Assembly (NCBI GenBank): GCA_964558665.1
Contig: CAZLFA010000001.1
Coordinates: 52,562 to 116,561, forward strand
Origin: an uncultured Syntrophaceae bacterium
GTDB taxonomy: Bacteria > Desulfobacterota > Syntrophia > Syntrophales > PHBD01
Length of the DNA: 64,000 nucleotides
Reading direction: 5' to 3'
Part shown: in pieces, positions 1 through 64,000 of the stretch
Numbering within the stretch: the stretch's first letter is position 1
Layout of the letters: every line of letters begins with the position of its first letter
Program-made: the position numbers and the translations under genes
Notes under the pieces: model-generated
Seen by the model: only the letters and a program-made list of their open reading frames with translations
What the model was told of the DNA's origin: nothing
Database searches by the model: none

Positions 1-173
1 TTCCTCAACTCTTCGTCATACAGTTCCATATTGCCCGATGCCTCAAGAATGGCCGCAGGACCTCTTCTGGAGCCGGACCGGTAGGTGGAAGTGAGATCGT
101 AAGGAACAGGAACAACTACGAAAGTTGCCTTTTCTAAAGAAGTGTAATCTATCTCAAGCCCGCCGAAATTCAT
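1..173 (-). CDS. speB: Agmatinase/arginase family protein, N-terminal part (runs off the window edge)
   Basis: Manual translation from ATG at 173: MNFGGLEIDYTSLEKATFVVVPVPYDLTSTYRSGSRRGPAAILEASGNMELYDEEL. The PYD-TS-Y-G-R-GP-AI-AS pattern is the ureohydrolase N-terminus. Not in the ORF track. Confidence 0.85.
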   Translation of the reverse strand, partial: MNFGGLEIDYTSLEKATFVVVPVPYDLTSTYRSGSRRGPAAILEASGNMELYDEELR

Positions 174-271
174 GATTCATCCTTTTGTGTTCAAGGTTTG
201 CCATTACCATACGTTATTGGATATGTCGAGAATTTCTGAAACGCCCCGTATTAAAATAAACCTCTGTGAAA

Positions 272-1060
272 TCAAGCATTATGTTCATGAAAAGCAAGTT
301 CAAACCGGCCGTTGTCATATGACAGATAAGAACGGTGCCTGATCCAGTCACCCAGGGTTGAAAAAATCTTCTGCCTGTTGTTGACTATTATGTTGGTTTT
401 CAGCATCGGCTTGTGTGAGTGGCCGAGAATTATAACGTCGTACCCCTGTTCAAATTTTATCATGGCGAAGGCAAGCATCTTATCGGCAAGAATTTCTTCC
501 TGGTTGTCTGACATGTGCCGGCTTATACTGGAACTGATGCGTGCCGTTGACCAGAGCAGGGAAGACGGCAGCAGCTTCTGCAGCATATAAAAGAATCTGC
601 TGCGGAGCAATCTGCGAAGCGCCATCTGCCCTGAATTTGCCTGATCTATTGTATCACCATGAGCGATCAGGAAGCGTCGGCCGTTAGACACGAATTCAGC
701 CCATTCCTCAAAAACCTCCATGCCCAATTCTTTTGTAAAATAGTCGGTGAGAAAAAAATCATGATTACCTTCGCAAATATGGATATGCACGCCCTGTTTC
801 TTAAGCCTTATCAACTGTTCGATTATCGGTATGAACACGGGGTAGATTTTATCTTTTTTGCAAAACCAGAAGTCAAAAAAATCACCGAGAATAAAAAGGT
901 TATCCAGTAGAATAGGCCCGACATCTGACCGTTCAGGGCTTGGATGCCAGGCGTCCCTGGAATCGAGATGCTTGAGTCTACCTAAAAAACTTACAAGAGA
1001 ATTATAGTTAGCGTCATTTTTTCTCCTGATGTGGGCGTCGGATAAAAAGATGGCTTTCAT
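272..1060 (-). CDS. lpxH: UDP-2,3-diacylglucosamine diphosphatase (LpxH-like metallophosphoesterase)
   Basis: Motifs LSDAH, GDFFD, GNHD, HGD, GHSH, LGDW. Likely start MKAIF at 1060. Confidence 0.75.
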   Translation of the reverse strand: MKAIFLSDAHIRRKNDANYNSLVSFLGRLKHLDSRDAWHPSPERSDVGPILLDNLFILGDFFDFWFCKKDKIYPVFIPIIEQLIRLKKQGVHIHICEGNHDFFLTDYFTKELGMEVFEEWAEFVSNGRRFLIAHGDTIDQANSGQMALRRLLRSRFFYMLQKLLPSSLLWSTARISSSISRHMSDNQEEILADKMLAFAMIKFEQGYDVIILGHSHKPMLKTNIIVNNRQKIFSTLGDWIRHRSYLSYDNGRFELAFHEHNA

Positions 1061-1247
1061 GTGTTTCTGTCGCTTTCTGCTGTAGGTGGGGGTTATTAGC
1101 ATAAAAAAATGTCAACCAAAAGGATTAAATGAAGAAAGGATATTTGTTCAATATATTGATCATCGTCTTTTAAAGCGTTGACAATACCTTTCTTCTTTCG
1201 GTACAAGAAAAACTGTTCCTCCAATTCAGGCAAAACGGGAGAATGCG

Positions 1248-1925
1248 TTGATGAAGGGTACATTTGCCAATACAGGGGCAATTATTGCCGGAAGCATTAT
1301 CGGCATGCTGGCCGGTACGCGCCTGCCGGAAAGAGTCAAAACCATTATTATGCAGGCCCTGGGGCTGTCAGTTGTGCTCATTGGTCTCCAAATGGCCATA
1401 TCCGGCAAGGAAATCATTGCCGTTGTCGGGTGCCTCCTGCTGGGAGCAATAACAGGAGAATTCCTGAATATTGAAAGGCATGTTGAATCTGTCGGTGAAT
1501 GGTTGAAGTTGCGATTCAGATCGGGATCATCAACCTTTGTTCAGGGATTTGTTTCAGCATCGATCCTTTATGTGACCGGCGCCATGGTGATTGTCGGTTC
1601 TATTCAGGACGGCACTACCGGTGATGCTACGACGCTTTATATAAAATCAATTCTTGACGGCGTCGCGTCGATAGCCTTTGCCTCGACATTGGGTGTGGGG
1701 GTAGCTTTCTCGGCTCTTGCTGTTTTATTGGTACAGGGAGCAATTACACTCCTGGCGTCTCAACTGCTGTTTCTTCAGAGTCCTGCCGTTCTTGGTGCGG
1801 TTACTTCTACCGGAGGATTGCTTATTCTGGGTATCGGTTTTAATATCCTGGAAGTCACCCGGATTCGTATCGGAAATCTGCTGCCGGCGCTGGTATATGC
1901 GATTATTTGGGCTGTATATTTTTGA
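1248..1925 (+). CDS. DUF554 family membrane protein (YdfK/YqgA-like)
   Basis: GTFANTGAIIAGS N-terminus, KSILDG motif, multiple hydrophobic helices. Confidence 0.85.
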   Translation: MMKGTFANTGAIIAGSIIGMLAGTRLPERVKTIIMQALGLSVVLIGLQMAISGKEIIAVVGCLLLGAITGEFLNIERHVESVGEWLKLRFRSGSSTFVQGFVSASILYVTGAMVIVGSIQDGTTGDATTLYIKSILDGVASIAFASTLGVGVAFSALAVLLVQGAITLLASQLLFLQSPAVLGAVTSTGGLLILGIGFNILEVTRIRIGNLLPALVYAIIWAVYF

Positions 1926-1965
1926 TAAGATTTAATCATTATTCTGCATGGAAAGGAGTTACCAT

Positions 1966-2775
1966 ATGACAAGCAAATATCCCTTTTTCGAGATAGAGAA
2001 GCATCCTGATCACAAGACAGCCGTTTTGTATCTCAACAGGCCAGATAAGCTGAATGCCATGAACTGGCCTTTCTGGAGTGATCTGCCCCTCGTGATGGAA
2101 GATCTGGAAAATGATCCGGACGTAATGGCGGTTGTTGTCGCGGGCCGAGGAAAATCCTTCAGTGTGGGAATCGATGTCTTTGAATTCTTTACAACCAACC
2201 TTGAAGTGTTGACGGGATCGACGCCGGAATTGCGGGAAAAACTGTACAAACTTCTTCTAAAAATGCAGGAAGGATTTAATTGCATGGCGGAAGGGAGCAA
2301 TATTTACATAGCGGCACTTCACCGGCACTGCATAGGAGCCGGTCTGGATCTGGCATCCGCGTGCGATCTTCGTCTGGCATCAAAGGATACTATCTTTTCG
2401 CTTCGTGAAACAAGAATCGCCATTGTTGCCGACATGGGAAGCCTGAACCGCCTGCCTCAGATTATCGGTCAGGGCAACACAAGAATGCTTGCCTATACGG
2501 GTCGTGATGTCTCTGCTGAGGAAGCCCTTCGCATTGGGCTCATAAATGAGATTTATGACAATCAGGAAACGATGATGAACGGCGCCCTGAAACTTGCCGC
2601 GGAAATAACCGCCAACGCAGAACCTGCTGTCAGGGGAACCAAAAAGATTCTCAACTACATGGAAAACCACAGTGTGGATGACGGCCTGAAGTTTGTCGCC
2701 GCCTGGAATGCGGCATTTCTGAATACCAGGGAGATTCAGGAGGCGTTTCAGAAGAGTATGGGTAAAGCCAAATGA
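1966..2775 (+). CDS. Enoyl-CoA hydratase/crotonase family protein
   Basis: LNRPDKLNAM, FSVGID, CIGAGLDL..ACD, ADMGSLNRLP motifs. RBS AGGAG precedes ATG 1966. Confidence 0.9.
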   Translation: MTSKYPFFEIEKHPDHKTAVLYLNRPDKLNAMNWPFWSDLPLVMEDLENDPDVMAVVVAGRGKSFSVGIDVFEFFTTNLEVLTGSTPELREKLYKLLLKMQEGFNCMAEGSNIYIAALHRHCIGAGLDLASACDLRLASKDTIFSLRETRIAIVADMGSLNRLPQIIGQGNTRMLAYTGRDVSAEEALRIGLINEIYDNQETMMNGALKLAAEITANAEPAVRGTKKILNYMENHSVDDGLKFVAAWNAAFLNTREIQEAFQKSMGKAK

Positions 2776-2777
2776 AT

Positions 2778-3269
2778 TTATTTATCAAGGAGGAGTTCGA
2801 ACTCCTGCTCGACCATTCTTTTACCCCAGTGGGCATCCTCCTGTTGTGAACTGAGCCGGAAGCCGAATTTTTCATAGAGATGGCGAGCCTTGTCCAGGCC
2901 GTCGAAAGTCGTCAGATAAACCCGCTGAAAAGATGTTCTCCTGCAGAAATCAAAGGCTTCCTGCATCAGCATATTCCCGAGCCCCAGGCCCTGGAACGCA
3001 TGATCGATGATAAACCAGCGAAGACGCGCCTCCTTGTTCACAACGTGACCGACTATTGCTATCGAGCCGATTATCCGGTCACCATGTGTCGCTATCCAGA
3101 ATCCGTCGTGTGTTATATCGAAATTGTTCAGGAAGGCAGACAGTTCGGTGGCCACTTTTGCTTCAAAGAAAAGATCAAAGCCCCAATACTCATTGTAATA
3201 AACACCGTGCATCTCTGCAATCCGGCCGATCGCTCCCGGCCTGTAGCCGTAGGAAATCTGGTAATTCAT
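2778..3269 (-). CDS. GNAT family N-acetyltransferase
   Basis: LRWFIIDHAFQGLGLG acetyl-CoA motif and ARHLYEKFGF. Likely start MNYQ at 3269. Confidence 0.85.
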   Translation of the reverse strand: MNYQISYGYRPGAIGRIAEMHGVYYNEYWGFDLFFEAKVATELSAFLNNFDITHDGFWIATHGDRIIGSIAIVGHVVNKEARLRWFIIDHAFQGLGLGNMLMQEAFDFCRRTSFQRVYLTTFDGLDKARHLYEKFGFRLSSQQEDAHWGKRMVEQEFELLLDK

Positions 3270-3331
3270 TATGCGAAAACCCGGGTTGGTATGGTTATCG
3301 GTTTTCCAATGCTGAAACGCTTCAAAGATAC

Positions 3332-3829
3332 TTAAAGCATTCTCTGCATCAGGACCACATCGAAAATGCGGCCGTTTTTCATCCCTATTTCCCGCAGCCT
3401 GCCGCATTCACAAAAACCGTTCCTGCCGTGAAACGCGATACTCTCGGCATTCAGAGAGGAGATTCTTGCCAGAAGCGAGGTTATTCCCCGCAGTTTTGCG
3501 CCGTCGACAAGGTATGACAGCAGGGATGTGCCTATGCCAAGTCTCGTGTATCCGGGCATAAGAAAATATGTAATGGCGGCAACCCGTGAAAAAGCCGGCA
3601 GCGGATTGTGAGGGCGGAGCATTCCGAAACCGATTGTCCTGTTGTCTTTTCCTTTTACGGCGACAGCAGGAAACCCTTCGCACATCTTTAAAAGCTGGTC
3701 AAAGAATTCGTCGGAAACTCTGTTCTCGGGAAATGCGGCAAATGAGTTGTCCACATAATAGTTGAAGATATTGATGACGGCTTCGCGATCAGCCGATGAC
3801 AAAGGGATAAGTTGATAGTTCGCGTTCAT
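3332..3829 (-). CDS. GNAT N-acetyltransferase, phosphinothricin/methionine-sulfoximine (YncA/MddA)-like
   Basis: IFNYYV, TRLGIG, NAESIAFH..GF..CGRL..IG.K.G...DV motifs. Confidence 0.8.
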   Translation of the reverse strand: MNANYQLIPLSSADREAVINIFNYYVDNSFAAFPENRVSDEFFDQLLKMCEGFPAVAVKGKDNRTIGFGMLRPHNPLPAFSRVAAITYFLMPGYTRLGIGTSLLSYLVDGAKLRGITSLLARISSLNAESIAFHGRNGFCECGRLREIGMKNGRIFDVVLMQRML

Positions 3830-3976
3830 TGGTGCTCCATTTCAAGCAATGATCTGTCCACTCGCAGTTGCAGGGAGAGCGGTTTGTAGAAATCATGTCA
3901 ACTGCATTGTTGCAAATATAAAATTTGTTTATTATGTTTGTCAATAAAAGAGGCATAAAGATGAGGTGTATTTTGC

Positions 3977-4483
3977 ATGAATATTAAAAACAAGCCTTTC
4001 ATTATCGGCATCATGGGAAGCCGTAAGGGAGATCACGCCGTGATGGCGGAGGCCAGGATGCTGGGAGAGGCTGTCGCGCAGAGAGGATATGTCCTGGTAA
4101 CAGGCGGGGGACCCGGTGTCATGAAGGCGGCATCTGAAGGAGCTCATCTGGCCGGCGGTTTGGTAATCGGAATTCTTCCTAACGACAGAACCCGCCCCCT
4201 TGAAGGATACCCTAATGAATATGTCGATATTCCGGTCTATACGGGAATGTCCGATGCCCGGAACTCCATTAATGCGAGAACGCCTCATGTTGTTGTTGCC
4301 TTGAGCGGCGGCGCCGGCACTGTTTCTGAAATTGCGCTGGCGCTGAAAGCCGGCACCCCGGTGATCAGCCTGCGCGGACCTTTATTGGAGGTGCCTGATT
4401 ATTACGACTATATCACCGTGGATACTGTGGAAGACGTGCTTGCCGAAATTGATAAACGGATCAGCAGGCTTAAGGGAGGTTGA
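3977..4483 (+). CDS. LOG/TIGR00725 family protein
   Basis: TGGGPGVMKAA, VIGILP, TGM..ARN, GGAGTVSEIA motifs. Confidence 0.85.
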   Translation: MNIKNKPFIIGIMGSRKGDHAVMAEARMLGEAVAQRGYVLVTGGGPGVMKAASEGAHLAGGLVIGILPNDRTRPLEGYPNEYVDIPVYTGMSDARNSINARTPHVVVALSGGAGTVSEIALALKAGTPVISLRGPLLEVPDYYDYITVDTVEDVLAEIDKRISRLKGG

Positions 4484-6532
4484 TTATTCAAAGACAACGG
4501 GCTCGCGCAGTATCAGCTCCCTTGCCTTGGCTGCCAGGCCGGCCGTTTCAGGATGCGTATCCTTCAGCGATGCTATCTGGCGCAGATTGTCGGCTGTTCT
4601 CAGCACAAGCATTGCCATGTCCCCGTCGGTGATGCCCGCTCTGCCTGTTATGTCATCCCATCTTCCGCCTCTCGACCAGTCGTATATGACATATGCAGGC
4701 CAGAAATACTGGCGCTTGACTGTAAACCCTGCCGTCCTCATCCTGCTCATCAATGGTTTGATAACGGAAAGTGCTCTGGTTACCGCCTGGCGAAGCCTGC
4801 GGGAGACTCTTTTCTCGGGTATCGATATATCCTGATCTCCGTCGTAAACAAAAGGCGCTACGACCGCTGCCAGAAGCATGGCATCCGATTTCGGAAAGGC
4901 TTCTTGCCTCAGGCATTCGGCAATTATCAGGGGTTCATCAAGCCTCAATTTTGAGGTCCAGATGCCGGTCTCCGTCAGGCGATCATGTTCATCGACAAAA
5001 CCCTCTCTCTTGAGAAAATCCAGATGCCTGCAGAAATCATCCCACAGTCCCCTTCCCTGTTTTTTACTTATCTGTGCCGCCTGATATGCGGCCAGCGATT
5101 TTTCGAAAATACCCCTGATATCCTCCGGGGTCTGTGAAAGCAGGAGATTGAGCGCCATGGAGAAATCGTTGCGTATCATGCTTTCAATATCTTCAGGTTT
5201 GCGGAAGAGGAGCTTTCTGATGTGATTGATGTCCATGAAGCGTCCGGGCATGGTGACCAGAAAGCCGATTTTATCCTGTCCTCTTCTTCCCGCCCGCCCC
5301 GTCATCTGGTGAAATTCGACGCCTGTCAACGGACTGAACTCGCTTCCGTTGAACAGGTCGGAATTGAAAAGAACAATAGTCCTGGCGGGAAAATTAACCC
5401 CTGCAGCAACAGTAGACGTGGCAAATATTGCGTCAAGATGACCGCGTTTCATCATGTTTTCCACAAAGAATTTCCAGGCAGGCAGCTGACCTCCATGATG
5501 TGCAGCTACGCGATTCCTTGTAAGATAATGGAGCTGTTTATGAGACTGGATATATGGAAACCTGCTTAAGATTTCTTCCAGGTCGTACCCGAAGACATCG
5601 TCCTCAACATCTCTGGCGGCCGGATTGCAGCTTTTGAGAGCAGCATCGCATTCGGCGCGAGATTTAAGAAAAAAAATGGCCGGCAGCAGATTGTATCTTT
5701 TCAACACCCCGACAATGTCCCCGAAGTGGGGGGGGCGATGGTATTTTCCTTTGGTCTGAATAAACTCCTTCAGCCGGTTGAACAGTTTGTTCTGTTCGAG
5801 AAAAGGCATCAGTCTGCCCGAAGGATGAAGAAACAGAGGGTACAGGGGCACGGGTCGTTTCTCCTCGCGAATAACCAGGCAGTTTTTGCCCCTCAGACCG
5901 GCAAGCCACGAAGCTATCTCTTCACCGTTGCCTATCGTTGCAGAAAGCAGCAGCAGGTTGATTCTTGCAGGCAGATAGATCATTATCTCTTCCCACACCA
6001 CTCCCCGGTCTCTGTCCCCAAGGTAATGCGCCTCGTCGAGAATCACGAGATCGCATGCCAGGTCTTCACCCTTATGCATGGCGTCATAGAGCTGATTTCT
6101 CAGTATCTCGGTCGTTCCGACAATGATCGGGGCTTCGGGGTTCTCCTTGGTATCTCCGGTTAAAATGCCGACATTTTCCATGTTGAAGTGATTGCCGAAT
6201 TCAACCCATTTGGCGTTGGTCAGGGCTTTCAAAGGAGATGCATACCAGCATCTTCCCCCTCTCCTGAATACGGAAAGGATGGCCTGTTCGGCTATCCAGG
6301 TCTTACCCGATCCGGTAGGAGCGATGACGAGACAGTCGGCCTTGTAAATTGCCTCCAGAGCGCGCAACTGAAAGTCGTCGGGTATAAAAGGTGTCTCTGC
6401 AGGCCGGCCGATGCGCGAAAAAACGCCTTTGAGCATCGGTTCGGCTTCCGGGCGCATTCGCAAATGCGCGGCGGGTTTGTGGGCATGGTGTAATCTTCGC
6501 GCCGAAGGTTTTCTGGGGTAGTGGTGCTGCAT
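4484..6532 (-). CDS. Ski2/HelY-like DEAH-box SF2 helicase
   Basis: APTGSGKT, PLKAL.N.K, DEAH, LSAT, HHGG, TSTVAAGVNFPAR, QMTGRAGRRG. True start may be somewhat downstream. Confidence 0.85.
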   Translation of the reverse strand: MQHHYPRKPSARRLHHAHKPAAHLRMRPEAEPMLKGVFSRIGRPAETPFIPDDFQLRALEAIYKADCLVIAPTGSGKTWIAEQAILSVFRRGGRCWYASPLKALTNAKWVEFGNHFNMENVGILTGDTKENPEAPIIVGTTEILRNQLYDAMHKGEDLACDLVILDEAHYLGDRDRGVVWEEIMIYLPARINLLLLSATIGNGEEIASWLAGLRGKNCLVIREEKRPVPLYPLFLHPSGRLMPFLEQNKLFNRLKEFIQTKGKYHRPPHFGDIVGVLKRYNLLPAIFFLKSRAECDAALKSCNPAARDVEDDVFGYDLEEILSRFPYIQSHKQLHYLTRNRVAAHHGGQLPAWKFFVENMMKRGHLDAIFATSTVAAGVNFPARTIVLFNSDLFNGSEFSPLTGVEFHQMTGRAGRRGQDKIGFLVTMPGRFMDINHIRKLLFRKPEDIESMIRNDFSMALNLLLSQTPEDIRGIFEKSLAAYQAAQISKKQGRGLWDDFCRHLDFLKREGFVDEHDRLTETGIWTSKLRLDEPLIIAECLRQEAFPKSDAMLLAAVVAPFVYDGDQDISIPEKRVSRRLRQAVTRALSVIKPLMSRMRTAGFTVKRQYFWPAYVIYDWSRGGRWDDITGRAGITDGDMAMLVLRTADNLRQIASLKDTHPETAGLAAKARELILREPVVFE

Positions 6533-6597
6533 AGTAATTTTTTAGCATAGAATGACCATGCGGTAAAGCTGTAAGGGGCGCAGTCAGGAAATAGGCG

Positions 6598-6626
6598 TTG
6601 ACAAAGGTGAACTCACTCCGTAAGGT
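6598..6626 (+). promoter_or_regulatory. Candidate sigma70 promoter for the MFS-M48 genes
   Basis: TTGACA (6598-6603), 17-bp spacer, TAAGGT (6621-6626). Confidence 0.5.
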
Positions 6627-6656
6627 CTACGCCGTCAATGCATTTTGGGTATATGT

Positions 6657-7952
6657 ATGAGAGATGAAAAGATATTCTGGGGCTGGTACGTAGTGGCCGG
6701 CGCCTTTCTTGTCCTGGGAATCAATTACGGTGTGCGTTACTGTTTCGGCATCTTTTTAAAGCCGATGTCGGAAGAGTACGGATGGTCAAGATCCGTTATT
6801 TCCATTAGCGCGTCGATAAACATGCTCGTCTATTCCGTCGGCGCTGTCTTTGTAGGCAGACTGATAGACAAGATTGCTCCACGATGGATAATAACGACCG
6901 GCGCTCTGGTATTGGCACTGAGTCTCATCTTGACAGCCTTTGTTGAAACGCCTTTACAGTTTTATCTCGTTTATGGTCTGTTATGCGGTGCCGGAGCCTC
7001 GGGCATGAGTGTGGTTGTAGGCAATTCTTCAGTCGGCAAATGGTTCCACCGGAGACGCGGCATGGCGATCGGCATCACGACCATGGGTATAAGCTTCGGA
7101 ACCATAGCATTGACGCCGGTTGCCGGGTATGTGGTAAAGGTCTATTCATGGCAGGTGGGATTCATATTTCTGGGCATCGTTACATTCCTCATAGGTGTTT
7201 CCCTTTCTCAACTGTTGCTGCACAGAACCAATCCCGAAGCTTGCGGGCTGCTTCCGGACGGCGATACAAAGGAACATCCCGCATATAAGGATATCGGCAG
7301 CAGCCCGGATGAGGATACAATATCGCACCGGGATGTCATAAAAGACCCGAGATTCATCATTATCGCCGTAAGTTTCAGTCTGGCGGTCATGGCCCTGATG
7401 TCCGTCTTTGTACATCAGGTGGCATATGCCATGGATCACGGCATTGACAAAATCGCTGCGGCTTCTTCTCTCGGTGCGGTAAGTATGGCCGGATTTGCCG
7501 GGCAGTTCTTTTACGGGTGGATGAGTGACCGGATAAAGGATGCAAAATACTCAGCCAGTCTGGGATTTATTTTCATGGCGGCGGGCATGTGCATACTCAT
7601 TAAGGCCGATTCTATCGACAAGCTGTTTTTGTACGCCGTGGTTTTCGGTTTCGGATACGGCTGCCTTGCGCCGATGTCGCCCATATTGCTTGCCGACAGA
7701 TTTGGAAGGCATGTATTAGGCTCAGTGTACGGTCTGGTGACCTTTTTTATCGGATTAGGAGGAAGCATAGGGCCGATAATGGGTGGATTTATTTATGACC
7801 GGACTGGGTCATACCTGCATGTCTGGCAGTTTAATATCCTGGTTCTGGTCGGCGTTGCCGTTCTTATACTCATGCTGAAACCGGGCGTGAGGCGTGTTTC
7901 TCAATCTCTTCCCGATAAGGGCGACAATAAAGCTGCTGCGGACAGAAAATGA
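6657..7952 (+). CDS. MFS transporter (OFA/MCT-like)
   Basis: About 12 hydrophobic segments, GRLIDKIAPR and GWMSDRIK loop motifs, KWFHRRRGMAIG. Confidence 0.85.
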   Translation: MRDEKIFWGWYVVAGAFLVLGINYGVRYCFGIFLKPMSEEYGWSRSVISISASINMLVYSVGAVFVGRLIDKIAPRWIITTGALVLALSLILTAFVETPLQFYLVYGLLCGAGASGMSVVVGNSSVGKWFHRRRGMAIGITTMGISFGTIALTPVAGYVVKVYSWQVGFIFLGIVTFLIGVSLSQLLLHRTNPEACGLLPDGDTKEHPAYKDIGSSPDEDTISHRDVIKDPRFIIIAVSFSLAVMALMSVFVHQVAYAMDHGIDKIAAASSLGAVSMAGFAGQFFYGWMSDRIKDAKYSASLGFIFMAAGMCILIKADSIDKLFLYAVVFGFGYGCLAPMSPILLADRFGRHVLGSVYGLVTFFIGLGGSIGPIMGGFIYDRTGSYLHVWQFNILVLVGVAVLILMLKPGVRRVSQSLPDKGDNKAAADRK

Positions 7953-9217
7953 TAGAATACAATGCGCTTCTGATATTATTTTTATCTATTTTTGTTTCTT
8001 GCAGTTTCCTGCGATGGCTTCTTAGGCGTATCAATATCCGGCATCTGAGGCGGCATGGAAATGAAGTGCCGGAAGTTTTTATGGGAGAAATTGATGCGGA
8101 TACACTCTCCCGCATGTCGGACTATACAATTGCTTCGTCAGGATTTGCCGCCATTGAAAGCGTTTTCGATGATTTGGCAACCCTTGTCATTCTCCTCAGC
8201 GGATTTTTACCCTGGTTTGCCGCTGCTATAATGTTCTGGCAACTGCACTTCGTTTTCTCCGGCCTGATATTTCTGGGAGGGCTGGCTCTCATCGGCGGCT
8301 TGCTGGAGCTGCCCTTCAATGCCTACAGCACCTTTGTCATTGAAAAACGTTTCGGGTTCAGCACGATCGATTTTAAAACGTGGGTTGCCGATATTTTAAA
8401 GGGAGTTGCCGTTTCCGCGGTCGTTATGACCCTTCTTGCGGGGCTGCTGCTCGCCCTTCTTTACTATGTCCCGCAGACATGGTGGTTCTGGACATGGCTG
8501 GTATTTGCCGCCTTCCAGTTGCTGATGTTATGGCTGTATCCCGTTGTTATTGCGCCCATGTTCAATAAGTATGAACCTGTGAAGGACGAACAGTTGAGGA
8601 ATTCCATCATGGCCATGATGAGCAAGGCGGATTTGAAGATTGAAGGGGTTTATCAGGTTGATGAAGGCAGGAGAAGCAGACATACAAATGCGTATTTTAC
8701 CGGCCTGGGAAAAACCAGGCGCATTGTACTTTATGACACGCTTCTGGTGTCGCATTCCACAGATGAGATTATGGCTGTGCTGGCGCATGAAATCGGACAC
8801 TGGAAAAAGAAGCATATCATAAAGCAGCTTGCCTTTGCGGCGGTTTTCTCGCTGTTGGGCCTGTACATGGCATATCTTTTTATCAACTGGACGCCTCTCT
8901 ATCGCACCTTTGGCTTCCTGCATAACACTTCCTTTATAGGATTGTTCTTACTGGGAGTGCTTGCCGGACCGCTGGTATTTATTCTGACGCCGTTCGGCGC
9001 CGCTATAGCAAGAAAATTCGAAAGGGAGGCCGACGATTTTGCCTTCGGCCTTGTGGGCACTACCAAACCTTTGCAGCAGGCCCTCAAGAGGCTGGCCAGG
9101 GATAATCTTGCCAACCTCCACCCTCATCCCGTCTTCTCCCGGTTTTACTACTCCCATCCGCCTCTGGCTGAACGTATTGCCCGTCTCCAGGCAATGGAGG
9201 CGCAAAATGTCCCTTGA
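7949..9217 (+). CDS. M48 family zinc metalloprotease (Ste24/CAAX protease-like)
   Basis: NAYFTGLG, AHEIGH (HExxH), FEREAD, YSHPP..ERI. Confidence 0.9.
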   Translation: MIEYNALLILFLSIFVSCSFLRWLLRRINIRHLRRHGNEVPEVFMGEIDADTLSRMSDYTIASSGFAAIESVFDDLATLVILLSGFLPWFAAAIMFWQLHFVFSGLIFLGGLALIGGLLELPFNAYSTFVIEKRFGFSTIDFKTWVADILKGVAVSAVVMTLLAGLLLALLYYVPQTWWFWTWLVFAAFQLLMLWLYPVVIAPMFNKYEPVKDEQLRNSIMAMMSKADLKIEGVYQVDEGRRSRHTNAYFTGLGKTRRIVLYDTLLVSHSTDEIMAVLAHEIGHWKKKHIIKQLAFAAVFSLLGLYMAYLFINWTPLYRTFGFLHNTSFIGLFLLGVLAGPLVFILTPFGAAIARKFEREADDFAFGLVGTTKPLQQALKRLARDNLANLHPHPVFSRFYYSHPPLAERIARLQAMEAQNVP

Positions 9218-9275
9218 TTTTTACATGTGGCAATGGTTACAGTAATCCACGAAAGATTTAAAAGAGGACACAATA

Positions 9276-9770
9276 ATGCCTATTTATGAGTTTTATTGCG
9301 GGCGCTGCAACACGATATACAATTTTTTTTCAAAGACCATCAATACAAGCAAGATTCCGAAATGTCCCCGCTGTAAGAGAGTCAAACTGAAACGTCAGAT
9401 GTCCGTGTTTGCAAAAATCAGCGGAAGCAGAGAAGACACTGCCGTTGACGATTTCATGCCCCCTGTCGATGAAGCGAAAATGGAGAAGGCTATGGCCATG
9501 CTGACCAGAGAGGCTGAGAATATAAACGAAGACGATCCGCGTCAGGCAGCGGAACTGATGCGCAAACTGTCCGATGCTACCGGCATGAAGCTGGGTTCGG
9601 GGATGGAAGAGGCTTTAAGGCGTCTTGAAAAAGGTGAAGACCCGGAAAAGATTGAACAGGAAATGGGTGATCTCCTGGAGGGTGAGGAACCCTTTATAAT
9701 AGATGCGAAAGGTGTTAAAGCGCAGAGAGTAAAAAGACCGCAGATCGACGAGACGCTGTATGATCTGTGA
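9276..9770 (+). CDS. FmdB family zinc-ribbon protein with C-terminal extension
   Basis: MPIYEFYCGRC...CPRC N-terminus. Confidence 0.8.
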   Translation: MPIYEFYCGRCNTIYNFFSKTINTSKIPKCPRCKRVKLKRQMSVFAKISGSREDTAVDDFMPPVDEAKMEKAMAMLTREAENINEDDPRQAAELMRKLSDATGMKLGSGMEEALRRLEKGEDPEKIEQEMGDLLEGEEPFIIDAKGVKAQRVKRPQIDETLYDL

Positions 9771-11614
9771 CAAGGAGAGTTGCCATTAACTCAGAAAACC
9801 AGGCCGAGCAGGAATCATTCTGGGGCGGTGTCATAAAATCCATGGGGCTGGTCTTCGGCGATATCGGTACCAGTCCCATTTATACACTTACCGTTGTCTT
9901 CACGCTGACCAGGCCGACTTACGACAATGTGATGGGGATCCTGTCTCTGGTTGTCTGGACGCTGACGCTCCTTGTTACAGTCGAGTATGCATGGCTTGCC
10001 ATGAGCCTGGACAGGGAAGGTCAGGGCGGCGAGATCATGCTCCGGGAGATCCTTATCAGGCTGCTCAAGTCAGGTAAAGTGATGACTTTTGCCGGTCTGC
10101 TCACCTTTATCGGTGTTTCCCTGCTGCTGGGAGACGGTGTTATCACCCCCGCCATAAGTATCATGTCGGCAGTGGAAGGTCTGCTGCTCATTCCCGGGAT
10201 GGAGGGCCTTCGTCATGAATTTCTTATCGGTGGTGCATCGGTAATTGCGCTTCTTCTTTTCTTTTTCCAGCACAAGGGAACAGATAAGGTGGCCGTAACC
10301 TTCGGTCCTATAATGATGATGTGGTTTCTGGTGCTTGCCGCAGCCGGTATGATTTCCCTTATCGGCATGCCGGAAGTGGTGAAGGCGGTAAACCCTTACT
10401 ATGCCGTCAATTTTCTTTCCAATAACGGTGTGGCCGGATTTCTGGTTCTGTCGGATGTCGTCCTCTGTGCGACAGGCGGTGAGGCCCTTTACGCCGACAT
10501 GGGGCATCTCGGCAAAAAACCCATTATCAGGGCATGGGGTTTTGTGTTCGTCGCCCTTGTCATAAACTATCTGGGGCAAGGTGTTTTCGCCATACAAAAT
10601 CCGGAGGCCAAATTTCTTCTTTTCGGCATGGTGCAGAAACAGGCCCCGTTTCTCTATATACCGTTTCTCATCTTGACCATCACTGCCACGGTGATAGCCT
10701 CGCAGGCTATTATCAGCGGCGTGTTTTCCATCGTGTACCAGGGAATAACAACCAGGCTGATGCCGCTCATGAAGGTTGATTATACATCGAGCAAGATTAA
10801 ATCCCAGATATACATCGGCGCGGTGAACTGGTTTTTGATGATGGCAGTTATTTTAATGATTCTTATTTTCAAGAAATCGGAAAACCTGGCGGCCGCATAC
10901 GGAATGGCGGTTACTGGTTCCATGAGTATTACAGCAATAATGATGCTCATGGTGTTTATCATGACGAAGAACAAATGGAAAATCCCCATAGTTGTAATTG
11001 TCATCCTGATCGACCTTCTCTATCTTTTTTCTACGTTCACTAAAATTCCCCACGGCGCCTACTGGTCGCTTATTCTGGCTTCGATCCCCTTTATCACCAT
11101 CGTGATCTGGACGAACGGCCAGAAGTATCTTTTTCGTTCCCTGCGTCCCCTCGATCTGCAGACATTCCTTGTGGGTTACGAGCAGGTGTACGGCAAGGGG
11201 AAAAATATCAGCGGCACGGCGCTCTTTTTTGCTCGATCATGGCAGATAATTCCTCCCTATATCATTCACTGCATGTTCAGAAGCACGATTATTTACGAGA
11301 AAAATGTATTCATCTGTATCAACAGGACGGAGAAGCCCTTCGGAATGGACACAAGATATGTAAGCGATATCGGCACCGGTTTGGATGCGCTGGAAATAAA
11401 TGCCGGATACAGAGATATGGTGGACCTGGGGGAGATATTGAAGAAACACGGCATTAAAGAGAAGATAATATTCTACGGCGTGGAGGAAATATCAACCAAT
11501 AACCCCGCGTGGCGCATCTTCAGTTTTATTAAAAAGGTTACCCCCAACTTTGTGCAGTTCAATAAAATACCCGCCGCGAAACTGCATGGTGTTGTAACAC
11601 GTGTGGAGATGTAA
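9767..11614 (+). CDS. kup: KUP/HAK/KT potassium transporter
   Basis: GLVFGDIGTSPIY, GDGVITPAIS, TGGEALYADMGH, SQAIISG motifs. Confidence 0.95.
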   Translation: MTRRVAINSENQAEQESFWGGVIKSMGLVFGDIGTSPIYTLTVVFTLTRPTYDNVMGILSLVVWTLTLLVTVEYAWLAMSLDREGQGGEIMLREILIRLLKSGKVMTFAGLLTFIGVSLLLGDGVITPAISIMSAVEGLLLIPGMEGLRHEFLIGGASVIALLLFFFQHKGTDKVAVTFGPIMMMWFLVLAAAGMISLIGMPEVVKAVNPYYAVNFLSNNGVAGFLVLSDVVLCATGGEALYADMGHLGKKPIIRAWGFVFVALVINYLGQGVFAIQNPEAKFLLFGMVQKQAPFLYIPFLILTITATVIASQAIISGVFSIVYQGITTRLMPLMKVDYTSSKIKSQIYIGAVNWFLMMAVILMILIFKKSENLAAAYGMAVTGSMSITAIMMLMVFIMTKNKWKIPIVVIVILIDLLYLFSTFTKIPHGAYWSLILASIPFITIVIWTNGQKYLFRSLRPLDLQTFLVGYEQVYGKGKNISGTALFFARSWQIIPPYIIHCMFRSTIIYEKNVFICINRTEKPFGMDTRYVSDIGTGLDALEINAGYRDMVDLGEILKKHGIKEKIIFYGVEEISTNNPAWRIFSFIKKVTPNFVQFNKIPAAKLHGVVTRVEM

Positions 11615-11722
11615 TCCGCATACTTCCAAAATCGGATACTAATTACACCGGATTACAATCTGTAAGACACCAGCCTTAAAATACCCATCACTTTTAACAT
11701 CCTGAAACCGAATCTTTTTTTA

Positions 11723-11952
11723 CAACCCTTATTTTTTTAGAGTGTTTTTCAGCGGGTTTTCAAGGGTTGTTACAGAGATGACACAATATGCATCCCCGGA
11801 TAAATGATAACGTTTATCCGGCATGGCGCTGCATTCAACGTTCGGAAAAAATACTGCTCGTGAAACCAAGCGGCCGGTGCCGCCTTTGATGTATCATCCG
11901 TTTTTCAACCCTTAAAATATTCAGGTAGAAATTCAGGGTTTTTACAGGGTTG
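11723..11952. repeat. Two 47-bp elements with inverted ends (CAACCCTTA...AGGGTTG) upstream of gspG
   Basis: Copy 1 is 11723-11769 and copy 2 is 11906-11952. They have the same length, an identical first 9 nt and identical last 7 nt. Confidence 0.6.
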
Positions 11953-12006
11953 TCGTAATCTTGCTGCTGATCTATTCAGTTCAACAAATATTATCGAGGT
12001 TTCTAC

Positions 12007-12435
12007 ATGAAAATCAAGTTGATTGTGAAGAAAAACAGTCGCGGTTTTACGCTGATTGAAATGATTGTGGTCATGGTCATGATCGCCCTGCTGGCATCGC
12101 TTGTGGCGCCGAAGCTTTTCCCTAAACTGGGCAAAGGTAAGCAGTCTGCCGCTAAAACGCAGATCTAACTGCTAGGCCAGGCACTGGATCATTTTCGCCT
12201 CGATACGGCAAGATACCCGACTACGCAGGAAGGTCTGAATTCCCTGGTGAACAATCCGGGAATCGAAGAGTGGGATGGACCTTATCTCAAGAAGGGGTTG
12301 CCTAACGATCCATGGGGAAGAGCTTATATATATCAATCGCCGGGGACTCATGCGGAATATGATTTGAGTTCATTCGGAAGAGACGGGAACCCGGGCGGCG
12401 AAGGCGAAGACAGGGATGTGGTCAGTTGGGAGTAA
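12007..12435 (+). pseudogene. gspG: Type II secretion major pseudopilin GspG with in-frame TAA at codon 54
   Basis: MKIKLIVKKNSRGFTLIEMIVV... carries the prepilin G/FTLIE site, then KTQI*LLGQALDHFRLD..YP.T.EGL..L...DPWG..Y.Y. TAA at 12166-12168 sits where GAA (Glu) fits the family pattern. Confidence 0.85.
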
Positions 12436-12479
12436 AGGCGGTTTCAGGCATGAGTGGTCTCCCGGCAATAATAATCGAA

Positions 12480-14885
12480 ATGATAATAACTTTTAAAAAA
12501 GGTGTTGTCTTGCACAGCAGGTACGGATATGCGGCATTAGTTGCTCTTCTTGTCGTCATTACCGTCCTTGATCCGGTCAAAATATTTGCAGACCAAAAGA
12601 AGCAGACTTTGGATGGTAAAGAGATTTCTTTGAGTGTTGGCGTTAATCTGGCGCAAAGTAATGATATCCGGGGTGTATCCGTCCCCGGAACTCCCGGGAA
12701 AAATGATCCTGCCATCGGCGTCAAACCGGATGTCGTTCCTCCTTCAAAAAACGTACAGGTACAGTCCTCCTCTGCTCCCCCGCCGCAGAACAGCTTGAGC
12801 CCGTCCCAAAAACCTGCCGCCGCTGCACAAGTCTATTCAAATAAGCAGGCGGCTCAGGGGCAAGGTACGAAGAAAATAGTATATGGCACACGGCAAGAGA
12901 AAACACTGGAACAGAAATCCGCGGAGCAGCCGCATGCGGTGCAAAAGCATTCTTCTGCTGTGGCTGACCAAAAGTCCGGCGCGGTGTCTGCTAAACCCCA
13001 GGCTCCAGTGCAAAATCATCCAGCCGGCCAGGTTGTTTCCCCATTCCGTGAAAAGAATGATGTTCCAAAAACAGTTCCGCATGCACAGCATGGTTCGCCC
13101 GTTCAAAAGCAGGCTCATGGCCGCGGGCACGTAAGCCTGAATTTTGATGACGCCGATGTCTATGAAGTCGTTCAGACGATTTTCAGCTCAGTTTTAAGAG
13201 TTAACTATATTATAGATCCTCGAGTGAAAGGACGCGTTACATTCAGGTCCGTAACACCCGTTGCACATGAAAAGGTGCTGCCGCTTATGGAAGTTATTCT
13301 AAGGCTGAATGGCGTGGCTGTTGTTGAGGAGAGCGGCCTGTACCGGATTATTCCCATAAGTGAAATTGCCAGGGAGCCGGCAGCAATAGGCATCGGTAGG
13401 GCGGCCGACGCTGTCAGGCTTCAGGGAACAGCTCTGTTGCAGGTCATTCCCATAAGCCATATGATGTCTACGGAAATGGTTCGTCTGCTCACTCCCTTCC
13501 TTTCAACCAACGCCTCCATCATCGATGTGCCCAAAAGCAATCAGATTGTCGTGGTCGATACGGATGCCAACGTGAAACGTATCCTCCAGCTTGTGGCCAT
13601 CTTTGACAATGAGCAGCAGAAACAGAAGGGACCGCAGATTTTTGTCTATCATGTGCAGAACAGTAAGGCCAGGGACATAGTGACAATTCTCAATCAGATA
13701 TTTCTGGGTTCGAAAGCACCTGCAGCTTTGCCTGCACACGCACCGGCGGCAATAAATACGACCACGGGGCAGGCGGTGCCCAATCCTTCAGTGAAGCAGT
13801 TTGCGTCACCTGCAGTGCATTCCGCTTCGCTCCAGCGCATGTCTGCCTCCGGCGCTGACGCCCTCGTATCCGATATCACGAAGATTTTTGCGAACGAGAT
13901 TATCAACGCCGTGATTGTCTTTGGAACTCCCGAGGACTACGAGATTATCAAGGACACAATAAAGAAAATTGATATCGTCCCCAGGCAGGTGATCATAGAG
14001 GGAGTTATTGCGCAGATATCAATGACCGACAGCATGAGCCTGGGGCTGGCCTGGACCATAAATGCCGAAATTGGTGTCACGAGCGGCAAGATCAGCTTCA
14101 ATCCGGCCAATCTGGCGGCGGATAAGCAACCGACGAGCGGATTCTCTTATGTCGGCACAGACACGGCAGGCAGCATCAAGGCGGTGATCTCGGCGCTCGC
14201 ATCGCAATCCAAGGCAAAACTGCTTGCATCGCCGCACATACTGGTCTCCGACAACCGGGAGGCAAGGATACAGGTTGGTCAGTCCGTTCCGATACCGACT
14301 TCCGAGACATACGGAAGCAGCACCATCGCGCCTCAGAGGACAATACAGTACAAGGACATCGGCATCATACTGAAGGTGAAGCCGCAGATCAACGACAGCG
14401 GCCTGGTATCTCTTGATATATCGCAGGAAGTGTCAACATACTCTACGGTGCTGCTGTATGCCGATGAAAAACAGATTGTGCTGGATAAAACGGAGGCAAC
14501 GACAACCCTTACAGTGCAGGACGGGCAGACGATCATCATAGGCGGACTCATAAGGGAGGATAACAGCAAGTCCAGGGTTGGCATTCCATTTCTCAGCAGA
14601 ATACCATTGCTTGGATACCTTTTCGGAAATACGGATGAGGGGGGGAAGAGAAATGAAATCATTATCCTTCTCACGCCGCATGTCATGAAAAACCAGCGTG
14701 ATGCAGTGGATATCACTTCCGGTTTCGTGGATAAATTCATGGAAAAAAACAAGAATGGTCCTGTGAGAAAAGAGGATCTTCTGAAAAAGAAGCAGCAGGA
14801 GATCAAGGAACAGAGCAAAGAAGTGAAAGGGCAAGATTTGAAGAAGAAAAACAGTCCTGTCGGCCATATGAATAATAAGGAGTAG
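12480..14885 (+). CDS. gspD: Type II secretion system secretin GspD
   Basis: N0 domain SLNFDDAD..EV...NYIIDPRVKGRVT, secretin core QVIIEGVIA, DNREARIQVG, GIILKVKPQIN, IIIGGLI, IPLLGYLF. Start uncertain (12426-12480). Confidence 0.9.
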   Translation: MIITFKKGVVLHSRYGYAALVALLVVITVLDPVKIFADQKKQTLDGKEISLSVGVNLAQSNDIRGVSVPGTPGKNDPAIGVKPDVVPPSKNVQVQSSSAPPPQNSLSPSQKPAAAAQVYSNKQAAQGQGTKKIVYGTRQEKTLEQKSAEQPHAVQKHSSAVADQKSGAVSAKPQAPVQNHPAGQVVSPFREKNDVPKTVPHAQHGSPVQKQAHGRGHVSLNFDDADVYEVVQTIFSSVLRVNYIIDPRVKGRVTFRSVTPVAHEKVLPLMEVILRLNGVAVVEESGLYRIIPISEIAREPAAIGIGRAADAVRLQGTALLQVIPISHMMSTEMVRLLTPFLSTNASIIDVPKSNQIVVVDTDANVKRILQLVAIFDNEQQKQKGPQIFVYHVQNSKARDIVTILNQIFLGSKAPAALPAHAPAAINTTTGQAVPNPSVKQFASPAVHSASLQRMSASGADALVSDITKIFANEIINAVIVFGTPEDYEIIKDTIKKIDIVPRQVIIEGVIAQISMTDSMSLGLAWTINAEIGVTSGKISFNPANLAADKQPTSGFSYVGTDTAGSIKAVISALASQSKAKLLASPHILVSDNREARIQVGQSVPIPTSETYGSSTIAPQRTIQYKDIGIILKVKPQINDSGLVSLDISQEVSTYSTVLLYADEKQIVLDKTEATTTLTVQDGQTIIIGGLIREDNSKSRVGIPFLSRIPLLGYLFGNTDEGGKRNEIIILLTPHVMKNQRDAVDITSGFVDKFMEKNKNGPVRKEDLLKKKQQEIKEQSKEVKGQDLKKKNSPVGHMNNKE

Positions 14886-14890
14886 GTATT

Positions 14891-15553
14891 ATGAATTATG
14901 ATACTCAGTTTGCTGACATCCGAATTCACATCATCGGATCGCATCGGATGCAGAATGAATTGATATCCTACTTTCTCGGGAGGATGACAGGTGCAGATTG
15001 CATGGTGATAGATGATCCTGAAAGACATATACAGGACGCCGGCTGTGCCGGTGGAAACAGGCTGCTGGTTTTGTGGGATTATGATGGAGAAGATATATGC
15101 AGTTTGCTGAAAAAAATATGTACCAATGAATCAAATAATGGACCGGCTGCATTTATTGCACTGCTGAATGTAACGACTATGATGGATATTGAGCAGCAGT
15201 GGCTGAAACAGGGGTTGCGCGGAATATTCCATAAAGAGGATTCATTGAGCACGCTGCTTTCGGGTGTCAAGCATATCTGCACCGGCGGTTTGTGGTATTC
15301 AAGGGATTCTATGGCAAGGATGATTCTCAGGAATAATGCTGAAAATGAATATTTGAGCACAACAAGCCTCACCCCCAGGCAGATTGAGATATTAAAGCTG
15401 CTGGCAAACGGGGCATCGAATAAAGATATATCGGATAAACTTTGCATCAGCACCAATACCGTGCGCACTCATCTGTATGGAATATTCCAGATAATCAAGG
15501 TCTCCAGCCGCCATCAGGCGGCAAGATGGGCGATAAAGAACTTTTCTCTATAA
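14891..15553 (+). CDS. LuxR/CsgD-like transcriptional regulator (degenerate receiver plus LuxR HTH)
   Basis: LTPRQIEILKLLANGASNKDISDKLCISTNTVRTHLY HTH and GLRGIF..EDS..L..GV..I..G.LW linker. Confidence 0.85.
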   Translation: MNYDTQFADIRIHIIGSHRMQNELISYFLGRMTGADCMVIDDPERHIQDAGCAGGNRLLVLWDYDGEDICSLLKKICTNESNNGPAAFIALLNVTTMMDIEQQWLKQGLRGIFHKEDSLSTLLSGVKHICTGGLWYSRDSMARMILRNNAENEYLSTTSLTPRQIEILKLLANGASNKDISDKLCISTNTVRTHLYGIFQIIKVSSRHQAARWAIKNFSL

Positions 15554-15646
15554 CGAAAGCGTAATGTTTTTTTCAGGGGCAGGACGGCAGGAGCCGGTCA
15601 CTCATCGGCCCCTGTTGTTTTGCATAGAGAAAGAAATGTCCTAAAC

Positions 15647-16171
15647 TCAGGCGCCGCCGTCCAGCCAGCCGGATTTGTCCCTCTTTCTGTACCAGGCCGC
15701 AGGATCTACAAGGAACTCCTCTGTTTCTTTTAGGGAGCAAAAATGGTCGTTCTCAATCCGTGAAAGAAGTTCGAAAAAGGCCTTTTCTCCGGGATCCTGC
15801 GATTTGGCGCCGAGGGCGGCATAGAAGTCCCTGCCTTTGCGCTCGAAGTCCAGGGCAATGCGAACGGCCTTCAGATCGTTCTCATTGCCGGAAGGCATTT
15901 CCTCCGTTTGTTGCCTTATCTTCTGGATAAGGGCCTTTACCTCTGTTCCCCGGACATCCAGCGGAACGGTTTCCGGCCATTTCTCCTGTTTCTTCCATTT
16001 TTCATTTAACTGCCTGAGCTTTTCGTAATGCTCGCTCTCTTCCGCTGCGATTTTTTCGAATAGCCTCTTGCCGAAGAGATTTTGTGTTTTTGCTGCATGT
16101 TCGAGATAAAAATCGCGCTCTGCCGTTTCATTCTTAAGGGCCACCTCTAGGGCATTGATGCGATTGTCCAT
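15647..16171 (-). CDS. Ferritin-like (rubrerythrin-domain) protein
   Basis: ALKNE..E..FY, EE..H, ALDFE..G..FY, E..H diiron pattern. Confidence 0.85.
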   Translation of the reverse strand: MDNRINALEVALKNETAERDFYLEHAAKTQNLFGKRLFEKIAAEESEHYEKLRQLNEKWKKQEKWPETVPLDVRGTEVKALIQKIRQQTEEMPSGNENDLKAVRIALDFERKGRDFYAALGAKSQDPGEKAFFELLSRIENDHFCSLKETEEFLVDPAAWYRKRDKSGWLDGGA

Positions 16172-16219
16172 ATGAATCTCCATTTCGATATTTTTTCTGT
16201 TAACGATGATGTATCAATT

Positions 16220-16699
16220 CTAAAGCTTTACAGCTTTTTTCAGAGCGAGAAGCTTTTTCCAGTGCGATCTTTCTTCATTGATGATCTGCTGCAGGACCTC
16301 TGCATTCTCTTTTCCAAACCCCTCCTCTTTGATCTCCAGATAAAAAAGAATCGTTTCCTTTTCCAGCATGATCCCCATGTCAAGGGCTGCATTGAAGTCT
16401 GCAGGGTCAAGCTGTGCGTAGGATTTTTCCGCTTTTTCCAGTATGCTTGCCGCATATTCGTTGAGAAACATCCCGTATTCACCCGGATAATCATAGCGCG
16501 GCGTGTAATCGGCTATTTTTCCCAGCATAGTCCTGAAAGTGCCGGCATGTCTTTCCTCTTCGGCTGCGAGAACGGCAAACGCGCCCTTTGCTTCGGGTGA
16601 TTGGAGTGTATCATATAGTCTTTTATACAACTCCAGCCCCTTTCGTTCTATTCTCACCGCCACTTCGAGAACATCTACAAACTCTTTAAAGTGCGACAT
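16220..16699 (-). CDS. Ferritin-like (rubrerythrin-domain) protein
   Basis: AVRIE..G..LY, EEERH, LEKE...FY, EERSH. Confidence 0.85.
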   Translation of the reverse strand: MSHFKEFVDVLEVAVRIERKGLELYKRLYDTLQSPEAKGAFAVLAAEEERHAGTFRTMLGKIADYTPRYDYPGEYGMFLNEYAASILEKAEKSYAQLDPADFNAALDMGIMLEKETILFYLEIKEEGFGKENAEVLQQIINEERSHWKKLLALKKAVKL

Positions 16700-16952
16700 G
16701 ATAAAACCTCCCGATAAATCTGCAAATGAGATGTTTAGGGTTATGCGTTATGCGAACATTTTTGGAAGTATAAATAACTTCTGGAAAGAAATCAGAAAAC
16801 ATTCTATAAACAGACAGCTCTGATGGAGGGGCGAGAAAAACAGGTCTTTCCATTGAGTCAAGTATATTAATTGAACGCTTTGGTGTCAAGCCGTTATCTT
16901 TTTCTCAGCAGATCATGATGAGATTGGTGTGTATAAAGGAGGAAATGCAGCC

Positions 16953-17390
16953 GTGTTGGATAGAATGAAATCAATAATATCAAACAATAATGTGTGTGTG
17001 CTGGCAACCGTTGCCGGAGAAGTTCCGCATTGTTCGCTTATGTCCTATGCGCCCGATGAAGAATGCCGGGAATTGTATATGATGACGAGCAGGGACACGA
17101 AAAAATTCAACAATCTGCAAAAAAACAAGGCAGTAAGTCTGCTTATTGATACACGTACGGATGCAGATGGCGAAGATTTATCTAACGTTCATGCCCTGAC
17201 TGTTGCGGGGACGTTTCAACAAATCATTGATCCTGCCCGGCGCGAACAGGTGATGAAAGAACTGATAAAGATTCATCCCCATCTCAAGGATTTGGCAAAA
17301 CAGCAGGAAACGGAGGTGTTTGCCGTTCGTATCCGTTCTTGCCAACTCCTTCAGGGTGTAGCTGATGCCCACTTTGAAAACATGGAGTAG
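16953..17390 (+). CDS. Pyridoxamine 5'-phosphate oxidase-like flavin-binding protein
   Basis: CVLAT...PHCSLM.Y and T.K..NL..N..VSLLID. AGGAGG RBS precedes GTG 16953. Confidence 0.8.
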   Translation: MLDRMKSIISNNNVCVLATVAGEVPHCSLMSYAPDEECRELYMMTSRDTKKFNNLQKNKAVSLLIDTRTDADGEDLSNVHALTVAGTFQQIIDPARREQVMKELIKIHPHLKDLAKQQETEVFAVRIRSCQLLQGVADAHFENME

Positions 17391-17407
17391 AGAGACAGGT
17401 AATACGA

Positions 17408-18211
17408 TCAAAGTTTGTACGATGTACCCTTGAAAAAAGTGTAACAGAAAGTGCCGTCTTCATCTGTCGCCCTCATAAGATCCGCTATGCCATTGTTCCA
17501 CTTTTCTTCAGTAATCAGATTCAATGATATGGCCTGCTGCTTGACGGCTTCGACCATGGCAATAAAAGTCTTTTTTGAAAACCCATCCACTAGCTCCGGC
17601 CTGCTTGCATCGACGTAAACCATGCGCGGAGATATGGCAATGTTCTTCATGCCGGCTGCCCTCAGAAGAGGATATAGCTGTCGCCCGATGAGCGCGTTTC
17701 CCCCAAGCATTTTCTGGACTCGTATCAGGCATTCAACAGTTTGTAGAGCGTCCCGGCTTTCCGGATGACAGTAAAAAGAGCCGTGATCGCCTTCTATTGC
17801 TGTGAGTGTTCCCCCGGGTTTCAATACATGGATGAGGTTTCTCAAGGCATCAAGTGGTTTCGGCAGGTGCTCCAGAACAAAACATAAAATGATGTGATCA
17901 AAGCTTTCCGCAGCAAACGGCATATTGAAGATATCGGCCTTTTGAAGTGATACATTTGTTAATTGATAATCCTCGACGGCGATTTTCGCTCTGCTTAATG
18001 AATCCTCGGAGATGTCGATTGATACAAATCTTGCTTTTGGGTTCATTTTGGCAAGAATGATAGTTTGAGCTCCGATACCGCACCCTGCCTCCAGTATAGT
18101 ACTTCCCGGCGGGTAACAGGAATCATGATGCAGGAGATCGGCCAGGGTATTTGCCTGATCCGTCAACCGGCATGATTCTTCCTCAGAGTATCCGTGCACA
18201 TACTCTTGCAT
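17408..18211 (-). CDS. Class I SAM-dependent methyltransferase
   Basis: LEAGCGIG, FD.I..CFVLEHL, LKPGG. Confidence 0.85.
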   Translation of the reverse strand: MQEYVHGYSEEESCRLTDQANTLADLLHHDSCYPPGSTILEAGCGIGAQTIILAKMNPKARFVSIDISEDSLSRAKIAVEDYQLTNVSLQKADIFNMPFAAESFDHIILCFVLEHLPKPLDALRNLIHVLKPGGTLTAIEGDHGSFYCHPESRDALQTVECLIRVQKMLGGNALIGRQLYPLLRAAGMKNIAISPRMVYVDASRPELVDGFSKKTFIAMVEAVKQQAISLNLITEEKWNNGIADLMRATDEDGTFCYTFFKGTSYKL

Positions 18212-18274
18212 AAGGTAGTCCCTCCATATTATGTTTTAACGGTCTGCTGGACTGAAGTTATAAATAATGAGAAG

Positions 18275-19123
18275 CTAGGAGTCTTGTACGAAATTGCTGT
18301 ACTGGCCGGGTGTGAATCCCATGGTCCTCTTGAAGTGTCTGGAAAAATGACTCTGGTCTGCAAATCCCGTTTCGTAGGCTGTGTATGCTATCGTGCGTCC
18401 CTGTCTGAGAAGCTGTCTGGCCTTTCTCAGCCGCACCTGGTTGAGATAGGCATGGGGAGACAAGCCGGTCTGCCTTTGGAAAACCCTGATGAAATGAAAA
18501 GGACTCATATTGACAATAGAGGCCAGATATTCCAGGGAGATATTATCGCGGTAGTGCCCTTCCATATATTCCTTTGCCCTCCTGACTGATTCAAGTTCAT
18601 TGCCTGTTTTGTGCCCGACAGGGGGATTGATTGCATGACGGGTAACAAGAGCGGCAAATACCGACAGGAGACGCGATTGATACTCCAGCGCTGGGGCTGA
18701 TCCCTCCTCAAGATCGGCATGAAGCGACTTTATCATGAGCGCAAGCCGATCATCATGAATGACGCCGGTCTTGAAAAAGGGCATATCACCCTGCCTGTCT
18801 GATACCTGATCAGATATATTCTGCATCACATCAGCGCTGAAATAGAACATGCGATAGGTCCAGCCGTCTTCCACGGCGGCATGGCCTGTATGGACTTCGC
18901 CCGGATTCACAAGATTGATCGTGCCCGGCAGGGCCACAACATTTTCTCCCCGGTAGAAAAATTCCAGGGCGCCTTGCTCAATAACACCGACGCCGAATCC
19001 CTCATGCGTATGCCGGGGAAACGACTGGGTGACATAAGTGGCGCGCATCAGATCAATGTTTGCCAGAGCCGGTTGCCGCCACAGTTTGACTTTTTCCCTA
19101 TAAGACGCATTTCTCATGGACAA
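18275..19123 (-). CDS. AraC family transcriptional regulator
   Basis: FPRHTHE cupin, SPFHFIRVF...GLSP..Y....R and GFADQSHF.R.FK...G.TPG.Y. Confidence 0.9.
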   Translation of the reverse strand: MSMRNASYREKVKLWRQPALANIDLMRATYVTQSFPRHTHEGFGVGVIEQGALEFFYRGENVVALPGTINLVNPGEVHTGHAAVEDGWTYRMFYFSADVMQNISDQVSDRQGDMPFFKTGVIHDDRLALMIKSLHADLEEGSAPALEYQSRLLSVFAALVTRHAINPPVGHKTGNELESVRRAKEYMEGHYRDNISLEYLASIVNMSPFHFIRVFQRQTGLSPHAYLNQVRLRKARQLLRQGRTIAYTAYETGFADQSHFSRHFKRTMGFTPGQYSNFVQDS

Positions 19124-19278
19124 AGATTAATATTGTGCAACACTTGTGTCAATCGGTTTCATAAGGAGATTTTAGAAATTTCTTTATGATGAATAAAGCA
19201 TGATTGACATCCGGGACCATACTCTTTATATCTTTAGAATCACAACGCAAATATGATGCGGACAGAAGAGAGCATGAC

Positions 19279-20202
19279 ATGAACTATTCCAGGCTGAAGA
19301 TTTGGATACGTGCCTTTCGGCTTCATTTTGTGCTTCCGGCCGTGCTTCCTGCCCTGCTCGGCAATGCCATTGCCTGGGCGCAGGGATACCCTTTTCATGC
19401 ATGGCATTTTTTGCTGGTTATGGTTGGGGTAACACTGAACAGCATGGGATTGAATATGCTGGATGATGTTGTCGATTTCAAAAACGCCGTTGATCGTAGA
19501 ATGACCCTGGACAAAAATCCGTATTCGGGGGGAAGCGGCATATTGACAGGGGGTATGCTGACACCTGAAGAAATGCTGACCGCTTCAGTCTGGTGCTTTA
19601 CCGGAACGGCTTCGGCAGGGATCTATCTTGGATGGATGTGCGGCTGGCCTGTTTTGATGCTTTGCTTGATCGGACTGCTGTCATCTATATTTTATACGGT
19701 GCCCCCCGTTAAGTTCGGCTACCGGGGGTTCGGCGAGGTCGGTTTGCTGGTGAATTTCGGCCCTGTTATAGTCCTTGGCGCCTATTATGTCCAGGCAGGC
19801 AGATTTTCCCTGGAACCGCTTCTGGCGTCCCTGATTTTAGGATTGATGATGTGGTCGATGATCCTCGTTAATGAAATACCCGATTATGATGAAGATCGGC
19901 ATGCCGGAAAGTGGAATCTGGTTGCCAGATTCGGAAAACAGACAGGCTTGATGCTTTACAGCCTCGGTCTGGTTGCCGCATATCTGGTACTTTTTCTGAT
20001 GGTGATAGCCGGTGTAAGCAACCCCCTTGTCCTTTTAGGATTGATCAGTTTGCCATGGTCGCTTCATTCCATGCTGGTAGCGAAACGCTTTCATGACAAT
20101 CCGCTTCTCATTGCTCCGGCAAATCTGTCGATGATTAAAGCCCATACGGTAATGGGATTGGGACTGGTGGTTTCTTATCTGGTCGGTGGTTTTATGAGAT
20201 AG
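19279..20202 (+). CDS. menA: UbiA/MenA family prenyltransferase (DHNA octaprenyltransferase-like)
   Basis: NMLDDVVDF..VD, FYT.PP..GY.G.GE, NEIPD..ED..AGK..L..R.G. Confidence 0.7.
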   Translation: MNYSRLKIWIRAFRLHFVLPAVLPALLGNAIAWAQGYPFHAWHFLLVMVGVTLNSMGLNMLDDVVDFKNAVDRRMTLDKNPYSGGSGILTGGMLTPEEMLTASVWCFTGTASAGIYLGWMCGWPVLMLCLIGLLSSIFYTVPPVKFGYRGFGEVGLLVNFGPVIVLGAYYVQAGRFSLEPLLASLILGLMMWSMILVNEIPDYDEDRHAGKWNLVARFGKQTGLMLYSLGLVAAYLVLFLMVIAGVSNPLVLLGLISLPWSLHSMLVAKRFHDNPLLIAPANLSMIKAHTVMGLGLVVSYLVGGFMR

Positions 20203-20229
20203 GAGGGATGTATGAAAAGCTCATTTACT

Positions 20230-22332
20230 TTACATTGCCTCTATGCTTTCCAGCAGTTGCAACGTCTCGGCGATGCCGGTCGTGGGTTTCCGACAAACAT
20301 TTCCCGAGCAGATATAGACTGTTGTTTTGTCCTTTTGGGCTTTGAATTCGCTCGTGAAAGGCGCAAGCGCCTTGATTCTCGAATCCTTTTCTCCTTCCGG
20401 GATCAGCAGGAGAGACATGCAGGGATGGAAGCGCCCGGACAGAGCCGGCAGCAACTCTCTGGTGCTTTGGGCATGACGTTCCCCGGTGATTACGATTTCC
20501 AGGGAAGGTCCGAGGAGATAATCGATTACAGTCATGTAAAAAGCATAAGATGAAGGAATTCTGTCGATTAATACGGCAGAGGCCTTTCCGATAATCTCTA
20601 CTTTGCTCTCCAATGCCGAATCTCCCGTAATCCGCGCCAGGCGCAGAAGGTTTAAAGCAGCGACCGAATTTCCCGAAGGGATGGCGCCGTCGTACAAAGG
20701 CTTCTTTCTGAAAGGCAGCTTTTCGTGGTAGTCGGCGGTGAAGAAGAAACCTCCCTGATCGGTGTCCCAAAAATGTTTCAGCAGGGTACTGTTTAATTCA
20801 ATGGCCATCTCCAGATACTTTTCGTCAAAGCAGCTTTGATACAGCTCGATCAGTCCCCAGATGATAAACGCATAGTCGTCCAGAAATGCCGGGACTGATG
20901 CCGTACCGTGACTACAGGTGTGCAGCAGCCGCTTCGAATCGTCAAGCATGGAACCCAGGATAAAGTCGGCAGCGCTGCGGGCGGCAAGTTCATATTGAGC
21001 TTCTCTGAGTGTTCTTGCGCCCAATGCCAGTGCGGCGATCATCAGGCCGTTCCAGTCGGTTAGGATTTTATCATCCAGGAGGGGTTTCACCCTGGTCCGC
21101 CTTGCGGCGAGCAGCTTACGGCGCGATGTCTCGATTAAAAGCAGGAGCTCATTATATGGGATATCCAGTTGAGCGGCATATTCCTTCAGCGATCTCTCCC
21201 GGTGAAATATATTTCTGCCGTTTCTTTTCCGTGTTGCCTCATCAAGAAAGTTGCCGTTCTTGTCAACGGAAAATAAGGTGTTCCATGCAGCCGCTTCCCC
21301 GGGGGTCAGTATCTGTTCCACCTCGTCCCTGGTCCATAAATAGAATCTCCCCTCTTCGCCTTCCGAGTCGGCATCCTCCGCTGAATAAAAACCCCCCTCT
21401 GGTGACTTCAGATCGGAAAGGACATAACTGAATATTTCCCCGGCCATCCTTGCGTATTCGTCTTTGCCGGTTGCCTGGAAAGTTTCAATACAGGCTATGG
21501 AAACCATTGCCTGGTCATAAAGCATCTTTTCGAAGTGAGGCAGCAGCCATTTTTCATCCGTGGAATAACGGTGGATTCCATAACCGAGGTGATCGAAAAT
21601 GCCCCCCTGTCTCATGCACTGCAAGGTTTTCTCTGCCATTTGCAGCGCTTCGTCATCATGAAAGCGTTTCCAGCAACGCAGGAGGAAAAGGATATTTTGC
21701 GGTGTGGGGAATTTTGGGGCATGGCCAAATCCGCCATGCGACTGATCGTATGCGTCCTTGAACTCGGCCAGCGCTGCTTGCAGAAGAGATTCTCTGCTCA
21801 GGGTTTCCGAAGAAGGGGATGAGTCTTTTTTCAGCAGGGCTACCAGTTGATCGGCCGATGCCAGCAGATCCTCCCTCCTGGTTTTCCATAGATCGGAGAT
21901 CCTGGTAAGCAAATCCCTCATGCCGATTCTGCCGTGCCTGTTTTCCGGCGGAAAGTAGGTGCCGGCAAAAAAGGGTTTTTTATCGGGGGTCATAAAGACC
22001 GTGAGCGGCCAGCCGCCGCTGCCGGTGATTCTCTGGCATACTTCCATGTATACAAGGTCTATATCCGGTCTTTCCTCTCTGTCTACCTTGATGTTGATGA
22101 ATTTCCCGTTCATCAGGTCCGCAATAGCCGGGTCTTCAAAAGATTCGTGCGCCATGACATGGCACCAGTGACAGGTTGAATAGCCGATGGAAAGAAGTAT
22201 TGGTTTGTCCTCTCTTGATGCAGCGGCAAAGGCCTCATCACTCCATGGATACCAGTCCACAGGGTTAGCTGCATGCTGCAAAAGATAAGGGCTTCTTTCT
22301 CCGGAAAGCCTGTTGGCTGTGCTTTTTTTCAT
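20230..22332 (-). CDS. Thioredoxin-domain protein, YyaL/SPATA20 family
   Basis: [55 protein letters not shown]. Confidence 0.9.
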
Positions 22333-22941
22333 TTATACAAAAAGCTGCATGATGGCCTCGGCCATAAGCCGGTAGCCGAGTTCGGTGGGGTGAACCATGT
22401 CGTATTGCACCAGGGAGAGAAAATCGACCTCTTCTTCATCGATCTTTTGTTTCCAGTATTTGTGGGTGAGCGCCACCGGCAATTTATATTCGTTTCCCAG
22501 GATTTCCAATTGCCGGTAAAACCCCGCAATATAGCCATTGTCCTGGTTGTCACCGATATAACTCGATGTGACAAGCACAATATCCGCATCTCCGGTGTCC
22601 CTTATTTCTTTTATCATGCCTTCGACATATCCACGGAACTGATCAACCGTAAATCCGAGACTGGCGTCGTTGATGGCGTACTGAATAAAAACGCAGTCGG
22701 GATTATGTCTGGTGATGTCCCATTTAAATCGGTAAAGGCCGTTGTCCGCCGTATCTCCGGGCGATCCGCGGTTGATGATCTTCAGGATGCACAGGGGATA
22801 TCGGGCAATAATCATTTCTTTGAAATGTTCAATATAGCCCTTGCGCACCATCCATCCGGCGGTCAGTGAATCGCCGATAGCGGCAATGGTAACCGGCACG
22901 CCGGATTTCATCTTCTGAATGGTTCGTGAAGGTTTAAGCAT
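22333..22941 (-). CDS. SGNH/GDSL hydrolase family protein
   Basis: GDSLT, NRG.PG, YAIND, DMVHP..LGY. Confidence 0.85.
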   Translation of the reverse strand: MLKPSRTIQKMKSGVPVTIAAIGDSLTAGWMVRKGYIEHFKEMIIARYPLCILKIINRGSPGDTADNGLYRFKWDITRHNPDCVFIQYAINDASLGFTVDQFRGYVEGMIKEIRDTGDADIVLVTSSYIGDNQDNGYIAGFYRQLEILGNEYKLPVALTHKYWKQKIDEEEVDFLSLVQYDMVHPTELGYRLMAEAIMQLFV

Positions 22942-22956
22942 AGGGGTAATACGCGG

Positions 22957-23220
22957 TCAGATTTCTTTGGCGATAATAAAAGGACAATGCAGCTCGCAGG
23001 GAATGCCCATCCTGAGCCAGGAGTTTCTCTCATCCATGACGTCGTTAATAATGTCTTTTATGTTTTTGGGTTGTCCCTCCGGGCGATGAATGAGTGTTTG
23101 CATATCGACATCAGCTATGGATGAGGGGAGGCAGGCATCTATTTCATAGCGATAAAAATCGGCTGCCTCATCAGAGGTGTTCGCCGCTATTATAACAGTT
23201 CCTATCCTGAATGCCTGCAT
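22957..23220 (-). CDS. Small hypothetical protein
   Basis: 87-aa ORF from ATG 23220, co-oriented with and 15 nt upstream of the SGNH gene. Confidence 0.5.
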   Translation of the reverse strand: MQAFRIGTVIIAANTSDEAADFYRYEIDACLPSSIADVDMQTLIHRPEGQPKNIKDIINDVMDERNSWLRMGIPCELHCPFIIAKEI

Positions 23221-23369
23221 GGTTGTTGCCTGTGCTGAAATCGTGAAAAATACAGTTGATAAAAAAAAGAAGGACTCTTTCTTTTGCGTTATCAGTTGGA
23301 GCGGAATTTTATTCCGCTCCAACTGTTCACACTTTGGGTTTTCCTGCCTTTAAGCAGGGTTCACTTGAA

Positions 23370-25202
23370 CTACATGAAACTTGCTTCAGGGATGTCGATA
23401 GAGCTGCGGTCGCCGCACTTCATCGACTTCTCATATCCGAAGATATCGGTAACATGATTCATGACATAGAACCTGGCGCTGGCGATTTTGCCCTTGTAGA
23501 AATTGGCATCGAAGTGGTCATCACCCAGTTCTTTGAGCTTCGCGGCCGCCAGGAGAGCCTGGTCGAGCAACAGCATGCCGCAGTAAACTCTCGCGCCTGC
23601 ATGCATGGTACGGGTAGCGAAGAGCTGTTTCATCTGCCTGTCGCCGGTTGTCCAGGCTGCATTCATGTCCACGATATCTTTGAAAGCAACCATGACATCC
23701 GCCATCATTGCGAATTCCGCCGCGAATTCGGCGGTCTTTTTCTTGGCAACGAAGTCGTCGATTTCTGCCACCCACTTCCGGAACGGCGCGCTGTCCTTCA
23801 TGGTGAACTTGCGGCCGGTATAGTCCTGGGCCTGGATGAAGTTCGTGCCTTCCCAGATACCGTAGATCACAACGTCCCGGTACAGCTCCGCCCCGGCATA
23901 CTCTTCCATGAAGCCGTAGCCGCCGTGGCATTGGATCGCCTCCTCGGTTGTGCGCCTGGCCATGTCGGACGCATAGGCTTTGCACAGGGGGTTGTTGATC
24001 GAAAACATGTCGTCATAATAAGCCCTTTCTTCCGGTGTGGCAGCATCCATAGACAGGTCGCGGTAGAGATAGGACTGGTAAATCAACGCCCGGCAGGCCT
24101 CCATAATGGATTTCTGGAACAGCAGCATGCGGCGGACGTCTTCGTGCTCGATGATCCTGACGCTGGGCCCCTTGGGATTGGTGGAGTGCTTGCTCTGCAC
24201 CCGCACCTTCGTATAATCGAGAGCCGCATAATAGGCTGAGCCAATGCATCCCAGGGAGAACAGTCCGGTGTTCAGGCGTTCTTCGTTCATATATGCGAAC
24301 ATCTGCTTCATACCGACACCTTTGCCGTCAACAACCTCTTTTTCGCCTACCATCCAGCCGTAGCAGTTATTGTTCTCACCCATGGCCAGGGTACATGTGG
24401 AAGAACCGTGAATGCCCATTTTGTGCTCAATATTCATGGTAGTTACATCATTCCAGGCACCCACGGAGCCGTCATCGTTGACCCAGAACTTGGGCACCAG
24501 GAAGAGGGAAATGCCGGCGGTGCCTTCTTTGGCGCCCGGGGTCTTGGCCAGCATCAGGTGGATAATGTTTTCCGCCAGGTCATGGTCTCCGGAGGTGATG
24601 AAGCATTTCGTGCCTGTGAGCTTATACTTGCCGGGAGTGTCGGTGGGGAATGCCTTGCTTTGAACCGCGCCGACCTCGGAGCCTGCGCCGGGTTCGGTCA
24701 GGCCCATGGTACCGCACCATTCACCCGATATCATCTTGGGCAGAAACAGGTCCTGCTGCTTTTTGGTGCCATATTCCTGGAGCACGGTGATTGCGCCCTG
24801 GGTCAGACACCAGTACATGACGATCGACGGCGATGCGGCGGTCTGCATTTCCAGGATCGGAGCGTACCAGGTCAGCGGTATTTTGCCTTCGCCGCGGAAA
24901 CCAAACTGCTGTGCTACCGACGCATCCTGGACGGCTTTATAAACTTTCTTGAAAGAGTCCGGTGTGACAACCGCATGTTCATTGCCGCCCACAAACTTCG
25001 CGCCGGGCTCATCGGCATCTTTGTTGGCCGGACACATCACGTCGCGGCAGACTTTATTGTTGACATCGAGAAAATTATCGATGTCGTCAATACCGTAAAA
25101 ATCTTTGTAAGCGTCAAGGGTCAAGAGCTTACCCATGTTGAGCCATTCTTTGATCTGGAACGTGATGTCGCGAGTTTGATACAACCAATTATTATGTGCC
25201 AT
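23370..25202 (-). CDS. Acyl-CoA dehydrogenase (large, about 610 aa, type)
   Basis: MGLTEPGAGS, K.FITSG, EHKMGIHGS.TC, ERL, HGGYGFMEEY, IWEGTN. GGAGG RBS. Confidence 0.95.
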   Translation of the reverse strand: MAHNNWLYQTRDITFQIKEWLNMGKLLTLDAYKDFYGIDDIDNFLDVNNKVCRDVMCPANKDADEPGAKFVGGNEHAVVTPDSFKKVYKAVQDASVAQQFGFRGEGKIPLTWYAPILEMQTAASPSIVMYWCLTQGAITVLQEYGTKKQQDLFLPKMISGEWCGTMGLTEPGAGSEVGAVQSKAFPTDTPGKYKLTGTKCFITSGDHDLAENIIHLMLAKTPGAKEGTAGISLFLVPKFWVNDDGSVGAWNDVTTMNIEHKMGIHGSSTCTLAMGENNNCYGWMVGEKEVVDGKGVGMKQMFAYMNEERLNTGLFSLGCIGSAYYAALDYTKVRVQSKHSTNPKGPSVRIIEHEDVRRMLLFQKSIMEACRALIYQSYLYRDLSMDAATPEERAYYDDMFSINNPLCKAYASDMARRTTEEAIQCHGGYGFMEEYAGAELYRDVVIYGIWEGTNFIQAQDYTGRKFTMKDSAPFRKWVAEIDDFVAKKKTAEFAAEFAMMADVMVAFKDIVDMNAAWTTGDRQMKQLFATRTMHAGARVYCGMLLLDQALLAAAKLKELGDDHFDANFYKGKIASARFYVMNHVTDIFGYEKSMKCGDRSSIDIPEASFM

Positions 25203-25292
25203 TTCGAATCCCTCCTAATTTTGGTTTTTGGTTAACTAACTGCTGCGATGCCATCCAGAGAGGGTTGTCTCAATCAGCTCAAGAAATTCCCC

Positions 25293-26075
25293 TTAACAAC
25301 CCTTGAAATTGGCCTTCCTCTTTTCCAGGAAGGCGGTCATGCCTTCCTTCTGGTCGTCGGTGCTGAAGCACTGGGCGCAGCACTCGGTTTCCAGACGATT
25401 AGCGTTGTCCAGCGACAGGTCATAGCCATAATTTATGGCATGTTTGGCCATCTTCAGTGCAAACCCCGGAAGCCTGGCCATCTTGGCGGCAAACTTTTTC
25501 GTTTCCGCCATAAGCTGATCGGCCGGATAAAGACGATTCACCAGTCCTATTTCATAAGCCCTCTGTGCATTGATTTGATCGCCGCCCATTATGAGTTCCT
25601 TGGCCCTTCCAAATCCCACAAGGCGGGCCAGGCGCTGCGTGCCGCCCCAGCCGGGGATCAATCCGATCAGGATCTCGGGCTGTCCGAAACGGGCGGTTTC
25701 AGAGGCGAATCTCATATCGCACGACATGGAGATTTCCGTGCCGCCGCCAAGCGCGAAGCCGTTGACAGCGGCGATTGACGGTTTCGGCATTGTTTCTATA
25801 AGGCGCAGCGTTTCATGCCCCAGCTCCATAAAAGCCAGGGCTTCCTTTGGCCTCAGATTCTGCATCTCTGAAATGTCAGCGCCTGCAACGAAAGACTTAT
25901 CACCAGCGCCCGTCAACACCAGAACCTTGATACTGTCATCGTTCTTGCAAACCGTAGCCGCCTGCATGAGTTCTGTCATGGTTTCGGAGTTCATCGCGTT
26001 GAGAGCTTTTGGCCGGTTGAAAGTCAATAGCGCGACGCCATCCTCGACCGTAAAGAGAATGTTCTTGTAGTCCAT
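25293..26075 (-). CDS. crt: Short-chain enoyl-CoA hydratase (crotonase)
   Basis: FVAGADI, AVNGFALGGG.E, GQPE..GLIPGWGGTQRL.R. Confidence 0.85.
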   Translation of the reverse strand: MDYKNILFTVEDGVALLTFNRPKALNAMNSETMTELMQAATVCKNDDSIKVLVLTGAGDKSFVAGADISEMQNLRPKEALAFMELGHETLRLIETMPKPSIAAVNGFALGGGTEISMSCDMRFASETARFGQPEILIGLIPGWGGTQRLARLVGFGRAKELIMGGDQINAQRAYEIGLVNRLYPADQLMAETKKFAAKMARLPGFALKMAKHAINYGYDLSLDNANRLETECCAQCFSTDDQKEGMTAFLEKRKANFKGC

Positions 26076-26136
26076 TTGCTCCTTGTCTCCTTTCGTTTTG
26101 GAAATACTGAACTTGAGTTAGTATGATGCAAACAGG

Positions 26137-26166
26137 CCCCTCTCCTGCTTTATAGCAGGAGAGGGG
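26137..26166. promoter_or_regulatory. Perfect 13-bp intercistronic stem-loop between thiolase and crotonase
   Basis: CCCCTCTCCTGCT-TTAT-AGCAGGAGAGGGG, with no strong U-tract on the sense (-) strand. Confidence 0.6.
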
Positions 26167-26199
26167 TAATAACGCTTACTGAGGCCGGATGGAAACCGC

Positions 26200-27489
26200 T
26201 TACGGTTTCTCGAGGATGATGCTCATGCCCTGACCGCCGCCGATGCAGAGAGAGGCGAGCCCGCGCTTGGCGCCTGTTTTGTTCATCTGCATGGCAAGTG
26301 TGTAGGTGATCCTTGCGCCGGTGTTGCCGATGGGGTGACCGATGGAGATACCGCTTCCGTTGAGGTTGCTGCGATTCAGATCGACACCAAGTTCTTTAAT
26401 ACAAGCAAGTGCCTGGACAGCAAAAGCTTCGTTCAGTTCGATCAGATCGATATCCTTCATCGACAGGCCAAGCTTGTTGAAAAGTTTCTTTGTTGCCGGG
26501 ATCGGTCCCAGTCCCATGTATGCCGGATCGACGCCGCCGGAATCATAACCGGTGATCTTGGCCAGAGGCTTCAGACCAAGTTCTTTGGCCTTGTCGCTGC
26601 TCATGACTACAACAGCAGTTGCACCGTCGTTGATGCCCGAGGCGTTGCCCGCTGTAACTGTTCCGGTTTTTTTGAAGACCGGTGGCAGTTTGGCCATCTT
26701 TTCCAGTGTTGTATCCATGGGGCGTTCGTCGACGTTGAACACCTTGGGATCGCCCTTCCTCTGGGGGATGAGAATGGGAACGATTTCGTCCGCTACGGCG
26801 CCGCTGGCAATGGCCGCTCTGGCGCGACGATGGCTCTCATATGCCAGTTTATCCTGCTCTTCCCTGGAAATGCCGTATTTCTCGGCAATGTTTTCCGCCG
26901 TGAAGCCCATGTGGTAACTGTTGAAGATTTCCCAGAGGCCGTCATGAACCATGAGGTCCGTGGCCTGACCGTAGGGCATGTTCATTCTGTAACCCCAGCG
27001 GGCATTGGGCATCGCGTAGGGAACGTTGCTCATGTTTTCCATGCCGCCGGCGACTATGATCTCGGCATCGCCCGCCTTGATGGCCTGTGCCGCCAGGGCA
27101 ATGGCCTTCATTCCCGATGCGCAGACCTTCTGAACGGTAATGACATTGCTTTCTTCAGGCAGACCGGCGAAAATCGCCGCCTGCCGGGGAGGATTCTGGC
27201 CGACTCCGGAAGTCAGGACGTTTCCCATAATGACCTCATCAATGTAAACGGCCTTCAGCGCGCTGTCGTAGTCATAATGCTTCTTCTGAATTTCCGTCAT
27301 ATCGAAATTGCCCAACTGGGCAGGCCGGCATGATTTTATGGCATCCGTGATTGCCGGACGCAGGCCGGCTCTTTTGATCGCCTCTTTGATTACAACTCTA
27401 CCCATCTCCACAACGGAGATTCCCTTTAATGAACCGCCGAATTCTCCGACAGCGGTTCTTGCACCACTTACAATTACTGCATCTCTCAT
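26200..27489 (-). CDS. Acetyl-CoA C-acyltransferase (thiolase)
   Basis: VCASGM, NASGINDGA, NEAFA, GHPIG, CIGGGQG. AGGAG RBS before MRDAVIV. Confidence 0.95.
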   Translation of the reverse strand: MRDAVIVSGARTAVGEFGGSLKGISVVEMGRVVIKEAIKRAGLRPAITDAIKSCRPAQLGNFDMTEIQKKHYDYDSALKAVYIDEVIMGNVLTSGVGQNPPRQAAIFAGLPEESNVITVQKVCASGMKAIALAAQAIKAGDAEIIVAGGMENMSNVPYAMPNARWGYRMNMPYGQATDLMVHDGLWEIFNSYHMGFTAENIAEKYGISREEQDKLAYESHRRARAAIASGAVADEIVPILIPQRKGDPKVFNVDERPMDTTLEKMAKLPPVFKKTGTVTAGNASGINDGATAVVVMSSDKAKELGLKPLAKITGYDSGGVDPAYMGLGPIPATKKLFNKLGLSMKDIDLIELNEAFAVQALACIKELGVDLNRSNLNGSGISIGHPIGNTGARITYTLAMQMNKTGAKRGLASLCIGGGQGMSIILEKP

Positions 27490-27590
27490 CCTGCTATCTC
27501 CTTTCAAAAAAGTTTATGTTTTTTTTAAATTCCTGGTCCTGTTGATGGAGGCCTCGCCAACATCTCATCCGGGAAGTTAAGTGTCGTTTT

Positions 27591-29048
27591 TTATTCATCT
27601 GGAATGGCGTCAACGAACTCCACCTCTCTGGGAATCTTGTATGACGACAGATAGGTGCGGCAGTGCTTCAATATGTCCCTTTCATCCGCTGCGATGTCAG
27701 GGTTTTTGATAATAAAGGCTTTGACGATCTCGCCTCTCATAAGGTCGGGCTGGGATATTATACGAGACTCCTTCACGGCAGGATGCATGCTCAGGACAAT
27801 CTCCACCTCTTTCGGATAGACGTTAAATCCGCTGGTAATAACCATGCGCTTTTTTCTTCCTGTCAGGAAGATGTATCCATCCCGGTCAATGTAACCAAGA
27901 TCACTCGTATGGAGCCAGCCCTCCCTGATGACCTGGGTTGTGGCATCCGGGTCCTTGTAGTAGCCTTTCATGACATTGGGGCCGCGTATGATTAGTTCAC
28001 CGGTTTCTCCGGCGGGCAGATCAACACCTTGGTCGTCAATAATGCGCGCCTCCACACCGGGGATCGGTATTCCTATGGAGCCGGGCTTAAAAGGCATGTC
28101 GAGACGGCTTAAGGCAGTTATGGGAGACGCCTCGGTAAGGCCGTAGCCTTCCAGCAGTTTGACATTGAATTTGGGCGCGAAGACGTTGAATATCTCAACA
28201 TTCATGGCCGAGCCGCCGGTGATGCAGAAGCGCAGAGAACTGATATCATACTGATCAGCCTTGTCATGAAAGAGCATTCCCAGAAAAAGCCTGGGAACGG
28301 CGCAGATGTATGTTACTTTCTCGTTCTGAATGGCGGAGAAGATGGTGTCCAGGGTGAATCTTTCCATGAGCACCGTGCTGGCGCCCGATTTGAGAATGGC
28401 AATCATGTTTGCCGCTGCGCCGAAGGAGTGAAAGAAGGGGATGACGGCCAGCGCCCGGTCGTTTTCATCACCGTCACCCAGGACTTTAAGGAGTGCGGCC
28501 TGGGTCATGAGATTGTTGTGTGTCAGAACGGCGCCCAGAGGTTTGCCCGTAAGTCCCGATGTATAGATCATGACGGCATCGTCGTCACCGTCGATGCCTG
28601 CCGTTTCCAGCTCAAAAGGCCCCTGGTTGACGATGGTCCGGAATTGCGAATCCTCTTTTTCATCCGTCAGGATCAGGTGCTTGCAAAGAGGCAGCCTGTC
28701 TTTGATCTCATCATACCGTCTGGCTGATGATGTTACCGTGATGAAAACCTTTGAGTCGCTGTTATGGAGAAAGTGGTGGAGTTCATAAGGCGTGGACATC
28801 ACGTTGATAGTTACAACAACGGCGCCGATTTTCTGGGCGGCAAAATATGATATGACAAAATCGGGACTGTTGGGAAGCATGATGGATATATGATCACCCT
28901 TGCCTATCCCCAACTTTTTAAGGTGATTTCCCAAGGCGTTGACGGCCCGATTTAATTCTGCATAGGTGATTCTTTTTCCTTCGTGAATGAGAGCAATGCG
29001 TTCCGGAAACCGCGAGCAGCTCTCTTCTATCATGCTCCCTAGGTTCAT
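27591..29048 (-). CDS. Long-chain acyl-CoA synthetase homologue with degenerate catalytic motifs
   Basis: Adenylate-forming fold (GYGLTE, GELIIRGPNVMKGY, NVYP.EVE), but P-loop YTSGLTGKPLG, TSDLG, GRKKR, and it ends at DAIPDE without the terminal GK motif. Confidence 0.8.
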   Translation of the reverse strand: MNLGSMIEESCSRFPERIALIHEGKRITYAELNRAVNALGNHLKKLGIGKGDHISIMLPNSPDFVISYFAAQKIGAVVVTINVMSTPYELHHFLHNSDSKVFITVTSSARRYDEIKDRLPLCKHLILTDEKEDSQFRTIVNQGPFELETAGIDGDDDAVMIYTSGLTGKPLGAVLTHNNLMTQAALLKVLGDGDENDRALAVIPFFHSFGAAANMIAILKSGASTVLMERFTLDTIFSAIQNEKVTYICAVPRLFLGMLFHDKADQYDISSLRFCITGGSAMNVEIFNVFAPKFNVKLLEGYGLTEASPITALSRLDMPFKPGSIGIPIPGVEARIIDDQGVDLPAGETGELIIRGPNVMKGYYKDPDATTQVIREGWLHTSDLGYIDRDGYIFLTGRKKRMVITSGFNVYPKEVEIVLSMHPAVKESRIISQPDLMRGEIVKAFIIKNPDIAADERDILKHCRTYLSSYKIPREVEFVDAIPDE

Positions 29049-29179
29049 CGCATACAGCCCTTTCCTATAATGCCGCCAGTTTATCCCATGAAAGGCATTT
29101 TTTTTCAACAGAATAATTGACTAAAAGGAACCGCTCCCGAGCGAAGATATTAACCTGTTTATGCTTGCTGTTCCGGTTC

Positions 29180-30007
29180 CTAAAATGACCCGCTGCGTAT
29201 AAAATTTATGGCGTTTTTGAAAAGTGCGAGCCCCATGCCCTCTTCCGGCAGTTTTTCCCTTGTCCATCTCGGGTGATTGGTATAGTGCAGGAACGCTTCA
29301 GGATGCGGCATGAGGCCGAAAATCCTTCCCGAACTGTTGCATATTCCGGCAATGGCGTCGATTGACCCGTTGGGGTTAGCCGGATATGACATGGTTGCCG
29401 TTCGGCAGTTGCTGTCGCTATACTGAACGGCCACCAATTTTTCCCGGTGCAACCTCGCCAGACAGCTTTCGTCTTTGGCGACGAATTTGCCTTCGCCGTG
29501 GCGAACGGGAAGATAAATCCCTGCCAGGCCTTTTGTGTAGACGCAGGGGCTGTCCGGATTGGTGGCAAGATATACCCAGCGATCCTCGAACCTTCCGGAA
29601 TCGTTAAAGGTGAGCGTTGTTGTCTGTGAGACATAATCATTATCGAATCCGGGCAATAGGCCCGTCTTAACCATTAGTTGAAACCCGTTGCAGACGCCGA
29701 GAATCAGTTTGCCGGCCCTGATGAAGCGGGCGACCTGATCATAAAGCTTCTCGCTGCTTCCTGCTATCTTCGCATGCAGTATCCTGTTCGCCCCCGCCTT
29801 GGCCGATCCCAGGTCATCGCCGTCCAGAAATCCGCCGGGAAGATTCAGAAAATGATAATCGTCCAGCGTTGTTTCTCCGGACAGGAGAGAACTTATATGA
29901 ATGATGTCAACCACATCGGAACCGGCAAGCCTGCAGGCATGAGCCATCTCTGTTTCGCAGTTGGTTCCATTTCCCGTGATAACTATTGATTTTACTTTTC
30001 CTGGCAT
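29180..30007 (-). CDS. purQ: Phosphoribosylformylglycinamidine synthase subunit PurQ
   Basis: GNGTNCE, PGGF..GD, GVCNGFQ, HGEG, NPNGS, MPHPE. Confidence 0.95.
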   Translation of the reverse strand: MPGKVKSIVITGNGTNCETEMAHACRLAGSDVVDIIHISSLLSGETTLDDYHFLNLPGGFLDGDDLGSAKAGANRILHAKIAGSSEKLYDQVARFIRAGKLILGVCNGFQLMVKTGLLPGFDNDYVSQTTTLTFNDSGRFEDRWVYLATNPDSPCVYTKGLAGIYLPVRHGEGKFVAKDESCLARLHREKLVAVQYSDSNCRTATMSYPANPNGSIDAIAGICNSSGRIFGLMPHPEAFLHYTNHPRWTREKLPEEGMGLALFKNAINFIRSGSF

Positions 30008-30017
30008 CCTTTATTCC

Positions 30018-32996
30018 TTAAAAGTCCAGAGGAGCGAGCCATGCTGCTTTGAGGCCGCTGATGTCGGTTTCTATAATCCGTTCGCCTTTGATGCCCTTTA
30101 TTCTCAGAGTCTGTTCGACTAGGACAGAGCCTATGAATCTGGCGACCGAGCCGGCCATTTCCCTTTCGAAGGCTTTCTGATGGACCGGATCAACCGTGAC
30201 GATGAAACGGCTCTGGGTTTCGGAAAAGAGCAGGTAATCGTTTCTGGTTATTCCGGTGGAAGGCACCAGAGAAAGATCGATATCCATTCCCAAACCGCCT
30301 GCAAATGCAGATTCAGCAAGGGCAACGCCCAGACCGCCGTCCGCGCAGTCGTGGCAGGAGGCGACAAGTCCTTTTTCGATTGCCAGGCTTAGCGCCTGGT
30401 AAAGGATTTTTGCCTTGGCGGCATTTACTTTCGGCACGTTGTTTCCTGTATATCCCCGGCAGGCAAACCACTCTGAGCCGCCCAGTTCCGCGTAGGTCTC
30501 TCCCAGCACATAGATGAGGTGCCCGGCAGCCTTTACATCCATGGTTACCGCCTTGCGGACATCCTTAATCCTGCCTATTGTTGAAAACAGAAGAGTGGGC
30601 GGTATCGATATCCTGATTTCGCCGATCTGGTAATCGTTTTTCATGCTGTCTTTGCCCGATATGCAGGGGACGCCGTATGCTACGGCATAGTCATAAAGGG
30701 CCATATTGGCGCGTACCAGTTGGGCAAGTTTATATTCTCCGTCCGGTGTCTTTTCCGACTGCACGGGATCGCACCAGCAGAAATTGTCCAGGCCCGCAAG
30801 GTGGTCGAGGTTACCGCCGACGGCGATTACGTTTCTCACTGCCTCATCGATGGCGCAGGCAGCCATGTGGTAGGCGTCGATATCGCTGTAACGGGGACAG
30901 ATGCCGTTGGCCACGACCACCCCCTCGAAGGAATCGAGCAGGGGGCGAATGACGGCAGCGTCGCCGGGGCCGTCGTTATTGATGCCGACCAGGGGTTTTA
31001 CAACGCTGCCTCCCTGAACTTCGTGATCATAACGTCGGATAACCGATTCCTTGCTGCAAATGTTCAGGCGGGACAGCATCTCTTTCAGCGCCTTGCCGTA
31101 GTCCGGCGGTTCGGAGAAATCCGGTTCCGGATGAAGGGGTTGCGACCATTTTGCCTTCAATGTCATCTGGGGAAGACCGTCGTGGAGAAAATCCATACCG
31201 AGATATGCAACCGTTCTTTCACCGTAGCGTACATGAAACCATCCGGAGTCTGTGTATGTACCGACCACCGTGGCCTCCACATCCATCTTTTTAGCGAGAG
31301 CAAGGAAGGCATCGATTTGTTGCGGATCAACGGCCAGGGTCATTCTTTCCTGTGATTCAGAGATAAGAATTTCCCATGGTTTCAGCCCGGAATACTTCAG
31401 GGGCGCTTTTTTCAGGTCGATCTCACAGCCGCCCGACAGGCGGGCCGTTTCACCTACCGAGGAGGAAAGGCCGCCGGCGCCGTTGTCCGTAATGCATCTG
31501 TACAGACCGCGATCCCTGGCAATCAGCAGGAAGTCGGTCATTTTCTTCTGCGTAATGGGGTCGCCTATCTGGACGGCTGTGACCGGTGAGCCTTCGTGCA
31601 GTTCCTCGGAAGAGAAGGTTGCGCCGTGGATTCCGTCCTTGCCGATGCGGCCTCCCGTCATGACGATCAGATCACCCGGCACGATTTTCTTTGTATAGGA
31701 AGGCTCGCCGCCGATGGATGAGGGCATAATGCCTCCCGTACCGCAGTAAACAAGCGGCTTTCCCAGATATCTTTCGTCGAATACAATGCAGCCGTTGATC
31801 GTGGGGATACCGCTCTTGTTGCCGCCATGCTCGACGCCCTCTCTAACCCCCTCGTAAATTCTCCGCGGATGCAGAATTCTCTTGGGCAGAGGCTTGTCAT
31901 AGGAGGGCGGCGCGAAGCAGAAGACATCCGTATTGAAAATCAGCTTGGCCCCTTGTCCCGTCCCGAAAGGATCACGGTTGACGCCGACAATGCCTGTCAG
32001 TGCGCCGCCATAGGGATCCAGGGCGGAAGGAGAATTGTGGGTTTCCACTTTAAATACGAGGTTATAGTCTTCATTGAAACTTATTACGCCGGCATTATCC
32101 ACAAATACGGAAAGACAAAAATCACGGATGCCCTTTTGCTGCCTGATCTCCTTCGTAGAGCCTTTGATATAAGTGTCAAAAAGAGAATCGATTCTGCTGC
32201 TCTTCCCGGATTCATCCTCATAGATTATCAGGCTGTTGAATATTTTATGCTTGCAGTGTTCCGACCATGTCTGAGCCAGGCATTCCAGTTCCGCGTCGGT
32301 AATCCTATCCCCCAGCCCAACCAGTTTTCTTGCAGAAACTATTTTTTCATCGAGGAAGTAGCTCCTCAGCGTCTTCATCTCGTCAAGATTGAGGGCCAGC
32401 ACCCTTTCGTTGCTTATGGCAAGAAGCTTGTCATCCGCAACATGAAGGTCTATCTCGTCCGTATCGGGGTTGCTTGATCCAGTGACCCTGGGGACATAAG
32501 GGGTCATGCCTTTTTCGGGATTCCATGTGCTGCCGTCAATAATCTCGAAATGTTCTATGAGTTCATTGGCCAGCAGGTTCGAGGCGATTTTTTCCGCTTC
32601 CGGTTTCCCGATGGAGCCGCTAAGAAGGTACTGCCTTGAAGTATAGACGGAAATCGCCTTGTCCGGGGGAATGTCCAGAAGCAGTAATATTGCCTCACGC
32701 GCCGTCTTGCCGACGTTGTCGGTTACGCCGGGCCTGAATCCTACTTCAACCAGCCATGTAAAGTGTTCAGCCAGTCCTTTGTTGATTTTGAATTCCTGAA
32801 TTATGGGATCGGAAAGGGGGCCCGCGGCAACCGCTTCCAATTCCTGAAGGGACAGGTCACCTTCTATTGTATAAACCTCGATTGTCCTGACTTTGTCGAC
32901 GGAGATTTTAAGATGCTCAATTATCCTGCGCCTGATATTTTCGCCAAGCGCATCTCTGACCCCTGTTTTGAATCCGATTTCAATGCGATTAATCAT
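30018..32996 (-). CDS. purL: Phosphoribosylformylglycinamidine synthase subunit PurL
   Basis: QTWSEHCKHK, KVETHNSPS, DNGAGG, SESQERM, HDCADGG. Confidence 0.95.
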   Translation of the reverse strand: MINRIEIGFKTGVRDALGENIRRRIIEHLKISVDKVRTIEVYTIEGDLSLQELEAVAAGPLSDPIIQEFKINKGLAEHFTWLVEVGFRPGVTDNVGKTAREAILLLLDIPPDKAISVYTSRQYLLSGSIGKPEAEKIASNLLANELIEHFEIIDGSTWNPEKGMTPYVPRVTGSSNPDTDEIDLHVADDKLLAISNERVLALNLDEMKTLRSYFLDEKIVSARKLVGLGDRITDAELECLAQTWSEHCKHKIFNSLIIYEDESGKSSRIDSLFDTYIKGSTKEIRQQKGIRDFCLSVFVDNAGVISFNEDYNLVFKVETHNSPSALDPYGGALTGIVGVNRDPFGTGQGAKLIFNTDVFCFAPPSYDKPLPKRILHPRRIYEGVREGVEHGGNKSGIPTINGCIVFDERYLGKPLVYCGTGGIMPSSIGGEPSYTKKIVPGDLIVMTGGRIGKDGIHGATFSSEELHEGSPVTAVQIGDPITQKKMTDFLLIARDRGLYRCITDNGAGGLSSSVGETARLSGGCEIDLKKAPLKYSGLKPWEILISESQERMTLAVDPQQIDAFLALAKKMDVEATVVGTYTDSGWFHVRYGERTVAYLGMDFLHDGLPQMTLKAKWSQPLHPEPDFSEPPDYGKALKEMLSRLNICSKESVIRRYDHEVQGGSVVKPLVGINNDGPGDAAVIRPLLDSFEGVVVANGICPRYSDIDAYHMAACAIDEAVRNVIAVGGNLDHLAGLDNFCWCDPVQSEKTPDGEYKLAQLVRANMALYDYAVAYGVPCISGKDSMKNDYQIGEIRISIPPTLLFSTIGRIKDVRKAVTMDVKAAGHLIYVLGETYAELGGSEWFACRGYTGNNVPKVNAAKAKILYQALSLAIEKGLVASCHDCADGGLGVALAESAFAGGLGMDIDLSLVPSTGITRNDYLLFSETQSRFIVTVDPVHQKAFEREMAGSVARFIGSVLVEQTLRIKGIKGERIIETDISGLKAAWLAPLDF

Positions 32997-33145
32997 TTTT
33001 TTTCCAGATCTTGTTTGAAGTGGCAAGCTTTCCTGCGAGAGGATGTGACAGGTTACAGTACATCCTTTATTTGCATATCAAAAGGAGATTTATAAAGCAA
33101 CACCGGAATCCGCGAAAGATACAGAAGTCCTCTGTGTCTGTCTTC

Positions 33146-33787
33146 CTATGATTCCCCGTAAGGTTTTGCGACCAGGTATTCCAGTGGTATCAGGGAGTCC
33201 AGGGTTTGCTTTTTCAGGATGTGGAACCCGGAACTTTCGACGAGATCGGAAAATGCCACGATGGTGAATCGGTTATAAGTCTTAAATCCGTAAAACCCCA
33301 TGATTATTGAAATAAGTCGTGCTTTAAACGTTTCCCCGTGACAGAAGGTAGGGGCAATCAGCAGCCCCTGCGGTTTCAGAACGCGCCTGATCTCTTTCAG
33401 GCAGAGCTCCGGTTTTTTCATTACATGGAGAGCGTTTGCTACAATGCAGGCATCAAAAGCCGCATCTGAAAATGATAGCGAATAACCGTTTTGAACACTG
33501 AACTCGATGTTGTGCAGCCCTGCCCTTGCCGCCTTTTCGGTGGCTATATCGATCATGGGTCCGGAAAGGTCGGTGGCGCATACCTTCTTGACTTTTTTGG
33601 AAATCTCCTGGGTTATTATCCCGGTTCCGGCTGCGATTTCAAGAACGGTGTCCTCCTGCCCGACATCCTTCCAGATCAGATCGATAAGTGTGGCGTATTC
33701 TTCAGAGAGGCGCTTCATGAACCGGTCATATCTGCCGGCGTATCCGTCCCAGAAGTGTCTTTCCTCTTTTAACAAGTCATTTTCCAT
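33146..33787 (-). CDS. Class I SAM-dependent methyltransferase
   Basis: VLEIAAGTG, DLS..M, FD.C..ANALH, LKPQG. Confidence 0.85.
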   Translation of the reverse strand: MENDLLKEERHFWDGYAGRYDRFMKRLSEEYATLIDLIWKDVGQEDTVLEIAAGTGIITQEISKKVKKVCATDLSGPMIDIATEKAARAGLHNIEFSVQNGYSLSFSDAAFDACIVANALHVMKKPELCLKEIRRVLKPQGLLIAPTFCHGETFKARLISIIMGFYGFKTYNRFTIVAFSDLVESSGFHILKKQTLDSLIPLEYLVAKPYGES

Positions 33788-33896
33788 TTGAGAGCCTTTT
33801 GTGCACCTTGTGATTTCACGCCGGTTGTTTGAAGTGTTGATTCATAACGGATTTGCAGGTTTTTTGCAATCTTGATAAACCGGCGGCTTACGGCAT

Positions 33897-35219
33897 TCAG
33901 ACTTTGCATCCCGCGATAAAATGCCGCACATTGACGCGGCGGCTGATGTTGAGCGCCAGCAGTTGAAGGATGTCATTCTGCCCGCTCAGCACTCTTCTGC
34001 CTATGGATGAAAGAGAATAGAACTTTCTGTAAAAATCCATATATCCCTGAAACAATTGATTGACGGTCATTTTCAGCGGTTGAAATACTACATGGTTGGT
34101 GTCGTAATAACGCCAGTTTTTGTGGAGAAGCCGGCCTTCGCTTTCCATGCGGTCGAAGAGCTGAGTTCCCGGAAGAGGGGTAAGGATATAGAAATTAGCA
34201 CCGGCGATACGGTTGCTTACGCAAAAATCATAAATGTTATGAAATGCCTTTGTATCGTCATTGTCCATGCCAAAAATAAAGGACCCGAAGATATGTATTC
34301 CCGTTTTTTGAATGGCGGCAATAGCCTCCTCATATTCGGTTACGCGATTAAGGTTGTGCTTGCCCATGGCCTTGAGATTTTCCCGATTGGTTGTTTCCAT
34401 GCCGACAAAAATCCACTTACAGCCGGCTCGCACAGCCAGGTCCAGCAGCTCCCTGTCTCTTGACAGGCGGAGATCTCCCTGGCCGTACCAGTTGCGCTTC
34501 AGGGGGATCATGGCTTTAAACAGTTCCTTGGCGCGCTCCGGATGACCGAACATATTGTCATCGATAAAGATAATGTCACCCGGGGGCATGGATTTCATTT
34601 CTTCGATCACTTCTTCCACAGGGCGGAAGCGAAATTTGTTTCCCCAGAAATGGGTTACGGAACAGTATTGACAGCGATGGGGACAGCCGCGTGCAGTCTC
34701 CATGACATTGTAGAAGGTGTAAGCCCCCGGCTTCAGCAGATCCAGGCGCGGCCTGGGCAATCCTTCAAGGGTGTGCAGTTTTTCAGATTTGTATATCTTT
34801 TCCATTTTGCCGGACAGAAAGTGGCCCAGCAGGTTGTCCCATGAGTATTCCGCTTCTCCTATTACCAGGGCGTCCGCGTGCGGCGCCGCCTCTTCAGGCA
34901 TGAAGAAGGCATGGATGCCGCCGATGGCTACGGCGGTTCCCTTCCGGCGGAAGGTGTCGGCGATTTCGTAACCGCGCATGGCGGTCGGCGTCATGATGCT
35001 TATGCCGACCAGATCGGCCGCAGCGTTGAAGTCTATGTCCTCCACGTTTTCATCGATGATCCGGACATCGAACCTGTCGTCTGCATGCGCGGCAAGCAAA
35101 GGCAGATTAAGCTGCGGGACCGACGATCTGGTTCGTCTTCTCAGTCCCAGACGATCCTTGTCGGCTGCAGGGTGGATCAGAAGCAGCCCGGGTTTGGAGG
35201 ATCTTTTATTGTCTGTCAA
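33897..35219 (-). CDS. B12-binding domain radical SAM protein
   Basis: N-terminal cobalamin-binding region (IGGIHA), RGCPHRCQYC, DDN, G.ET, FIFG.D.D, TPLPGT. Confidence 0.9.
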   Translation of the reverse strand: MTDNKRSSKPGLLLIHPAADKDRLGLRRRTRSSVPQLNLPLLAAHADDRFDVRIIDENVEDIDFNAAADLVGISIMTPTAMRGYEIADTFRRKGTAVAIGGIHAFFMPEEAAPHADALVIGEAEYSWDNLLGHFLSGKMEKIYKSEKLHTLEGLPRPRLDLLKPGAYTFYNVMETARGCPHRCQYCSVTHFWGNKFRFRPVEEVIEEMKSMPPGDIIFIDDNMFGHPERAKELFKAMIPLKRNWYGQGDLRLSRDRELLDLAVRAGCKWIFVGMETTNRENLKAMGKHNLNRVTEYEEAIAAIQKTGIHIFGSFIFGMDNDDTKAFHNIYDFCVSNRIAGANFYILTPLPGTQLFDRMESEGRLLHKNWRYYDTNHVVFQPLKMTVNQLFQGYMDFYRKFYSLSSIGRRVLSGQNDILQLLALNISRRVNVRHFIAGCKV

Positions 35220-35401
35220 GAGTTCATCCTTTCATGATTTTTCATGAAAATCGCTGCGGCATCTTTCTGAAATCCGCCTGACCGGCGGTTATTTTCGAGC
35301 GTCGTTCCATTGCACTCGCAGGTGTTTAAGTCAAGGCATATTATAATAACAGCGTAAAAAAGGAGAAGGGTAGTGTCAAGAGTCTTTCGGTATTTTTTAT
35401 T

Positions 35402-35572
35402 CCGGAGTGCGTAACAGACAGCATCGAAGTGATACCGGGCTTTTTTTAGTAAATCCTGATCATCGAAGATGCTGGGAATCTCAAAGCCTTCGAGCGTCTG
35501 CTGAGCATAGAATTCCATTGTCTTCCATGCCGACTGGTTTTCAAGAAAGCCTTTGGCGTATTCGAACCACGA
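35402..35572 (-). pseudogene. Possible fragment of an unidentified gene
   Basis: Protein-like frame WFEYAKGFLENQSAWKTMEFYAQQTLEGFEIPSIFDDQDLLKKARYHFDAVCYALR, bounded upstream by a stop at 35573-35575. Confidence 0.3.
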
Positions 35573-35682
35573 TCACACTTGACACTGTTCCGCTGACAAG
35601 ATAGAAATCCTGAGCCCATCAAGCAACCATCAAACAAAATGTCAATCTCGATCAGGCCCACCACGGCAGATATTTCTTTGCT

Positions 35683-35877
35683 TTACTTCCCTAACGGTGA
35701 TTCCTTGCTATCCGAACGTTCCTCAATGATCACACCGTCCTGCATTACGATGACGCCGACGCCTGCCTGAGCCGCCCGCTGCCTGGCTTTCAGCGCTGCG
35801 CGCTTCATAGCTGTCTCGGCATTGACGAAATCAGGATCGCGCTCTTTTTCATTCACAATTATTTTCTGCGCACTCAC
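35683..35877 (-). CDS. Small protein downstream of the zeta-like kinase (putative partner/antitoxin)
   Basis: GTG start overlaps the upstream TGA (GTGA), AGGAG RBS. Contains A...AM.RAA..AR..A...G..V.V..DG.I, typical of such partners. Confidence 0.65.
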   Translation of the reverse strand: MSAQKIIVNEKERDPDFVNAETAMKRAALKARQRAAQAGVGVIVMQDGVIIEERSDSKESPLGK

Positions 35878-36404
35878 AGGTTCACTCCTTCCTCGACAAG
35901 TATGGGCGTTTGCGATGAGTTGTCGTAAATCACCCATTCATCGACAATTGGTTTGTATATGATTTTAAAATTACGCAGACCGGCCGCAAATCTTCGCCGG
36001 ATCGTCTCCTCGGGGACGTTATGGCCGCCTGCCTTGACTCTCTGCTCTACACGGGCAACAGCCAATTCAGGGGAGGCAAGGCGAAGATAAAAAAGTTTTA
36101 CCGTGAAGCCTTCCCTGCGCCACGCCGAAATGTGCCGGGCATAGCCCCGGCCGCTCAGGGTAGTTTCAAAGGCAAAACTATCCCCACGATGTACATGATG
36201 AAAAATTTCCTCCAACATCAGCCGCCCGGCCTTGATTGCGGCCCTCTCCGGGTCGAAGGGGGCAAGACCTGCGGCAATCAAATCCGCGTTGACAAAAATG
36301 GGGCAGTCGGCTTCGTTCGGCAAAAACTCCTCAGCAAACGTGGTCTTCCCTGCGCCGTTTGGCCCGGCAATGATGAGTATTCTGGATCCCTTTATCGTGC
36401 TCAT
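35874..36404 (-). CDS. Zeta-toxin/AAA_33-like P-loop NTPase
   Basis: IIAGPNGAGKTT, VNAD.IA, FAFETTLSG, RV..GGH.VP...I.RR. Confidence 0.85.
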   Translation of the reverse strand: MSTIKGSRILIIAGPNGAGKTTFAEEFLPNEADCPIFVNADLIAAGLAPFDPERAAIKAGRLMLEEIFHHVHRGDSFAFETTLSGRGYARHISAWRREGFTVKLFYLRLASPELAVARVEQRVKAGGHNVPEETIRRRFAAGLRNFKIIYKPIVDEWVIYDNSSQTPILVEEGVNL

Positions 36405-36528
36405 TTCAGGGCCTCCCGGATGGTGCGGACCACTTCCACGCTGTCCAAGGTTTCCAGGTGGTTGCGTACCGGATGCTTCGGATCATAGAGTTGGTAAAGA
36501 ATGTAAGGTCCGTTTGGCTACTGTTCAC
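36401..36528 (-). pseudogene. Chimeric remnant: start of one gene joined out of frame to the end of another
   Basis: GTG at 36528 (overlapping the XRE stop) gives MNSSQTDLTFFTN. Another frame gives PYILYQLYDPKHPVRNHLETLDSVEVVRTIREALK*, whose TGA overlaps the zeta ATG. Confidence 0.6.
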
Positions 36529-36752
36529 TGTTTTTCTCCGGGGAGTCTCAGTTTCCCTTGCTTGATCATCTTTGCGCAAAACGCATCAAACTGTGTTCGG
36601 GCCAGTTTGAAGGGCATCGTTTTGCCGTTTTCCCAACGGTTAATTGTGGTAAAGCTGACTCCCAATTCGCGTGCAAGCCCTTCCTGGCTCAGTCCCAGTT
36701 GCTGACGGACTTCCTTTACTGCATCTGAAAAATTCCCTTGTTTAATCGTCAT
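36525..36752 (-). CDS. XRE/HTH_3 family transcriptional regulator (controller-protein-like)
   Basis: VKEVRQQLGLSQEGLARELGVSFTTINRWENGK. Confidence 0.9.
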   Translation of the reverse strand: MTIKQGNFSDAVKEVRQQLGLSQEGLARELGVSFTTINRWENGKTMPFKLARTQFDAFCAKMIKQGKLRLPGEKQ

Positions 36753-37178
36753 TGCACTTTTTCCCGCATTCAGCCACATGGTTTAGCTAAAACATGCCAT
36801 CGCTGTTTTTCCATTCTTGAAGCTCTCTATAAATACAACAGGTGATATAGCACGTGCAAGGATAAAGTTTAAGCTTGTTAAGACAATGAGATATGGCTAT
36901 CGAAGAGATAGTGTTAAAATGTTGGAGGCTGGCAGGAATTGCCAATTGCTGTCTTGTAGGAGCCGGCAGCAGATCAACTCGGAGTGAACCAAGATAGGTT
37001 ATTAGGCAGTCAGCATGTTTCATCCGGTATTCAGTGGTCTGTTCTGAAAACAGGACTGAACCATTGTGGGTGAATTTAGTGAAATACAGAGTCCAAAAGT
37101 GATAATGGTCGACGTTTGACAAATGAAATTAAGCAATGTGCTGAATGAATGGTATTTGATTTGAGGTTTTAAAAAAGC

Positions 37179-37207
37179 TTTATAATTGGTAACACATAAG
37201 TTACTAT
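37179..37207 (+). promoter_or_regulatory. Candidate toxin-antitoxin promoter with palindromic operator
   Basis: GTAAC-N6-GTTAC (37189-37204) lies between TTTATA (37179) and TACTAT (37202), which are 17 bp apart. Confidence 0.5.
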
Positions 37208-37226
37208 AACTCATGGAGGGAATCTG

Positions 37227-37553
37227 ATGATTATACACGAGTATCTGAAAGAAGATGGTACCAGCCCTTTCCGCGATTGGTTTGAAAGGTTGGATAGCCG
37301 TGCGGCCGCCAAGGTGACGACTTCTTTGATCAGAATAGAGCTCGGAAATATGTCAAATATAGAGAGTGTTGGGAAAGGCGTCTACGAGAGAAAGATAGAT
37401 TATGGTCCGGGTTACCGGGTTTATTTTGGCATGGATGGCGGGGAACTGATTATCTTGGTCGACGGTGGCACAAAGAAACGTCAAGTAAAGGATATAGAAA
37501 TTGCAAAAGACAGATCGTCAGATTACAAAAGACGGAAGAAGCAACATCAATAA
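37227..37553 (+). CDS. RelE/ParE-family toxin (HI1419-like addiction module killer)
   Basis: SPF..WF..LD, G.....VG.GV.E..ID.GPGYRVYF, GG.K..Q..DI..AK. Confidence 0.9.
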   Translation: MIIHEYLKEDGTSPFRDWFERLDSRAAAKVTTSLIRIELGNMSNIESVGKGVYERKIDYGPGYRVYFGMDGGELIILVDGGTKKRQVKDIEIAKDRSSDYKRRKKQHQ

Positions 37554-37565
37554 GGAGGTTGAAGT

Positions 37566-37880
37566 ATGCCGTTAACAAAGAGTTTTAGAGAGACAGTAAT
37601 GGTCAGGGTTAAGTCCGATCCTGTATTTAGAAGCGAATTAATCATAGAAGCGACTAACGCCTTTTTAAGTGGAGATGTGGAAACGGGGAAGGCTCTTCTT
37701 CGAGACTACCTTAATGCTACTGAGTCGGTGAACGATATTGCCGGAAAACTGCATCTTAATGAGAAGAGTTTACGCCGCATGCTGGGACCTAAAGGAAATC
37801 CGACACTGAGAAATTTTATCAGCCTGTTAAAGGTGTGCAGTTCGATAGAGAATATATCTCTTCAGGTATGTCATCATTAA
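37566..37880 (+). CDS. HTH antitoxin / addiction module antidote
   Basis: GD...GKA.LRDY.NAT and L.R.L.P.GNPTL.N. Toxin-first order, AAGGAGG RBS. Confidence 0.85.
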   Translation: MPLTKSFRETVMVRVKSDPVFRSELIIEATNAFLSGDVETGKALLRDYLNATESVNDIAGKLHLNEKSLRRMLGPKGNPTLRNFISLLKVCSSIENISLQVCHH

Positions 37881-37890
37881 TTGATGCAAC

Positions 37891-38586
37891 TCATACAGCT
37901 TTTTTCAGGGAAAGCCTTTTTTGGACTTCAAGAGAGGATAATTCCCGCAAGGCATCGCCGGCAATCCAGCGGGTGCATTTCGTATCAGTGTCTCTGATCT
38001 TCAGGGCGGCGGTAATGGCAAGTCTGTTGAGATTCGTATTGCGCTTTCCAATCTGCCGCAATGCCCAGTTGACAGCCTTTTTTACAAAGTTTCTCTCATC
38101 ATTCGCTTCTCTTACAATCAGATCCAGGAAGTGCTCAAAAGGTTCATCCGGAGACTTTTTGTCATGGACGGCCAGTACAGCCATGAGAACGAACCCGGCC
38201 CTTTTGACAAATTCTTTGTCGCGTCTTATCCATTCCTTGGCCTTTGCATAGGCAAGCGGTGTTTTATCGAAGAGGTTGCTGCAGCACTGATCACAGACGT
38301 CCCAGGAGTCGAAGTCATTCACCCACTTTTCCATTTGGCTTTCGCCGACCTGACCGGGATCAGCAATCAGGCTTGCCAGGATAAGAGCTTCGTGGATACC
38401 GGTCTCCCAGAGTTCCAAAGCCATAGAATGATTCCTGCCGATATCCCTGGCCAGTTTTCTCAAAAGGGGCATAGATACACCCAGGATATTTTCTGTGTTG
38501 ATCCCATAGCGGGCCATGCCGGCTGCATTGGCTGGATTGCTCATTGCTTTGAGTCGAAACACGACGTCGCCACAGCTTGTGTACAT
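37891..38586 (-). CDS. DNA alkylation repair protein (AlkD-like HEAT repeat)
   Basis: ALELW.T..HEA, F.SWDVCDQ.C, RNFVKKAVNWALRQIGKR. Confidence 0.85.
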   Translation of the reverse strand: MYTSCGDVVFRLKAMSNPANAAGMARYGINTENILGVSMPLLRKLARDIGRNHSMALELWETGIHEALILASLIADPGQVGESQMEKWVNDFDSWDVCDQCCSNLFDKTPLAYAKAKEWIRRDKEFVKRAGFVLMAVLAVHDKKSPDEPFEHFLDLIVREANDERNFVKKAVNWALRQIGKRNTNLNRLAITAALKIRDTDTKCTRWIAGDALRELSSLEVQKRLSLKKAV

Positions 38587-38741
38587 CTCTTTTCTTTTGG
38601 CAGCGGTCAATTTTTTTCTCTTCCATCCCAGAGTGTAAATGTTTTACAATAACCATTAACAGAGCTGGCAGTTGATTTCAATACAGATAAAGAAAAGTAC
38701 AAAAGAAGAGCGCCCTTTTGTTTGGAGATTACGAGGATATC

Positions 38742-39032
38742 ATGGTCGAGAAAGATTTGGAAAACATAAGAACGCAGATTTCTCATATAGACAATCTTAA
38801 ATTATTATCGCCCTACGACAATGAATTCAAGCTCTGGCATGAAAAGACGGAAATGCTGATCGTGAAGATTTTCGGCGGGCATTCACACCAGAGACAGGCT
38901 TTTCAGGGCATCATTTATACACCTCTTTTCCTTTCCTGCAGATGCAGCGACACTGTATTTAGTGACGCTTATCTGGAAGGACTGAAAGAAGCCGGAAAGC
39001 TTCTGGAGTCGTTTACCGGGATGGTGAAGTGA
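38742..39032 (+). CDS. Small hypothetical protein
   Basis: GAGG RBS, ATG 38742, stop overlaps the next gene's start. Confidence 0.65.
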   Translation: MVEKDLENIRTQISHIDNLKLLSPYDNEFKLWHEKTEMLIVKIFGGHSHQRQAFQGIIYTPLFLSCRCSDTVFSDAYLEGLKEAGKLLESFTGMVK

Positions 39033-40039
39033 TGGATTCATTGATCAAGGAGATAGCCGGCGACTTTTATTCAATAACTCTGCCCATGCCTTTCCGCCTC
39101 AAACATGTTCATGTATATGCCCTTGTTCACAACGGCAGGATAGCTCTTTTTGACACAGGTTTGAACACGCAGAATACGTTTGATGATCTTCAGGAGGCGC
39201 TTGCGGTTATCGGCAGAAGCAGCGCGGATATTGAAAAAATATTCATAACGCACTACCACGCCGACCATTGCGGAATGGCGGGAAGGATCCAAAAGGATTC
39301 CGGCGCTTCAATCGGCATGTCCGATATCGATGAGCGGTTTTTGATCATGAACAGCCGGGATGACGTCTTTGAGAGCCGCATCAGGCCATTTTATCTGAGG
39401 CATGGACTGGCCGGGGAAACAATCGATTTTCTGGATCAACTGCGCAAAGGATTTATAAAAAAAGCAATGTCGCCATTTCGGGTTGATTTTCATCTGCGGC
39501 CTCATTCGCAACAGACCTTTGGAAACAGAACATTTCAGGTGATTCCTGCTCCCGGGCACACGAGAGGACAGGTCTGTTTCTATTTTCCCGACGAGCGCCT
39601 TCTGCTTTCAGGAGACCATGTCCTGCCGGAGATTACGCCGAACCTCGGACCTGATCTTTTCCATCCGGACTTTTTCCCACTGGAAAGTTTCTTAGGGGCA
39701 TTGGAAGACATGAAAGATATGGCCGCAGATAACGTCTATCCGGCCCACGGGCAGCCTTTCAACGATCTGCGCGGGCGTATAGAGGAAATAGAGGCACATC
39801 ATCGCGATCGCAAATCGCTTGTCACAGATGCCATAGCGCAGGGAAACGATACGGCCCTTCGGGTTTCGCTTGCTGTCTTCGGTTCTGATTTGCCTGAATT
39901 TGATCAGTTCCTGGCTCTGAACGAGAGCTACGTGCACATCGTGCAACTGGTGAAGGAAGGGCTTGTCCGCGCTGAGGATAGCGATGGACGTACTTTCTTC
40001 AAAATTAATGAGAGAACGACTTCAGGTTGCAGATTTTAA
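39029..40039 (+). CDS. MBL-fold metallo-hydrolase
   Basis: LFDTG, THYHADHCG, PGHT.G, SGDHVL, PAHG. Confidence 0.9.
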   Translation: MMDSLIKEIAGDFYSITLPMPFRLKHVHVYALVHNGRIALFDTGLNTQNTFDDLQEALAVIGRSSADIEKIFITHYHADHCGMAGRIQKDSGASIGMSDIDERFLIMNSRDDVFESRIRPFYLRHGLAGETIDFLDQLRKGFIKKAMSPFRVDFHLRPHSQQTFGNRTFQVIPAPGHTRGQVCFYFPDERLLLSGDHVLPEITPNLGPDLFHPDFFPLESFLGALEDMKDMAADNVYPAHGQPFNDLRGRIEEIEAHHRDRKSLVTDAIAQGNDTALRVSLAVFGSDLPEFDQFLALNESYVHIVQLVKEGLVRAEDSDGRTFFKINERTTSGCRF

Positions 40040-40675
40040 CTGGCGCGCGGTCTTTATGGCTTTTCTTATAAGCAGACCGGCAGAGCGGATCGCCTCCCTG
40101 TCTTCCGTGACGCCAAGCTTTGTCGTTTTATAGGAAAGGTCATCATTCATCCTGCCGGAGACAGCGCCGACCCCGAAAATGGCGCCTGCTGCATGAACCG
40201 AGGGGGTCCACATCTCATGCAGGAGAAACGCGTTGTGCATGCTCTCCAGAGTGGTTTCAATGCCGCCGTTTCTTGTCCACGCAACAGTCATGGCTATGCC
40301 CACCTTGCCTCTGAGCGCGAGATGCCCCATTTTGCCGAAAATGAAGCAGCGCGTCCTGTCGATGAGACAGGCCATAGTCCCGGAAAGTCTTGCGAAATAA
40401 ACAGGAGAGGCTAATAGCAGTATGTCGCATGCCAGGATTTGCTGAAGAATCCTTTCAGCGTCATCGGCTATGCTGCAAAGTTTGTCAGGTGTCTGCTTTC
40501 TCATGCACCAGTTGCAGTGTATGCAGTCGGATATCTTCAAGCCGGCAAGATCGATACGTTCTATGGAAATGTCCTTTTCTTTTACTGCAGAATCGAGCGC
40601 GGCATCGAGCAGACAGGAGGTGTTGCCCTTTTTGATGGGGCTGGAATTAATGGCCAGAATCTTTATCGTGGTCAT
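40022..40675 (-). CDS. Iron-sulfur flavoprotein / NADPH-dependent FMN reductase family
   Basis: NSSP.K.GNT, CIHCNWC-x9-C, LASPVYF, IDR. Confidence 0.8.
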   Translation of the reverse strand: MTTIKILAINSSPIKKGNTSCLLDAALDSAVKEKDISIERIDLAGLKISDCIHCNWCMRKQTPDKLCSIADDAERILQQILACDILLLASPVYFARLSGTMACLIDRTRCFIFGKMGHLALRGKVGIAMTVAWTRNGGIETTLESMHNAFLLHEMWTPSVHAAGAIFGVGAVSGRMNDDLSYKTTKLGVTEDREAIRSAGLLIRKAIKTARQLKSAT

Positions 40676-41610
40676 GTTGCCTCATCTGGTTTGTTTTGCC
40701 TTTTGTCAATGCAGAAGTTGCTTCCCCTGGTCCGCTTGGCGAACTTTTTCATTTCAGAAGCGGCTTCGGTAAGAGCTCCATAGTGGGAGTATGACCTTGT
40801 CCTCGTTTCGGTGATACCTATGGAAATTCCTATGATCGGGAATGTCCTCAAAACACCCTGACGGTCGACCGCTTCTATATGGCCCCTTTCCTTGTCATCC
40901 TGATCATAGAAGGTCGGTATAATGCTGTCAAAGGCGCTTATGATCCTGCCGGAAGTTTCCTCTACGAGATCCACATCCATGATATAGATAAAATCGTCAC
41001 CCCCGATATGGCCGATAAAGCTGTTTTGCGGCTGCATGCTCTTTACAATATTCAGAACGAGTCTGCCCGTGATCTTGATGACATCATCTCCCCTGCTGAA
41101 ACCGTACTTATCGTTCAGAGGTTTAAAATGATCGAGATCCGCATATGCAAAGGCAAAAGTTTCTTTTCTGGCAAGTCTCTCTTCGATCTGGCGATTTATG
41201 GATATATTGCCGGGGAGCCTGGTAAGGGGGTTTATCTCCACTATGCGTTCAGAACGGAGCATGGCCAGATTAAATCTGGCAGACAGCTCTTTTTCGAGAT
41301 CTCTTTTCCATATAAAATCCTCAATGAACAGATTTGTCACGTCTGCAACCTGCGAAAGCTCTTCCAGTATGGCAAGGATGGGAAGCTGGCTGAACATGGG
41401 ATCGCCTTTCAGGTTGCTGATGTGGGATGCGGCATCCTTATCGCTGCTGCTGATATCGATTATGATCAGATTGGGTATAGAGTTGTAGATGAAATCGATT
41501 GCAGAGGGGATGTTACGGAAAATTACAGTTTGGTGTAAAGGGCTGATGGTTCTGTCGGCGATATTGGTGGCCACTATGTCTTGAGAGACGATAACGACGG
41601 TTTTCATCAT
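40672..41610 (-). CDS. Diguanylate cyclase (degenerate receiver plus GGDEF)
   Basis: NPLTRLPGN, DLDHFK..ND.YG..GD, GHIGGDDF, SIG. Confidence 0.9.
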   Translation of the reverse strand: MMKTVVIVSQDIVATNIADRTISPLHQTVIFRNIPSAIDFIYNSIPNLIIIDISSSDKDAASHISNLKGDPMFSQLPILAILEELSQVADVTNLFIEDFIWKRDLEKELSARFNLAMLRSERIVEINPLTRLPGNISINRQIEERLARKETFAFAYADLDHFKPLNDKYGFSRGDDVIKITGRLVLNIVKSMQPQNSFIGHIGGDDFIYIMDVDLVEETSGRIISAFDSIIPTFYDQDDKERGHIEAVDRQGVLRTFPIIGISIGITETRTRSYSHYGALTEAASEMKKFAKRTRGSNFCIDKRQNKPDEAT

Positions 41611-42446
41611 TAAAGGGTCAGTTCTCCCGTGGCGTCTGTGGACTCGTCTATTTTGACGAGGATTTCTTTGATATCGATATCTGAAAGACTTAATATTTCA
41701 AATGCCGTGTTGTTCACAACGGGAACAAAAGGATCTCCGGCAAATCCTACTCCCCTTGCACGCACAAGAATGTCCGCCATGTGTACTACGGCTGTTTCCA
41801 TAGGCGCTATCTTGGAGAGGTTGGGACTGTGATGATAGGCGATCACCTCTATCAGGTTCTTCGGGAAGCGCCACTTTTCAGACAGCCATAAGCCGACATT
41901 GGAGTGAGGATCACTGAAAGTGACTTTTTCCGCTTCATATATCGATATCGCCTTTTCCCGTGACACCTGCAAAGCAGCTTCATACTGTTCCTGGTATTCC
42001 AGCATGAGAATCACCTTGCCCAGATCATGCAGCAGACCGGCAATTGAAATCTCTTCCGGATCCTTAATCCCCTTCTTTTCCGCTATGGCTCTTGATGCAA
42101 CGGCACAACCCAGGGAATGGTTCCAAAGACCGGACATGACTTTTTCCATGATTTCAAAAACGGATATGCCCAGGAGCAATCCCTTCACAACATTCAGCCC
42201 CAGGAGCATGATCGCGTGAGACACAGATGATATTCTGCCGGGAAAACCGTATGCCGCGGAGTTGACCATCTTCAGGACTTTTGTAGTCAATGCCGGATCA
42301 TTGGAAACAAAATGGCTGATCTCGTCCAGAGTAATCCTCGGCTTTTCAATTATCGCCGATATTCTCTTCAGCATGCCGGGAACAGTCGGCAGTGCAGAGA
42401 TGTTTTCGATTCTGGCACGATGAACCTTCGTTACCTGGTTAGCCAT
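41610..42446 (-). CDS. HDOD domain protein
   Basis: LPT.P, DPALT.KVLK.VNSA.YG, A.M.LG, GLLHDLGK, W.FP..L...I..HH. Confidence 0.9.
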   Translation of the reverse strand: MANQVTKVHRARIENISALPTVPGMLKRISAIIEKPRITLDEISHFVSNDPALTTKVLKMVNSAAYGFPGRISSVSHAIMLLGLNVVKGLLLGISVFEIMEKVMSGLWNHSLGCAVASRAIAEKKGIKDPEEISIAGLLHDLGKVILMLEYQEQYEAALQVSREKAISIYEAEKVTFSDPHSNVGLWLSEKWRFPKNLIEVIAYHHSPNLSKIAPMETAVVHMADILVRARGVGFAGDPFVPVVNNTAFEILSLSDIDIKEILVKIDESTDATGELTL

Positions 42447-42735
42447 ACAAACCCTCAATATATTCTTTCAGGACTTTTTTAATAAAGCCCATGTGGGGCT
42501 GATCTTCGACAGGCTGAAATCTGGCATCGAGCAGCGACAAGGCCTCATCTTTTGGAATCGGCTGCACGGTGGGACCGTCAATATAAATGGCCTCAATACT
42601 CATATCCTGTATGCGCTCTACCCATTTTTCAGTCAGCACGGTGCCCTCACTCAACAGGACCATGCCGTTCTTGTCAGTGATCGGCTTTACCAATTTCATT
42701 CCGACTTCGATTTTATCTATGGGTATTCTAGGCAT
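42439..42735 (-). CDS. Small protein resembling the N-terminal extension of HD-GYP proteins
   Basis: I.IDKIEVGM.L...I....G.VLL..GT.LT...I..I......IYI pattern. Confidence 0.7.
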   Translation of the reverse strand: MPRIPIDKIEVGMKLVKPITDKNGMVLLSEGTVLTEKWVERIQDMSIEAIYIDGPTVQPIPKDEALSLLDARFQPVEDQPHMGFIKKVLKEYIEGLYG

Positions 42736-42918
42736 AGCAAAGACCTTATATTGATGACTGCAAAGGACCATATCCTTTTTTTATTAAAAAAACAATCATT
42801 ATTGGCAAACGTTTTAAAGACTTTTCTCATTATGACATGAATTTCTGTTGACAGATTGTTTTAGAAGTTCTATACAGAAACCCGCTGAAAATACAGAAGC
42901 TGAAGGTTTGATCTGAAC

Positions 42919-42999
42919 ATGTTGAACACCCCGAACAGCATTATCATTATTGGCGGTATAATTAGGCCCGGATACATAGGTGGCCTGATGGGGGTGTAG
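42919..42999 (+). CDS. Ile-rich attenuator leader peptide (26 aa)
   Basis: MLNTPNSIIIIGGIIRPGYIGGLMGV*, with 7 Ile including a run of four. Lies between a TTGACA (42848) promoter candidate and the terminator. Confidence 0.8.
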   Translation: MLNTPNSIIIIGGIIRPGYIGGLMGV

Positions 43000-43024
43000 C
43001 GTTTATATACATAAATGAGTTTAA

Positions 43025-43062
43025 AATCCGTTATCAGGCAGACTGGTAGCGGATTTTTTTTT
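43025..43062 (+). terminator. Attenuator terminator hairpin upstream of cimA
   Basis: AATCCGTTATCAG-GCAGA-CTGGTAGCGGATT (13 bp, 2 G:U) running into a 9-T tract at 43054-43062. Confidence 0.8.
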
Positions 43063-43080
43063 GACCGGAAAGGATGGGAT

Positions 43081-44709
43081 ATGAAAACAGCGGATGTTTT
43101 GATTTATGACACTACACTGAGAGATGGCACGCAGGGGGAGCAGATCAACTTTTCCGCGGAAGAGAAGATGCGGATTGCTCAACGCCTTGACGAGATGCAT
43201 TTTCATTATATCGAGGGAGGATGGCCGGGGTCCAATCCAAAGGACATGAGGTTTTTCGAACTTGCCAAAACAAGGCATTTCAGGCATGCGCGCCTTACTG
43301 CATTCGGCAGCACGAGGAAGGCCGGTGTCGGACCCGGTGAGTGCTCCAACATAAAAGCCATTCTGGATGCCGCCACACCGGCTGTGGCGATTTTCGGCAA
43401 AACATGGGATTTTCATGTCACGGATATCCTCTGTGTATCTCTGGAAGAAAATCTTGCCATGATCCATGAATCCGTCGCCTATCTGAAGTCAAAAGGCAGA
43501 GAGGTGATTTACGACGCGGAACATTTCTTTGACGGCTATAAGAACAATCGCGAATATGCTCTGAAAACCATAACCGGGGCTCTTGAAGCCGGAGCCGACA
43601 TGATTGTCCTCTGTGATACCAACGGAGGAACCCTCCCTTACGAGATTTCTGCAGTAATCAGGGACGTTTCTTCCCTGATACCGCTGAAGCGGATGGGCAT
43701 TCATGCCCATAACGACAGCGGATTGGGTGTAGCCAACTCACTGGCAGCCATACACGAAGGTGTGAAGATGGTGCAGGGCACCATTAATGGTTATGGAGAG
43801 CGATGCGGAAATGCCGACCTGATAACGATTATGGCAAATCTGCAATTAAAGATGAACAGGCGTTGCCTGCCGGAATCGTCATTAAGACAGCTTACTTCGC
43901 TATCCAATTATGTAAGCGAGGTGGCCAACATTCCGCCCCTTAATTCAAGACCCTTTGTAGGGCGAAGCGCCTTTGCCCACAAAGGCGGCGTCCATGTCAA
44001 CGCTGTCTTGAAAAACTCGGCGGCTTACGAGCACGTCGATCCGGAGACCGTCGGCAACCAGCAGCGCGTGCTGGTTTCTGATCTGGCAGGCAAGAGCAAT
44101 ATCGAGTATAAGGCCAGAGAGCTGGGTATCGACCTTACCAGCGATGATTCGGTAAGCCGGAAAATTGTCCAGCAGATAAAGCATATGGAGGATGAGGGGT
44201 ATCAGTTTGATGCCGCTGAGGGAACTCTTTCACTGCTTATCAAGAAGATTACGGGAGAGTTTAAGGAACCGTTCACTCTGGAATGTTTTCATGTAATTGC
44301 CGCGAAAATGGGAAATGAAAGGTCAACGGCACAGGCAACAATCAAGATTTCCGTCGGCGACGAGGAGGAACTTACCGCAGCCGAAGGCAACGGGCCGATT
44401 AATGCCCTTGACAATGCGCTGAGGAAAGCACTCACCAAATTTTATCCGCAGATAAAAGAGATGCACCTGGTTGATTTCAAGGTAAGAATAGTTGAGGGCA
44501 GCGAGGGAACCGCAGCGAAGGTCAAAGTTACACTGGAATCCAAAGATGAGCAGGACATCTGGAGCACCATCGGAGTCTCGGAAAATGTTATTGAGGCCGG
44601 CTGGTATGCCCTGGTGGACAGTATTCAATACAAATTGAGCAAAGACAGGGTCAACAAGAACACAAAAACAGGAATAAAAAGAACCAGGCTACAGACTGCG
44701 CGGCATTAG
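43081..44709 (+). CDS. cimA: Citramalate synthase (CimA, Geobacter-type LeuA paralogue)
   Basis: YDTTLRDGTQGE, YIEGGWPGSNPKD, IFGKTWDFHV, YDAEHFFDG, LCDTNGG, HAHNDSG, GYGERCGNA, C-terminal regulatory domain. Confidence 0.9.
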   Translation: MKTADVLIYDTTLRDGTQGEQINFSAEEKMRIAQRLDEMHFHYIEGGWPGSNPKDMRFFELAKTRHFRHARLTAFGSTRKAGVGPGECSNIKAILDAATPAVAIFGKTWDFHVTDILCVSLEENLAMIHESVAYLKSKGREVIYDAEHFFDGYKNNREYALKTITGALEAGADMIVLCDTNGGTLPYEISAVIRDVSSLIPLKRMGIHAHNDSGLGVANSLAAIHEGVKMVQGTINGYGERCGNADLITIMANLQLKMNRRCLPESSLRQLTSLSNYVSEVANIPPLNSRPFVGRSAFAHKGGVHVNAVLKNSAAYEHVDPETVGNQQRVLVSDLAGKSNIEYKARELGIDLTSDDSVSRKIVQQIKHMEDEGYQFDAAEGTLSLLIKKITGEFKEPFTLECFHVIAAKMGNERSTAQATIKISVGDEEELTAAEGNGPINALDNALRKALTKFYPQIKEMHLVDFKVRIVEGSEGTAAKVKVTLESKDEQDIWSTIGVSENVIEAGWYALVDSIQYKLSKDRVNKNTKTGIKRTRLQTARH

Positions 44710-44746
44710 GTACTTTCCATTAAAGCTTATTTTTTCCAGTTAAGCA

Positions 44747-44775
44747 TTGATAATCCGCAATTCTTCTGGTACATT
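44747..44775 (+). promoter_or_regulatory. Candidate sigma70 promoter
   Basis: TTGATA, 17 bp, TACATT with an extended TG. Confidence 0.5.
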
Positions 44776-44819
44776 ACCCCCCGATTTTGTTATGCGTTAC
44801 ACCCGCATTCGGTAAATAT

Positions 44820-45428
44820 ATGTTATTCTCTGTGAACAATCAAAACCCACAGATGCGCCTCATCAGAAAGGCCGTGGATATCCTGAAAAACGGAGGCATT
44901 GTAATATACCCTACCGATACCGTCTACGGCATGGGGTGCGACCTCTTTAACAAAAAGGGAATTGAAAAAATTTACATGATTGCGCAGAGACATAAGCAGC
45001 AGCCCCTGAGCTTCATCTGCGCGGACCTGAAAGATATAAGCCATTATGCCCGTGTATCAAATTACGCTTATAAAACCATGAAACGCCTCCTTCCGGGACC
45101 CTATACGTTTATTCTGGAGGCATCGAGACTGGTTCCGAAAATCATTCTTCCCAAAAGACAGACAACAGGCATCCGGGTCCCGGACAACCCTATATGCCGT
45201 GCCCTGGTTTCTGAATTCGGACAGCCGGTCATCAGCACGAGCGTAAAAGATGCAAACGATGAACTGATGAGTGATCCCCGGGAAATCGAAAGACGATTCG
45301 GGCATTGTGTGGATTTGATAATTGACGGCGGCATTCTGGTTCCGGAGGAATCGAGCGTGATAAGCCTGGTTGATGATGCCGCGGAAATAATAAGAACAGG
45401 AAAAGGCGACGTGTCGGCCTTTCAATAG
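44820..45428 (+). CDS. Sua5/YciO/YrdC family protein (threonylcarbamoyl-AMP synthase-like)
   Basis: YPTDTVYG.GC, LLPGPYTFIL, TGIRVPD, STS, SSVI.L. Confidence 0.85.
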   Translation: MLFSVNNQNPQMRLIRKAVDILKNGGIVIYPTDTVYGMGCDLFNKKGIEKIYMIAQRHKQQPLSFICADLKDISHYARVSNYAYKTMKRLLPGPYTFILEASRLVPKIILPKRQTTGIRVPDNPICRALVSEFGQPVISTSVKDANDELMSDPREIERRFGHCVDLIIDGGILVPEESSVISLVDDAAEIIRTGKGDVSAFQ

Positions 45429-45480
45429 AATAAGGTGAGTCACAGGCAGATTGCCTGAGGTTCCCGGAAGGATGGCAGTA

Positions 45481-47367
45481 ATGAAGCAGATGTTGATCAA
45501 TGCCGTGCATGCTGAACAGAAACGCATGGCGATAGTGGAGAATGGCAAACTAGTGGAGTTTAACATTCAGATGTCCGTGAAAGAACCGATCACGGGAAAC
45601 GTTTACAAGGGTGTGGTGCAAAAGGTGGAGCGGGGTCTCCAGGCGGCCTTTGTAAACTATGGAGGCAAAAGAGACGGATTTCTGCCTTTGCGGGATGTCA
45701 GCAGCGAGTATTTTACGGAACAGCGGGAAAACGGAAAGACATCGCTGAAAATCGGGCAGGAAGTCCTTGTTCAGGTTGTAAGAGAGGTAAGTGAGCGAAA
45801 GGGCGCACTGTTGACAGCCTACATCTCGCTGCCCGGCAGATACCTTGTCCTTTTGCCTAATAAGCAGAGCAGCGGCATATCCAGAAAAATAGAGGATGAG
45901 GAAGATCGCAAAAGGCTCAAGAATCTGGTGGAGCAGATCAAGCTTGATGAGGGAGTCGGATTCATCGTCCGCACCGCCGGCATGAACAGAACCAAGCAGG
46001 AGCTGTCACGTGATTACCAGAACCTGTTAAAGCTTTGGAAAGAGATTCAAAAGCGGACCAAGACCGTGCCTACACCATCACTTATCTATCAGGAGAGCGA
46101 TTTTGGAATCTGCTCACTGAGGGACTATTTTACCTCAGAGATCACCGATATTCAGGTGGATGATCTGGACACTTTCAAAAAGATGCGTGAATACTGCAAG
46201 GTTGTCGTCCCCAAGACGGCAAAGATCATCAGGTTGTATAAGGAAAAGGCCCCGATGTTTGATCAATATAACCTTGAAGAACAGATCCGCATTATCTACC
46301 AGGAAAGAGTTGATCTGAAATCGGGCGGATATATTATCATCAGCCCCACGGAAGCCATGATAACCATCGATGTCAATTCCGGAAGGGCATCCAATAAGCG
46401 TAATGTTGAGGAAACGGCCTTCAAAACCAATCTGGAGGCTGCCGAAGAGATTGCACGTCAGCTTCGTTTAAGGGACCTTGGAGGATTGATAGTTATTGAT
46501 TTCATCGATATGATGGATCGCAAGCACGACGCAGAGGTGGAGAAGGCCTTCAAAAAGGCGCTTACCGTTGACAGGGCGCGCATTCAGTTGTCCCGCATTT
46601 CGAAATTTGGAATCCTGGAACTCTCCAGACAGAAGAAACAGCCGACCATCCAGGAAATCAGTTATACCGTCTGTCCCCTGTGCAATGGCCGGGGTGTCAG
46701 GCCTTCTCTTGAATATACGGCGCTCAGCGCCTTCCGCAAGGTTGAGTCGCAGGTGGTTAGAGGCAGTTATCTTTCCATTAAAGTGACATTGCCTCATGAA
46801 GTTTCCGACTATCTGCTCAACCAGAAGCGCAGTGAGATAATAAAACTGGAGACATCCTATGATACTGCAATACATATTTGCGGCAGCCCCGACGTTCCAT
46901 GGGATATGCTGAAGATGGAGTATATAGGAAAAACCTCTTCCCGGGATTCATTGCCGGAGGGAGCGGTTGATGAATCTGTCGGCATTACGATAGAAGATTT
47001 GTCAAAGGATGATGGTTTTATTACGAAGGAGCAATCGGCTTCAGCGGAGCCTTTGGCAGAACCGCCTAAAAAGAAATCGAGGCGCAGATCCCGCGGGAAG
47101 AGAAGGAGAGGCGGTGATCGGCAAAATGCTCAGAAAACCGGAGCGGCTGATGATTCATGGGAAGCGGATGCAGGGGCTGATTTTGATACAAAAGCAAAAC
47201 AATGGGGTGTTTCGGACAGTCCTGACGTCAACGTGGCGACAGATGCCTACTCAAATACCGACGGCGACGAAACCGTTTATGATAATCGTCTGTACAGGGA
47301 AAGCAGTGATGAAAAGAAAAGCCATGCCTCTTACATGGTCGAAATGATGAAAATTTTTGATAAGTGA
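45481..47367 (+). CDS. rne: Ribonuclease E/G family
   Basis: GNVYKG.V..V..GLQAAFV, KGALLT..ISLPGRYLVL, IDVNSG, QLRLRDLGG.IVIDFIDM, CPLCNGRG, Arg-rich/acidic tail. Confidence 0.9.
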   Translation: MKQMLINAVHAEQKRMAIVENGKLVEFNIQMSVKEPITGNVYKGVVQKVERGLQAAFVNYGGKRDGFLPLRDVSSEYFTEQRENGKTSLKIGQEVLVQVVREVSERKGALLTAYISLPGRYLVLLPNKQSSGISRKIEDEEDRKRLKNLVEQIKLDEGVGFIVRTAGMNRTKQELSRDYQNLLKLWKEIQKRTKTVPTPSLIYQESDFGICSLRDYFTSEITDIQVDDLDTFKKMREYCKVVVPKTAKIIRLYKEKAPMFDQYNLEEQIRIIYQERVDLKSGGYIIISPTEAMITIDVNSGRASNKRNVEETAFKTNLEAAEEIARQLRLRDLGGLIVIDFIDMMDRKHDAEVEKAFKKALTVDRARIQLSRISKFGILELSRQKKQPTIQEISYTVCPLCNGRGVRPSLEYTALSAFRKVESQVVRGSYLSIKVTLPHEVSDYLLNQKRSEIIKLETSYDTAIHICGSPDVPWDMLKMEYIGKTSSRDSLPEGAVDESVGITIEDLSKDDGFITKEQSASAEPLAEPPKKKSRRRSRGKRRRGGDRQNAQKTGAADDSWEADAGADFDTKAKQWGVSDSPDVNVATDAYSNTDGDETVYDNRLYRESSDEKKSHASYMVEMMKIFDK

Positions 47368-47600
47368 AAGAAGCCCCTCCCATTATCCCGGAGTATGCAA
47401 TAGAACGTACAGACACTTGGATAAGTGAATACTATCCCGGTCAAAGGGGTTTTCAAGCGGCGAATCAAATATTTTTCTTGTGAAAAATATTCTGAGCCGC
47501 GGAAAGCCTTTTTGACCAGAATGCCAGAGGGTATTACTTTTTTATCGCGTAATCCTGGATACTCTTTCGGTATTTGATTGCAGGGACCAGATAAAAACTA

Positions 47601-47637
47601 TGCGGAAAAGATTTTCCGTTTGAGAATCTTTTCCGCA
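47601..47637. terminator. 13-bp inverted repeat between convergent rne and proC (probable terminator)
   Basis: TGCGGAAAAGATT-N11-AATCTTTTCCGCA. Confidence 0.5.
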
Positions 47638-47676
47638 GATTATCAAAACCCGAAGCCCCGGGATTTGCCGGCCGGA

Positions 47677-48492
47677 TTATTTTTTACCCAATTCCTTTGA
47701 TCTCAAGGTGGCTGCTTCAACGGCCGCCATGAGAGTGCCCCGAAGCCTGCCTTCCTCAAGCTCCTTGATTCCGGCGATAGTGGTTCCTCCGGGAGAGGTT
47801 ACCATGTCTTTAAGTTCTCCGGGATGCTTGTTGCCGGTCAGATAGAGCTTTGCGGAACCCAGCATGGTTTGTGCAGCCAGTTTCAAGGCGATGTCTCTGC
47901 TCAGCCCCATCCTGACGCCGCCGTCCGCGAGAGCTTCTATCATGATGAAAAAATATGCCGGTCCGCTGCCGCTGAGTCCGGTCACGGTATCAATCAGATC
48001 CTCTTTGACAACGACGGAAGAACCGACGGCATTGAATATAAGACCGGCGATTTCAAGATCATCGTCAGATGCCTTGTCGCTTTTCGCCAGGGCGGCTATT
48101 CCTTCCCCCACAAGCGCCGGAGTGTTGGGCATGGTGCGGATGATGCGCATCCCTTTCTTCAGATGATCCTCGATGAATTTGATGGCAATGCCTGCCGCTA
48201 TGGAGATGACGATTTTGGTTTTGTCTATGGCGGGAGATATTGCCGTGAGTATCTCGGCCATGTTCTGCGGTTTGACCGCCAGAATGATCAGGTCGCACTC
48301 TCTTGCTGTCTTGAGATTGTCGGACGTGGTCCTGACATGATAAAGCCCCTCCAGCTCTTTCAGCCTTTTTGCATCCACATCCGATATCATAATATCCTTA
48401 GCGGGGATCAAATTTTTCGACACAATGCCGCCTAGTAAAGCCCCCCCCATTTTTCCTCCGCCGATAAATCCTAATTTCTTCCCCTTCAGCAT
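47677..48492 (-). CDS. proC: Pyrroline-5-carboxylate reductase
   Basis: GFIGGGKMG, LAVKPQ, SIAAG, R.MPNTP, SGSGPAY, V.SPGGTTI.G. Confidence 0.95.
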   Translation of the reverse strand: MLKGKKLGFIGGGKMGGALLGGIVSKNLIPAKDIMISDVDAKRLKELEGLYHVRTTSDNLKTARECDLIILAVKPQNMAEILTAISPAIDKTKIVISIAAGIAIKFIEDHLKKGMRIIRTMPNTPALVGEGIAALAKSDKASDDDLEIAGLIFNAVGSSVVVKEDLIDTVTGLSGSGPAYFFIMIEALADGGVRMGLSRDIALKLAAQTMLGSAKLYLTGNKHPGELKDMVTSPGGTTIAGIKELEEGRLRGTLMAAVEAATLRSKELGKK

Positions 48493-48708
48493 AGAGATCC
48501 CTCCTTTATGAAAGTGTCCTGCCATAACCTTAAAAAATACGGCAGACAATGAACCTTTAGCAAAAACCCCTTTTAATTGTGGAGGTTATATTTCATTGTT
48601 TCCTGCCTTATGTCAATATGATTCTTTTGCGATGCATCAATAATTCTTGACAACAGAGTGATATCAATTTTACATACCTGCTGAAAAATAAGCGTAAAGG
48701 GAGGCCTT

Positions 48709-50148
48709 ATGAAACTCATATTTGAAAAGAGTCGCCCCGGCCGAACGCCATCTTCAATTCCCTCCAGCGATGTGCCTGAAATCGATATCGGACAGCTTAT
48801 TGATTCCCGGTTGCTCAGAGATGATGTCGATCTGCCGGAGGTTGCCGAGATTGATCTTGTCAGGCATTATATGAGCCTCTCCAGGAGAAATTTCGGCGTC
48901 GACATCGGTTTCTATCCGCTTGGTTCCTGCACAATGAAGTATAATCCCAAAATCAATGAAGACATTGCCAAATTTGAAGGTTTCACAGCGTTGCATCCCT
49001 ATGTGCCCGATGAATTTGCGCAGGGAAACCTCAGGCTGATGTATGAATTGAGACGGCACTTAAGCGAGATATTCGGTATGGCCGACTTTACGCTGCAGCC
49101 GGCGGCCGGCGCTCATGGGGAGCTGACCGGCATTATGATGTTCAAGAAATACTTCGAGACCAGAGGAGAAAAGCGCACCCGGATTCTTATTCCGGATGCC
49201 GCTCACGGCACCAATCCGGCCTCCGGGGCTTTGTGCGGTTATCAGACGGTTACCGTGCGTTCAAACAAGGAAGGCGGTGTTGATGTAGGCCACCTGGATG
49301 ACGTGATGACGGATGATGTCGCCGGCCTGATGCTGACCAATCCGAACACGCTGGGTCTGTTTGAGCGCAATATAGAAAAAGTTGCAGCAATAATCCATGA
49401 CCGGGGAGGCCTCTTTTATTGTGACGGAGCCAATGCCAACGCCTTTATGGGGATAACGAGGCCGGGGGACCTGGGATTCGATGTTATCCAGCTGAACCTG
49501 CATAAAACTTTTTCAACCCCCCATGGCTGCGGCGGACCGGGGAGCGGCCCGGTAGGCGTCGGGGAAACACTCGTTCCTTTTCTTCCGGTGCCGCGCGTGA
49601 TTGAGAAAGCCGGGAACTACTCATGGAATTATCAATATCCTTACAGCATCGGCCGCGTCAGGGCCTTCTTCGGGAATTTCAACGTCATGGTCAAGGCCTT
49701 TGCCTACATCAGGTCGCTCGGCCCTGAAGGCCTGAGAAAGGCCAGTGAGACGGCCGTTCTCAATGCCAACTATATCAAGGAAAAGCTCAAACCGTGGTAT
49801 GATCTTCCTTATGACCGCGTCTGCATGCATGAATGCGTATTTTCCGGGACGCGCCAGGTGAAAGAATCGGGCATTCATACGACAGACATAGCAAAACGGC
49901 TGCTTGATTACGGATACCATCCGCCTACCATTTATTTTCCGCAAATCGTTCCGGAGGCAATTATGATCGAGCCCAACGAGACAGAGAGCAAAGAGACAAT
50001 AGATTCGTTCTGTGAAGCGATGATAGCCATTGCCGGGGATGCCAGGGATAATCCGGAGCTTGTCCGGAATGCGCCGCTGACAACGCCGGTGAGACGGCTG
50101 GATGAGGTAAAAGCGGCTCGTGAACCCGACGTTTGCTGGCGGGGATAA
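48709..50148 (+). CDS. gcvPB: Glycine dehydrogenase (decarboxylating) subunit 2
   Basis: [42 protein letters not shown] (PLP Lys), PPT.YFP, IEP.ETE. Confidence 0.95.
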
Positions 50149-50180
50149 TCCAGACGTTCCTAAATGAATAAGGTGCATAT

Positions 50181-51995
50181 ATGAAGAATCTTGTTGCTGT
50201 TTCGAAGGAAGAACTGGTTGAGAGGCTCTGGAATGCCGATTCGCGACTCTTCAAAATGCTTCGCGACTCGAAACACGTGGAAGAGGCAAGACATCTGCTG
50301 TTCGATTACTTCAATTATCTGGACCGCTCGATGTTCAACATGAAGCCCGACACCTTTTTTTCCAAGATGAACATCATTCAGAAAAGAAACGCCAAGGAAT
50401 GTATAAGGGTCTTTGCCAACACCATCAGGACGGAAAACGAATTCCTGACCAAGTCCTCTCCGCTGCAATTGCTTTGCGATCTTGCTCAGAAAAAGCCGGG
50501 TGCCCTGGATCGGGTTTCGCATGCCTTTTTATGCGAATACATAGCATTCTTTTACGGGATTACAGGAAAGGCAGGAAAGCATCTTAAAAGCCAGGATCTT
50601 TTTCAAATGAAAGATGGCCGGGAAGCGGCAATAATACGCTCAGACCAGTTGGATGAGTATGCTGCAACCATCCGTAAATATTACCGCCGTTACAAAACAG
50701 GCTTCAGCCGCACCATCAGCAGGAAAAGGGAAACGCTGAAAAAGGAGATTTTGAGTTTCTTTAACGGCAGCGACGACGACTGGCAGGACTATATTTGGCA
50801 TTACCGCCACATTATAAAGGACATCAAAACCCTTTCCGCGCTGGTGACTCTGGAAAAAGACGAACTGGAAGGGCTGCAGGCCGCCGAACAGAATAATATA
50901 CCATTCGAAATCACTCCTTATTATCTGTCTCTCTTCAATAAGGAGGGGCGGGCGGACTTTGACAGGCAGATACGGGCGCAGGTTATACCCAGCTTACGCT
51001 ATTGTCAGGGTGTTGCGGAAAGCCGCAAACAGGGCATTGACATGGACTTCATGGGGGAGAAGTCAACGAGCCCCATTGACGGCATCACCAGGCGCTACCC
51101 GGAGATTGTCATTCTCAAGCCTTATAATTCCTGTCCTCAGATATGCGTCTATTGCCAGCGCAACTGGGAAATCAAGAGCATGGATGATGATGTGCAGATG
51201 AGCCGTGAAAAGGTGAAGGAAGCCATTGCCTGGATTAATGCTCATGACACTATTGCAGAGGTGTTGATTACAGGCGGTGATCCCCTTACCCTGAGCAATG
51301 AATATCTCGACTGGCTCATCGGCGAAATAGCCGCAATAAAGCATGTGGAGAGAATAAGGATCGGCACGCGGGTTCCGGTTACCGTGCCTTTCCGGATCAA
51401 TGAAGGGTTCATTGACATCCTGAACAAATATCACCAGTGGGGTAAAAGGGAGATCGCCATCGTCACCCACTTTGAACATCCGTCGGAAGTGACTCACGAT
51501 GTGCAGAAGGCTGTCGAGAGATTGAAAAAAGCAGGGATAAATGTTTACAACCAGCAGGTCTTTACATATTACAACAGCCGCAAGTTTGAAACGTGCCTCT
51601 TAAGAAGGGTGCTTAAGGTATCCGGTATAGATCCATATTACTCCTTCAGCAGCAAGGGCAAGGAAGAGACGATAGATTTCCGGGTTCCTATCGCCAGAAT
51701 CGAGCAGGAAAGAAGCGAAGAGGCAAGGCTTCAGCCCGGCCTGATGAGAACGGATGAACCGGTCTTCAATCTCCCCAAGCTCGGCAAATCCAATCTGAGG
51801 GCGTGGCAGGATCACGAGGTTATCATGATTCTTCCCGACGGCCGGCGGGTCTACCGTTTCTATTCCTGGGAAGTCAGGCTCGTGACGGCGCTCGACTATC
51901 TTTACACGGATGTCCCTATATACGAATATCTGAAGCGTTTGGACGCCGACGGCGAAAACATAAACGACTACAGCACTATTTGGTACTACTTCTAA
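50181..51995 (+). CDS. KamA-family radical SAM aminomutase-like protein, long form (604 aa)
   Basis: ITPYY, I.R.YP, CPQICVYCQR, TGGDPL, RIGTR.P, HF.HP.E, NQQV, PYY.F. Confidence 0.9.
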   Translation: MKNLVAVSKEELVERLWNADSRLFKMLRDSKHVEEARHLLFDYFNYLDRSMFNMKPDTFFSKMNIIQKRNAKECIRVFANTIRTENEFLTKSSPLQLLCDLAQKKPGALDRVSHAFLCEYIAFFYGITGKAGKHLKSQDLFQMKDGREAAIIRSDQLDEYAATIRKYYRRYKTGFSRTISRKRETLKKEILSFFNGSDDDWQDYIWHYRHIIKDIKTLSALVTLEKDELEGLQAAEQNNIPFEITPYYLSLFNKEGRADFDRQIRAQVIPSLRYCQGVAESRKQGIDMDFMGEKSTSPIDGITRRYPEIVILKPYNSCPQICVYCQRNWEIKSMDDDVQMSREKVKEAIAWINAHDTIAEVLITGGDPLTLSNEYLDWLIGEIAAIKHVERIRIGTRVPVTVPFRINEGFIDILNKYHQWGKREIAIVTHFEHPSEVTHDVQKAVERLKKAGINVYNQQVFTYYNSRKFETCLLRRVLKVSGIDPYYSFSSKGKEETIDFRVPIARIEQERSEEARLQPGLMRTDEPVFNLPKLGKSNLRAWQDHEVIMILPDGRRVYRFYSWEVRLVTALDYLYTDVPIYEYLKRLDADGENINDYSTIWYYF

Positions 51996-52015
51996 GATTC
52001 AGGTGTTACAGATAA

Positions 52016-52930
52016 ATGCAACCCCCCGGATCATTGCCTATAAAGCGTCCGTTGCGCAAACCCGCCTGGCTTAAAGTCCGGCTGCCGGGAACGGCGGAAA
52101 CCGGGAAGGTCAAGGCCGTCTTATCGCGTCATCATCTCCACTCCATATGCCAAGAGGCGCGTTGTCCGAATATCGCGGAGTGTTTCCAGGAAGGAACGGC
52201 AACCTTCCTCATCCTGGGCAATATCTGCACCCGCAACTGTCTCTACTGCAACGTACTGCATGATAAACCGCAAGCACCGGACTATTCGGAAGCTGAACAC
52301 CTGGTTGCCGCAGTGCGTGAGCTGGCGCTGAAATATATTGTCATCACCTCGGTAACCAGAGATGATCTGGATGATGGGGGGGCGCATGTGTTTGCCGGAT
52401 GCGTGGAAGGATTGCGCACTAATGTAAGGGATTGCCGGGTGGAGGTTCTGGTGCCTGATTTTATGGGTAGTCATTCGGCTCTGGACAGGGTCATGGCCGC
52501 CGGACCGGATGTGCTCAATCACAACCTGGAAGTGGTCCCCTCCCTCTTCAAAAACCTCCGGCCTCAGGGGGATTACCGTCGTTCGCTCAATTTGCTGCAT
52601 CACGCAAAGAGCCGTGGAGGAATGATTATAAAATCGGGGTTCATGATCGGATTTGGCGAAAACGGCCGGGATATAGAACATCTTCTGAATGATTTACTGG
52701 ATGCAGGTTGTGATCATCTCACCATCGGTCAGTATCAGCAGCCTACGCAACGTCACTTTCCCGTGGCCAAATATTATCACCCGGACGAATTTGCCTCCTT
52801 GAAAGAATCAGCTCTGAATATGGGGTTCAGCTATGTTGAAGCAGGGCCTCTCGTGCGCAGTTCCTACCATGCCGCCAGAGCGGCGCAGCACGCGGCATCA
52901 AAGAAATGTGAGAGGATGTCGAATGGGTAG
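52016..52930 (+). CDS. lipA: Lipoyl synthase
   Basis: CQEARCPNIAEC (CX4CX5C), CTRNCLYC, NHNLE.V, VRSSY. Confidence 0.95.
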   Translation: MQPPGSLPIKRPLRKPAWLKVRLPGTAETGKVKAVLSRHHLHSICQEARCPNIAECFQEGTATFLILGNICTRNCLYCNVLHDKPQAPDYSEAEHLVAAVRELALKYIVITSVTRDDLDDGGAHVFAGCVEGLRTNVRDCRVEVLVPDFMGSHSALDRVMAAGPDVLNHNLEVVPSLFKNLRPQGDYRRSLNLLHHAKSRGGMIIKSGFMIGFGENGRDIEHLLNDLLDAGCDHLTIGQYQQPTQRHFPVAKYYHPDEFASLKESALNMGFSYVEAGPLVRSSYHAARAAQHAASKKCERMSNG

Positions 52931-53008
52931 CGATTCCTGTGCGGATTGACCGCGTGCCCAGGGTTTTTTTTGATGCTTCTGTCAAGCCCGAGAACGACTT
53001 TGACAGGA

Positions 53009-53701
53009 TCAAGGCTTCTTCTCGCTGATTGCTCCCAGTATCTTTTCGTTAATGGATTTGGGATTGATGAGCTTTTCAATCGCGTCGGTGACGGCGTTGT
53101 TCACCTCGATGCTCAGATGCGTTCTCAGATCATCTTCGGTCATGTTCACATCCGAGCGACTGGATTCTCCCAGTACGCGGTAGGTATGAATAATCGCTGA
53201 TTTCTGAACATCTGCAAGTGCTAGGCTCAGAGTAACGCGTGTTTTATATGTGGCCTTGATATTGGCTTTCTCGCAGGTTATTTCAAAGCTTTCAATATTG
53301 CCGCCGATGACAATTCTGCCCCAGTTCTTGCTGATGCCGGCCGGTTTTGTGTCCCAGGCTGGAGAAGAATTGAGTAAGGTGTATCCTGCTCTTGACATGT
53401 AGGATTTTACACCTGATGAGACTGCTTCCGCAGGTGTGGTGTTGATGACAAAAATGGGAAGCTTTTCGCCTCCTGTTTTGATTACCGCTCCCACAACATT
53501 CTTATCGGCAAGTGTACGTATGTCGTTGAAAACCGCAATCGTTATTGGTATGCCCTTGATCTGGTCGCCTGCCGGGGTGACGTTCCTCACCGGTTCGGTG
53601 GTCATGCTGACGGCATAGCGCGTTACCGGCGTACATGCCGCAGTCGATATAACCGCAATGATTGCGATAAATATAATCAATCCCGTGCGTGCTCTTTGCA
53701 T
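53009..53701 (-). CDS. Putative lipoprotein (YajG-like)
   Basis: Signal peptide ending STAAC. A F.DIR motif follows. Confidence 0.6.
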   Translation of the reverse strand: MQRARTGLIIFIAIIAVISTAACTPVTRYAVSMTTEPVRNVTPAGDQIKGIPITIAVFNDIRTLADKNVVGAVIKTGGEKLPIFVINTTPAEAVSSGVKSYMSRAGYTLLNSSPAWDTKPAGISKNWGRIVIGGNIESFEITCEKANIKATYKTRVTLSLALADVQKSAIIHTYRVLGESSRSDVNMTEDDLRTHLSIEVNNAVTDAIEKLINPKSINEKILGAISEKKP

Positions 53702-54035
53702 TGTTTCTTTTCTCCCCTTGAGTTTCCTGATGCCGCTATGATTTACTCTCTTGCTTGACGGATGTCAAGAATTGAGAGGCCCTTTTCATTGACATGAGAG
53801 TTTTGTCATGAAAGAATAACGGAAAAACAATTAGGATGATTTTATACAGGATGACGCGATAAAAGTAATACTCGTGGGCACCCCGGTCAAAGAAGCTTTC
53901 CGCGGCTCGGAATATTTTTCACAAAAAAAATATTTGATTCGCCGCTTGAAAACCTTTTTGACCGAGATAATATTCACTTATCCAAGTGCCTGTATGTTCT
54001 ATTGCGTAATCCGGGTTTATGTATTGGAGATGGAG

Positions 54036-55391
54036 ATGCCTGAAAAATATGATCTGATAGTCATCGGCGGCGGTCCCGGAGGACATGCCGCTGCGCTTCA
54101 TGCCGCGAGCCTGGGAGCAGGTGTTGCGATAATAGAGAATCAGGGATGGGGCGGTACCTGCACTAATCGGGGTTGTGTGCCGACCAAGGCTTTGCTTGCC
54201 TGCAGCGGTCACTATGCGCAACTGAAAAAAATAAAGCGTCTGGGCATATCAGCAGGAGAAACTTCGTTTGTTTTTGCAGCAATGAAGCGCCACCAGAAAC
54301 AGATGGTGACAGTATCTGCCCTTGGTGCAGAAAAGAGCCTCAAGGACGTGGGGGTGACGGCGATTCGCGGCAATGCGCAGTTGCTTGATCCGTATAATGT
54401 CAAATACGAAACATCGGAAGGCAACGGAGAAATACTGAAAGCATCGAAGATAGTCATCGCGTGGGGATCGGAAACCAGCCTTCCTCCCGGTATCAATATT
54501 TCTGAGAGAGTGCTGACGTCGGACGGCATGCTGGCGCTGGAGAACCTGCCGTCAAGCGTGATCATTGTCGGCGGCAGCGTCATCGGTTTTGAATTTGCCA
54601 CGTTTCTTGCGGAACTGGGAGTAAAGGTTACGGTAATCGAATTGCTGGAGCGCCTTCTTCCCACCGAGGACAAGGAGGCGGCCGATATGCTGTGCAAGGA
54701 GGTGCAGCGTCTGGGGGTGAGTCTCCATGCGGCAACATATGCCAGGGAGATTCGCGAAACGTCAGACGGGGTTGTCATGACCGTAAATTCCGGCGGCAAA
54801 GTTGAAAAAGAGCTGGCCGCTGAGTATGCCCTGATATGTACGGGCAGAAAACCCCGCCTGAGGACTGAAGAACTGGATCGATGCGGTATCGGCTACGGAC
54901 GGACGGGAATCACCGTTGATGCAAATCAGATGACCAGTGCGGAAGGTGTTTATGCAGTAGGTGATGTTACGGGCGGCATTATGCTGGCGCACCGGGCTGC
55001 TCATCAGGGAAAGGCCGTTGCCGATCGGCTTTTTGGAGACGGTGCGGTCGCTTATCGGGATGAAGCCGTTCCCTCTGTCATCTACACACATCCGCAGCTT
55101 GCGCGTGTAGGATTAACGGAAACACAGGCGGCTGAAAGGGGGCTGAAGGTAGAGATCATACGGTCGGAATACGGCGCCAACATCATGGCGCGGGCGGAAC
55201 TGCAGGGAAGCGGCTTTGTAAAACAGCTTTTCCACAACAATAAGCTGATCGGCGCGTCCATTGTCGGTGATCAGGCGGGAGAACTCATTTCCTCACTCAG
55301 TCTTGCCGTTGCGGCAGGAATGGCTAAGAGGGATTTGAAATCCTGGATAATACCGCATCCGACGCTAAGCGAATTGCTGAATCAGGATTAG
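54036..55391 (+). CDS. lpdA: Dihydrolipoyl dehydrogenase
   Basis: GGGPGG, GGTCTNRGCVPTK, GGSVIG.E, YAVGDV, LAH.A, HPTLSE. Confidence 0.9.
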   Translation: MPEKYDLIVIGGGPGGHAAALHAASLGAGVAIIENQGWGGTCTNRGCVPTKALLACSGHYAQLKKIKRLGISAGETSFVFAAMKRHQKQMVTVSALGAEKSLKDVGVTAIRGNAQLLDPYNVKYETSEGNGEILKASKIVIAWGSETSLPPGINISERVLTSDGMLALENLPSSVIIVGGSVIGFEFATFLAELGVKVTVIELLERLLPTEDKEAADMLCKEVQRLGVSLHAATYAREIRETSDGVVMTVNSGGKVEKELAAEYALICTGRKPRLRTEELDRCGIGYGRTGITVDANQMTSAEGVYAVGDVTGGIMLAHRAAHQGKAVADRLFGDGAVAYRDEAVPSVIYTHPQLARVGLTETQAAERGLKVEIIRSEYGANIMARAELQGSGFVKQLFHNNKLIGASIVGDQAGELISSLSLAVAAGMAKRDLKSWIIPHPTLSELLNQD

Positions 55392-55586
55392 TCAGCCGGA
55401 ATTATTCTCCGCTTCCATCTCCTGCTTTTTTCTAAACTCGGCCTCCTCCTGTGCCCGGATTGCTTCGTCTCTTGCTTTCATGCATTCGCGGCACCAGATG
55501 GTGTACCCGCACCGGCCTTTGCAGTTTTCAAAGTCGTCGTCCTCAGCGAGGTTGCCGTTATTAACCTTCTCCGCTTGATCGCTCAA
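55392..55586 (-). CDS. Small 4-Cys protein of unknown function
   Basis: 64 aa with CKGRCGYTIWCREC followed by a charged helix. TTG start, 16 nt after the ligase stop. Confidence 0.5.
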   Translation of the reverse strand: MSDQAEKVNNGNLAEDDDFENCKGRCGYTIWCRECMKARDEAIRAQEEAEFRKKQEMEAENNSG

Positions 55587-55602
55587 AGTCTTTCTCTCTG
55601 CC

Positions 55603-57393
55603 TTACTGATTATAAAGAGATTCTATCTGGTCCTGATATTTCTGAAAGACCACGCGCCGCTTCAGTTTCATTGTCTGGGTCAGCGTTCCGTTTTCCAGGC
55701 TGAACGGCTCCTTCAAAAAGAGAAACTTCTTGGGTATCTCGTAACTGGCGTATTTGCCGGTCAATGAACTCTGAATGCCGCTGCCGATCATGGTTTTTAT
55801 GTCGTCCCTGTTGAGAAGTTCGTTGATTTCTGCGGGCAGGTTGTTTTTTTCCGCATATTTTTCAAGAGCGAAAAAGTCGGGTACTACCAGACATGTTGTA
55901 TAAGGGCGATTGTCACCGTAGATGACGGCGTTTTGCACGTAGGGCACCAGGCAGATATCCTCTTCGAGCGAGGAAGGAAATACGAATTTACCGTTTTCCA
56001 GTTTGAACTGCTCCTTGATGCGTCCTGTTATGTAAAGGTAGCCGTCTTTGTCCAGCCTGCCCCGGTCGCCCGTCCTCACACCGCCATCCGGCGTCATAAC
56101 CTCCGCCGTCTGTTCCGGCTTGTTGTGGTAACCCTTCATGACATTGGGGCCGTAAACGACAATTTCGCCATCCGTCGCCCCCTCTTCCACGACCGACTTG
56201 TCTATAACGATCTTCACTTTGTCGATGGCGCGTCCGACGGAGCCGAGGCGATAATCCGGGGGGCCGTTCATGGCAATACCCGGTGATGTCTCCGTCATGC
56301 CGTAGCAGTCATAAACGGGTATGCCGATGTCGAAGAAGAACAGGGCTATTTCCAGGTTCATCATGGCGCTTGCCGTCATGGAGCCTTTGAGGCGGCCGCC
56401 GAACTTGTCCCGGATCTTCTGGAATACTATCTTGTCGGCGATGGCGAATTTAAGGTTGTTCAGAAAAGAACTCTGACCCTTTTCGGCAAGCCGCCGCTTC
56501 TCTTTTGCCGCTTCTACGCCCATGACGAAAAGCGCCTTCGCCAGCCCTCCCTCCTCATTCATCTTTTTCCAGAGGCCGTCATAGATTCGGTTGAAGACAC
56601 GCGGCACGGCAATCAAAAAGGTCGGCCTGATTTTGGACATATCATCAACCAGCGTGTTGATGTTTCCCATAAAACCCATGGAGGCGCCTAGCTGCAGGAA
56701 TGTGTGCTGTTCCCCCAATCCGTAAGTATGCGCCCACGGCAGAAGAGAAAAGGTCCGGTCGTTTTCGTTGAATTCATTATAGAGTTTAACGCGGGCGTGT
56801 GAGTTGCTGGTCCAGTTGGCATGCGTCAGCAGTACGCCCTTCGGGTCGCCGGTCGTGCCCGACGTGTATATCAGCACAGCAACATCATCCGCCTGGGGAT
56901 GTACGGAAGGCACGGGGTTTGACTCGCCGATTTTTTCCATCTCGGCCATGGCGTTTTTGGCGTTGCCCCCCATAAGAATAATCTTTTCCAGCGCCGGTAT
57001 GCGTGAAGGAAAATCCTTTACCTTTTCAAAAATTTCCTCTTTCGATACAAAAAGCAGCTTAACGCCGCTGTCCTTTATAATATACTCCCAGATATGAGGG
57101 AGCTCAACCTCATACATGGGAACAAAGCGGGCGCCCCGTCCCATCGTTGCATAATGGACAACCGCCCAGTCAACGGAGTTATTGGAGATGACGCCTACGA
57201 CATCCTCTTTTTCTATGCCGGCCTTGGCGAGGCCGCCGCGCAGATTGTCCACCCGCCTGCCGAACTCTATGTAGGTGATCCATTCGTAGTCACCGTTATT
57301 GTTTTTCGTGCCGAACAGTTGCCTGTCAGCAAACTTCTTAGCGCTGTTTTCAAGAAATTCCACCAGGTTATCCGGCTTATCCAACTGGTACAT
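55603..57393 (-). CDS. Long-chain-fatty-acid--CoA ligase (FAA1/AMP-binding type)
   Basis: YTSGTTGDPKG, YGMTET, TGD.G, GRIKE..KL.NGK.V, TMKLKR. Confidence 0.9.
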   Translation of the reverse strand: MYQLDKPDNLVEFLENSAKKFADRQLFGTKNNNGDYEWITYIEFGRRVDNLRGGLAKAGIEKEDVVGVISNNSVDWAVVHYATMGRGARFVPMYEVELPHIWEYIIKDSGVKLLFVSKEEIFEKVKDFPSRIPALEKIILMGGNAKNAMAEMEKIGESNPVPSVHPQADDVAVLIYTSGTTGDPKGVLLTHANWTSNSHARVKLYNEFNENDRTFSLLPWAHTYGLGEQHTFLQLGASMGFMGNINTLVDDMSKIRPTFLIAVPRVFNRIYDGLWKKMNEEGGLAKALFVMGVEAAKEKRRLAEKGQSSFLNNLKFAIADKIVFQKIRDKFGGRLKGSMTASAMMNLEIALFFFDIGIPVYDCYGMTETSPGIAMNGPPDYRLGSVGRAIDKVKIVIDKSVVEEGATDGEIVVYGPNVMKGYHNKPEQTAEVMTPDGGVRTGDRGRLDKDGYLYITGRIKEQFKLENGKFVFPSSLEEDICLVPYVQNAVIYGDNRPYTTCLVVPDFFALEKYAEKNNLPAEINELLNRDDIKTMIGSGIQSSLTGKYASYEIPKKFLFLKEPFSLENGTLTQTMKLKRRVVFQKYQDQIESLYNQ

Positions 57394-57620
57394 AAGTTTT
57401 CCTCCCAAAGGTATCCCATGTTGTCTCGAGATGTTCATATTTAATGCCCCGGAGATTATTGGAGATTTTTAGAAGGTTCGTCGATGTTTCAGAAGAAGGT
57501 AGGTGAATTTTCTCTCCGCAGCAAATTATATCGCCATGACGTCTTGCATTATTATGGGATTCTACCCCAAATCGGCGGGAAGGTCACGCAAATTTGAATG
57601 ATTTCCGTGCAGGAATTTTA

Positions 57621-58970
57621 CTATAAATTTATAGAGGCAGCGGCGCTTTCTCCGGCGAGATACCCGGTGGAAAAGGCCGCCTGGAGGTTGTAACCGCCTG
57701 TATCGGCGTCGATGTCGAGCACCTCGCCGCAGAAATACAGGCCGTTTATGATCCTCGAGGCCATAGTGCGGGGGTCAACCTCCTTTAGCGAGACCCCGCC
57801 CGCCGTAACTATGGCAGACGACATCGGCAGGGGACTTTTGATGTTGAACCGTAAGGACTTAAGATTTTCCAGCAGATATTCCTTGTGTGTTGAACTGATC
57901 TGACTGCCCTGTAAATCAGGAGGTATTTCAGTAAGTTTTACCATGGGATCAATCATTTTTTGCGGAAGCAGCCCGGCAAGTATGCCTTTAAATCCCCTTT
58001 TCCCGAACCGGTCAAAATCCCTCTGCAGCCGCAAGCGAAGCTGATCACGGGTCAATGCCGGTTTGAGATCTATAGATACGCTGACCGGCCCTTCCTGCAA
58101 TGCGTCAGCCACAGAAAGGCTCATAAGAAGTGTGATGGGGCCGCCGATTCCGAAATGGGTAAAGATCATCTCGCCCATGCGGCTTTCGATGATGACGGCG
58201 TCGTGACGTCTCGGCTTTGCTCCGCGTCCGATGTCGATATCCGGTACGAGAGAAGGGTTGATACTATCCGCCGGGCATCGGAATGCCGTCAGGCGCACAT
58301 TGCGCAGACTCAGCCCCTGAAGCGACTTTGCCGTATTTATTTCTTCGACAACGAGGGGTACGAGGGCAGGGCGCATACTGGTTATGGTATGTCCCGCCGA
58401 ACGGGCGATACGGTATCCGTCGCCTGTCGAGCCTGTGCCGGGATAGGTTGCCCCGCCGGTTGCCAGAATGACCGCCGCGGCAGGCAGGAAACACTTTTCG
58501 GTATCCACGCCGATGACTCTGCTGCCGGCAAGTTTGATTTTTTTTACAGACAAGCCTGTTCTGATCTTTGCTCCGTGGCCTTGCGCATAACGGATCAAAG
58601 CATCCACGACATCTCCGGCGCGGTCACTGGCAGGAAAGATGCGCCCGCCCCTCTCCGTCTTTGTGTCGACTCCATAGTTTTTCAAGAGCGACAGCAGATC
58701 CTCACGGAAAAAATGATAAAAGGAACTGTATAGAAAAGGTCCGTTTTCTCCGTACATCGGTATAAAATCTTTCAGGCTTTTTGTGTTGGAGAGATTGCAG
58801 CGCGTTTTCCCGCTGATGAGGATTTTTTTGCCGGGACGCTCCGTCTTTTCGAGAAGCAACACGCTAGCGCCAAGCTCCGCGGCGCGCCCGGAGGCGATCA
58901 GCCCTCCGGCGCCGGCGCCGACAACGATAACACGGTTGTTATCTGCATGTCTGAAATCCTCTTTTGTCAT
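57621..58970 (-). CDS. HI0933/BaiN family flavoprotein
   Basis: GAGAGG, GKKILISG..RCN, E..GRIFP, G.TGDG, FTHFG..GP, TAGGV, GE.LD.D..TGGYNLQ.A. Confidence 0.9.
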   Translation of the reverse strand: MTKEDFRHADNNRVIVVGAGAGGLIASGRAAELGASVLLLEKTERPGKKILISGKTRCNLSNTKSLKDFIPMYGENGPFLYSSFYHFFREDLLSLLKNYGVDTKTERGGRIFPASDRAGDVVDALIRYAQGHGAKIRTGLSVKKIKLAGSRVIGVDTEKCFLPAAAVILATGGATYPGTGSTGDGYRIARSAGHTITSMRPALVPLVVEEINTAKSLQGLSLRNVRLTAFRCPADSINPSLVPDIDIGRGAKPRRHDAVIIESRMGEMIFTHFGIGGPITLLMSLSVADALQEGPVSVSIDLKPALTRDQLRLRLQRDFDRFGKRGFKGILAGLLPQKMIDPMVKLTEIPPDLQGSQISSTHKEYLLENLKSLRFNIKSPLPMSSAIVTAGGVSLKEVDPRTMASRIINGLYFCGEVLDIDADTGGYNLQAAFSTGYLAGESAAASINL

Positions 58971-59062
58971 TGCTACCACATATCATAAAATATAAGCGTT
59001 CAAAAGACGGCAGAAACGATAAAGCCGGATATGACCAGACAAATCAGGGTTACTTCTTTTCC

Positions 59063-60391
59063 TCATGATCTGCTCATCATGGACCGAAATCGGGAGATTG
59101 ACTCCTGAGCATTCTTTTTATACCGGGGATCGACAATCAGCGCTGCCTCTTTTTCCGCCTCCTGAAAGAGTACAACAGCAACGCGTCTTTCCACCTTCAG
59201 ATGATAAATATCCTGGGCTGCGGAAAACAGGGCGTGGAACCGCTGTAAGGGGTCTTTCAATTTGAGAATAGCAGATATCCATGCCGTCATCTTTTTTTTC
59301 GCTTCACATTTACTGCCGGCAGCAAAGTTGGATTGCCAGATAAATTTATACAAGCTGTTTGGAAAAGGGTGCTGTGCATTTGATTTCATGATGGCAGCAT
59401 CCGCTGTCAGGACATGGAGTAACCGTTCCGCTTCGTCGGCATAGCGCAGGGTTGCCGCCTTGTCGAATGGCGGATCCGCGTATGGGGCAGGACTGTTATT
59501 GCCGGCATGTAAATTATGTAAATTGTAAAGACGGCTGTTGCGAGCGGCTTTACCGATGCCGTACGGCATTTTATGCATGAGGGTACTGACAACTTGATCC
59601 CTGTCCGGGTCGTGCGGCATCTGTTCAAGCATGCTGACGATTTTTGCATAAGCGCTTCTTTCAAGCATCCACTCGGCAAATACAACCAGGTCATAACTGC
59701 CGTATGGTCTTTTATCGGTTTCAATTGTTCCTGCAATGTGCAGCATCAGCAGAATATATGCAAAGGGATCGCCTTGGTCTTTTTCCTTTTCTCGTATCCA
59801 GGTCGCCATGCGAAAAAGAAATGCGGCATCGTTGATCCTTTCCGCAACGGTTGCCTGCGGCGATATCCGGCCGTCGGCCAGCAGTGATTGCAGGGAAAGG
59901 CGGACTGCCTTTCTCCGCAACGCTTCGTCAGAAAATATTTTGTCTTCAATAGCCCGGAAGACAACCTCCTTGAGCAGGTAACCGTTAATGGTGCGGTCAC
60001 TGCCCGATGATTGTCCGTTGACTATCTGTGATGCCCTGTCCAGCACTGCAAGGGCGCAGGCATGATGACCGTCTTTAAACCGGTCGCCGGCTATTTCCGC
60101 AAGGACTGCAATCGTTTCGCGAGGGGCGGTCTTATTTGGAGGAACTTCTGGGGTTTGGCACCCTGTGCTTTTTATCTCAGCCTTTGAGTATAGCTGGTTT
60201 TTCCAGAGTGAATCAAGATCATCGCCGGCAGTCTCCGTGCTTACTGCCTGTGTTTGCTCCGGCTGAAACCGGGCGGAAATTTCGCACTCGTATGCATTCA
60301 AGACAATGTATGCGCCGGGGACTGCGAAAAGAACAATTACAAGAGTGATCCAGGTATATTTTTTCTTTAAAACAGTAATGAGTGAATGCAT
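59063..60391 (-). CDS. Hypothetical membrane-anchored helical protein
   Basis: 442-aa ORF with one N-terminal hydrophobic segment and a GGAGG RBS, 19 nt downstream of the ankyrin gene. Confidence 0.7.
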   Translation of the reverse strand: MHSLITVLKKKYTWITLVIVLFAVPGAYIVLNAYECEISARFQPEQTQAVSTETAGDDLDSLWKNQLYSKAEIKSTGCQTPEVPPNKTAPRETIAVLAEIAGDRFKDGHHACALAVLDRASQIVNGQSSGSDRTINGYLLKEVVFRAIEDKIFSDEALRRKAVRLSLQSLLADGRISPQATVAERINDAAFLFRMATWIREKEKDQGDPFAYILLMLHIAGTIETDKRPYGSYDLVVFAEWMLERSAYAKIVSMLEQMPHDPDRDQVVSTLMHKMPYGIGKAARNSRLYNLHNLHAGNNSPAPYADPPFDKAATLRYADEAERLLHVLTADAAIMKSNAQHPFPNSLYKFIWQSNFAAGSKCEAKKKMTAWISAILKLKDPLQRFHALFSAAQDIYHLKVERRVAVVLFQEAEKEAALIVDPRYKKNAQESISRFRSMMSRS

Positions 60392-60410
60392 GGTGATAAC
60401 CTCCTTTTAA

Positions 60411-62159
60411 TTACTTAGCGCCAGCGGCAGTAAGGATCCGGATCGTCTCGGGATCATTTGTTTCTTTCGCCCATTCAAGAATTGTCCTAGTTACCGTTTG
60501 CGTCTTGATATCCGGCCCTACTGTTACTGTATGCGGTCCTTCCTGTCTGATTCCCTGGACAACATCATCCTTAGTGTAACCCCTCCGGACGTCTAGCCCG
60601 TTCTTCAGCAGCAGATTCAGTATCCTGTGCCTGTCCTTATTGCTGCTCTGTACTGCTTCTATGGCGGCCGTGTCGCTTATTCTGATGCCGGAACGCAGAA
60701 GTAGTTCGACCATCTCCGAAGATCCTTTCCAGATTGCATTAACAAGTGCGGAGATAGTGCTGCCACTATCTTTTGCACCATAATTAAGTAGTAATATTAC
60801 GGCCTCAATGTTTTCATTATCAACTGCTTCAGCGAGAGAGGAGTAGGGGTATTGGTCCGGGTCTTTCAGATTTGGGTTGGCGCCCGCTTTAAGGAGCAAA
60901 TACAGAAGATCATTTCGCCTGTTCTCTATAACGAAGTCCAGGGGGCGTCTTTCATAATCATCAAGCACTTCATTTACATTGCGTCGCCCCTTGATCAGTG
61001 TTGTCGCGGCAGCAGTTCCTGGCCTGGAAAGGGCATATTCCCAGGGATTTATATCCTTGCTTTTGGCTTCCTTTTTAATCTTGCCTGAAGCAGTGAGGAC
61101 ATAGTTGACAGGCCGAACCTCGAATTTGCAGACGGTCTGGAGTTTGTCCCTGTCCAGCATGTAGATTTGGCGATGTTCGGCAAAGGGTCCGTCCTGTCTT
61201 TCATCCAGATAAATTCTGCCGTCGACTATAAAGGGAATGACTGTCTGGCCGCCGCAGCCGCCGGCCGGCAGTTTATCCGTCAACTGCCGGTCGACAGTCG
61301 TCCTGTCTGACGTCAGAACGCCCAGAAAAGTCCCCCCGCACCCCCGGCCACGTCCCGATGATAACTCAAGAGAGACAACAATCTCCTTTTTCCCGTCATT
61401 GTTTATATCGATCAGTGCCGCCTTTTCTCCTGCATGGGTCTCATAGAATTCTGCAGCTTGAAGAGCTCGGTGGGACAGGGCATGAAGTTTGTTGAAAGTT
61501 ACGGGTTTCAGCTTTCCGGCCTGCGCCATGCCGCATACCCTGTGATTGCGGGACGACTTCAGACGCTGATAAGGACGGCTTTTCTGGTCAAACTCGCACA
61601 CGATCTTTGACCGGTTTTGAGGACTGATATATTCCAGATACTGAAGAGTCTGGTCTGTCTTACCCAGGACATACAACACGCCTCTATGCCTGATAAAAGC
61701 GCGATCATAGGCCCAGCGCAGATTATCCTCTTCCCAGTCATCGTCGGAGGAATGCTTTATGTTGATCTTTTTGTCCGCTTTACTTCTGAAAACAGAATAT
61801 TCTTCAAAATGGGCGGTTCCTCCGGAGGTGATAAAGACTCTTTCAGGAATGCCGTCGTTGTTGATATCGAGCAGGCGCTTAAATACGATTCCGTAAGATA
61901 TGCTGTCCGGGATGCGAACAGCGGACGAATCAACCGGATCTGACGAGATGAGAATTTTTTTAAGCTGCCCTCTGTTGGCATAATCAGCAACGTACTTGCA
62001 CACTCCGTTTGACGGAGCTTTGCCTTTCTTCACCTTTGATAAAGCTTCGTCGGGTATCGCTAGCATCATCAGGATGATGAAAAAGATCGCCATCATGGAT
62101 GCTCTTGACCGTTCCTCTTTACGCAACGGCGTTTCATGGAAAGATCTCTCTGTAAACAT
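60411..62159 (-). CDS. Exported protein with a tandem DINNDG-containing domain and C-terminal ankyrin repeats
   Basis: AAGGAGG RBS, hydrophobic signal segment, ankyrin-like LLKAGANPN, LLLNYGA, LLRSG, LLLKNG.DV. Confidence 0.8.
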   Translation of the reverse strand: MFTERSFHETPLRKEERSRASMMAIFFIILMMLAIPDEALSKVKKGKAPSNGVCKYVADYANRGQLKKILISSDPVDSSAVRIPDSISYGIVFKRLLDINNDGIPERVFITSGGTAHFEEYSVFRSKADKKINIKHSSDDDWEEDNLRWAYDRAFIRHRGVLYVLGKTDQTLQYLEYISPQNRSKIVCEFDQKSRPYQRLKSSRNHRVCGMAQAGKLKPVTFNKLHALSHRALQAAEFYETHAGEKAALIDINNDGKKEIVVSLELSSGRGRGCGGTFLGVLTSDRTTVDRQLTDKLPAGGCGGQTVIPFIVDGRIYLDERQDGPFAEHRQIYMLDRDKLQTVCKFEVRPVNYVLTASGKIKKEAKSKDINPWEYALSRPGTAAATTLIKGRRNVNEVLDDYERRPLDFVIENRRNDLLYLLLKAGANPNLKDPDQYPYSSLAEAVDNENIEAVILLLNYGAKDSGSTISALVNAIWKGSSEMVELLLRSGIRISDTAAIEAVQSSNKDRHRILNLLLKNGLDVRRGYTKDDVVQGIRQEGPHTVTVGPDIKTQTVTRTILEWAKETNDPETIRILTAAGAK

Positions 62160-62238
62160 ATTCCGCCTCCTTTTCCCGGCTATGATGGTTCTCTTTCATG
62201 CCGGGACTTTATTTTGGCTGTCATCCTGACTCGGCAAG

Positions 62239-62344
62239 GTGAAGAAATTTTGAAAAACAGATGAAAAAGAGATGAAAATTCTCCTGTCAAAAAACGGTTT
62301 TCACTTTTCATGCATTATTCATTTTCTTTTCATAATCCCTTCAC
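62239..62344. promoter_or_regulatory. Mirror-image arrays of 11-bp-phased TTCA(T/C) boxes in a divergent promoter
   Basis: Plus strand: TTCAT 62307, 62318, 62329 and TTCAC 62340. Minus strand: TGAA at 62240, 62251, 62262, 62273. Confidence 0.7.
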
Positions 62345-62414
62345 TCTGCGGAGAGAGACTGCCCATCAAGAAAACGGTCCGGAAAGGATCGACTACAGAA
62401 AGGAGAAGGGTGCC

Positions 62415-64000
62415 ATGGAAAAAATGTTGAAGGGAATAACCGGTGTAATTCTGATTTTTGCCATCATGCTTGCCGCCGCTTTATGTTCTGCACAGGAAGG
62501 GGAGTCTAAGACACTCTCACCGTATTTTTTTGTTGAGGGAGGAGATTCGTCGACAGATCAGTTCCCGTTGAAAGAGACGGACATACGGGTGAGAATCAAT
62601 GGTGTGATCGCGGATGTGACCATCAAACAGAAGTATGCGAATCAGGGAAAAAAGCCGATCAATGCCCGTTATGTCTTCCCCGCGTCAACCAGAGCGGCCG
62701 TGCAGGGGATGAAGATGATTTTTGGCGATCAGGTAATTACGGCCCGGATCAAAGAGAAGGAGGCTGCGCAGAAGGAGTTTGACGAGGCAAAAAGCAAAGG
62801 GAAAAGCGCTTCGCTGCTGCACCAGGATCGTCCCAATGTCTTCAGCATGAACGTGGCCAACGTAATGCCCGGAGACATTATCACAGTTGAGCTGCGATAC
62901 ACCGAACTGCTTGTGCCGACGGAAGGCATTTATGAATTTGTGTATCCCACTGTTGTGGGGCCGCGCTATTCCAGTCAGGCACAGGAAGGGGCGGCAATGG
63001 ACGATAAATGGATCCAAAGCCCTTACCAGAAGAAGGGTAAGCTCCAGAAATCGAAGTGGAATATATCAGTGGAGCTAGCCGCCGGGATGGACCTGCAGGA
63101 CGTTACCTGCAGTTCCCATGAAGCTCTGATACAGTTTGCCTCACCGATAAACGCCCGGATTACCCTGGCGGATAAGGAGAAGAATGAAGGTGGGAACCGT
63201 GATTTCATTCTTGGTTATCGCCTTGCGGGGCAGGCCGTTCAGACCGGGCTCATGATGTATGACATCGGGCCGGAGAAATATTTTCTCCTCATGGTACAGC
63301 CTCCCCAGCGGGTGGTTCAGAAAGACATCCCTCCGCGGGAGTATATATTCGTGGTCGATGTATCAGGTTCCATGCACGGTTTTCCCCTGGACATCTCAAA
63401 AGACCTCTTGAAGAATCTTATCGGCAGTCTCCGCTCGAAAGACAAGTTCAATGTCATCCTCTTTTCCGGAGGGTCCCGGGTGATGTCCGCAACCTCGCTG
63501 CCTGCCACGAAGGACAATATCCAGGAAGCGATACGCCTGATTGAGCAGCAGAACGGCGGGGGGGGCACGGAATTGCTGGCGGCTTTGAAACACGCATTAT
63601 CCATTCCCAGGGATGATTCCTTTTCAAGAACGGTAATAGTTGTAACGGACGGCTTCATCGGCGCAGAAAGAGACGTCTTTGACACCATCAGGCAGAACCT
63701 CTCCAGGACAAACTTCTTCGGCTTTGGCATCGGCAGTTCCGTCAACAGGCATCTTATCGAAGGCATTGCCAGGGCTGGTCTGGGAGAGCCGTTCATTATC
63801 ACAAAGCAGGAAGACGCACCGCGTGAGGCGCAGCGATTCTGCAAATACATCAAATCGCCGGTGCTGAAAGATGTTCAGATCGGCTTTGAAGGGTTTGATG
63901 CCTACGATATGGAACCGGCAGCAATCCCGGAACTGTTTGCCGAAAGGCCGCTGGTCATCATCGGCAAATGGCGGGGAGAGGCAAAAGGACAGATAAGGAT
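62415..64000 (+). CDS. VIT (vault inter-alpha-trypsin) plus vWA domain protein, partial (runs off the window edge)
   Basis: Manual translation: signal peptide, then FPLKETD....INGVIADV.I.Q.Y.N, YVFP....AAV..M, A...F..AK..GK.ASLL.Q.RPN.F...VAN, later REYIFVVDVSGSM.G. Not in the ORF track because it has no stop. Confidence 0.9.
   Translation, partial: MEKMLKGITGVILIFAIMLAAALCSAQEGESKTLSPYFFVEGGDSSTDQFPLKETDIRVRINGVIADVTIKQKYANQGKKPINARYVFPASTRAAVQGMKMIFGDQVITARIKEKEAAQKEFDEAKSKGKSASLLHQDRPNVFSMNVANVMPGDIITVELRYTELLVPTEGIYEFVYPTVVGPRYSSQAQEGAAMDDKWIQSPYQKKGKLQKSKWNISVELAAGMDLQDVTCSSHEALIQFASPINARITLADKEKNEGGNRDFILGYRLAGQAVQTGLMMYDIGPEKYFLLMVQPPQRVVQKDIPPREYIFVVDVSGSMHGFPLDISKDLLKNLIGSLRSKDKFNVILFSGGSRVMSATSLPATKDNIQEAIRLIEQQNGGGGTELLAALKHALSIPRDDSFSRTVIVVTDGFIGAERDVFDTIRQNLSRTNFFGFGIGSSVNRHLIEGIARAGLGEPFIITKQEDAPREAQRFCKYIKSPVLKDVQIGFEGFDAYDMEPAAIPELFAERPLVIIGKWRGEAKGQIR

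What the first reader, a model, noticed from the sequence alone, without database searches (positions are those of the whole stretch)
27591..29048. Acyl-CoA ligase homologue with multiple catalytic motifs lost: possible pseudoenzyme heading the operon
Seen: the P-loop is YTSGLTGKPLG (canonical TSGTTGxPKG), TGD is TSD, the GRxKD hinge is GRKKR, and the protein stops at EFVDAIPDE. It therefore lacks the terminal GK lysine (A10) needed for adenylation, and I found no GK continuation in any frame past the stop. The window's other ligase (55603-57393) has all the canonical motifs. Several coordinated losses in an otherwise intact ORF at the head of the operon suggest a repurposed acyl/CoA-binding protein, regulator or altered-chemistry enzyme rather than decay.
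Basis: partly seen in the sequence, partly recalled or inferred. Interest (0 to 1): 0.75.

Follow-up and report, generated by a model that had tools for sequence, protein, structure and literature searches.

The report
Conserved acyl-CoA ligase homologue lacking catalytic lysine
The gene is a real, strongly conserved relative of fatty-acid–CoA ligases, found in syntrophic anaerobes, that has lost the lysine loop and changed the phosphate loop needed for the ATP-using first step, so it probably is not an ordinary ligase; its real job is untested.

Summary
It is an intact ANL/AMP-binding protein with P-loop YTSGLTGKPLG, TSD, GRKKR, and a stop where the A10 'PKTxxGK' loop should begin.

It is neither an assembly error nor decay:
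- The sequence is identical in four independent metagenome assemblies.
- More than 228 relatives (Syntrophales, Smithella, Desulfomonilia MAGs) end at the same place.
- dN/dS is 0.06-0.08 in both domains.
- No A10 is encoded downstream in 18 loci.

The protein belongs to a Desulfobacterota-specific superclade (NJ 200/200) with a hydrophobic P-loop (Thr→Leu, Lys→Leu/Val). Inside it, A10 was deleted at least twice independently, is K→R in some members and is kept in a 495-aa sister group. The AMP, ribose, acyl and pantetheine motifs (A4-A8) stay nearly invariant.

In Syntrophales the gene is the first gene of a short-chain β-oxidation operon.

Best reading (~0.4): it cannot do canonical adenylation and works only in the thioester-state geometry on acyl-CoA/AMP. 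Rivals are a compensated single-conformation ligase (~0.3) and a non-catalytic binder or regulator (~0.2).

TSD and the hinge change alone are weak evidence. It is a new variant of a known superfamily, and its function is untested.

The parts
27591..29048 (-). ANL-superfamily (AMP-binding) gene, 485 aa plus a TAA stop. It is a truncated, hydrophobic-P-loop variant ('ANL*').
   Evidence: AF2 model pLDDT 90.5, pTM 0.92. Foldseek TM 0.91-0.93 to solved ANL enzymes.
28533..28565 (-). A3 / P-loop YTSGLTGKPLG (residues 162-172). Canonical Thr→Leu166 and Lys→Leu171.
   Evidence: In the clade L166 is 98% conserved and L171 87% (otherwise V/M/R). All 67 nearest full-length relatives have T and K. The loop itself is still nearly invariant.
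28275..28298 (-). VPRLFLGM (residues 251-258). Clade-specific T253R, M254L and Y255F compared with the canonical VPTMY.
   Evidence: Its position near the acyl pocket is inferred from memory of luciferase and 4CL structures and was not computed.
28122..28151 (-). A5 EGYGLTEASP (residues 300-309), the retained adenine/Mg/acyl-AMP motif.
   Evidence: G301, Y302, G303, L304, T305, E306 and P309 are invariant in 60 family members.
27900..27917 (-). A7 WLHTSD (residues 378-383). The ribose-binding Asp383 is retained; Gly→Ser is variable.
   Evidence: D383 is invariant. TGD and TSD both occur among orthologues.
27813..27860 (-). A8 GRKKRMVITSGFNVYP (residues 397-412). Arg398 and the hairpin are retained; the hinge Asp is replaced by Arg401.
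   Evidence: R401 is 95% conserved in the clade, against D in 91% of full-length relatives. N409, Y411 and P412 are invariant. The sister groups that keep an A10 K or R also keep the hinge Asp.
27591..27641 (-). C-terminal end YKIPREVEFVDAIPDE plus TAA. The protein stops where the A10 loop (PKTxxGK) would start.
   Evidence: In 228 clade members the tail after YKxPRxxxF is 3-19 residues (mode 6), is rich in Glu and Asp, and never contains GK.
27490..27590 (-). Intergenic spacer between ANL* and the thiolase gene. It holds no hidden A10 exon.
   Evidence: Three-frame translation in the window and 17 loci. The stop codon varies (TAA, TAG, TGA) among orthologues.
26200..27489 (-). Acetoacetyl-CoA-type thiolase, 429 aa. 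Catalytic Cys/His/Cys are present. It carries a 36-aa insertion at residues 47-82 (window 27244-27351).
   Evidence: It lies downstream of ANL* in L001-L013, L086 and L089 at 70-93% identity.
25293..26075 (-). Short-chain enoyl-CoA hydratase (crotonase).
   Evidence: PRK05809, E 7e-103.
23370..25202 (-). Acyl-CoA dehydrogenase, 610 aa, with an Acyl-CoA_dh_C domain.
   Evidence: In other genomes a 382-aa ACAD occupies this place, and L092 has both.
29049..29179 (-). 131-nt spacer between purQ and ANL*, the likely operon start.
   Evidence: A weak terminator-like hairpin lies at 29144-29131. In L004, L005 and L089 the upstream gene is on the other strand.

Best explanation
ANL* is a functional, selectively maintained paralogue of LcfB/FadD-type acyl-CoA synthetases that has abandoned the canonical ATP-dependent adenylation half-reaction.

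What changed: the residues that handle the beta/gamma-phosphates and the leaving PPi (P-loop Thr and Lys) are replaced by conserved hydrophobic residues. The A10 lysine loop, which enters the active site only in the adenylate-forming conformation, is deleted. The hinge Asp is replaced by Arg.

What stayed: everything needed to hold AMP or acyl-AMP (A4, A5, the A7 Asp, the A8 Arg) and to present a pantetheine thiol (the A8 hairpin GFNVYP) is nearly invariant.

Proposed mechanism: the protein most likely operates only in the second, thioester-state geometry. There it binds acyl-CoA plus AMP and catalyses, at most, the reversible step acyl-CoA + AMP <-> acyl-AMP + CoA, or an acyl transfer built on that step. 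In Syntrophales it does this as the first product of a short-chain beta-oxidation operon (thiolase, crotonase, HADH, ACAD).

Shown: the motif changes, their conservation, purifying selection, recurrent loss of A10, and synteny.

Inferred: inability to adenylate from ATP, and retained AMP/CoA binding.

Speculative: which reaction it actually runs.
For: - Motifs and truncation verified.
- 131 orthologues, and 228, all lack A10.
- The only positions conserved in both groups but different from 67 nearest full-length relatives cluster in A3 (T166L, K171L), A8 (D397G, D401R, G406S), residues 253-258 and the deleted TGKILRxxL.
- A4, A5, A7 Asp, A8 Arg and the hairpin are invariant or nearly so.
- dN/dS is 0.06-0.08 overall and in each domain.
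- The hydrophobic-P-loop superclade is monophyletic at 200/200. Truncated proteins are not monophyletic (4/200), because the P0221 group is sister to a 495-aa group that keeps GK (180/200). So A10 was lost at least twice after the P-loop change, and it is K→R in P0535, P0504 and P0529.
- All four superclade members scanned (the window protein plus one representative each of the B, D and X groups) score below NCBIfam PRK06187's curated cut-off (405-444 against 476). The nearest canonical relative passes at 529.
- The gene is first in the operon ANL*-thiolase(s)-HADH-ECH-ACAD.
- The AF2 model sits in the thioester-forming conformation: 5BSR TM 0.91 / rmsd 2.9 and 4G37 0.91 / 2.8, against 5BSM 0.77 / 10.5 and 4G36 0.78 / 10.4.
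- Literature: the P-loop and the A10 'K-loop' are described as strictly required and highly conserved across ANL enzymes (bioRxiv 10.64898/2026.07.06.736331). The hinge is usually Asp (PMC8643619).
Against: - There is no biochemical data for any member.
- The gene sits exactly where an activating ligase (FadD) sits in beta-oxidation operons. That is the simplest argument that it still makes acyl-CoA.
- The P-loop remains glycine-rich and strongly conserved, so it may still bind phosphate.
- The 495-aa sister group keeps a mostly conserved GK despite the same type of P-loop, so the P-loop change alone need not abolish adenylation.
- The AF2 conformation is not discriminating. The control model of the GK-bearing sister group (pLDDT 78) is also predicted in the thioester state.
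- No physiological need for an isolated second half-reaction is established.
- Neighbourhoods differ in Smithella and in the sister groups.
Confidence: 0.4

Rival explanations
1. It is still an ATP-dependent acyl-CoA synthetase that runs both half-reactions in one (thioester-like) conformation. A surrogate basic residue, most plausibly the clade-specific hinge Arg401 or the neighbouring Lys399/Lys400, replaces the A10 lysine. The remodelled P-loop still binds PPi through backbone amides and Lys/Arg169.
For: - The gene occupies the FadD position at the head of beta-oxidation operons.
- All AMP, acyl and CoA motifs are conserved, and the P-loop glycines and Thr163/Thr167 are nearly invariant.
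- Covariation: the main truncated clade has hinge Arg (GRKKR/GLKKR), while the sister groups that keep an A10 Lys or Arg keep the hinge Asp (GLKKD, GHKKD).
- From general knowledge, the second P-loop Lys is not universal in active ANL enzymes (PaaK, FAALs).
Against: - No active ANL enzyme without an A10 lysine is known to me or was found in the literature searches.
- The truncated P0221 group has His, Asp or Asn, not Arg, at the hinge, so the compensation is not general.
- Thr→Leu at the fourth P-loop position is not seen in any of the 67 nearest canonical relatives.
- Recurrent loss and K→R substitution of A10 indicate relaxed need for that residue across the superclade.
Confidence: 0.3
2. 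It is a non-catalytic acyl-CoA/AMP-binding protein (a true pseudoenzyme). It would act as a sensor or regulator of the operon, or as a scaffold or chaperone for the co-encoded thiolase.
For: - Two catalytic motifs are lost while the fold is kept.
- Synteny with a highly conserved thiolase that carries a lineage-specific 36-aa insertion is tight.
- Sister-group genes lie next to HisKA and sigma-54 response-regulator genes (L095, L097).
Against: - Near-invariance of catalytic-site residues (GYGLTE, the A7 Asp, the A8 Arg and hairpin) and a dN/dS as low as a housekeeping enzyme's are more than ligand binding or scaffolding usually requires.
- The insertion-bearing thiolase operon exists without ANL* in a Syntrophus sp., and Smithella ANL* genes have no thiolase neighbour.
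- There is no DNA-binding or signalling domain.
Confidence: 0.2
3. It is a pseudogene, a local truncation or an assembly or sequencing error of an ordinary ligase.
For: Only the missing C-terminal motif itself.
Against: - The sequence is identical in four independent metagenome assemblies.
- More than 200 orthologues share the same end point.
- dN/dS is 0.06-0.08.
- No continuation exists in any frame.
- Where the gene really was lost (Syntrophus sp. L092-L094), only a 25-aa relic remains.
Confidence: 0.01

Closest known systems
LcfB/YhfL-FadD-type medium/long-chain acyl-CoA synthetases (NCBIfam PRK06187; nearest relatives in Chloroflexota, Bacillaceae and others, 37-42% identity)
   Same: - Two-domain ANL fold.
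- Motifs A1, A2 and A4-A7, plus the A8 hairpin GFNVYP.
- Operon position ahead of beta-oxidation genes.

   Different: - P-loop TSGTTGxPKG has become T(A/S)GLTG(K/R)P(L/V)G.
- DRKKD has become GRKKR.
- The whole A10 segment (PKTATGKILKRELR) is absent.
- It scores 444, under the 476-bit family cut-off, while a canonical relative scores 529.

Fatty acyl-AMP ligases (FAAL; mycobacterial FadD28/FadD32 type)
   Same: Both are natural ANL variants that appear to have kept one half-reaction and given up the other.
   Different: FAALs keep adenylation, including the A10 Lys. An N-domain insertion blocks the CoA/thioester step (general knowledge). ANL* shows the mirror-image pattern: the adenylation determinants are lost and the thioester-state determinants are kept. 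ANL* has no FAAL insertion (alignment).
A10-lysine mutants or acetylated forms of Acs/PrpE (e.g. PrpE K592, Acs K609)
   Same: Loss or blocking of the A10 lysine abolishes acyl-AMP synthesis but leaves conversion of acyl-AMP to acyl-CoA. This is established knowledge, cited from memory (Horswill & Escalante-Semerena 2002; Starai et al. 2002). It is the behaviour predicted for ANL*.
   Different: Those are engineered or regulatory states of normal enzymes. Here the state is genetically fixed, ancient and combined with a remodelled P-loop.
AMP-forming acetyl-CoA synthetase run in reverse in Syntrophus aciditrophicus (SaAcs1)
   Same: It is an ANL enzyme of the same bacterial order that starts from acyl-CoA + AMP (PMC4992975; PMC13404658).
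   Different: SaAcs1 is a full-length Acs crystallised in the adenylation conformation, and it needs PPi to make ATP. ANL* lacks the PPi-handling and A10 elements, so it cannot complete that reaction by the known route.

Membership tests
ANL superfamily (Pfam AMP-binding PF00501 + AMP-binding_C PF13193) | [quoted passage not shown] | tested here: met
   PF00501 E 5.4e-97 and PF13193 E 8.5e-13. AF2 pLDDT 90.5. Foldseek TM 0.91-0.93 to 4CL, ACSM2A and luciferase.
ANL superfamily | A3 P-loop [ST][ST]G[ST][ST]GxPKG | tested here: not met
   The sequence is TSGLTGKPLG. Leu166 and Leu171 are fixed in the clade, and T and K are fixed in 67 canonical relatives.
ANL superfamily | A5 GYGxTE and the A7 (Y/H)TGD aspartate, which bind AMP and ribose | tested here: met
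   GYGLTE and D383 are invariant in 60 members. The Gly before the Asp is Ser here and varies between G and S.
ANL superfamily | A8 GRxKD hinge plus hairpin | tested here: inconclusive
   Arg398 and the GFNVYP hairpin are retained. The hinge Asp is replaced by Arg401. The hinge Asp is usual but not universal (the window's other ligase has GRIKE).
ANL superfamily | A10 PxxxxGK catalytic lysine | tested here: not met
   The protein ends 2 residues after the alignable region. The Pfam C-domain profile is matched only to position 70 of 76. No A10 is found downstream in 18 loci.
Long-chain-fatty-acid--CoA ligase (NCBIfam PRK06187; EC 6.2.1.3), the name given by databases | Score at or above the curated family cut-off (476 bits) | tested here: not met
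   The score is 444 bits. Superclade members P0221, P0537 and P0535 score 424, 405 and 434, and the canonical relative L019 scores 529.
Long-chain-fatty-acid--CoA ligase | ATP-dependent acyl-AMP formation followed by CoA thioesterification | not testable with these tools
   This needs ATP-PPi exchange and acyl-CoA formation assays.
Fatty acyl-AMP ligase (FAAL) | N-domain insertion blocking domain rotation, with A10 Lys retained | tested here: not met
   There is no extra insertion relative to canonical relatives, and A10 is absent.
Pseudoenzyme (conserved homologue lacking catalytic residues) | Key catalytic residues are missing, yet the protein is under purifying selection | tested here: met
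   A10 Lys and the P-loop Thr and Lys are missing. dN/dS is 0.06-0.08.
Pseudoenzyme | Absence of any catalytic activity | not testable with these tools
   Retention of the remaining active-site motifs makes residual or altered catalysis plausible.

The most novel reading that the evidence does not exclude
The hydrophobic-P-loop ANL superclade is an ATP-independent acyl-transfer enzyme that uses AMP as a catalytic cofactor.

Proposed steps: acyl-CoA + AMP gives enzyme-bound acyl-AMP + CoA. The acyl group is then passed to another thiol or acceptor, or a free acid displaces the first acid at the phosphate, in the site where PPi used to bind and which is now hydrophobic.

The net result would be a CoA-transferase-like activation of fatty acids at no ATP cost on an ANL scaffold. 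That would be an energy-saving solution for syntrophs living at the thermodynamic limit.
Probability: 0.1. Interest if true: 0.85.

Novelty: new variant of a known kind. Interest (0 to 1): 0.62.

Why it matters
The A10 lysine and the P-loop are treated as strictly required in adenylate-forming enzymes. Here a large natural clade is under strong purifying selection, has lost the lysine at least twice, and carries a conserved hydrophobic P-loop.

Either interpretation would be informative:
- If it has lost adenylation, it would be the mirror image of the fatty acyl-AMP ligases.
- If it still ligates, it would show that domain alternation and the A10 lysine are dispensable.

The genes are currently annotated as 'long-chain-fatty-acid--CoA ligase'. 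In metabolic reconstructions of syntrophic fatty-acid and aromatic degraders in digesters and sediments, that label may mis-assign an ATP cost to substrate activation in organisms whose energy budget is marginal.

The proteins are small, soluble-looking and easy to test.

Tried and rejected
1. Hidden C-terminus by readthrough, frameshift or a split gene. Rejected: no A10-like peptide in any frame in 18 loci, variable stop codons, and a thiolase start 3 nt after the stop in L005.
2. Assembly error. Rejected by independent assemblies.
3. Whole-library representative search. It was swamped by multi-domain NRPS proteins and gave only P0123 and P0221 as useful hits. P0221 later opened up the superclade.
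4. The thiolase's 36-aa insertion as a docking site co-evolved with ANL*. Not supported: the insertion is Syntrophales-wide, and the same thiolase operon occurs without ANL*.
5. The AF2 conformation as evidence for a locked thioester state. Weakened: the control model of the GK-bearing sister group adopts the same state, and that model is of lower quality.
6. TGD→TSD as a functional loss. Rejected: G and S alternate among orthologues.
7. Arg253 as a lysine surrogate. Judged unlikely from its expected position near the distal acyl pocket. This rests on memory of luciferase and 4CL structures, and P0221 has Leu there.
8. Rfam scan of the window: no hits.
9. Literature searches for natural ANL proteins without A10, or ANL pseudoenzymes: nothing found in the held library.
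10. Transcription evidence: only a few 151-nt metatranscriptome contigs, which is too thin to use.
11. No cultured organism carrying the gene was identified.
Full report
**1. The observation**

The feature is an ORF on the minus strand, at 27591-29048 counting from the ATG. The ORF listing extends it to a TTG at 29108, but every orthologue starts at the MNLG/MSLG position. Its 485-aa product is an AMP-binding (ANL) protein. PF00501 matches at E 5e-97. PF13193 is matched only to profile position 70 of 76.

Solved ligases such as feruloyl-CoA synthetase 8WEV, 4CL 3A9U, FadD13 and luciferase align up to residue 483 and then continue with their own PKTxxGK loop, which this protein lacks.

The window's other ligase (ORF 55603-57438, minus strand) has a canonical P-loop, TGD and a terminal lysine. 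Its hinge is GRIKE, not GRxKD.

**2. Artefact and decay are excluded**

- Contigs from four independent public metagenome runs (wastewater, biogas fermenter and others) reproduce the gene and its stop with no indel. There is one synonymous-scale SNP elsewhere.
- The best 120 database relatives are 61-100% identical and 478-527 aa long. All end a few residues after the EF(V) strand.
- Thirteen GTDB species representatives do the same (Syntrophaceae, Syntrophales, Smithella/Smithellaceae, Desulfomonilia; 51-64% identity). The next-best genomes (37-42% identity; Chloroflexota, Bacillaceae, Myxococcota and others) all carry TSGTTGxPKG, DRKKD and LPKTATGKILKRELR.
- Three-frame translation downstream of the stop finds no A10-like peptide in the window or in 17 orthologous loci. 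The stop codon varies (TAA, TAG, TGA), and in L005 the thiolase gene starts 3 nt after the stop.
- Nei-Gojobori dN/dS against orthologues at 94%, 87% and 71% identity is 0.075, 0.076 and 0.056. Values are similar for the N-terminal domain and the shortened C-terminal domain.

**3. What distinguishes the clade**

I compared 60 family members with the 67 nearest full-length relatives. Positions conserved at 85% or more in both groups but different between them fall into a few places:
- The P-loop: T166L and K171L, plus two flanking hydrophobic swaps.
- VPTMY→VPRLF at residues 253-255.
- A8: D397G, hinge D401R and G406S.
- The deleted TGKILRxxL segment.

By contrast, several elements are invariant or nearly so: the A4 His207, A5 G301-E306 (GYGLTE), A6, the A7 Asp383, the A8 Arg398/Lys400 and the hairpin N409/Y411/P412. 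The altered P-loop itself is still strongly constrained (T163, G165, L166, T167, G168, P170 and G172 at 90% or more). This is a new constraint, not relaxation.

TGD versus TSD alternates among orthologues and carries no weight.

**4. A wider superclade and recurrent loss of A10**

Searching with the most divergent truncated member, P0221 (44% identity; P-loop YTSAMNGTPLG), revealed three further groups:
- The P0221 group, truncated, with hinge GRKK(H/D/N).
- A group of about 495 aa, including Desulfomonilaceae MAGs. Its P-loop is FTAGLLGRALG and its hinge is GLKKD. Its short C-terminus, ...EIVRDxHGKPxxW, keeps an A10-like Gly-Lys in most members and has Gly-Arg in P0504 and P0529.
- P0535, 501 aa, with YTAGLCGRSMG, GHKKD and ...ELPKDSGGRVLKEEL, that is A10 Lys→Arg.

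I built neighbour-joining trees on columns up to residue 480, so the tail cannot drive the result, with 40 canonical outgroups:

| Grouping | Bootstrap support |
|---|---|
| Hydrophobic-P-loop superclade | 200/200 |
| Main truncated clade, including Smithella | 199/200 |
| P0221 group + 495-aa group as sisters | 180/200 |
| All truncated proteins monophyletic | 4/200 |

An earlier test of 64 truncated sequences against 67 canonical ones gave 100/100.

So the P-loop remodelling came first. A10 was then deleted at least twice independently and degraded to Arg in other branches. That is the signature of a residue that has become dispensable.

All four superclade members scanned score below the curated cut-off of NCBIfam PRK06187 (405-444 against 476). 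The nearest canonical relative scores 529.

**5. Structure**

The AF2 model built from the family alignment is confident (pLDDT 90.5, pTM 0.92). It superposes on ANL structures in the second, thioester-forming conformation and not on adenylate-forming states of the same enzymes:

| Structure | State | TM | rmsd (Å) |
|---|---|---|---|
| 4CL + AMP + CoA, 5BSR | thioester-forming | 0.91 | 2.9 |
| Cross-linked luciferase, 4G37 | second conformation | 0.91 | 2.8 |
| MenE ternary complex, 5X8F | thioester-forming | 0.87 | 2.6 |
| ACSM2A, 3B7W | thioester-forming | 0.93 | 2.8 |
| 4CL + MgATP, 5BSM | adenylate-forming | 0.77 | 10.5 |
| Luciferase, 4G36 | adenylate-forming | 0.78 | 10.4 |
| MatB-ATP, 4FUT | adenylate-forming | 0.77 | 10.7 |

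As a control I modelled a GK-bearing 495-aa relative (pLDDT 78, pTM 0.84). It also comes out in the thioester state. The conformer choice is therefore compatible with the hypothesis but not discriminating.

**6. Genomic context**

In the window the order on the minus strand is purL(-purS fusion), purQ, a 131-nt spacer, ANL*, thiolase, crotonase, a 610-aa ACAD and a GDSL hydrolase.

The ANL*-thiolase pair, followed by ECH, HADH and ACAD genes, recurs in L001-L013, L086 and L089. The fullest form is ANL*-thiolase453-thiolase429-HADH-ECH-ACAD. Where the upstream gene is divergent (L004, L005, L089), ANL* is clearly the first gene of the operon.

The thiolase is a close relative of the Clostridium acetobutylicum acetoacetyl-CoA thiolase (4N44). 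Its catalytic Cys/His/Cys are intact, and it has an exact 36-aa insertion seen in no solved structure. It is 79-93% identical across Syntrophales.

The link is not obligatory:
- A Syntrophus sp. carries the same operon without ANL*. Only a 25-aa relic of the P-loop region remains in the upstream spacer (tblastn E 0.007).
- Smithella ANL* genes sit beside patatin-like, TIM-barrel and FAA-hydrolase genes.
- The sister groups have unrelated neighbours. Two of these neighbourhoods include HisKA and sigma-54 regulator genes.

**7. Interpretation**

The pattern is specific. What the ATP→acyl-AMP + PPi step needs has gone, namely the P-loop hydroxyl and lysine and the A10 lysine. What the acyl-AMP/CoA step needs has stayed.

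The literature treats the P-loop and the 'K-loop' as strictly required and conserved (bioRxiv 10.64898/2026.07.06.736331). The hinge is usually Asp (PMC8643619). From established work cited from memory, A10-lysine mutants or acetylated forms of PrpE and Acs lose adenylation but still convert acyl-AMP to acyl-CoA.

I therefore rank the explanations as follows:
- First (about 0.4): ANL* cannot adenylate canonically and works only in the thioester-state geometry on acyl-CoA plus AMP.
- Second (about 0.3): a compensated, single-conformation ligase. This is favoured by its FadD-like operon position, and by the covariation between hinge Arg and A10 loss in the main clade. The P0221 group breaks that covariation.
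- Third (about 0.2): a non-catalytic binder or regulator. The near-invariant active-site motifs disfavour this.
- Decay or artefact is excluded.

The most novel reading not excluded is an AMP-cofactor, ATP-independent acyl/CoA transferase (about 0.1). It would fit the hydrophobic replacement of the PPi site and the energy economy of syntrophs. Syntrophs are already known to run an ANL enzyme backwards (PMC4992975, PMC13404658).

**8. Novelty and verdict**

No description of natural ANL proteins lacking A10, or of ANL pseudoenzymes, was found in the searchable library. Databases name these proteins 'long-chain fatty acid--CoA ligase' or 'AMP-binding protein'.

This is a new variant of a known superfamily. 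It is real, ancient within Desulfobacterota (Syntrophia and Desulfomonilia) and functionally unassigned.

Noticed in passing
window 27244-27351 (-), inside the thiolase gene 26200-27489: The thiolase carries an exact 36-aa insertion (residues 47-82, RPAITDAIKSCRPAQLGNFDMTEIQKKHYDYDSALKAV) relative to C. acetobutylicum thiolase 4N44. No solved thiolase has it. The insertion-bearing thiolase is 79-93% conserved across Syntrophales.
   Followed up: partly
L093:3289-3363 (also L092 and L094, 3292-3363): In a Syntrophus sp. the thiolase-thiolase-HADH-ECH-ACAD operon lacks ANL*. The upstream spacer still encodes a 25-aa relic of the ANL* P-loop region (…GDDPAVMRHTSARTGR…; tblastn E 0.007). This suggests recent gene loss by decay.
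   Followed up: partly
L095:7592-10693 and L097:2512-6014: Sister-group ANL genes (the 495-aa GK-bearing type, and P0535) lie next to HisKA sensor kinase and sigma-54 response-regulator genes. In L097 the regulator's end overlaps the ANL start. This may be a regulatory link or a coincidence.
   Followed up: no
window 30018-33026 (-): PurL is 1002 aa, with an N-terminal PurS-like domain (Pfam PurS at residues 14-81) and the FGAR-AT linker. It looks like a PurS-PurL fusion followed by a separate PurQ (29180-30007). The same 992-aa form is found in L001 and L002.
   Followed up: no
window 23370-25202 (-): The ACAD of the operon is a 610-aa form with an Acyl-CoA_dh_C / ACOX-like C-terminal extension. 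Related genomes have a 382-aa ACAD at this position, and L092 has both in tandem.
   Followed up: no
window 28379: A T>C polymorphism in one metagenome (X2) changes Ser223 to Gly (SGASTV to SGAGTV). Database protein P0001 carries the Gly allele.
   Followed up: partly
L014:4145-9060 and L015:7641-10346: Smithella ANL* genes are not next to a thiolase. They lie beside a patatin-like phospholipase, a xylose-isomerase-like TIM-barrel protein and an FAA-hydrolase-family protein. This hints at a lipid-related but different pathway context.
   Followed up: partly
window 33897-35219 (-) and 35874-36404 (-): Upstream of the pur genes there is a B12-binding radical SAM protein (440 aa, with a DUF4070 tail) and a small Zeta-toxin/AAA_33-like kinase ORF (176 aa). 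Neither has a clear partner gene.
   Followed up: no
L004:17326-17464 and L005:12262-13950: In some Syntrophales genomes a full-length (562-564 aa) AMP-binding ligase gene lies within a few kb of the ANL*-thiolase cluster, on the opposite strand. A canonical activating enzyme may therefore be available nearby.
   Followed up: no

Follow-up and report, generated by a model that had tools for sequence, protein, structure and literature searches.

The 64,000-nucleotide stretch of DNA analysed here (the window), from an uncultured Syntrophaceae bacterium, carries directly upstream of cimA, the gene of (R)-citramalate synthase, an element that is very probably an isoleucine-specific, ribosome-mediated leader-peptide transcription attenuator controlling this gene. 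The sequence holds the features of that class of regulators: a short leader open reading frame (ORF), a cluster of Ile codons, a terminator, a mutually exclusive antiterminator and a spacing that is compatible with the ribosome footprint (Table 1). The same element was found directly 5' of cimA in at least 31 distinct loci of Syntrophales, Smithella and Desulfobacterales-like bacteria (28 in alignment A3 and three extra loci). An initial annotation of the window had proposed an Ile-sensing attenuator at this position, and that reading appears well supported at the level of sequence, with minor corrections; its suggestion that related genomes might carry Ile-rich leaders upstream of cimA is borne out by these 31 loci.

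Table 1. Features of the cimA leader region. Percentages of paired cells and covariation refer to the 28 sequences of alignment A3, with slid registers and 500 shuffles as controls; the slid-register controls are somewhat biased, because the sequences are related and the structure was derived from the window.
Feature	Position	Strand	Basis and remarks
Promoter -35 hexamer TTGACA, perfect	42848-42853	+	Conserved 5' of the leader in relatives
Promoter -10 hexamer TATACA, 4/6 matches, 17-nt spacer	42871-42876	+	Sequence
Weak Shine-Dalgarno-like GAAGG, 11-12 nt 5' of the leader ATG	42902-42906	+	Anti-Shine-Dalgarno duplex only -3.5 kcal/mol
Leader ORF, 26 codons and TAG (42997-42999)	42919-42999	+	ATG start; translation MLNTPNSIIIIGGIIRPGYIGGLMGV
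First regulatory cluster, four Ile codons ATT ATC ATT ATT	42940-42951	+	Translation
Second regulatory pair ATA ATT, overlapping segment 1	42958-42963	+	Alignments A2 and A3
Seventh Ile codon ATA	42976-42978	+	Translation
Segment 1 ATTAGGCC, 5' arm of anti-antiterminator 1:2	42961-42968	+	Complementary to 42982-42989
Segment 2 GGCCTGATGGGGGT, partner of segment 1 or of the terminator 5' arm	42982-42995	+	Folds, alignment
A/U-rich spacer hairpin CGTTTAT-ATAC-ATAAATG, small, within the antiterminator loop	43000-43017	+	Folds
Segment 3, terminator 5' arm (43023-43037) and antiterminator partner (43026-43039)	43023-43039	+	Folds, covariation
Segment 4, terminator 3' arm	43043-43057	+	15-bp stem
T-run, nine T, U-tract of the intrinsic terminator	43054-43062	+	Sequence
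Anti-antiterminator helix 1:2	42961-42968/42982-42989		78.8% of cells paired (slid 24-51%); 4 compensatory pairs (only 4 cells)
Antiterminator helix 2:3	42983-42994/43028-43039		87.8% of cells paired (slid 23-46%); 4 compensatory pairs; covariation above all 500 shuffles
Terminator helix 3:4	43023-43037/43043-43057		96.2% of cells paired (slid 22-51%); 4 compensatory pairs; covariation above all 500 shuffles
cimA Shine-Dalgarno AGGA	43071-43074	+	Outside the terminator hairpin, sequence
cimA, (R)-citramalate synthase, 542 aa	43081-44709	+	TIGR00977 equivalog

The cimA gene and its promoter

CimA opens the threonine-independent pathway to isoleucine. That the gene is cimA, as the initial annotation had it, was confirmed by protein family models: its product scores 723.5 bits against TIGR00977 (cut-off 450), and every leuA model remains below its cut-off, the best of them reaching 249-290 bits against cut-offs of 517-599. 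The product has an HMGL-like domain, an HCS_D2 domain and a C-terminal LeuA allosteric domain, and its homologues carry the label "2-isopropylmalate synthase" in many sources. Judged by these homologues, the bacterium falls within or close to Syntrophales. Downstream of cimA are tsaC (Sua5/YrdC family) and an RNase E/G gene. Upstream of the element, on the other strand, there are a small ORF, an HDOD-domain gene and a GGDEF-domain gene.

Regarding transcription, the start is predicted near 42883, downstream of the promoter hexamers. In each of the 27 loci whose DNA reaches far enough 5', the leader is preceded by a perfect TTGACA, usually separated by 17 nt from a TA-rich hexamer. The possibility raised in the initial annotation that transcripts might begin downstream of the leader finds no echo in the sequence, where the conserved promoter is upstream. 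The distance from the end of the -10 hexamer to segment 2 is 91-123 nt in the loci with short leaders (91-107 nt in all of these except L161) and 111-175 nt in those with long leaders. The Shine-Dalgarno sequence of the leader, weak in the window, is stronger in several relatives and lies there 3-7 nt from the ATG.

The leader ORF and its isoleucine codons

Seven of the 26 leader codons encode isoleucine, two of them as ATA, and six of the seven fall within nine codons; with two Leu and one Val, the peptide is essentially Ile-only. The initial annotation gave the same length and Ile count, and its coordinates and pairings are all correct, but it was mistaken in stating that the ORF track misses the leader: the ORF is listed at a threshold of 20 aa. 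Among the 780 small ORFs of the 64-kb window (15-45 aa, both strands) it ranks first for Ile clustering, the runner-up having five Ile per nine residues versus six in the leader, and the binomial probability of at least seven Ile in 25 residues is 0.0017 at the Ile usage of the window (7.3%). This runner-up, at 19902 on the minus strand, was put down to chance because it is antisense within a 332-aa ORF and neither a terminator nor a promoter accompanies it. The idea that ATA could act as a rare, "hungry" codon was rejected, since ATA makes up 29% of the Ile codons in the long ORFs of the window.

In the related loci an ATG-started ORF with 5-12 Ile spans the region in 29 of 30 cases. The mean number of Ile per best ATG-ORF in these 30 loci is 7.4 in the leader frame versus 0.2 and 0 in the other two frames, and ATAATT is the best-conserved Ile pair in two MAFFT alignments, A2 (19 sequences) and A3 (28 sequences). 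Beyond its Ile richness, the leader peptide is not conserved among relatives, and the position of the stop codon relative to segment 2 varies by locus (+14, +3 or about -17). In the window-type frame (GGC CTG ATG ... TAG) the stop lies 14 nt past the start of segment 2; in L001, L166, L082, L081, L023 and L009 it is a TGA within GGCCTGAT, and in L171 a TAG directly after segment 1. As the Ile ORF is confined to one frame, the peptide is unconserved and the frame shifts, two targets of selection appear to exist, the RNA helices and, apart from them, a stretch of Ile codons that is translated; this is the signature of a leader-peptide attenuator. The distance from the last regulatory Ile codon to segment 2 is 22 nt in the window and 18-22 nt in all 19 Syntrophales-type loci.

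Alternative RNA helices

Four segments of the leader RNA can form three helices. Helix 1:2, in which ATTAGGCC (42961-42968) pairs with GGCCTGAT (42982-42989) over 8 bp including one G-U, exists in the window just as the initial annotation had drawn it; in the relatives it shows no covariation beyond that of shuffled alignments, its score being matched by 182 of 500 shuffles (28 sequences). The core of helix 2:3, GCCTGATGG (42983-42991) with its complement TTATCAGGC (43031-43039), had also been paired correctly and proved longer than claimed, with folding giving an antiterminator of 13 bp with one bulge (42983-42995 with 43026-43039). The terminator had been described as a hairpin ending in nine T, and the sequence has precisely this, on a 15-bp stem with loop GCAGA. 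Taken in isolation, the helices have energies of -11.5 kcal/mol (1:2), -19.5 kcal/mol (2:3 with the enclosed spacer hairpin) and about -19.7 kcal/mol (3:4), a hierarchy that by analogy resembles that of classical attenuators. The spacer hairpin itself is not kept in relatives (alignment A3).

When the leader (42919-43010) is paired with the 5' arm of the terminator, the most stable duplex has an energy of -17.2 kcal/mol and coincides exactly with segment 2. In 1000 dinucleotide shuffles of the leader this energy was never reached (mean -9.8, standard deviation 1.95). As a side observation, the minimum free energy (MFE) structure of the window pairs the start of the leader, CACCCC (42928-42933), with GGGGGTG (42990-42996). 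L161 seems, by eye, to have an echo of this long-range pair; the pair is not claimed here because RNAalifold did not recover it.

Conservation and covariation

The pairing of all three helices among the 28 sequences is given in Table 1. In the antiterminator, GAU:AUC is replaced by GGY:RCC in the Smithella clade, in L165 and in L015/L086, amounting to at least three independent compensatory events, with the nearest relatives of L165 keeping A-U, and each of these changes also fits the terminator 3' arm. Helix 1:2 has a patchier record: RNAalifold independently predicts it in nine Syntrophus-type loci, the Smithella group has another short hairpin (GCTTCC/GGAGGC) in its place, and in the folds of several relatives it is weak or different. 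We treat it as real in the window and not as proven for the whole family.

At the level of primary sequence, the GGCCTGAT core of segment 2 is nearly invariant in A3. Both alignments contain a near-invariant core in the order ATAATTAGGCC ... GGCCTGAT ... TAGTGTTTC ... AAAATCCGTTATCAGG ... CTGGTAaCGGATTTTTTT, and the region 5' of this core is variable, yet always an open Ile-rich frame.

Proposed mechanism

None of the helices includes the cimA Shine-Dalgarno, and for this reason the control would act on transcription termination, set by translation of the leader, rather than on translation initiation. The term "translational" attenuator used in the initial annotation should thus be replaced by transcription attenuation. 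From the arrangement in Table 1 we infer the following course for the start of transcription, leader translation, stalling, termination with its efficiency and the response to isoleucine. The sigma-70-type promoter (TTGACA, 42848-42853) would start the transcript, and a ribosome would translate the 26-codon leader behind the RNA polymerase. With ample Ile-tRNA, the ribosome would reach the TAG at 42997 and cover segment 2 (42982-42995), which after ribosome release would pair with segment 1 (42961-42968); the terminator 5' arm would stay free, the 3:4 hairpin (43023-43057) would form and transcription would stop in the T-run (43054-43062), before cimA. When charged tRNA-Ile is scarce, the ribosome would instead stall on 42940-42963, covering segment 1 and leaving about 10 nt uncovered 5' of segment 2. 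The latter could then capture 43026-43039 once this is transcribed, so that the terminator would be pre-empted and the polymerase would enter cimA.

Occupancy folds, in which the nascent RNA extended to the end of segment 3 and ribosome footprints of 28 nt were forced unpaired, are consistent with this course. For the window, the probability of helix 2:3 is 0.05 in free RNA, with segment 2 then 73% paired upstream; 0.50 with the ribosome on the last regulatory Ile codon, where the MFE structure is the antiterminator; and 0.00 with the ribosome on the stop codon. Averaged over 19 loci, the same three states give 0.42, 0.69 and 0.00. Helix 2:3 is dominant already in the free RNA of eight of the 19 relatives (probability of at least 0.7), and because of this they presumably rely on masking by the ribosome and not on helix 1:2. 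In full-length RNA at equilibrium the terminator is always preferred, and even with footprints blocked the antiterminator is never favoured. A thermodynamic switch was rejected on these grounds; the switch would have to be kinetic, and helix 2:3 would have to be in place before segment 4 has been transcribed. Classical attenuators are likewise kinetic.

Distribution among cimA loci

The cimA loci were obtained from a genome-collection scan and a metagenome scan (CimA alignment), plus individual close homologues; two close CimA relatives, P0002 (93% identity) and P0004 (83% identity), were left out of the DNA comparison. An Ile-rich ORF with hairpin and T-run is carried by Syntrophus, Smithella and Syntrophales loci (L001-L009, L023, L081, L082, L161/162 and L164-L170), and a longer form by Desulfobacterales- or Desulfatiglandales-like loci (L010-L015, L083, L084 and L086). 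Among the matches listed from the metagenome scan, mostly distant loci, only L081-L084 and L086 carry the element. Among the cimA loci collected, it was not found at those of Geobacter, Bacillota and other more distant groups, and it is also missing in L163, a close relative in which 36 nt separate cimA from the gene before it.

A covariance model, R1, was built from alignment A3. In the 64-kb window it has a single match, and it has none in about 140 other loci that have no ORF-plus-hairpin signature. Applied out of sample to three distinct cimA loci that were not part of its training, R1 matched all three 5' of cimA with 70.9-78.8 bits, and each of their leaders is Ile-rich (MTRNIITIIIVQGIIR, MKNIIIRSIIIIEGIISPSDIGDLIMV and MNTTTIRPIIISSIIISFPTGGLVVV).

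Leader composition and operon content

The amino acid composition of the leader largely follows the genes downstream. At loci where cimA is followed by tsaC (the window, L001-L005, L007, L008, L161 and L164-L169, plus L171-L175, which had no part in building R1), leaders contain 5-11 Ile and no more than two Leu. At the cimA-leuA loci L010-L014, L083 and L086, the leader has 37-52 aa with 5-12 Ile, 7-14 Leu and up to six Val, and these long leaders also have an extra internal hairpin; the leuA gene 3' of cimA scores 780-790 bits there against NF002086 (cut-off 532). The argument of the initial annotation that a leader with Ile and almost no Leu or Val points to cimA and not to leuA is in line with this pattern, as cimA-leuA loci mostly add runs of Leu and Val. 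There is one exception, L023, with leuA downstream and an Ile-only leader, where a promoter-like site and a hairpin with T-run lie between cimA and leuA. A less clear exception is L009, with leuA 40 nt past cimA and six Ile and three Leu in the leader.

This correlation between composition and operon content would be difficult to account for if something other than the codons were sensed. We are slightly inclined to go further and to regard the element as an undescribed Ile-specific attenuator family for the citramalate route of Syntrophales, Smithella and Desulfobacterales-like bacteria, in which codon content has been re-tuned to operon content on a conserved core. If true, isoleucine alone for cimA, and isoleucine with leucine and valine where leuA has joined, would form a natural series of attenuator-specificity evolution.

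Alternative explanations

The conserved RNA could instead be a terminator/antiterminator switch that binds a ligand, a tRNA or a protein, the small ORF being incidental. No Rfam family reaches its gathering threshold in the whole window. In a permissive scan of positions 41000-45000 with Rfam 15 the best match is Trp_leader (RF00513), with 18.5 bits against a gathering threshold of 41 and E=3, and this match arises from the terminator; a permissive scan of the elements of five relatives gave no match, T-box included. The T-box and riboswitch ideas were dropped because these scans gave no family even at permissive E-values. A switch of this kind would fit the fact that the best conservation is at the RNA level (GGCCTGAT, CCGTTATCAGG and TAGTGTTTC, the last being a motif without explanation), as well as the lack of in-frame conservation at the C-terminus of the peptide and the weak Shine-Dalgarno of the window leader. 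However, there is no conserved aptamer-sized structured domain besides the alternative helices, and the stretch from promoter to segment 1 is variable except for an ATG-ORF rich in Ile in one frame only. Since it would also leave unexplained both the 18-22 nt distance between Ile codons and segment 2 and the link between composition and operon, we consider this explanation improbable.

Even less probable, to the point of being very doubtful, is that the product of the ORF is itself functional, as a small hydrophobic peptide such as a membrane micro-protein, with the hairpin as its terminator or insulator and cimA transcribed separately. Separate transcription would find no promoter-like site in the 18 nt between the end of the T-run (43062) and the cimA start in the window, and a plain terminator has no need of 2:3 covariation. 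The Desulfobacterales-type leaders (37-52 aa, rich in Ile, Leu and Val) do look like single transmembrane helices, and gene callers annotate extended versions of them as hypothetical proteins, but only Ile richness is conserved in the peptide, its stop position and frame vary, and the element is always attached to cimA among the loci compared. Viewed in a single window, the arrangement could also be a plain 5' UTR in which a small ORF and a hairpin stand together by chance; terminator-like hairpins occur in shuffles at about 0.9 per kb. This last explanation deserves hardly any credence and can be regarded as effectively refuted by the comparative data: the arrangement is kept in 31 distinct loci with compensatory changes. 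In addition, no shuffle attains the duplex energy of 2:3, and the ORF has no equal in Ile clustering among the 780. A leader-peptide attenuator that senses isoleucine stands as the preferred reading.

Comparison with known attenuators

By its function, the element would be one of the classical leader-peptide attenuators (trp, his, leu, thr and ilv). The archetype of leader-peptide attenuation is trpL, and in E. coli and Salmonella it has the same parts as the element described here, namely a promoter, a short ORF with clustered codons, segments 1-4 and a terminator before the first gene, with similar relative helix energies. It differs in that it senses Trp and not Ile, comes from another phylum and has no sequence homology with the cimA element; the window leader departs from it as well in having its stop codon just after segment 2. 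Closer in the signal are ilvL (of ilvGMEDA) and thrL, which share with the cimA leader the Ile codons, the choice between terminator and antiterminator and a control over enzymes feeding isoleucine synthesis. The ilvL leader is multivalent (Ile, Leu and Val), thrL senses Thr and Ile, and both serve the threonine-dependent route, whereas the window leader is essentially Ile-only and would control CimA, the threonine-independent entry enzyme. The Desulfobacterales-type cimA-leuA leaders are nearer to ilvL in composition than the window leader is.

Leader-peptide attenuation of branched-chain genes has been described for Corynebacterium ilvBNC (PMC11857589, PMC10272879), for S. aureus ilv-leu, with a Leu-rich attenuator peptide (PMC5794164), and for other actinobacterial leaders (PMC1262725). 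As in the cimA element, the signal is set by the codons that the leader contains, and these leaders show that such attenuation occurs outside Proteobacteria; their targets (ilvB, leuA), amino-acid specificities and RNA sequences are different, and none of them controls cimA. The T-box leaders located 5' of leuA and ilv genes in Bacillota (PMC12452182) are also alike in having a leader terminator that is read through when the cognate tRNA is uncharged, but they bind the tRNA directly and need no translation, and there is no T-box match here.

As an RNA family the element is apparently undescribed. The literature covered, including the genome-wide attenuator survey of Naville & Gautheret 2010, yielded no account of an attenuator or leader peptide for cimA or citramalate; the word "undescribed" is provisional, because the coverage of the literature is incomplete.

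Significance

Since the mechanism itself is textbook, it will be of little surprise to the specialist. For annotation, the element offers sequence-level support for naming this LeuA-family gene a citramalate synthase devoted to isoleucine. It also adds a cis-regulatory RNA family that is not yet curated, whose covariance model works and can help to annotate metagenome-assembled genomes, and a compact Ile-responsive switch that could serve metabolic engineers who already exploit cimA. Regarding evolution, Ile-only and Ile/Leu/Val leaders on one switch core would make a clean system in which to follow how specificity evolves. For the biology of these bacteria, it suggests how poorly studied, hard-to-culture syntrophic anaerobes may control the threonine-independent route to isoleucine.

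Conservation of the leader and its RNA core

Across the loci, the leader ORF stops at one of three places, +14, +3 or about -17 nt, counted from where segment 2 of the conserved RNA core begins. The C-terminus of the leader peptide can thus vary freely, whereas the RNA core stays fixed. The motif TAGTGTTTC lies directly 3' of segment 2 (42997-43005 in the window, columns 49-57 of the 28-sequence alignment A3), and it is also kept where the leader ORF ends earlier, either with a TGA in segment 2 or with a TAG that follows segment 1. Its role as the stop codon thus does not by itself account for its conservation, and it may be a pause signal or a back-up stop signal. In two metagenomic loci, gene callers had extended the leader ORF N-terminally in the same frame and called it a hypothetical protein; neither extended ORF has a Pfam match. 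The coordinates of these and other features are listed in the table below.

Features of the cimA region (L numbers, cimA loci of related genomes and metagenomes)
Feature	Position	Detail
Extended leader ORF	L161:2752-2925	57 aa
Extended leader ORF	L168:402-521	39 aa
Stop inside GGCCTGAT	L001, L166, L082, L081, L023, L009	TGA
Stop directly after segment 1	L171:~480-500	TAG
Long-leader element	L010:2230-2420	
Long-leader element	L011:190-386	
Long-leader element	L012:2240-2469	
Long-leader element	L013:130-344	
Long-leader element	L014:165-349	
Long-leader element	L083:990-1168	
Long-leader element	L086:960-1172	
Spacer and tsaC	window 44710-45428 (tsaC 44787-45428)	3' of cimA
GGDEF-domain gene, HDOD-domain gene, small ORF	window 40672-42771 (-)	divergent from cimA

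Variation among related loci

Desulfobacterales-like loci with leuA 3' of cimA carry this terminator/antiterminator core behind a longer leader (37-52 aa), which is rich in Ile, Leu (7-14) and Val and has an additional internal hairpin, GCAACAGGG/CCCTGTTGC. This form looks like a multivalent variant of the cimA attenuator. In the cimA-leuA gap of locus L023 (3930-4150), the sequence TTGACG resembles a promoter element, and a further hairpin is followed by a T-run; the gap has no Rfam match. These features suggest that leuA has its own, independent leader there, which fits the Ile-only cimA leader of the same locus.

The whole element is missing from L163:1-603, despite close kinship (CimA 76% identical), and only 36 nt separate the cimA start from the preceding CTP_transf_like (nadD-like) gene, an arrangement indicating that the attenuator was lost or bypassed in this lineage.

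Within the window, Rfam gave zero families at the gathering score (1-64000, both strands). The runner-up in Ile clustering among small ORFs, MPIFIIIGYFINEDHRPHHQS (19840-19902, -), runs antisense within a longer ORF of 332 aa (19204-20202, +). It lacks a terminator context and was judged a chance occurrence.

Gene neighbourhood

The divergent neighbours of cimA are kept in an 82%-identical relative (L161:577-2640). The small ORF among them (~100-110 aa) has no family match, and ends ~75 nt from the cimA promoter. Downstream, tsaC is the next gene in every Syntrophales-type locus with enough sequence 3' of cimA, except L006; the order is the same in L001-L005, L007, L008, L161 and L164-L175. 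Between the two genes in the window, no + strand terminator was found, and there is a promoter-like site at 44747-44775. TsaC acts in the synthesis of t6A, which modifies ANN-reading tRNAs, tRNA-Ile included, so a functional link between tsaC and the Ile-codon sensor is conceivable.

Follow-up and report, generated by a model that had tools for sequence, protein, structure and literature searches.

A putative glutamate-type KamA aminomutase with a long N-terminal extension encoded between gcvPB and lipA in a Syntrophales clade

The 64-kb stretch of DNA from an uncultured Syntrophaceae bacterium analysed here (the window) carries in series gcvPB, a gene for a 604-aa KamA-family protein (long KamA) and lipA, separated by gaps of only 32 and 20 nt, with lpd ~1.1 kb beyond lipA (Table 1). 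We regard it as fairly probable that this locus specifies a glutamate-type 2,3-aminomutase with an N-terminal extension, and that its gene is transcribed together with canonical ones, the group being what is left of an ancestral Syntrophales cluster after a split. The substrate would most probably be a free acidic alpha-amino acid, with L-glutamate being converted to beta-glutamate, and the predicted role is compatible solute synthesis and/or the first step of amino-acid catabolism. A sequence-only reading had proposed here a new lipoate-dependent amino-acid pathway; the gene order indeed proved to be conserved in one clade, where co-expression is likely, but lipoate dependence found no support in the different contexts of the gene elsewhere. 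We take the association with glycine cleavage and lipoate to be clade-specific co-transcription of single origin, and see no sign of a new lipoate-dependent pathway in a layout that reflects inheritance within one bacterial clade. The long KamA itself belongs to a widespread subfamily of ~600-aa, N-terminally extended KamA proteins.

Table 1. Features of the locus, in window positions
Feature	Position	Strand	Evidence
Palindromic intergenic repeat, ~170 nt, copy A	47388..47560	-	Inverted relative to copy B and 91% identical over 131 nt
proC (pyrroline-5-carboxylate reductase)	47677..48549	-	TIGR00112 292 bits; divergent, upstream of gcvPB
gcvPB (glycine dehydrogenase (aminomethyl-transferring) subunit 2)	48709..50148	+	NF003346 735 bits, cutoff 441
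Long-form KamA-family radical SAM/PLP aminomutase, 604 aa, glutamate-2,3-aminomutase-like	50181..51995	+	TIGR00238 315 bits
KamA N-terminal domain, family-specific, all-helical, aa 1-190	50181..50750	+	Conserved in 53 homologs
KamA CxxxCxxC [4Fe-4S]/SAM motif (C318, C322, C325), then R327	51132..51161	+	2A5H alignment; invariant 53/53 homologs
KamA putative substrate/PLP determinants K492, K494, N530, K536	51654..51788	+	Alignments with 2A5H and AblA of L049
lipA (lipoyl synthase)	52016..52930	+	TIGR00510 352 bits (cutoff 310); NF004019 378 bits
Hairpin then U8, terminator-like	52925..52971	+	Just 3' of lipA stop; fold -15.1 kcal/mol
Putative lipoprotein gene, 230 aa	53009..53701	-	Signal peptide and lipobox ISTAAC
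Palindromic repeat copy B	53853..54022	+	Just 5' of lpd; long hairpin z=-4.3 to -4.6
lpd (dihydrolipoyl dehydrogenase, E3/L-protein)	54030..55391	+	TIGR01350 419 bits, cutoff 409

Profile scores and coordinates bore out the gene order, the spacing and the divergent proC described earlier. The gcvPB gene is preceded by a strong Shine-Dalgarno sequence (GGGAGG), and its product aligns over its full length with Thermus thermophilus GcvPB (1WYT_B, 511 bits), with the PLP lysine Lys266 lying within LHKTF. LipA contains the auxiliary-cluster motif CX4CX5C from C45 and the radical-SAM motif CX3CX2C from C71, and Lpd the redox-active motif CTNRGC. GcvPB, LipA and Lpd all exceed their equivalog cutoffs and appear canonical: GcvPB would be the beta subunit of the P-protein, LipA would make the lipoyl cofactor of the H-protein and Lpd would act as E3/L-protein.

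As noted before, partners of GcvPB are missing from the window, since tblastn with GcvT, GcvH and GcvPA of the relative L003 gave no match in the 64 kb. The description of gcvPB as an orphan is nevertheless not supported. In at least 16 related Syntrophales genomes gcvT-gcvH-gcvPA directly precede gcvPB-kamA-lipA(-lpd), whereas the junction between minus-strand proC and gcvPB occurs only in the window and in L001, the relative closest to it, gcvPA standing there in the other relatives, which together indicate a local rearrangement. The proC gene would mark the breakpoint of the event that replaced gcvT-gcvH-gcvPA. We thus envisage an ancestral cluster gcvT-gcvH-gcvPA-gcvPB-kamA-lipA-lpd of which the window would retain the 3' half, gcvPB-kamA-lipA having been severed from gcvT-H-PA in the line shared by the window and L001. 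Ahead of lpd the window would also have gained two insertions, the lipoprotein gene and the repeat.

The proximity of lpd to the operon is real, but because the minus-strand putative lipoprotein gene (MQRARTGLIIFIAIIAVISTAAC...) intervenes, lpd falls outside the gcvPB-kamA-lipA transcription unit in the window. The encoded protein had no Pfam or NCBIfam match and no tblastn match in 80 related loci, and the lipA-lpd gap in L001 measures 77 nt. The hairpin after lipA, which faces the convergent lipoprotein gene, probably ends the unit; its folding energy is not distinctive (z=0.08). Although the lpd ORF opens at 53874, the TIGR01350 match begins at residue 58 of this long ORF, and translation most likely begins at 54030/54036 (MEMPEKYDLIVIGGGPGG). 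A promoter-like TTGACA-17-AAGAAT lies upstream at 53789-53817. Repeat copy B reaches ~100 copies per genome-equivalent in metagenomes, with a depth of 926-1338 vs ~8-12 in its flanks (runs X1 and X3).

We compared 80 related loci. Adjacency of kamA and lipA was evident in 30 of them, 26 with gcvPB upstream, and in the KamA tree the proteins linked to glycine-cleavage genes or lipA form a single monophyletic Syntrophales clade of ~30 species. Another 49 loci, from a second Syntrophales clade, archaea, Ignavibacteria, Omnitrophota, Elusimicrobia and Poribacteria, have no glycine-cleavage or lipoate neighbour gene. Conservation across phyla, which had been put forward as a check, is thus not borne out: the kamA-lipA adjacency is confined to one clade and arose once. 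Recurrence in ~30 species-level Syntrophales genomes still shows that the order is no chance juxtaposition, and the conserved gcvPB-kamA-lipA order makes it likely that members of this clade co-express the aminomutase with their glycine-cleavage and lipoate genes. The stability of the kamA-lipA pair over these species suggests selection for co-expression, and a functional tie to glycine cleavage or lipoate is possible.

Such a tie could mean that the long KamA supplies a beta-amino acid to a GcvPB-containing decarboxylase working with lipoyl-H-protein, or modifies a component of the glycine-cleavage system. The tight 32- and 20-nt spacing, an order kept in ~26-30 Syntrophales species and the persistence of kamA-lipA as neighbours even where 5-6.6 kb are inserted between gcvPB and kamA are in its favour, as is the unusual cysteine in the glycine-rich GcvPB loop of most clade genomes. 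This loop, confirmed as PHGCGGPG at residues 271-278 (nt 49519-49542; Cys274 at nt 49528-49530), reads PHGGGGPG in 1WYT_B. However, the position is occupied by Cys in 17 GcvPBs, by Gly in L001, where the gene order is unchanged, and by Ser in L013, so that the cysteine, earlier singled out as special, is better taken as a variable lineage trait. The single origin of the adjacency also speaks against coupling, inasmuch as long KamA enzymes of other lineages, 50-63% identical and with the same active-site residues, do without it; the ~600-aa family occurs in Methanocella, Methanoperedens/ANME-2 and DPANN archaea with neither glycine-cleavage nor lipoate neighbours. GcvPB, LipA and Lpd of the window moreover look canonical, relatives have a complete, ordinary gcvTHPAPB set and, to our knowledge, all characterised KamA-family enzymes use free amino acids as substrate. 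We consider functional coupling very improbable.

What the long KamA does is best approached from the protein. The TIGR00238 match covers residues 189-535, and all specific NCBIfam models scored below cutoff: glutamate 2,3-aminomutase (TIGR04368) was best with 262 bits over residues 147-504 (cutoff 650), followed by the lysine (TIGR03820, 221 bits, cutoff 525), arginine (172) and EpmB (140) models. True AblAs, by contrast, score the lysine model well above the glutamate one. Similarity to the lysine 2,3-aminomutase (LAM) structure 2A5H was clear in phmmer (E=4e-44) and Foldseek (E=2e-19, 27% identity), the AF2 model having a pLDDT of 80.7. The first ~190 aa had no Pfam match and no match among PDB folds (best E=0.7), and this domain, with invariants including W17, R37, C74, R76, E85, E119, G126, G129, R153, S154 and D158, matches only 108 representatives in 1.84 billion, mostly fragments or ~600-aa proteins. 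It extends the enzyme by ~145 aa beyond the bacterial glutamate model and ~185 aa beyond LAM. LAM and AblA end in a zinc-binding Cys motif that the long KamA lacks, its own C-terminus being conserved. Since it lies below every equivalog cutoff and carries a family-specific N-terminal domain, the long KamA differs from the ordinary short 2,3-aminomutases for lysine or glutamate.

In the 2A5H alignment, R327 corresponds to the alpha-carboxylate binder Arg134 of LAM, K492 to Asp293 and N530 to Asp330, while K536, in a GK motif, is the PLP lysine. K494, N530 and K536 are invariant in 53/53 homologs, as are the phosphate-binding Arg equivalents, and position 492 varies (39 K, 7 M, 7 Q). Lys and Asn in place of the two lysine-binding aspartates of LAM correspond to the pattern reported for glutamate 2,3-aminomutase. 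Under the established radical-SAM/PLP mechanism of LAM, the reduced [4Fe-4S] cluster held by C318/C322/C325 would split SAM, and the resulting 5'-deoxyadenosyl radical would take the C3 hydrogen from a substrate held as external aldimine by PLP freed from K536; the amino group would then move from C2 to C3 via an azacyclopropylcarbinyl radical before the hydrogen is given back. R327 would grip the alpha-carboxylate, and K492/K494 with N530, standing where LAM has its epsilon-ammonium-binding aspartates, would bind the distal carboxylate.

The missed cutoffs, the K/M/Q variation at 492, the conserved 190-aa domain with no fold match and the distinct C-terminus could also point to another substrate (2-aminoadipate, an N-acyl/phospho or a neutral amino acid), or to a non-aminomutase radical reaction with the N-terminal domain recruiting a macromolecule. 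We find this unlikely, given that the PLP lysine and the carboxylate- and phosphate-binding arginines are all invariant, that the Asp-to-Lys and Asp-to-Asn changes fit the glutamate enzyme and that the frequent stand-alone long kamA agrees with a single-step reaction on some abundant metabolite.

Gene neighbourhoods elsewhere bear on the role of the enzyme. The long kamA follows ablA-ablB in L054, ablA-ablB-MscS in L056 and ablA-ATP-grasp-GNAT in L049, has a Na+/H+ exchanger gene 5' of it in L038 and adjoins TrkH, which is annotated in L036 and whose protein cluster also has members in L039 and L040. In L043 the order is kamA-kamBCDE-long kamA-class III aminotransferase. In the second Syntrophales clade (L022-L034), TAXI-TRAP genes and a PF19328 (2,4-diaminopentanoate-dehydrogenase-family) gene lie immediately 5' of kamA. 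An ADP-forming acyl-CoA synthetase (cluster c6) occurs near kamA in both Syntrophales clades; in L008 it stands with a CoA-transferase between gcvPB and kamA, and L007 and L009 have the same clusters. These osmolyte, ion-transport and amino-acid-catabolism neighbours argue for a free-amino-acid aminomutase whose function is independent of lipoate. Both eam (beta-glutamate) and ablA are counted as osmoprotectant genes (PMC9337991), and beta-glutamate is a compatible solute paired with K+ in methanogens (PMC1224877); an older review reports NMR evidence from some methanogens that speaks against a route by glutamate aminomutase.

Alternatively, the Syntrophales enzyme would be no osmolyte synthase and would instead start fermentation of an acidic amino acid, from glutamate to beta-glutamate, by a dehydrogenase to 3-oxoglutarate and on to CoA-level cleavage, with ATP formed by the ADP-forming acyl-CoA synthetase and co-expression with glycine cleavage reflecting an amino-acid-scavenging regulon. 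The TAXI-TRAP and PF19328 genes of the sister clade, the c6 synthetase, the lysine-fermentation setting in L043, a preprint assigning bacterial glutamate 2,3-aminomutase to glutamate fermentation and a low-salt habitat would all suit this variant, which we hold to be possible but doubtful: the window operon has no dehydrogenase, transporter or thiolase partner, the steps beyond beta-glutamate are hypothetical and the archaeal contexts favour osmoadaptation. Against the preferred glutamate-type reading we record the variable residue 492, a TIGR04368 score far under its cutoff and a host habitat of wastewater and digesters that is not obviously high in salt.

Among the closest known systems is an archaeal glutamate 2,3-aminomutase, MmarC7_1783 of Methanococcus maripaludis C7, which Tunckanat et al. 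are said to have described as newly discovered (Biochemistry 2022, 61:1077). It reportedly bears a ~160-aa N-terminal extension. Both are KamA-family radical SAM proteins with long N-terminal extensions, the window protein having glutamate-type substrate residues, and methanogenic and methanotrophic archaea carry members of its family beside the osmolyte genes ablA/ablB, MscS and TrkH. Unlike MmarC7_1783, the window gene is bacterial (Syntrophales), lies within a glycine-cleavage/lipoate operon and comes from a wastewater/digester host; a homolog search with the long KamA recovered no Methanococcus sequence. Eam of Clostridium difficile, reportedly described by Ruzicka and Frey in 2007 with a Lys/Asn signature at the LAM Asp293/Asp330 positions, underlies the best-scoring specific model and shares that signature with the window protein, but the latter adds a ~145-aa N-terminal domain and ends in a different C-terminus. 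With LAM (C. subterminale KamA, 2A5H; AblA) it shares the fold, CxxxCxxC, the PLP lysine, Arg134 and the phosphate-binding arginines, and differs by replacing Asp293/Asp330, by its missing C-terminal CxCxxC zinc site and by its low lysine-model score; as a genuine ablA shares the locus in Methanoperedens, the two are not redundant. Finally, the window resembles a canonical gcvT-gcvH-gcvPA-gcvPB operon with lipA/lpd in its cutoff-passing GcvPB, LipA and Lpd and in the usual order kept by its relatives, and departs from it in the aminomutase gene set between gcvPB and lipA, in the detached gcvT-H-PA half and in an lpd that stands apart behind one inserted gene plus a repeat.

The sequence-only reading had placed gcvPB, a gene for a long KamA-family radical SAM protein and lipA in one tight array, and its gene order, the gaps of 32 nt (gcvPB-kamA) and 20 nt (kamA-lipA) and the PHGCGGPG loop in GcvPB were all borne out by the ORF map and family scans (see the table). 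GcvPB matched its T. thermophilus counterpart 1WYT_B over the full length (511 bits, 1WYT_B residues 5-468) and retains the PLP lysine, K266, within LHKTF (the HKT motif). Its loop at residues 271-278 reads PHGCGGPG, whereas PHGGGGPG stands there in solved P-proteins from bacteria and human, and this glycine-to-cysteine exchange was the sole departure noted when GcvPB membership was assessed. Both Fe-S cluster motifs of LipA, CX4CX5C and CX3CX2C, were found, and the redox-active CxxxxC of Lpd is present as CTNRGC. The lpd gene does lie 1.1 kb after lipA, as had been stated, but the gap is not empty, for it holds a gene for a putative lipoprotein on the minus strand. This inserted gene has neither a Pfam or NCBIfam match nor a homologue in the related loci, and the lipA-lpd gap is only 77 nt in the related Syntrophales locus L001.

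Genes and repeats in the window
Feature	Coordinates	Strand	Basis or remark
Kup K+ transporter	9767-11614		
beta-oxidation-type cluster	23370-29108	-	acyl-CoA dehydrogenase, enoyl-CoA hydratase, thiolase, AMP-dependent ligase
radical SAM gene with B12-binding domain	33897-35219	-	
palindromic repeat, copy 1	47388-47560	inverted	
proC	47677-48549	-	ORF map, family scans
gcvPB	48709-50148	+	NF003346, 735 bits vs cutoff 441
long kamA (604 aa)	50181-51995	+	TIGR00238, 315 bits vs cutoff 199, residues 189-535
lipA	52016-52930	+	TIGR00510, 352 bits vs cutoff 310
putative lipoprotein gene (230 aa)	53009-53701	-	lipobox ISTAAC
palindromic repeat, copy 2	53853-54022	+	
lpd	likely start 54030/54036, end 55391		TIGR01350, 419 bits vs cutoff 409

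Because the minus-strand lipoprotein gene precedes lpd and the latter has a promoter-like site of its own, the predicted co-transcribed unit in the window is gcvPB-kamA-lipA, ending at a hairpin followed by U8. We keep this element after lipA as terminator-like only, since its fold energy was no better than that of shuffled sequences, and an intrinsic terminator is not claimed. In one metatranscriptome run, just four very short contigs with partial matches fell on gcvPB and the 5' part of kamA, too sparse a cover for co-transcription to be judged. Searches for glycine, Na+ and c-di-AMP riboswitches retrieved none between 44 and 58 kb of the window (E<=1), in seven GCS-type loci or in eight stand-alone loci, and no operon-controlling Rfam element was detected in the window or in 15 related loci. 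Elsewhere, the window carries a beta-oxidation-type cluster of the kind typical of syntrophic fatty-acid degraders, a B12-binding radical SAM gene and a Kup transporter gene (see the table).

Two copies of a ~170-nt palindromic intergenic repeat, 91% identical and inverted relative to each other, flank the proC-gcvPB-kamA-lipA-lipoprotein segment. The repeat folds as a long hairpin (z about -4.5), metagenome contig depth over it is ~100x that of its flanks, and many contigs end there. Its profile points to a REP/MITE-like element with copies on the order of 100; none of the 80 related loci contained a copy, and no Rfam family matched. In metagenome run X1, one contig joins positions 47554 and 54015 on opposite strands, which could reflect inversion of the 6.4-kb segment between the inverted repeats in a fraction of the population or, just as well, an artefact of the assembly graph at the repeat.

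The closest KamA homologues and loci belong to Syntrophales MAGs, and the organism itself is present in metagenomes from wastewater, biogas fermenters and sediment. Locus L001 (chromosome OY764159.1) encodes a KamA 82% identical to that of the window within the same synteny, cimA-tsaC-rng-proC(-)-gcvPB-kamA-lipA-lpd-fadD. Across 80 genome loci coding for a long-KamA relative, lipA lies immediately 3' of kamA in 30, and gcvPB is upstream in 26 (directly adjoining in 22, with 5-6.6 kb of inserted genes in 4). The complete order gcvT-gcvH-gcvPA-gcvPB-kamA-lipA(-lpd) is present in at least 16 of these 26. Given these relatives, the lone gcvPB in the window and in L001 results from a rearrangement that left proC in place of gcvT-H-PA, and is not a primitive stand-alone subunit. 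The absence of these three genes from the 64-kb window was confirmed by tblastn with the proteins of the relative L003, and Pfam annotation of the other large ORFs revealed no further lipoate or glycine-cleavage gene; what loses support is the notion of an orphan gcvPB. With the L003 GcvPA as query, the best 120 matches list no protein from the L001 chromosome or the window's contig. The loop cysteine, likewise put forward as unusual, is present in 17 of the 19 relatives that could be read, but L001 has Gly and L013 has Ser at this position with the gene order unchanged; it is therefore a variable lineage trait, and we dropped it as a functional marker. As to gene integrity, kamA in L065 (10001-11745) and lpd in L012 (4261-5399) and L064 (13313-14495) each appeared as two adjacent tblastn segments, which suggests frameshifts in these MAGs (pseudogenes or errors of assembly).

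In a neighbour-joining tree of KamA proteins, all copies linked to the glycine cleavage system (GCS) or lipA formed one monophyletic Syntrophales clade, so the association has a single origin. Within ±7 kb of kamA, no GCS or lipoate gene was found in the remaining 49 loci, which represent a sister Syntrophales clade, Methanocella, Methanoperedens, ANME-2, several DPANN lineages, Ignavibacteria/Chlorobiota, Omnitrophota, Elusimicrobia, Anaerolineales and Poribacteria. Conservation of gcvPB-kamA-lipA across phyla is thus not what the loci display. We propose that kamA came to lie between gcvPB and lipA by a single ancestral insertion and would have been retained through co-transcription. Direct functional coupling of kamA to the glycine-cleavage/lipoyl system found no supporting evidence in our analysis and seems very improbable. 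That kamA has joined the glycine-cleavage/lipoate operon in this one clade is a minor oddity. Nothing unusual is implied for glycine cleavage itself, since both the "orphan" subunit and the loop cysteine are lineage quirks.

Gene neighbourhoods outside this clade are of another kind. [quoted passage not shown] A Na+/H+ exchanger gene is found upstream in other Methanoperedens loci (annotated in L038, the same protein cluster in L045), and a TrkH K+ transporter gene adjoins the long kamA in Methanocella L036 (annotated) and in the DPANN loci L039 and L040 (same protein cluster). The Woesearchaeota locus L043 (3993-13070) reads kamA-kamB-kamC-kamD-kamE, then the long kamA, followed by a gene for a class III aminotransferase; its lysine-aminomutase set is complete, with kamA, the reactivase genes kamB/kamC and the alpha and B12-binding beta subunits of lysine 5,6-aminomutase, and is an unexpected metabolic capacity in a DPANN archaeon.

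The sister Syntrophales clade shares a conserved unit, located at about 4.6-11.8 kb of each locus (L022, L025-L029, L031 and L034), that encodes, in this order, a TAXI-family TRAP solute receptor, a DUF1850-like small protein, a fused TRAP permease, a protein of the 2,4-diaminopentanoate dehydrogenase family (PF19328) and, last, the long KamA, with an ADP-forming acyl-CoA synthetase gene nearby. In L008, the insert that separates gcvPB from kamA includes genes for the same synthetase and for a CoA-transferase, and these protein clusters recur in L007 and L009. We regard the sister-clade unit as a candidate operon for amino-acid uptake and catabolism via a beta-amino acid. A methyltransferase (cluster c10) encoded 3' of kamA in Methanoperedens and 3' of lipA in some Syntrophales was considered as a common partner and dropped, the two groups being 28-30% identical over ~120 aa and sharing a common fold without being orthologues. 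Collectively, the non-GCS contexts have to do with free amino acids, whether used as compatible solutes or catabolised, and none has to do with lipoate. The new lipoate-dependent pathway envisaged from the sequence is largely unsupported.

We mapped the residues of the long KamA through alignments to the C. subterminale lysine 2,3-aminomutase (LAM, 2A5H) and genuine archaeal AblA proteins. Its C318/C322/C325 (CxxxCxxC, [4Fe-4S]/SAM) correspond to LAM C125/C129/C132, R327 aligns with R134, the alpha-carboxylate arginine, the phosphate-binding arginines of LAM have equivalents, and K536 is the PLP lysine (LAM Lys337), lying in an invariant GK motif aligned to the GGGGK of AblA; all these positions are invariant in the 53 homologues. 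Members as low as 41-44% identical retain PYYxFNxKGK and FNVPxxGK. In LAM, Asp293 and Asp330 bind the epsilon-ammonium group of lysine. Their counterparts here are K492 (Lys in 39 of 53 homologues, otherwise Met or Gln), near an invariant K494, and N530, invariant among the 53, and Lys/Asn at these positions is reportedly the signature of glutamate 2,3-aminomutases. From the conserved catalytic residues we infer aminomutase chemistry, and the Lys/Asn replacements, model scores and gene context point to a glutamate-type substrate, such that the enzyme would carry out the classical 1,2-amino shift of radical-SAM/PLP enzymes, turning L-glutamate or another acidic amino acid of its kind into the beta-isomer.

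The beta-isomer could serve either of two ends. Synthesis of a compatible solute is favoured by the archaeal gene contexts; in methanogens, beta-glutamate acts as an anionic compatible solute paired with K+ (PMC1224877), and eam and ablA, for beta-glutamate and beta-lysine, respectively, are treated as osmoprotectant genes (PMC9337991). The Syntrophales gene contexts and the low-salt habitat favour instead the first step of a fermentative route, which would run from TAXI-TRAP uptake through the 2,3-aminomutase and a 2,4-diaminopentanoate-dehydrogenase-like beta-amino-acid dehydrogenase to cleavage at the CoA level, with ATP coming from the ADP-forming acyl-CoA synthetase. That this amounts to a new bacterial fermentation of glutamate (or acidic amino acids) via a beta-amino acid, wired into the glycine-cleavage/lipoate operon of Syntrophaceae, we consider unlikely, as we do a more radical version in which the KamA product or N-terminal domain would contact the P- or H-protein system directly. 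The TRAP/dehydrogenase operon of Syntrophales hints at a possible catabolic use of beta-amino acids. Should the glutamate-type assignment hold, a large, highly conserved family now labelled 'lysine 2,3-aminomutase' or 'KamA family protein' would make beta-glutamate or a related beta-amino acid, would have passed horizontally between anaerobic archaea and bacteria (syntrophs, methanotrophic archaea and DPANN among them), and would provide a genetic marker for beta-glutamate production beyond Methanococcales.

As for the extent of the family, the window's KamA has 5190 matches among database proteins at E<=1e-20, other KamA-family proteins being counted in, and the top 120 are without exception long forms of ~600 aa. 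The conserved helical N-terminal extension, about 145-185 aa, is predicted with confidence as an all-helical domain of ~190 aa (pLDDT mostly >85) that has no Pfam match and no fold relative in the PDB (best E=0.7). Among 1.84 billion proteins, the domain matches only 108 representatives, essentially fragments and full-length members of the long-KamA family. Three divergent relatives, P0281 (657 aa), P0317 (926 aa) and P0330 (899 aa), carry it with no CxxxCxxC seen; in the latter two it follows an additional N-terminal region and spans residues ~310-500. They may represent fusions involving the family or derivatives that are no longer radical SAM proteins. The discovery of an archaeal glutamate 2,3-aminomutase was reported in 2022 (Tunckanat et al.). 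Searches that included the divergent, lowest-GC-like member P0344 as query returned no Methanococcus protein among the matches listed.

Compared with known systems, the long KamA scores far below the equivalog cutoff of every specific NCBIfam model, which sets it apart as a distinct subfamily. Its best match is the model for bacterial glutamate 2,3-aminomutase, Eam (TIGR04368, 262 bits vs cutoff 650), ahead of those for lysine 2,3-aminomutase (TIGR03820, 221 vs 525), whose Asp293/Asp330 pair it lacks, the arginine enzyme (172) and EpmB, which acts in EF-P beta-lysylation (TIGR03821, 140 vs 369); in true AblAs, by contrast, the Lys model scores far above the Glu model. Unlike the short enzymes, it is devoid of the C-terminal zinc-binding Cys motif and has a conserved C-terminus of its own ending in IWYYF. 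The archaeal glutamate 2,3-aminomutase MmarC7_1783 is said to bear a ~160-aa N-terminal extension, and the long KamA resembles it in joining an extension of similar length to a KamA core. By this analogy, MmarC7_1783 would be a lead to the characterised prototype, and the window's kamA would belong to an under-annotated, N-extended family of glutamate-type aminomutases that has probably already been prototyped.

Follow-up and report, generated by a model that had tools for sequence, protein, structure and literature searches.

The two-component system CreBC is widespread among bacteria, and its signal and purpose are debated. Proposed roles range from carbon metabolism in Escherichia coli to peptidoglycan or beta-lactam stress in Pseudomonas and Aeromonas, and creD (and creA) is linked to creBC in the gene clusters of enterobacteria, Aeromonas and Pseudomonas. 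Related arrangements of DNA sites are known from other response regulators. An activator of the OmpR/PhoB family binds the pho boxes in tandem; these contain GTCAT within repeats of CTGTCAT. The tor boxes of TorR at torCAD are four direct repeats that contain TTCAT and have the consensus decamer CTGTTCATAT. The DNA site of CreB, the cre tag, has been published (PMC4689548; PMC13214185), and the cre/blr tag is reported to be critical for binding of CreB and of its Aeromonas counterpart BlrA, with a TTCAA box also present in Stenotrophomonas maltophilia (PMC4689548). A system of comparable gene content is Pds of Shewanella algae, which comprises PdsS/PdsR, PdsO, a VIT-vWA target and a sortase. 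Under beta-lactam treatment, a pdsS mutation was selected that increases the VIT-vWA sortase target 388-fold; pdsR and pdsS rise as well, a result that combines self-control with a link to beta-lactam stress (PMC11580497).

Here we describe a locus with CreB-type sites in the window, i.e. the whole 64,000-nucleotide stretch of DNA that was analysed, which derives from a Syntrophales-type host. The sites lie in a 256-bp intergenic region between two divergent genes. The original prediction had described mirrored, 11-bp-phased TTCA(T/C) arrays between an ankyrin gene and a VIT-vWA gene. This description proved exact for all eight boxes, and the flanking genes indeed encode an ankyrin-repeat protein on the minus strand and a protein with VIT and vWA domains on the plus strand. 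The features in the window are as follows (related loci and metagenome contigs are numbered with L).

59063..60391, minus strand: gene for a 442-aa membrane-anchored protein without a family match, 19 nt after the ankyrin gene
60411..62159, minus strand: gene for an exported ankyrin-repeat protein (582 aa), first gene of the minus side, with a GGAGG ribosome-binding site 5 nt before the ATG
62223..62228, minus strand: -10-like hexamer CAGGAT, exactly 10 nt 3' of the last minus-strand box (CAGTCT in L088)
62239..62276, minus strand: mirror array of four boxes, TTCAT/TTCAT/TTCAA/TTCAC, in 11-bp steps, facing the ankyrin gene
62300..62304, plus strand: ninth TTCAC, out of phase, 7 bp 5' of the first plus-strand box
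62307..62344, plus strand: predicted CreB-type array of four boxes, TTCAT/TTCAT/TTCAT/TTCAC, in 11-bp steps, facing the VIT-vWA operon
62355..62360, plus strand: -10-like hexamer GAGACT, exactly 10 nt 3' of the last plus-strand box (GATACT in L088)
62415..64000, plus strand: 5' portion of the VIT-vWA gene (complete product 672 aa), first gene of its operon, running past the window end

On the plus strand, the TTCAT boxes start at 62307, 62318 and 62329 and the TTCAC box at 62340. On the minus strand, TTCAT is read at 62276-62272 and 62265-62261, TTCAA at 62254-62250 and TTCAC at 62243-62239. The step between neighbouring boxes is exactly 11 bp throughout both arrays, the promoter-proximal box is exactly TTCAC on both sides, and the remaining boxes are TTCAY save for the one TTCAA. 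All four matches to TTCAYN6TTCAY in the 64-kb window fall in the 256-bp intergenic region, compared to 0.97 expected in the window, and the corresponding three-box pattern was found as two overlapping matches against an expectation of 0.00 (100 shuffles). The ninth TTCAC at 62300, omitted from the original prediction, is probably non-functional; it reads TTGAC in L088, and a similar extra box is present in L009. The stretch was detected in DNA metagenome runs from wastewater, biogas and sludge, and no RNA run containing it was found among the sequencing runs searched.

The plus-side operon extends beyond the window. Two metagenome contigs, L001 and L002, carry the ankyrin protein gene and match the final 8548 bases of the window except at 17 positions, and the operon genes past position 64000 were read from the near-identical contig L001 rather than from the window itself. 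The four-gene module encoding VIT-vWA protein, exosortase-K-like enzyme, CreB and CreC occupies L001 4723-9745, equivalent to window positions 62415-67437, with the following parts beyond the window end.

to window-equivalent 64433, plus strand: end of the VIT-vWA gene (from the L001 overlap)
window-equivalent 64498-65355, plus strand: exosortase-K-like gene (xrt, 285 aa), from L001
window-equivalent 65330-66013, plus strand: creB (227 aa), from L001
window-equivalent 66010-67437, plus strand: creC (475 aa), from L001

Such a CreBC-like pair had been anticipated, either in the genome or shortly past the window end, and it was found as the third and fourth genes of the very operon that the plus-side boxes precede. 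The regulator passes the NCBI CreB equivalog model NF008296 (322 bits, cut-off 273) and the kinase the CreC model NF008312 (583 bits, cut-off 356). Over its full length, the regulator is 53% identical to CreB of E. coli K-12, of which it is an orthologue, and its recognition helix and wing (DRTVDAHIKNIRNKL and THRGMGYSL) are near-identical to those of the E. coli protein (DRTVDTHIKTLRAKL and THRGMGYSL). The kinase aligns with E. coli CreC at 39% identity over residues 1-474, a stretch that includes the sensor domain. Neither creD nor creA was found beside creBC in L001; in place of creD, the predicted targets here are the exosortase/VIT-vWA operon that contains creBC, and the ankyrin operon. 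A gene for an FdhE-like protein follows creC after 88 nt on the same strand (L001 3796-4635, window-equivalent 67525-68364), and no such gene adjoins creBC in any of the related loci.

The sorting enzyme matches the exosortase K model TIGR04287 over residues 14-176 (123.7 bits, cut-off 55). Exosortase K is typically paired with MSEP-CTERM cargo according to its family description. No such cargo was found in the module, in which the VIT-vWA protein is the cargo: its C-terminus consists of VPEPEF, a membrane helix and RRSSRR, i.e. a PEP-CTERM-like sorting tail, and P640, E641 and P642 of this tail are invariant in 28 relatives. The module thus resembles the Pds system in combining a VIT-vWA protein with a sorting enzyme and an OmpR-type two-component system of its own. 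It differs in having an exosortase, a PEP-CTERM-like tail and CreBC, where Pds has a sortase, an LPXTG tail and PdsRS. Membership in Pds was rejected, with scores of 424 bits for the target model TIGR03788 (cut-off 552), 165 for the regulator (336) and 134 for the kinase (612), and a class GN sortase was likewise rejected, the sorting enzyme being an exosortase. With all Pds models below their cut-offs, Pds is analogous to the module and does not belong to the same family. A literature search found no paper describing the VIT-vWA/exosortase/creBC module, which is unpublished but recurrent.

The arrangement of the boxes was compared with the creD promoter of E. coli, which in the K-12 sequence reads TTCAC-cgtcac-TTCAC-atagct-TTCAA, followed after 10 nt by CATAGT. 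The window arrays share with the cre/blr tag and creD promoters of the CreBC (E. coli, Pseudomonas) and BlrAB (Aeromonas) systems the TTCAC box, the tolerance of TTCAA and the direct repeat with an 11-bp step. The 10-nt distance from the last box to the -10-like hexamer is also the same as at E. coli creD. The window promoters differ in having four slots instead of two or three, in that TTCAT is commoner than TTCAC, and in the presence of two back-to-back arrays in a Syntrophales-type host. What is particular to this locus is the second, mirrored promoter that appears to have recruited the ankyrin operon, cre tags at CreB-dependent promoters being a known kind of element.

No canonical -35/-10 pair facing either gene was found on the two sides of the intergenic region, which fits activator dependence with the activator site replacing the -35 element. 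Both -10-like hexamers of the window, GAGACT and CAGGAT, are weak. An xAxxxT hexamer exactly 10 nt past the last slot is nevertheless a regular feature of the array loci, with A at the second position in 21 of 21 and T at the sixth in 20 of 21 (examples are TATAGT, CATACT, TAAGCT and TACAGT), and the same layout fits the closest relatives, L084 and L086. From this geometry, transcription is predicted to start near 62367 on the plus strand and near 62216 on the minus strand. The last box lies 70 nt from the start codon on the plus side and 79 nt on the minus side, and each start codon is preceded by a good ribosome-binding site (GGAGG or AAGGAG). In promoters from Acidobacteriota, two good boxes are joined by a third slot that is degenerate (TTCTT or TCCAT), and CAnnCT or CAnnAT follows after 10 nt. 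In six of the Acidobacteriota loci (L023, L024, L026, L040, L044 and L059), the 10-nt gap contains a conserved tATGAACC that reads as an inverted box.

To see how far the arrays are conserved, one genome per species was scanned. Relatives of the VIT-vWA protein, at 53-60% identity, were found at 80 loci, which belong to Desulfobacterota, Acidobacteriota, Binatia and other groups. In about 30 of the 80, from several phyla, the VIT gene is followed by xrt-creB-creC; the remainder lack this arrangement. Boxes were counted over 250 nt upstream of the VIT gene, in 24 creBC loci and in 47 loci without a detectable creBC operon. At least two phased TTCAY boxes precede the VIT gene in 22 of the 24 loci with xrt-creB-creC, ten of which have all four, compared to only 3 of the 47 without. 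As for these three, the contigs of L039 and L049 end right after the VIT gene and L075 has creBC fragments upstream. The two low-scoring creBC loci are L011, which is masked with N, and L015, in which degenerate boxes (TTCGA) keep the same phase; a second Binatia locus, L018, is likewise degenerate in phase (TTCTA, TTCGA). Two boxes are reached by 0.4% of shuffled sequences, and among steps of 8-14 bp the signal appeared at 11 bp only.

In the array loci, the box positions are 96-100% conserved and the spacers are variable. L084 and L086, whose VIT proteins are 68% and 66% identical to that of the window, have four boxes each. When both strands of 880 kb of related loci were searched, arrays with three or all four of the boxes were confined to positions directly before VIT genes and to the mirrored arrays of the window and of L032. 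Regulators from six other loci also pass the CreB cut-off. A natural control is provided by L053 (6001-10956, Bacillota), in which the VIT-vWA and exosortase genes are followed by a non-CreB regulator of the OmpR family (37% identical) and no TTCAY array was found. The original prediction would have been weakened by a lack of conservation in orthologous promoters; the arrays are instead conserved in Desulfobacterota, Acidobacteriota and Binatia, where they track creBC.

These data bear on the question of whether the rows of boxes are binding sites at all. Given the A/T-rich spacers and a period of 11 bp, which is near the helical repeat, phased A/T tracts that merely bend the DNA, or a chance low-complexity feature, might be considered. 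We regard this as hardly credible, since the phyla share an unchanged TTCA core amid variable spacers, the high-GC promoters of Acidobacteriota keep their boxes amid GC-rich spacers, and the chance expectation is essentially zero.

A second question is which regulator would bind them. The promoters of PhoB are alike in that direct repeats with an 11-bp period take the place of the -35 element, the last of them ending 10 bp from the -10 element, and TorR at torCAD is alike in its four TTCAT-containing direct repeats and in being a regulator of the OmpR family. Both differ in sequence: the pho box core is TGTCA against TTCA in the window, with G before TCA in 0% of the boxes of the array loci, and the tor boxes follow a decamer consensus. 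Identity of the operon's regulator with either protein was rejected, PhoB scoring 209.5 bits against a cut-off of 296 and TorR, far below its cut-off of 275, 158.9.

Among the matches listed in a metagenome search with the four-box pattern, most were 11-bp tandem repeats and only L142 is a VIT/creBC operon. A conserved four-box promoter was seen on five further contigs, one of them from human gut (L092 at 1414, L106 at 5427, L135 at 8634, L159 at 3642 and L164 at 6724). It reads TTCAC..TTCAY..GTTCATAWTTTGTTCAT, then aattgattgg and TATACT (TATAGT in L106), and resembles tor boxes with the same 10-nt geometry. In L128 (10417-11764), the boxes TTCAC/TTCAT/TTCAT/TTCAC are followed after 10 nt by TATCCT, before a gene for an exported DUF3300 protein. 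No creBC was found on this 13-kb contig, and the DUF3300 gene may be another CreB target in some bacterium.

The GTTCAT-type arrays of the five contigs indicate that the 10-nt geometry is not unique to CreB, and both the tor and the pho boxes share most of the core, so that a different OmpR-family regulator encoded elsewhere, TorR-like or PhoB-like, might bind the boxes in place of the operon's CreB. This seems very unlikely given that the arrays track the presence of creBC almost perfectly, that the operon regulator scores above the cut-off for CreB and below those for PhoB and TorR, that E. coli creD has the same layout, and that the base before TTCA is a T with 69% conservation and a G in only 7%. 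The mirrored TTCA(T/C) rows are thus very probably binding sites for the CreB-type regulator encoded just past the window end, as judged from the creBC operon, the conservation of the boxes and their tracking of creBC, all of which favour the original assignment to a CreB-type regulator of the OmpR family.

The minus side has a much narrower distribution. About 35 relatives make up the small ankyrin family, and many of them have an added LprI domain (PF07007). Most of the relatives (P0123-P0135) are longer proteins of 660-900 aa with this lysozyme-inhibitor domain, which the window copy lacks; a shorter, 561-aa start is on record for the latter (P0121). The 442-aa protein gene is probably co-transcribed with the ankyrin gene, and a 439-aa gene likewise follows the ankyrin homologue in L088. 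Neither the ankyrin gene nor its 442-aa partner occurs in any of the 80 related VIT loci, which points to a lineage-specific recruitment. More distant ankyrin homologues elsewhere (L090, L091) have no arrays, and the ankyrin gene was therefore rejected as a general CreB target.

The ankyrin relative in L088 is 83% identical, and its gene is arranged in the same divergent way. L088 retains all eight phased boxes, with a single T-to-C change within TTCAY, while the spacers, the flanks and both -10 hexamers differ (GAGACT to GATACT and CAGGAT to CAGTCT). There is one change in the 40 box positions where about five would be expected, though at about 88% identity the two intergenic regions are too close for strong footprinting of the minus side. 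An independent case is found in L032 (4418-5848, Desulfobacteraceae), where a mirrored array of three opposite-strand TTCAY boxes faces the gene of a 446-aa GH3 protein (NagZ-like, PF00933), which diverges from the VIT operon. The creBC genes of L032 are convergent and lie downstream of the exosortase gene.

The non-box positions of the minus array match the family consensus as those of the VIT-side arrays do (0.41 in both cases). The two window arrays agree at 52% of their non-box positions, compared to 41 ± 11% between unrelated loci, a difference that makes an origin of the mirror array by inverted duplication indistinguishable from shared constraint.

These observations were weighed against the possibility that only the plus array is a promoter, that the minus boxes are inverted upstream CreB sites that tune or repress it, and that the ankyrin operon has a CreB-independent promoter. 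Such a role would agree with the absence of the ankyrin gene from the other VIT loci, with its array-less homologues elsewhere, with conservation of the minus side in one close relative only, and with CAGGAT and CAGTCT being poor -10 elements. Yet the minus side repeats the whole geometry of the family, with four slots, 10 nt and xAxxxT, and its predicted leader of 57 nt compares with 59-97 nt at VIT promoters. In L054 and L056, CAGGAT holds the same -10-like position before the VIT gene, and no other promoter-like site faces the ankyrin gene. Further, the distance between the facing arrays varies (31 bp in the window, 32 in L088, 19 in L032), pointing to two separate promoters rather than to a single cooperative complex of fixed form. 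We therefore consider a purely auxiliary function of the minus boxes unlikely and lean towards the minus side being a real, lineage-specific CreB-dependent promoter. Co-activation of the ankyrin operon is suggested by this geometry together with the one close relative.

Taken as a whole, CreB-dependent back-to-back promoters for the VIT-vWA/exosortase/creBC operon and the ankyrin operon are a likely explanation of the region. We hypothesize that it holds two activator-dependent promoters of the sigma-70 type, neither with a -35 element, each with four TTCAY boxes aligned on the same helix face and with a weak xAxxxT 10 nt past the last box. Phosphorylated CreB, the OmpR/PhoB-family product of the third plus-side gene, would bind each array as two head-to-tail dimers and recruit RNA polymerase in the manner of PhoB at its pho boxes. 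The plus-side promoter would drive the genes for the VIT-vWA protein with its PEP-CTERM-like tail, the exosortase-K-like enzyme, CreB and CreC, so that the CreC signal would switch on its own operon, i.e. the surface protein, the sorting enzyme and, by positive feedback, CreBC itself. The minus-side promoter would place the exported ankyrin-repeat protein and the 442-aa membrane-anchored protein under the same signal, probably as a recent, lineage-specific addition to a widely conserved one-promoter module. Activation is presumed here rather than repression; in Stenotrophomonas, creD rises upon deletion of creBC (PMC4689548), and activation therefore does not invariably go with a cre tag.

The two operons may form an envelope-stress regulon. 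This label is suggested by the analogy with Pds, by the reported role of CreBC/BlrAB in peptidoglycan stress (PMC4689548) and by the nature of the recruited genes. More speculatively, the ancestral main output of CreBC could have been a self-activating module that displays one exosortase-processed VIT-vWA protein, with the regulon growing lineage by lineage through back-to-back cre-tag arrays into a defence against cell-wall damage; we offer this only tentatively. The recruits of such a defence may be the ankyrin protein here, whose relatives often carry LprI, and the NagZ-like GH3 enzyme in L032.

Canonical cre tags with the geometry of E. coli creD precede, in several phyla, a compact operon that encodes a single surface protein together with a dedicated exosortase and CreBC. 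The operon offers a concrete output for CreBC, the control of which is predicted. For exosortase research, it provides a one-enzyme, one-substrate system with a predictable on-switch, and the mirrored second array illustrates how a CreB regulon can recruit a neighbouring operon.
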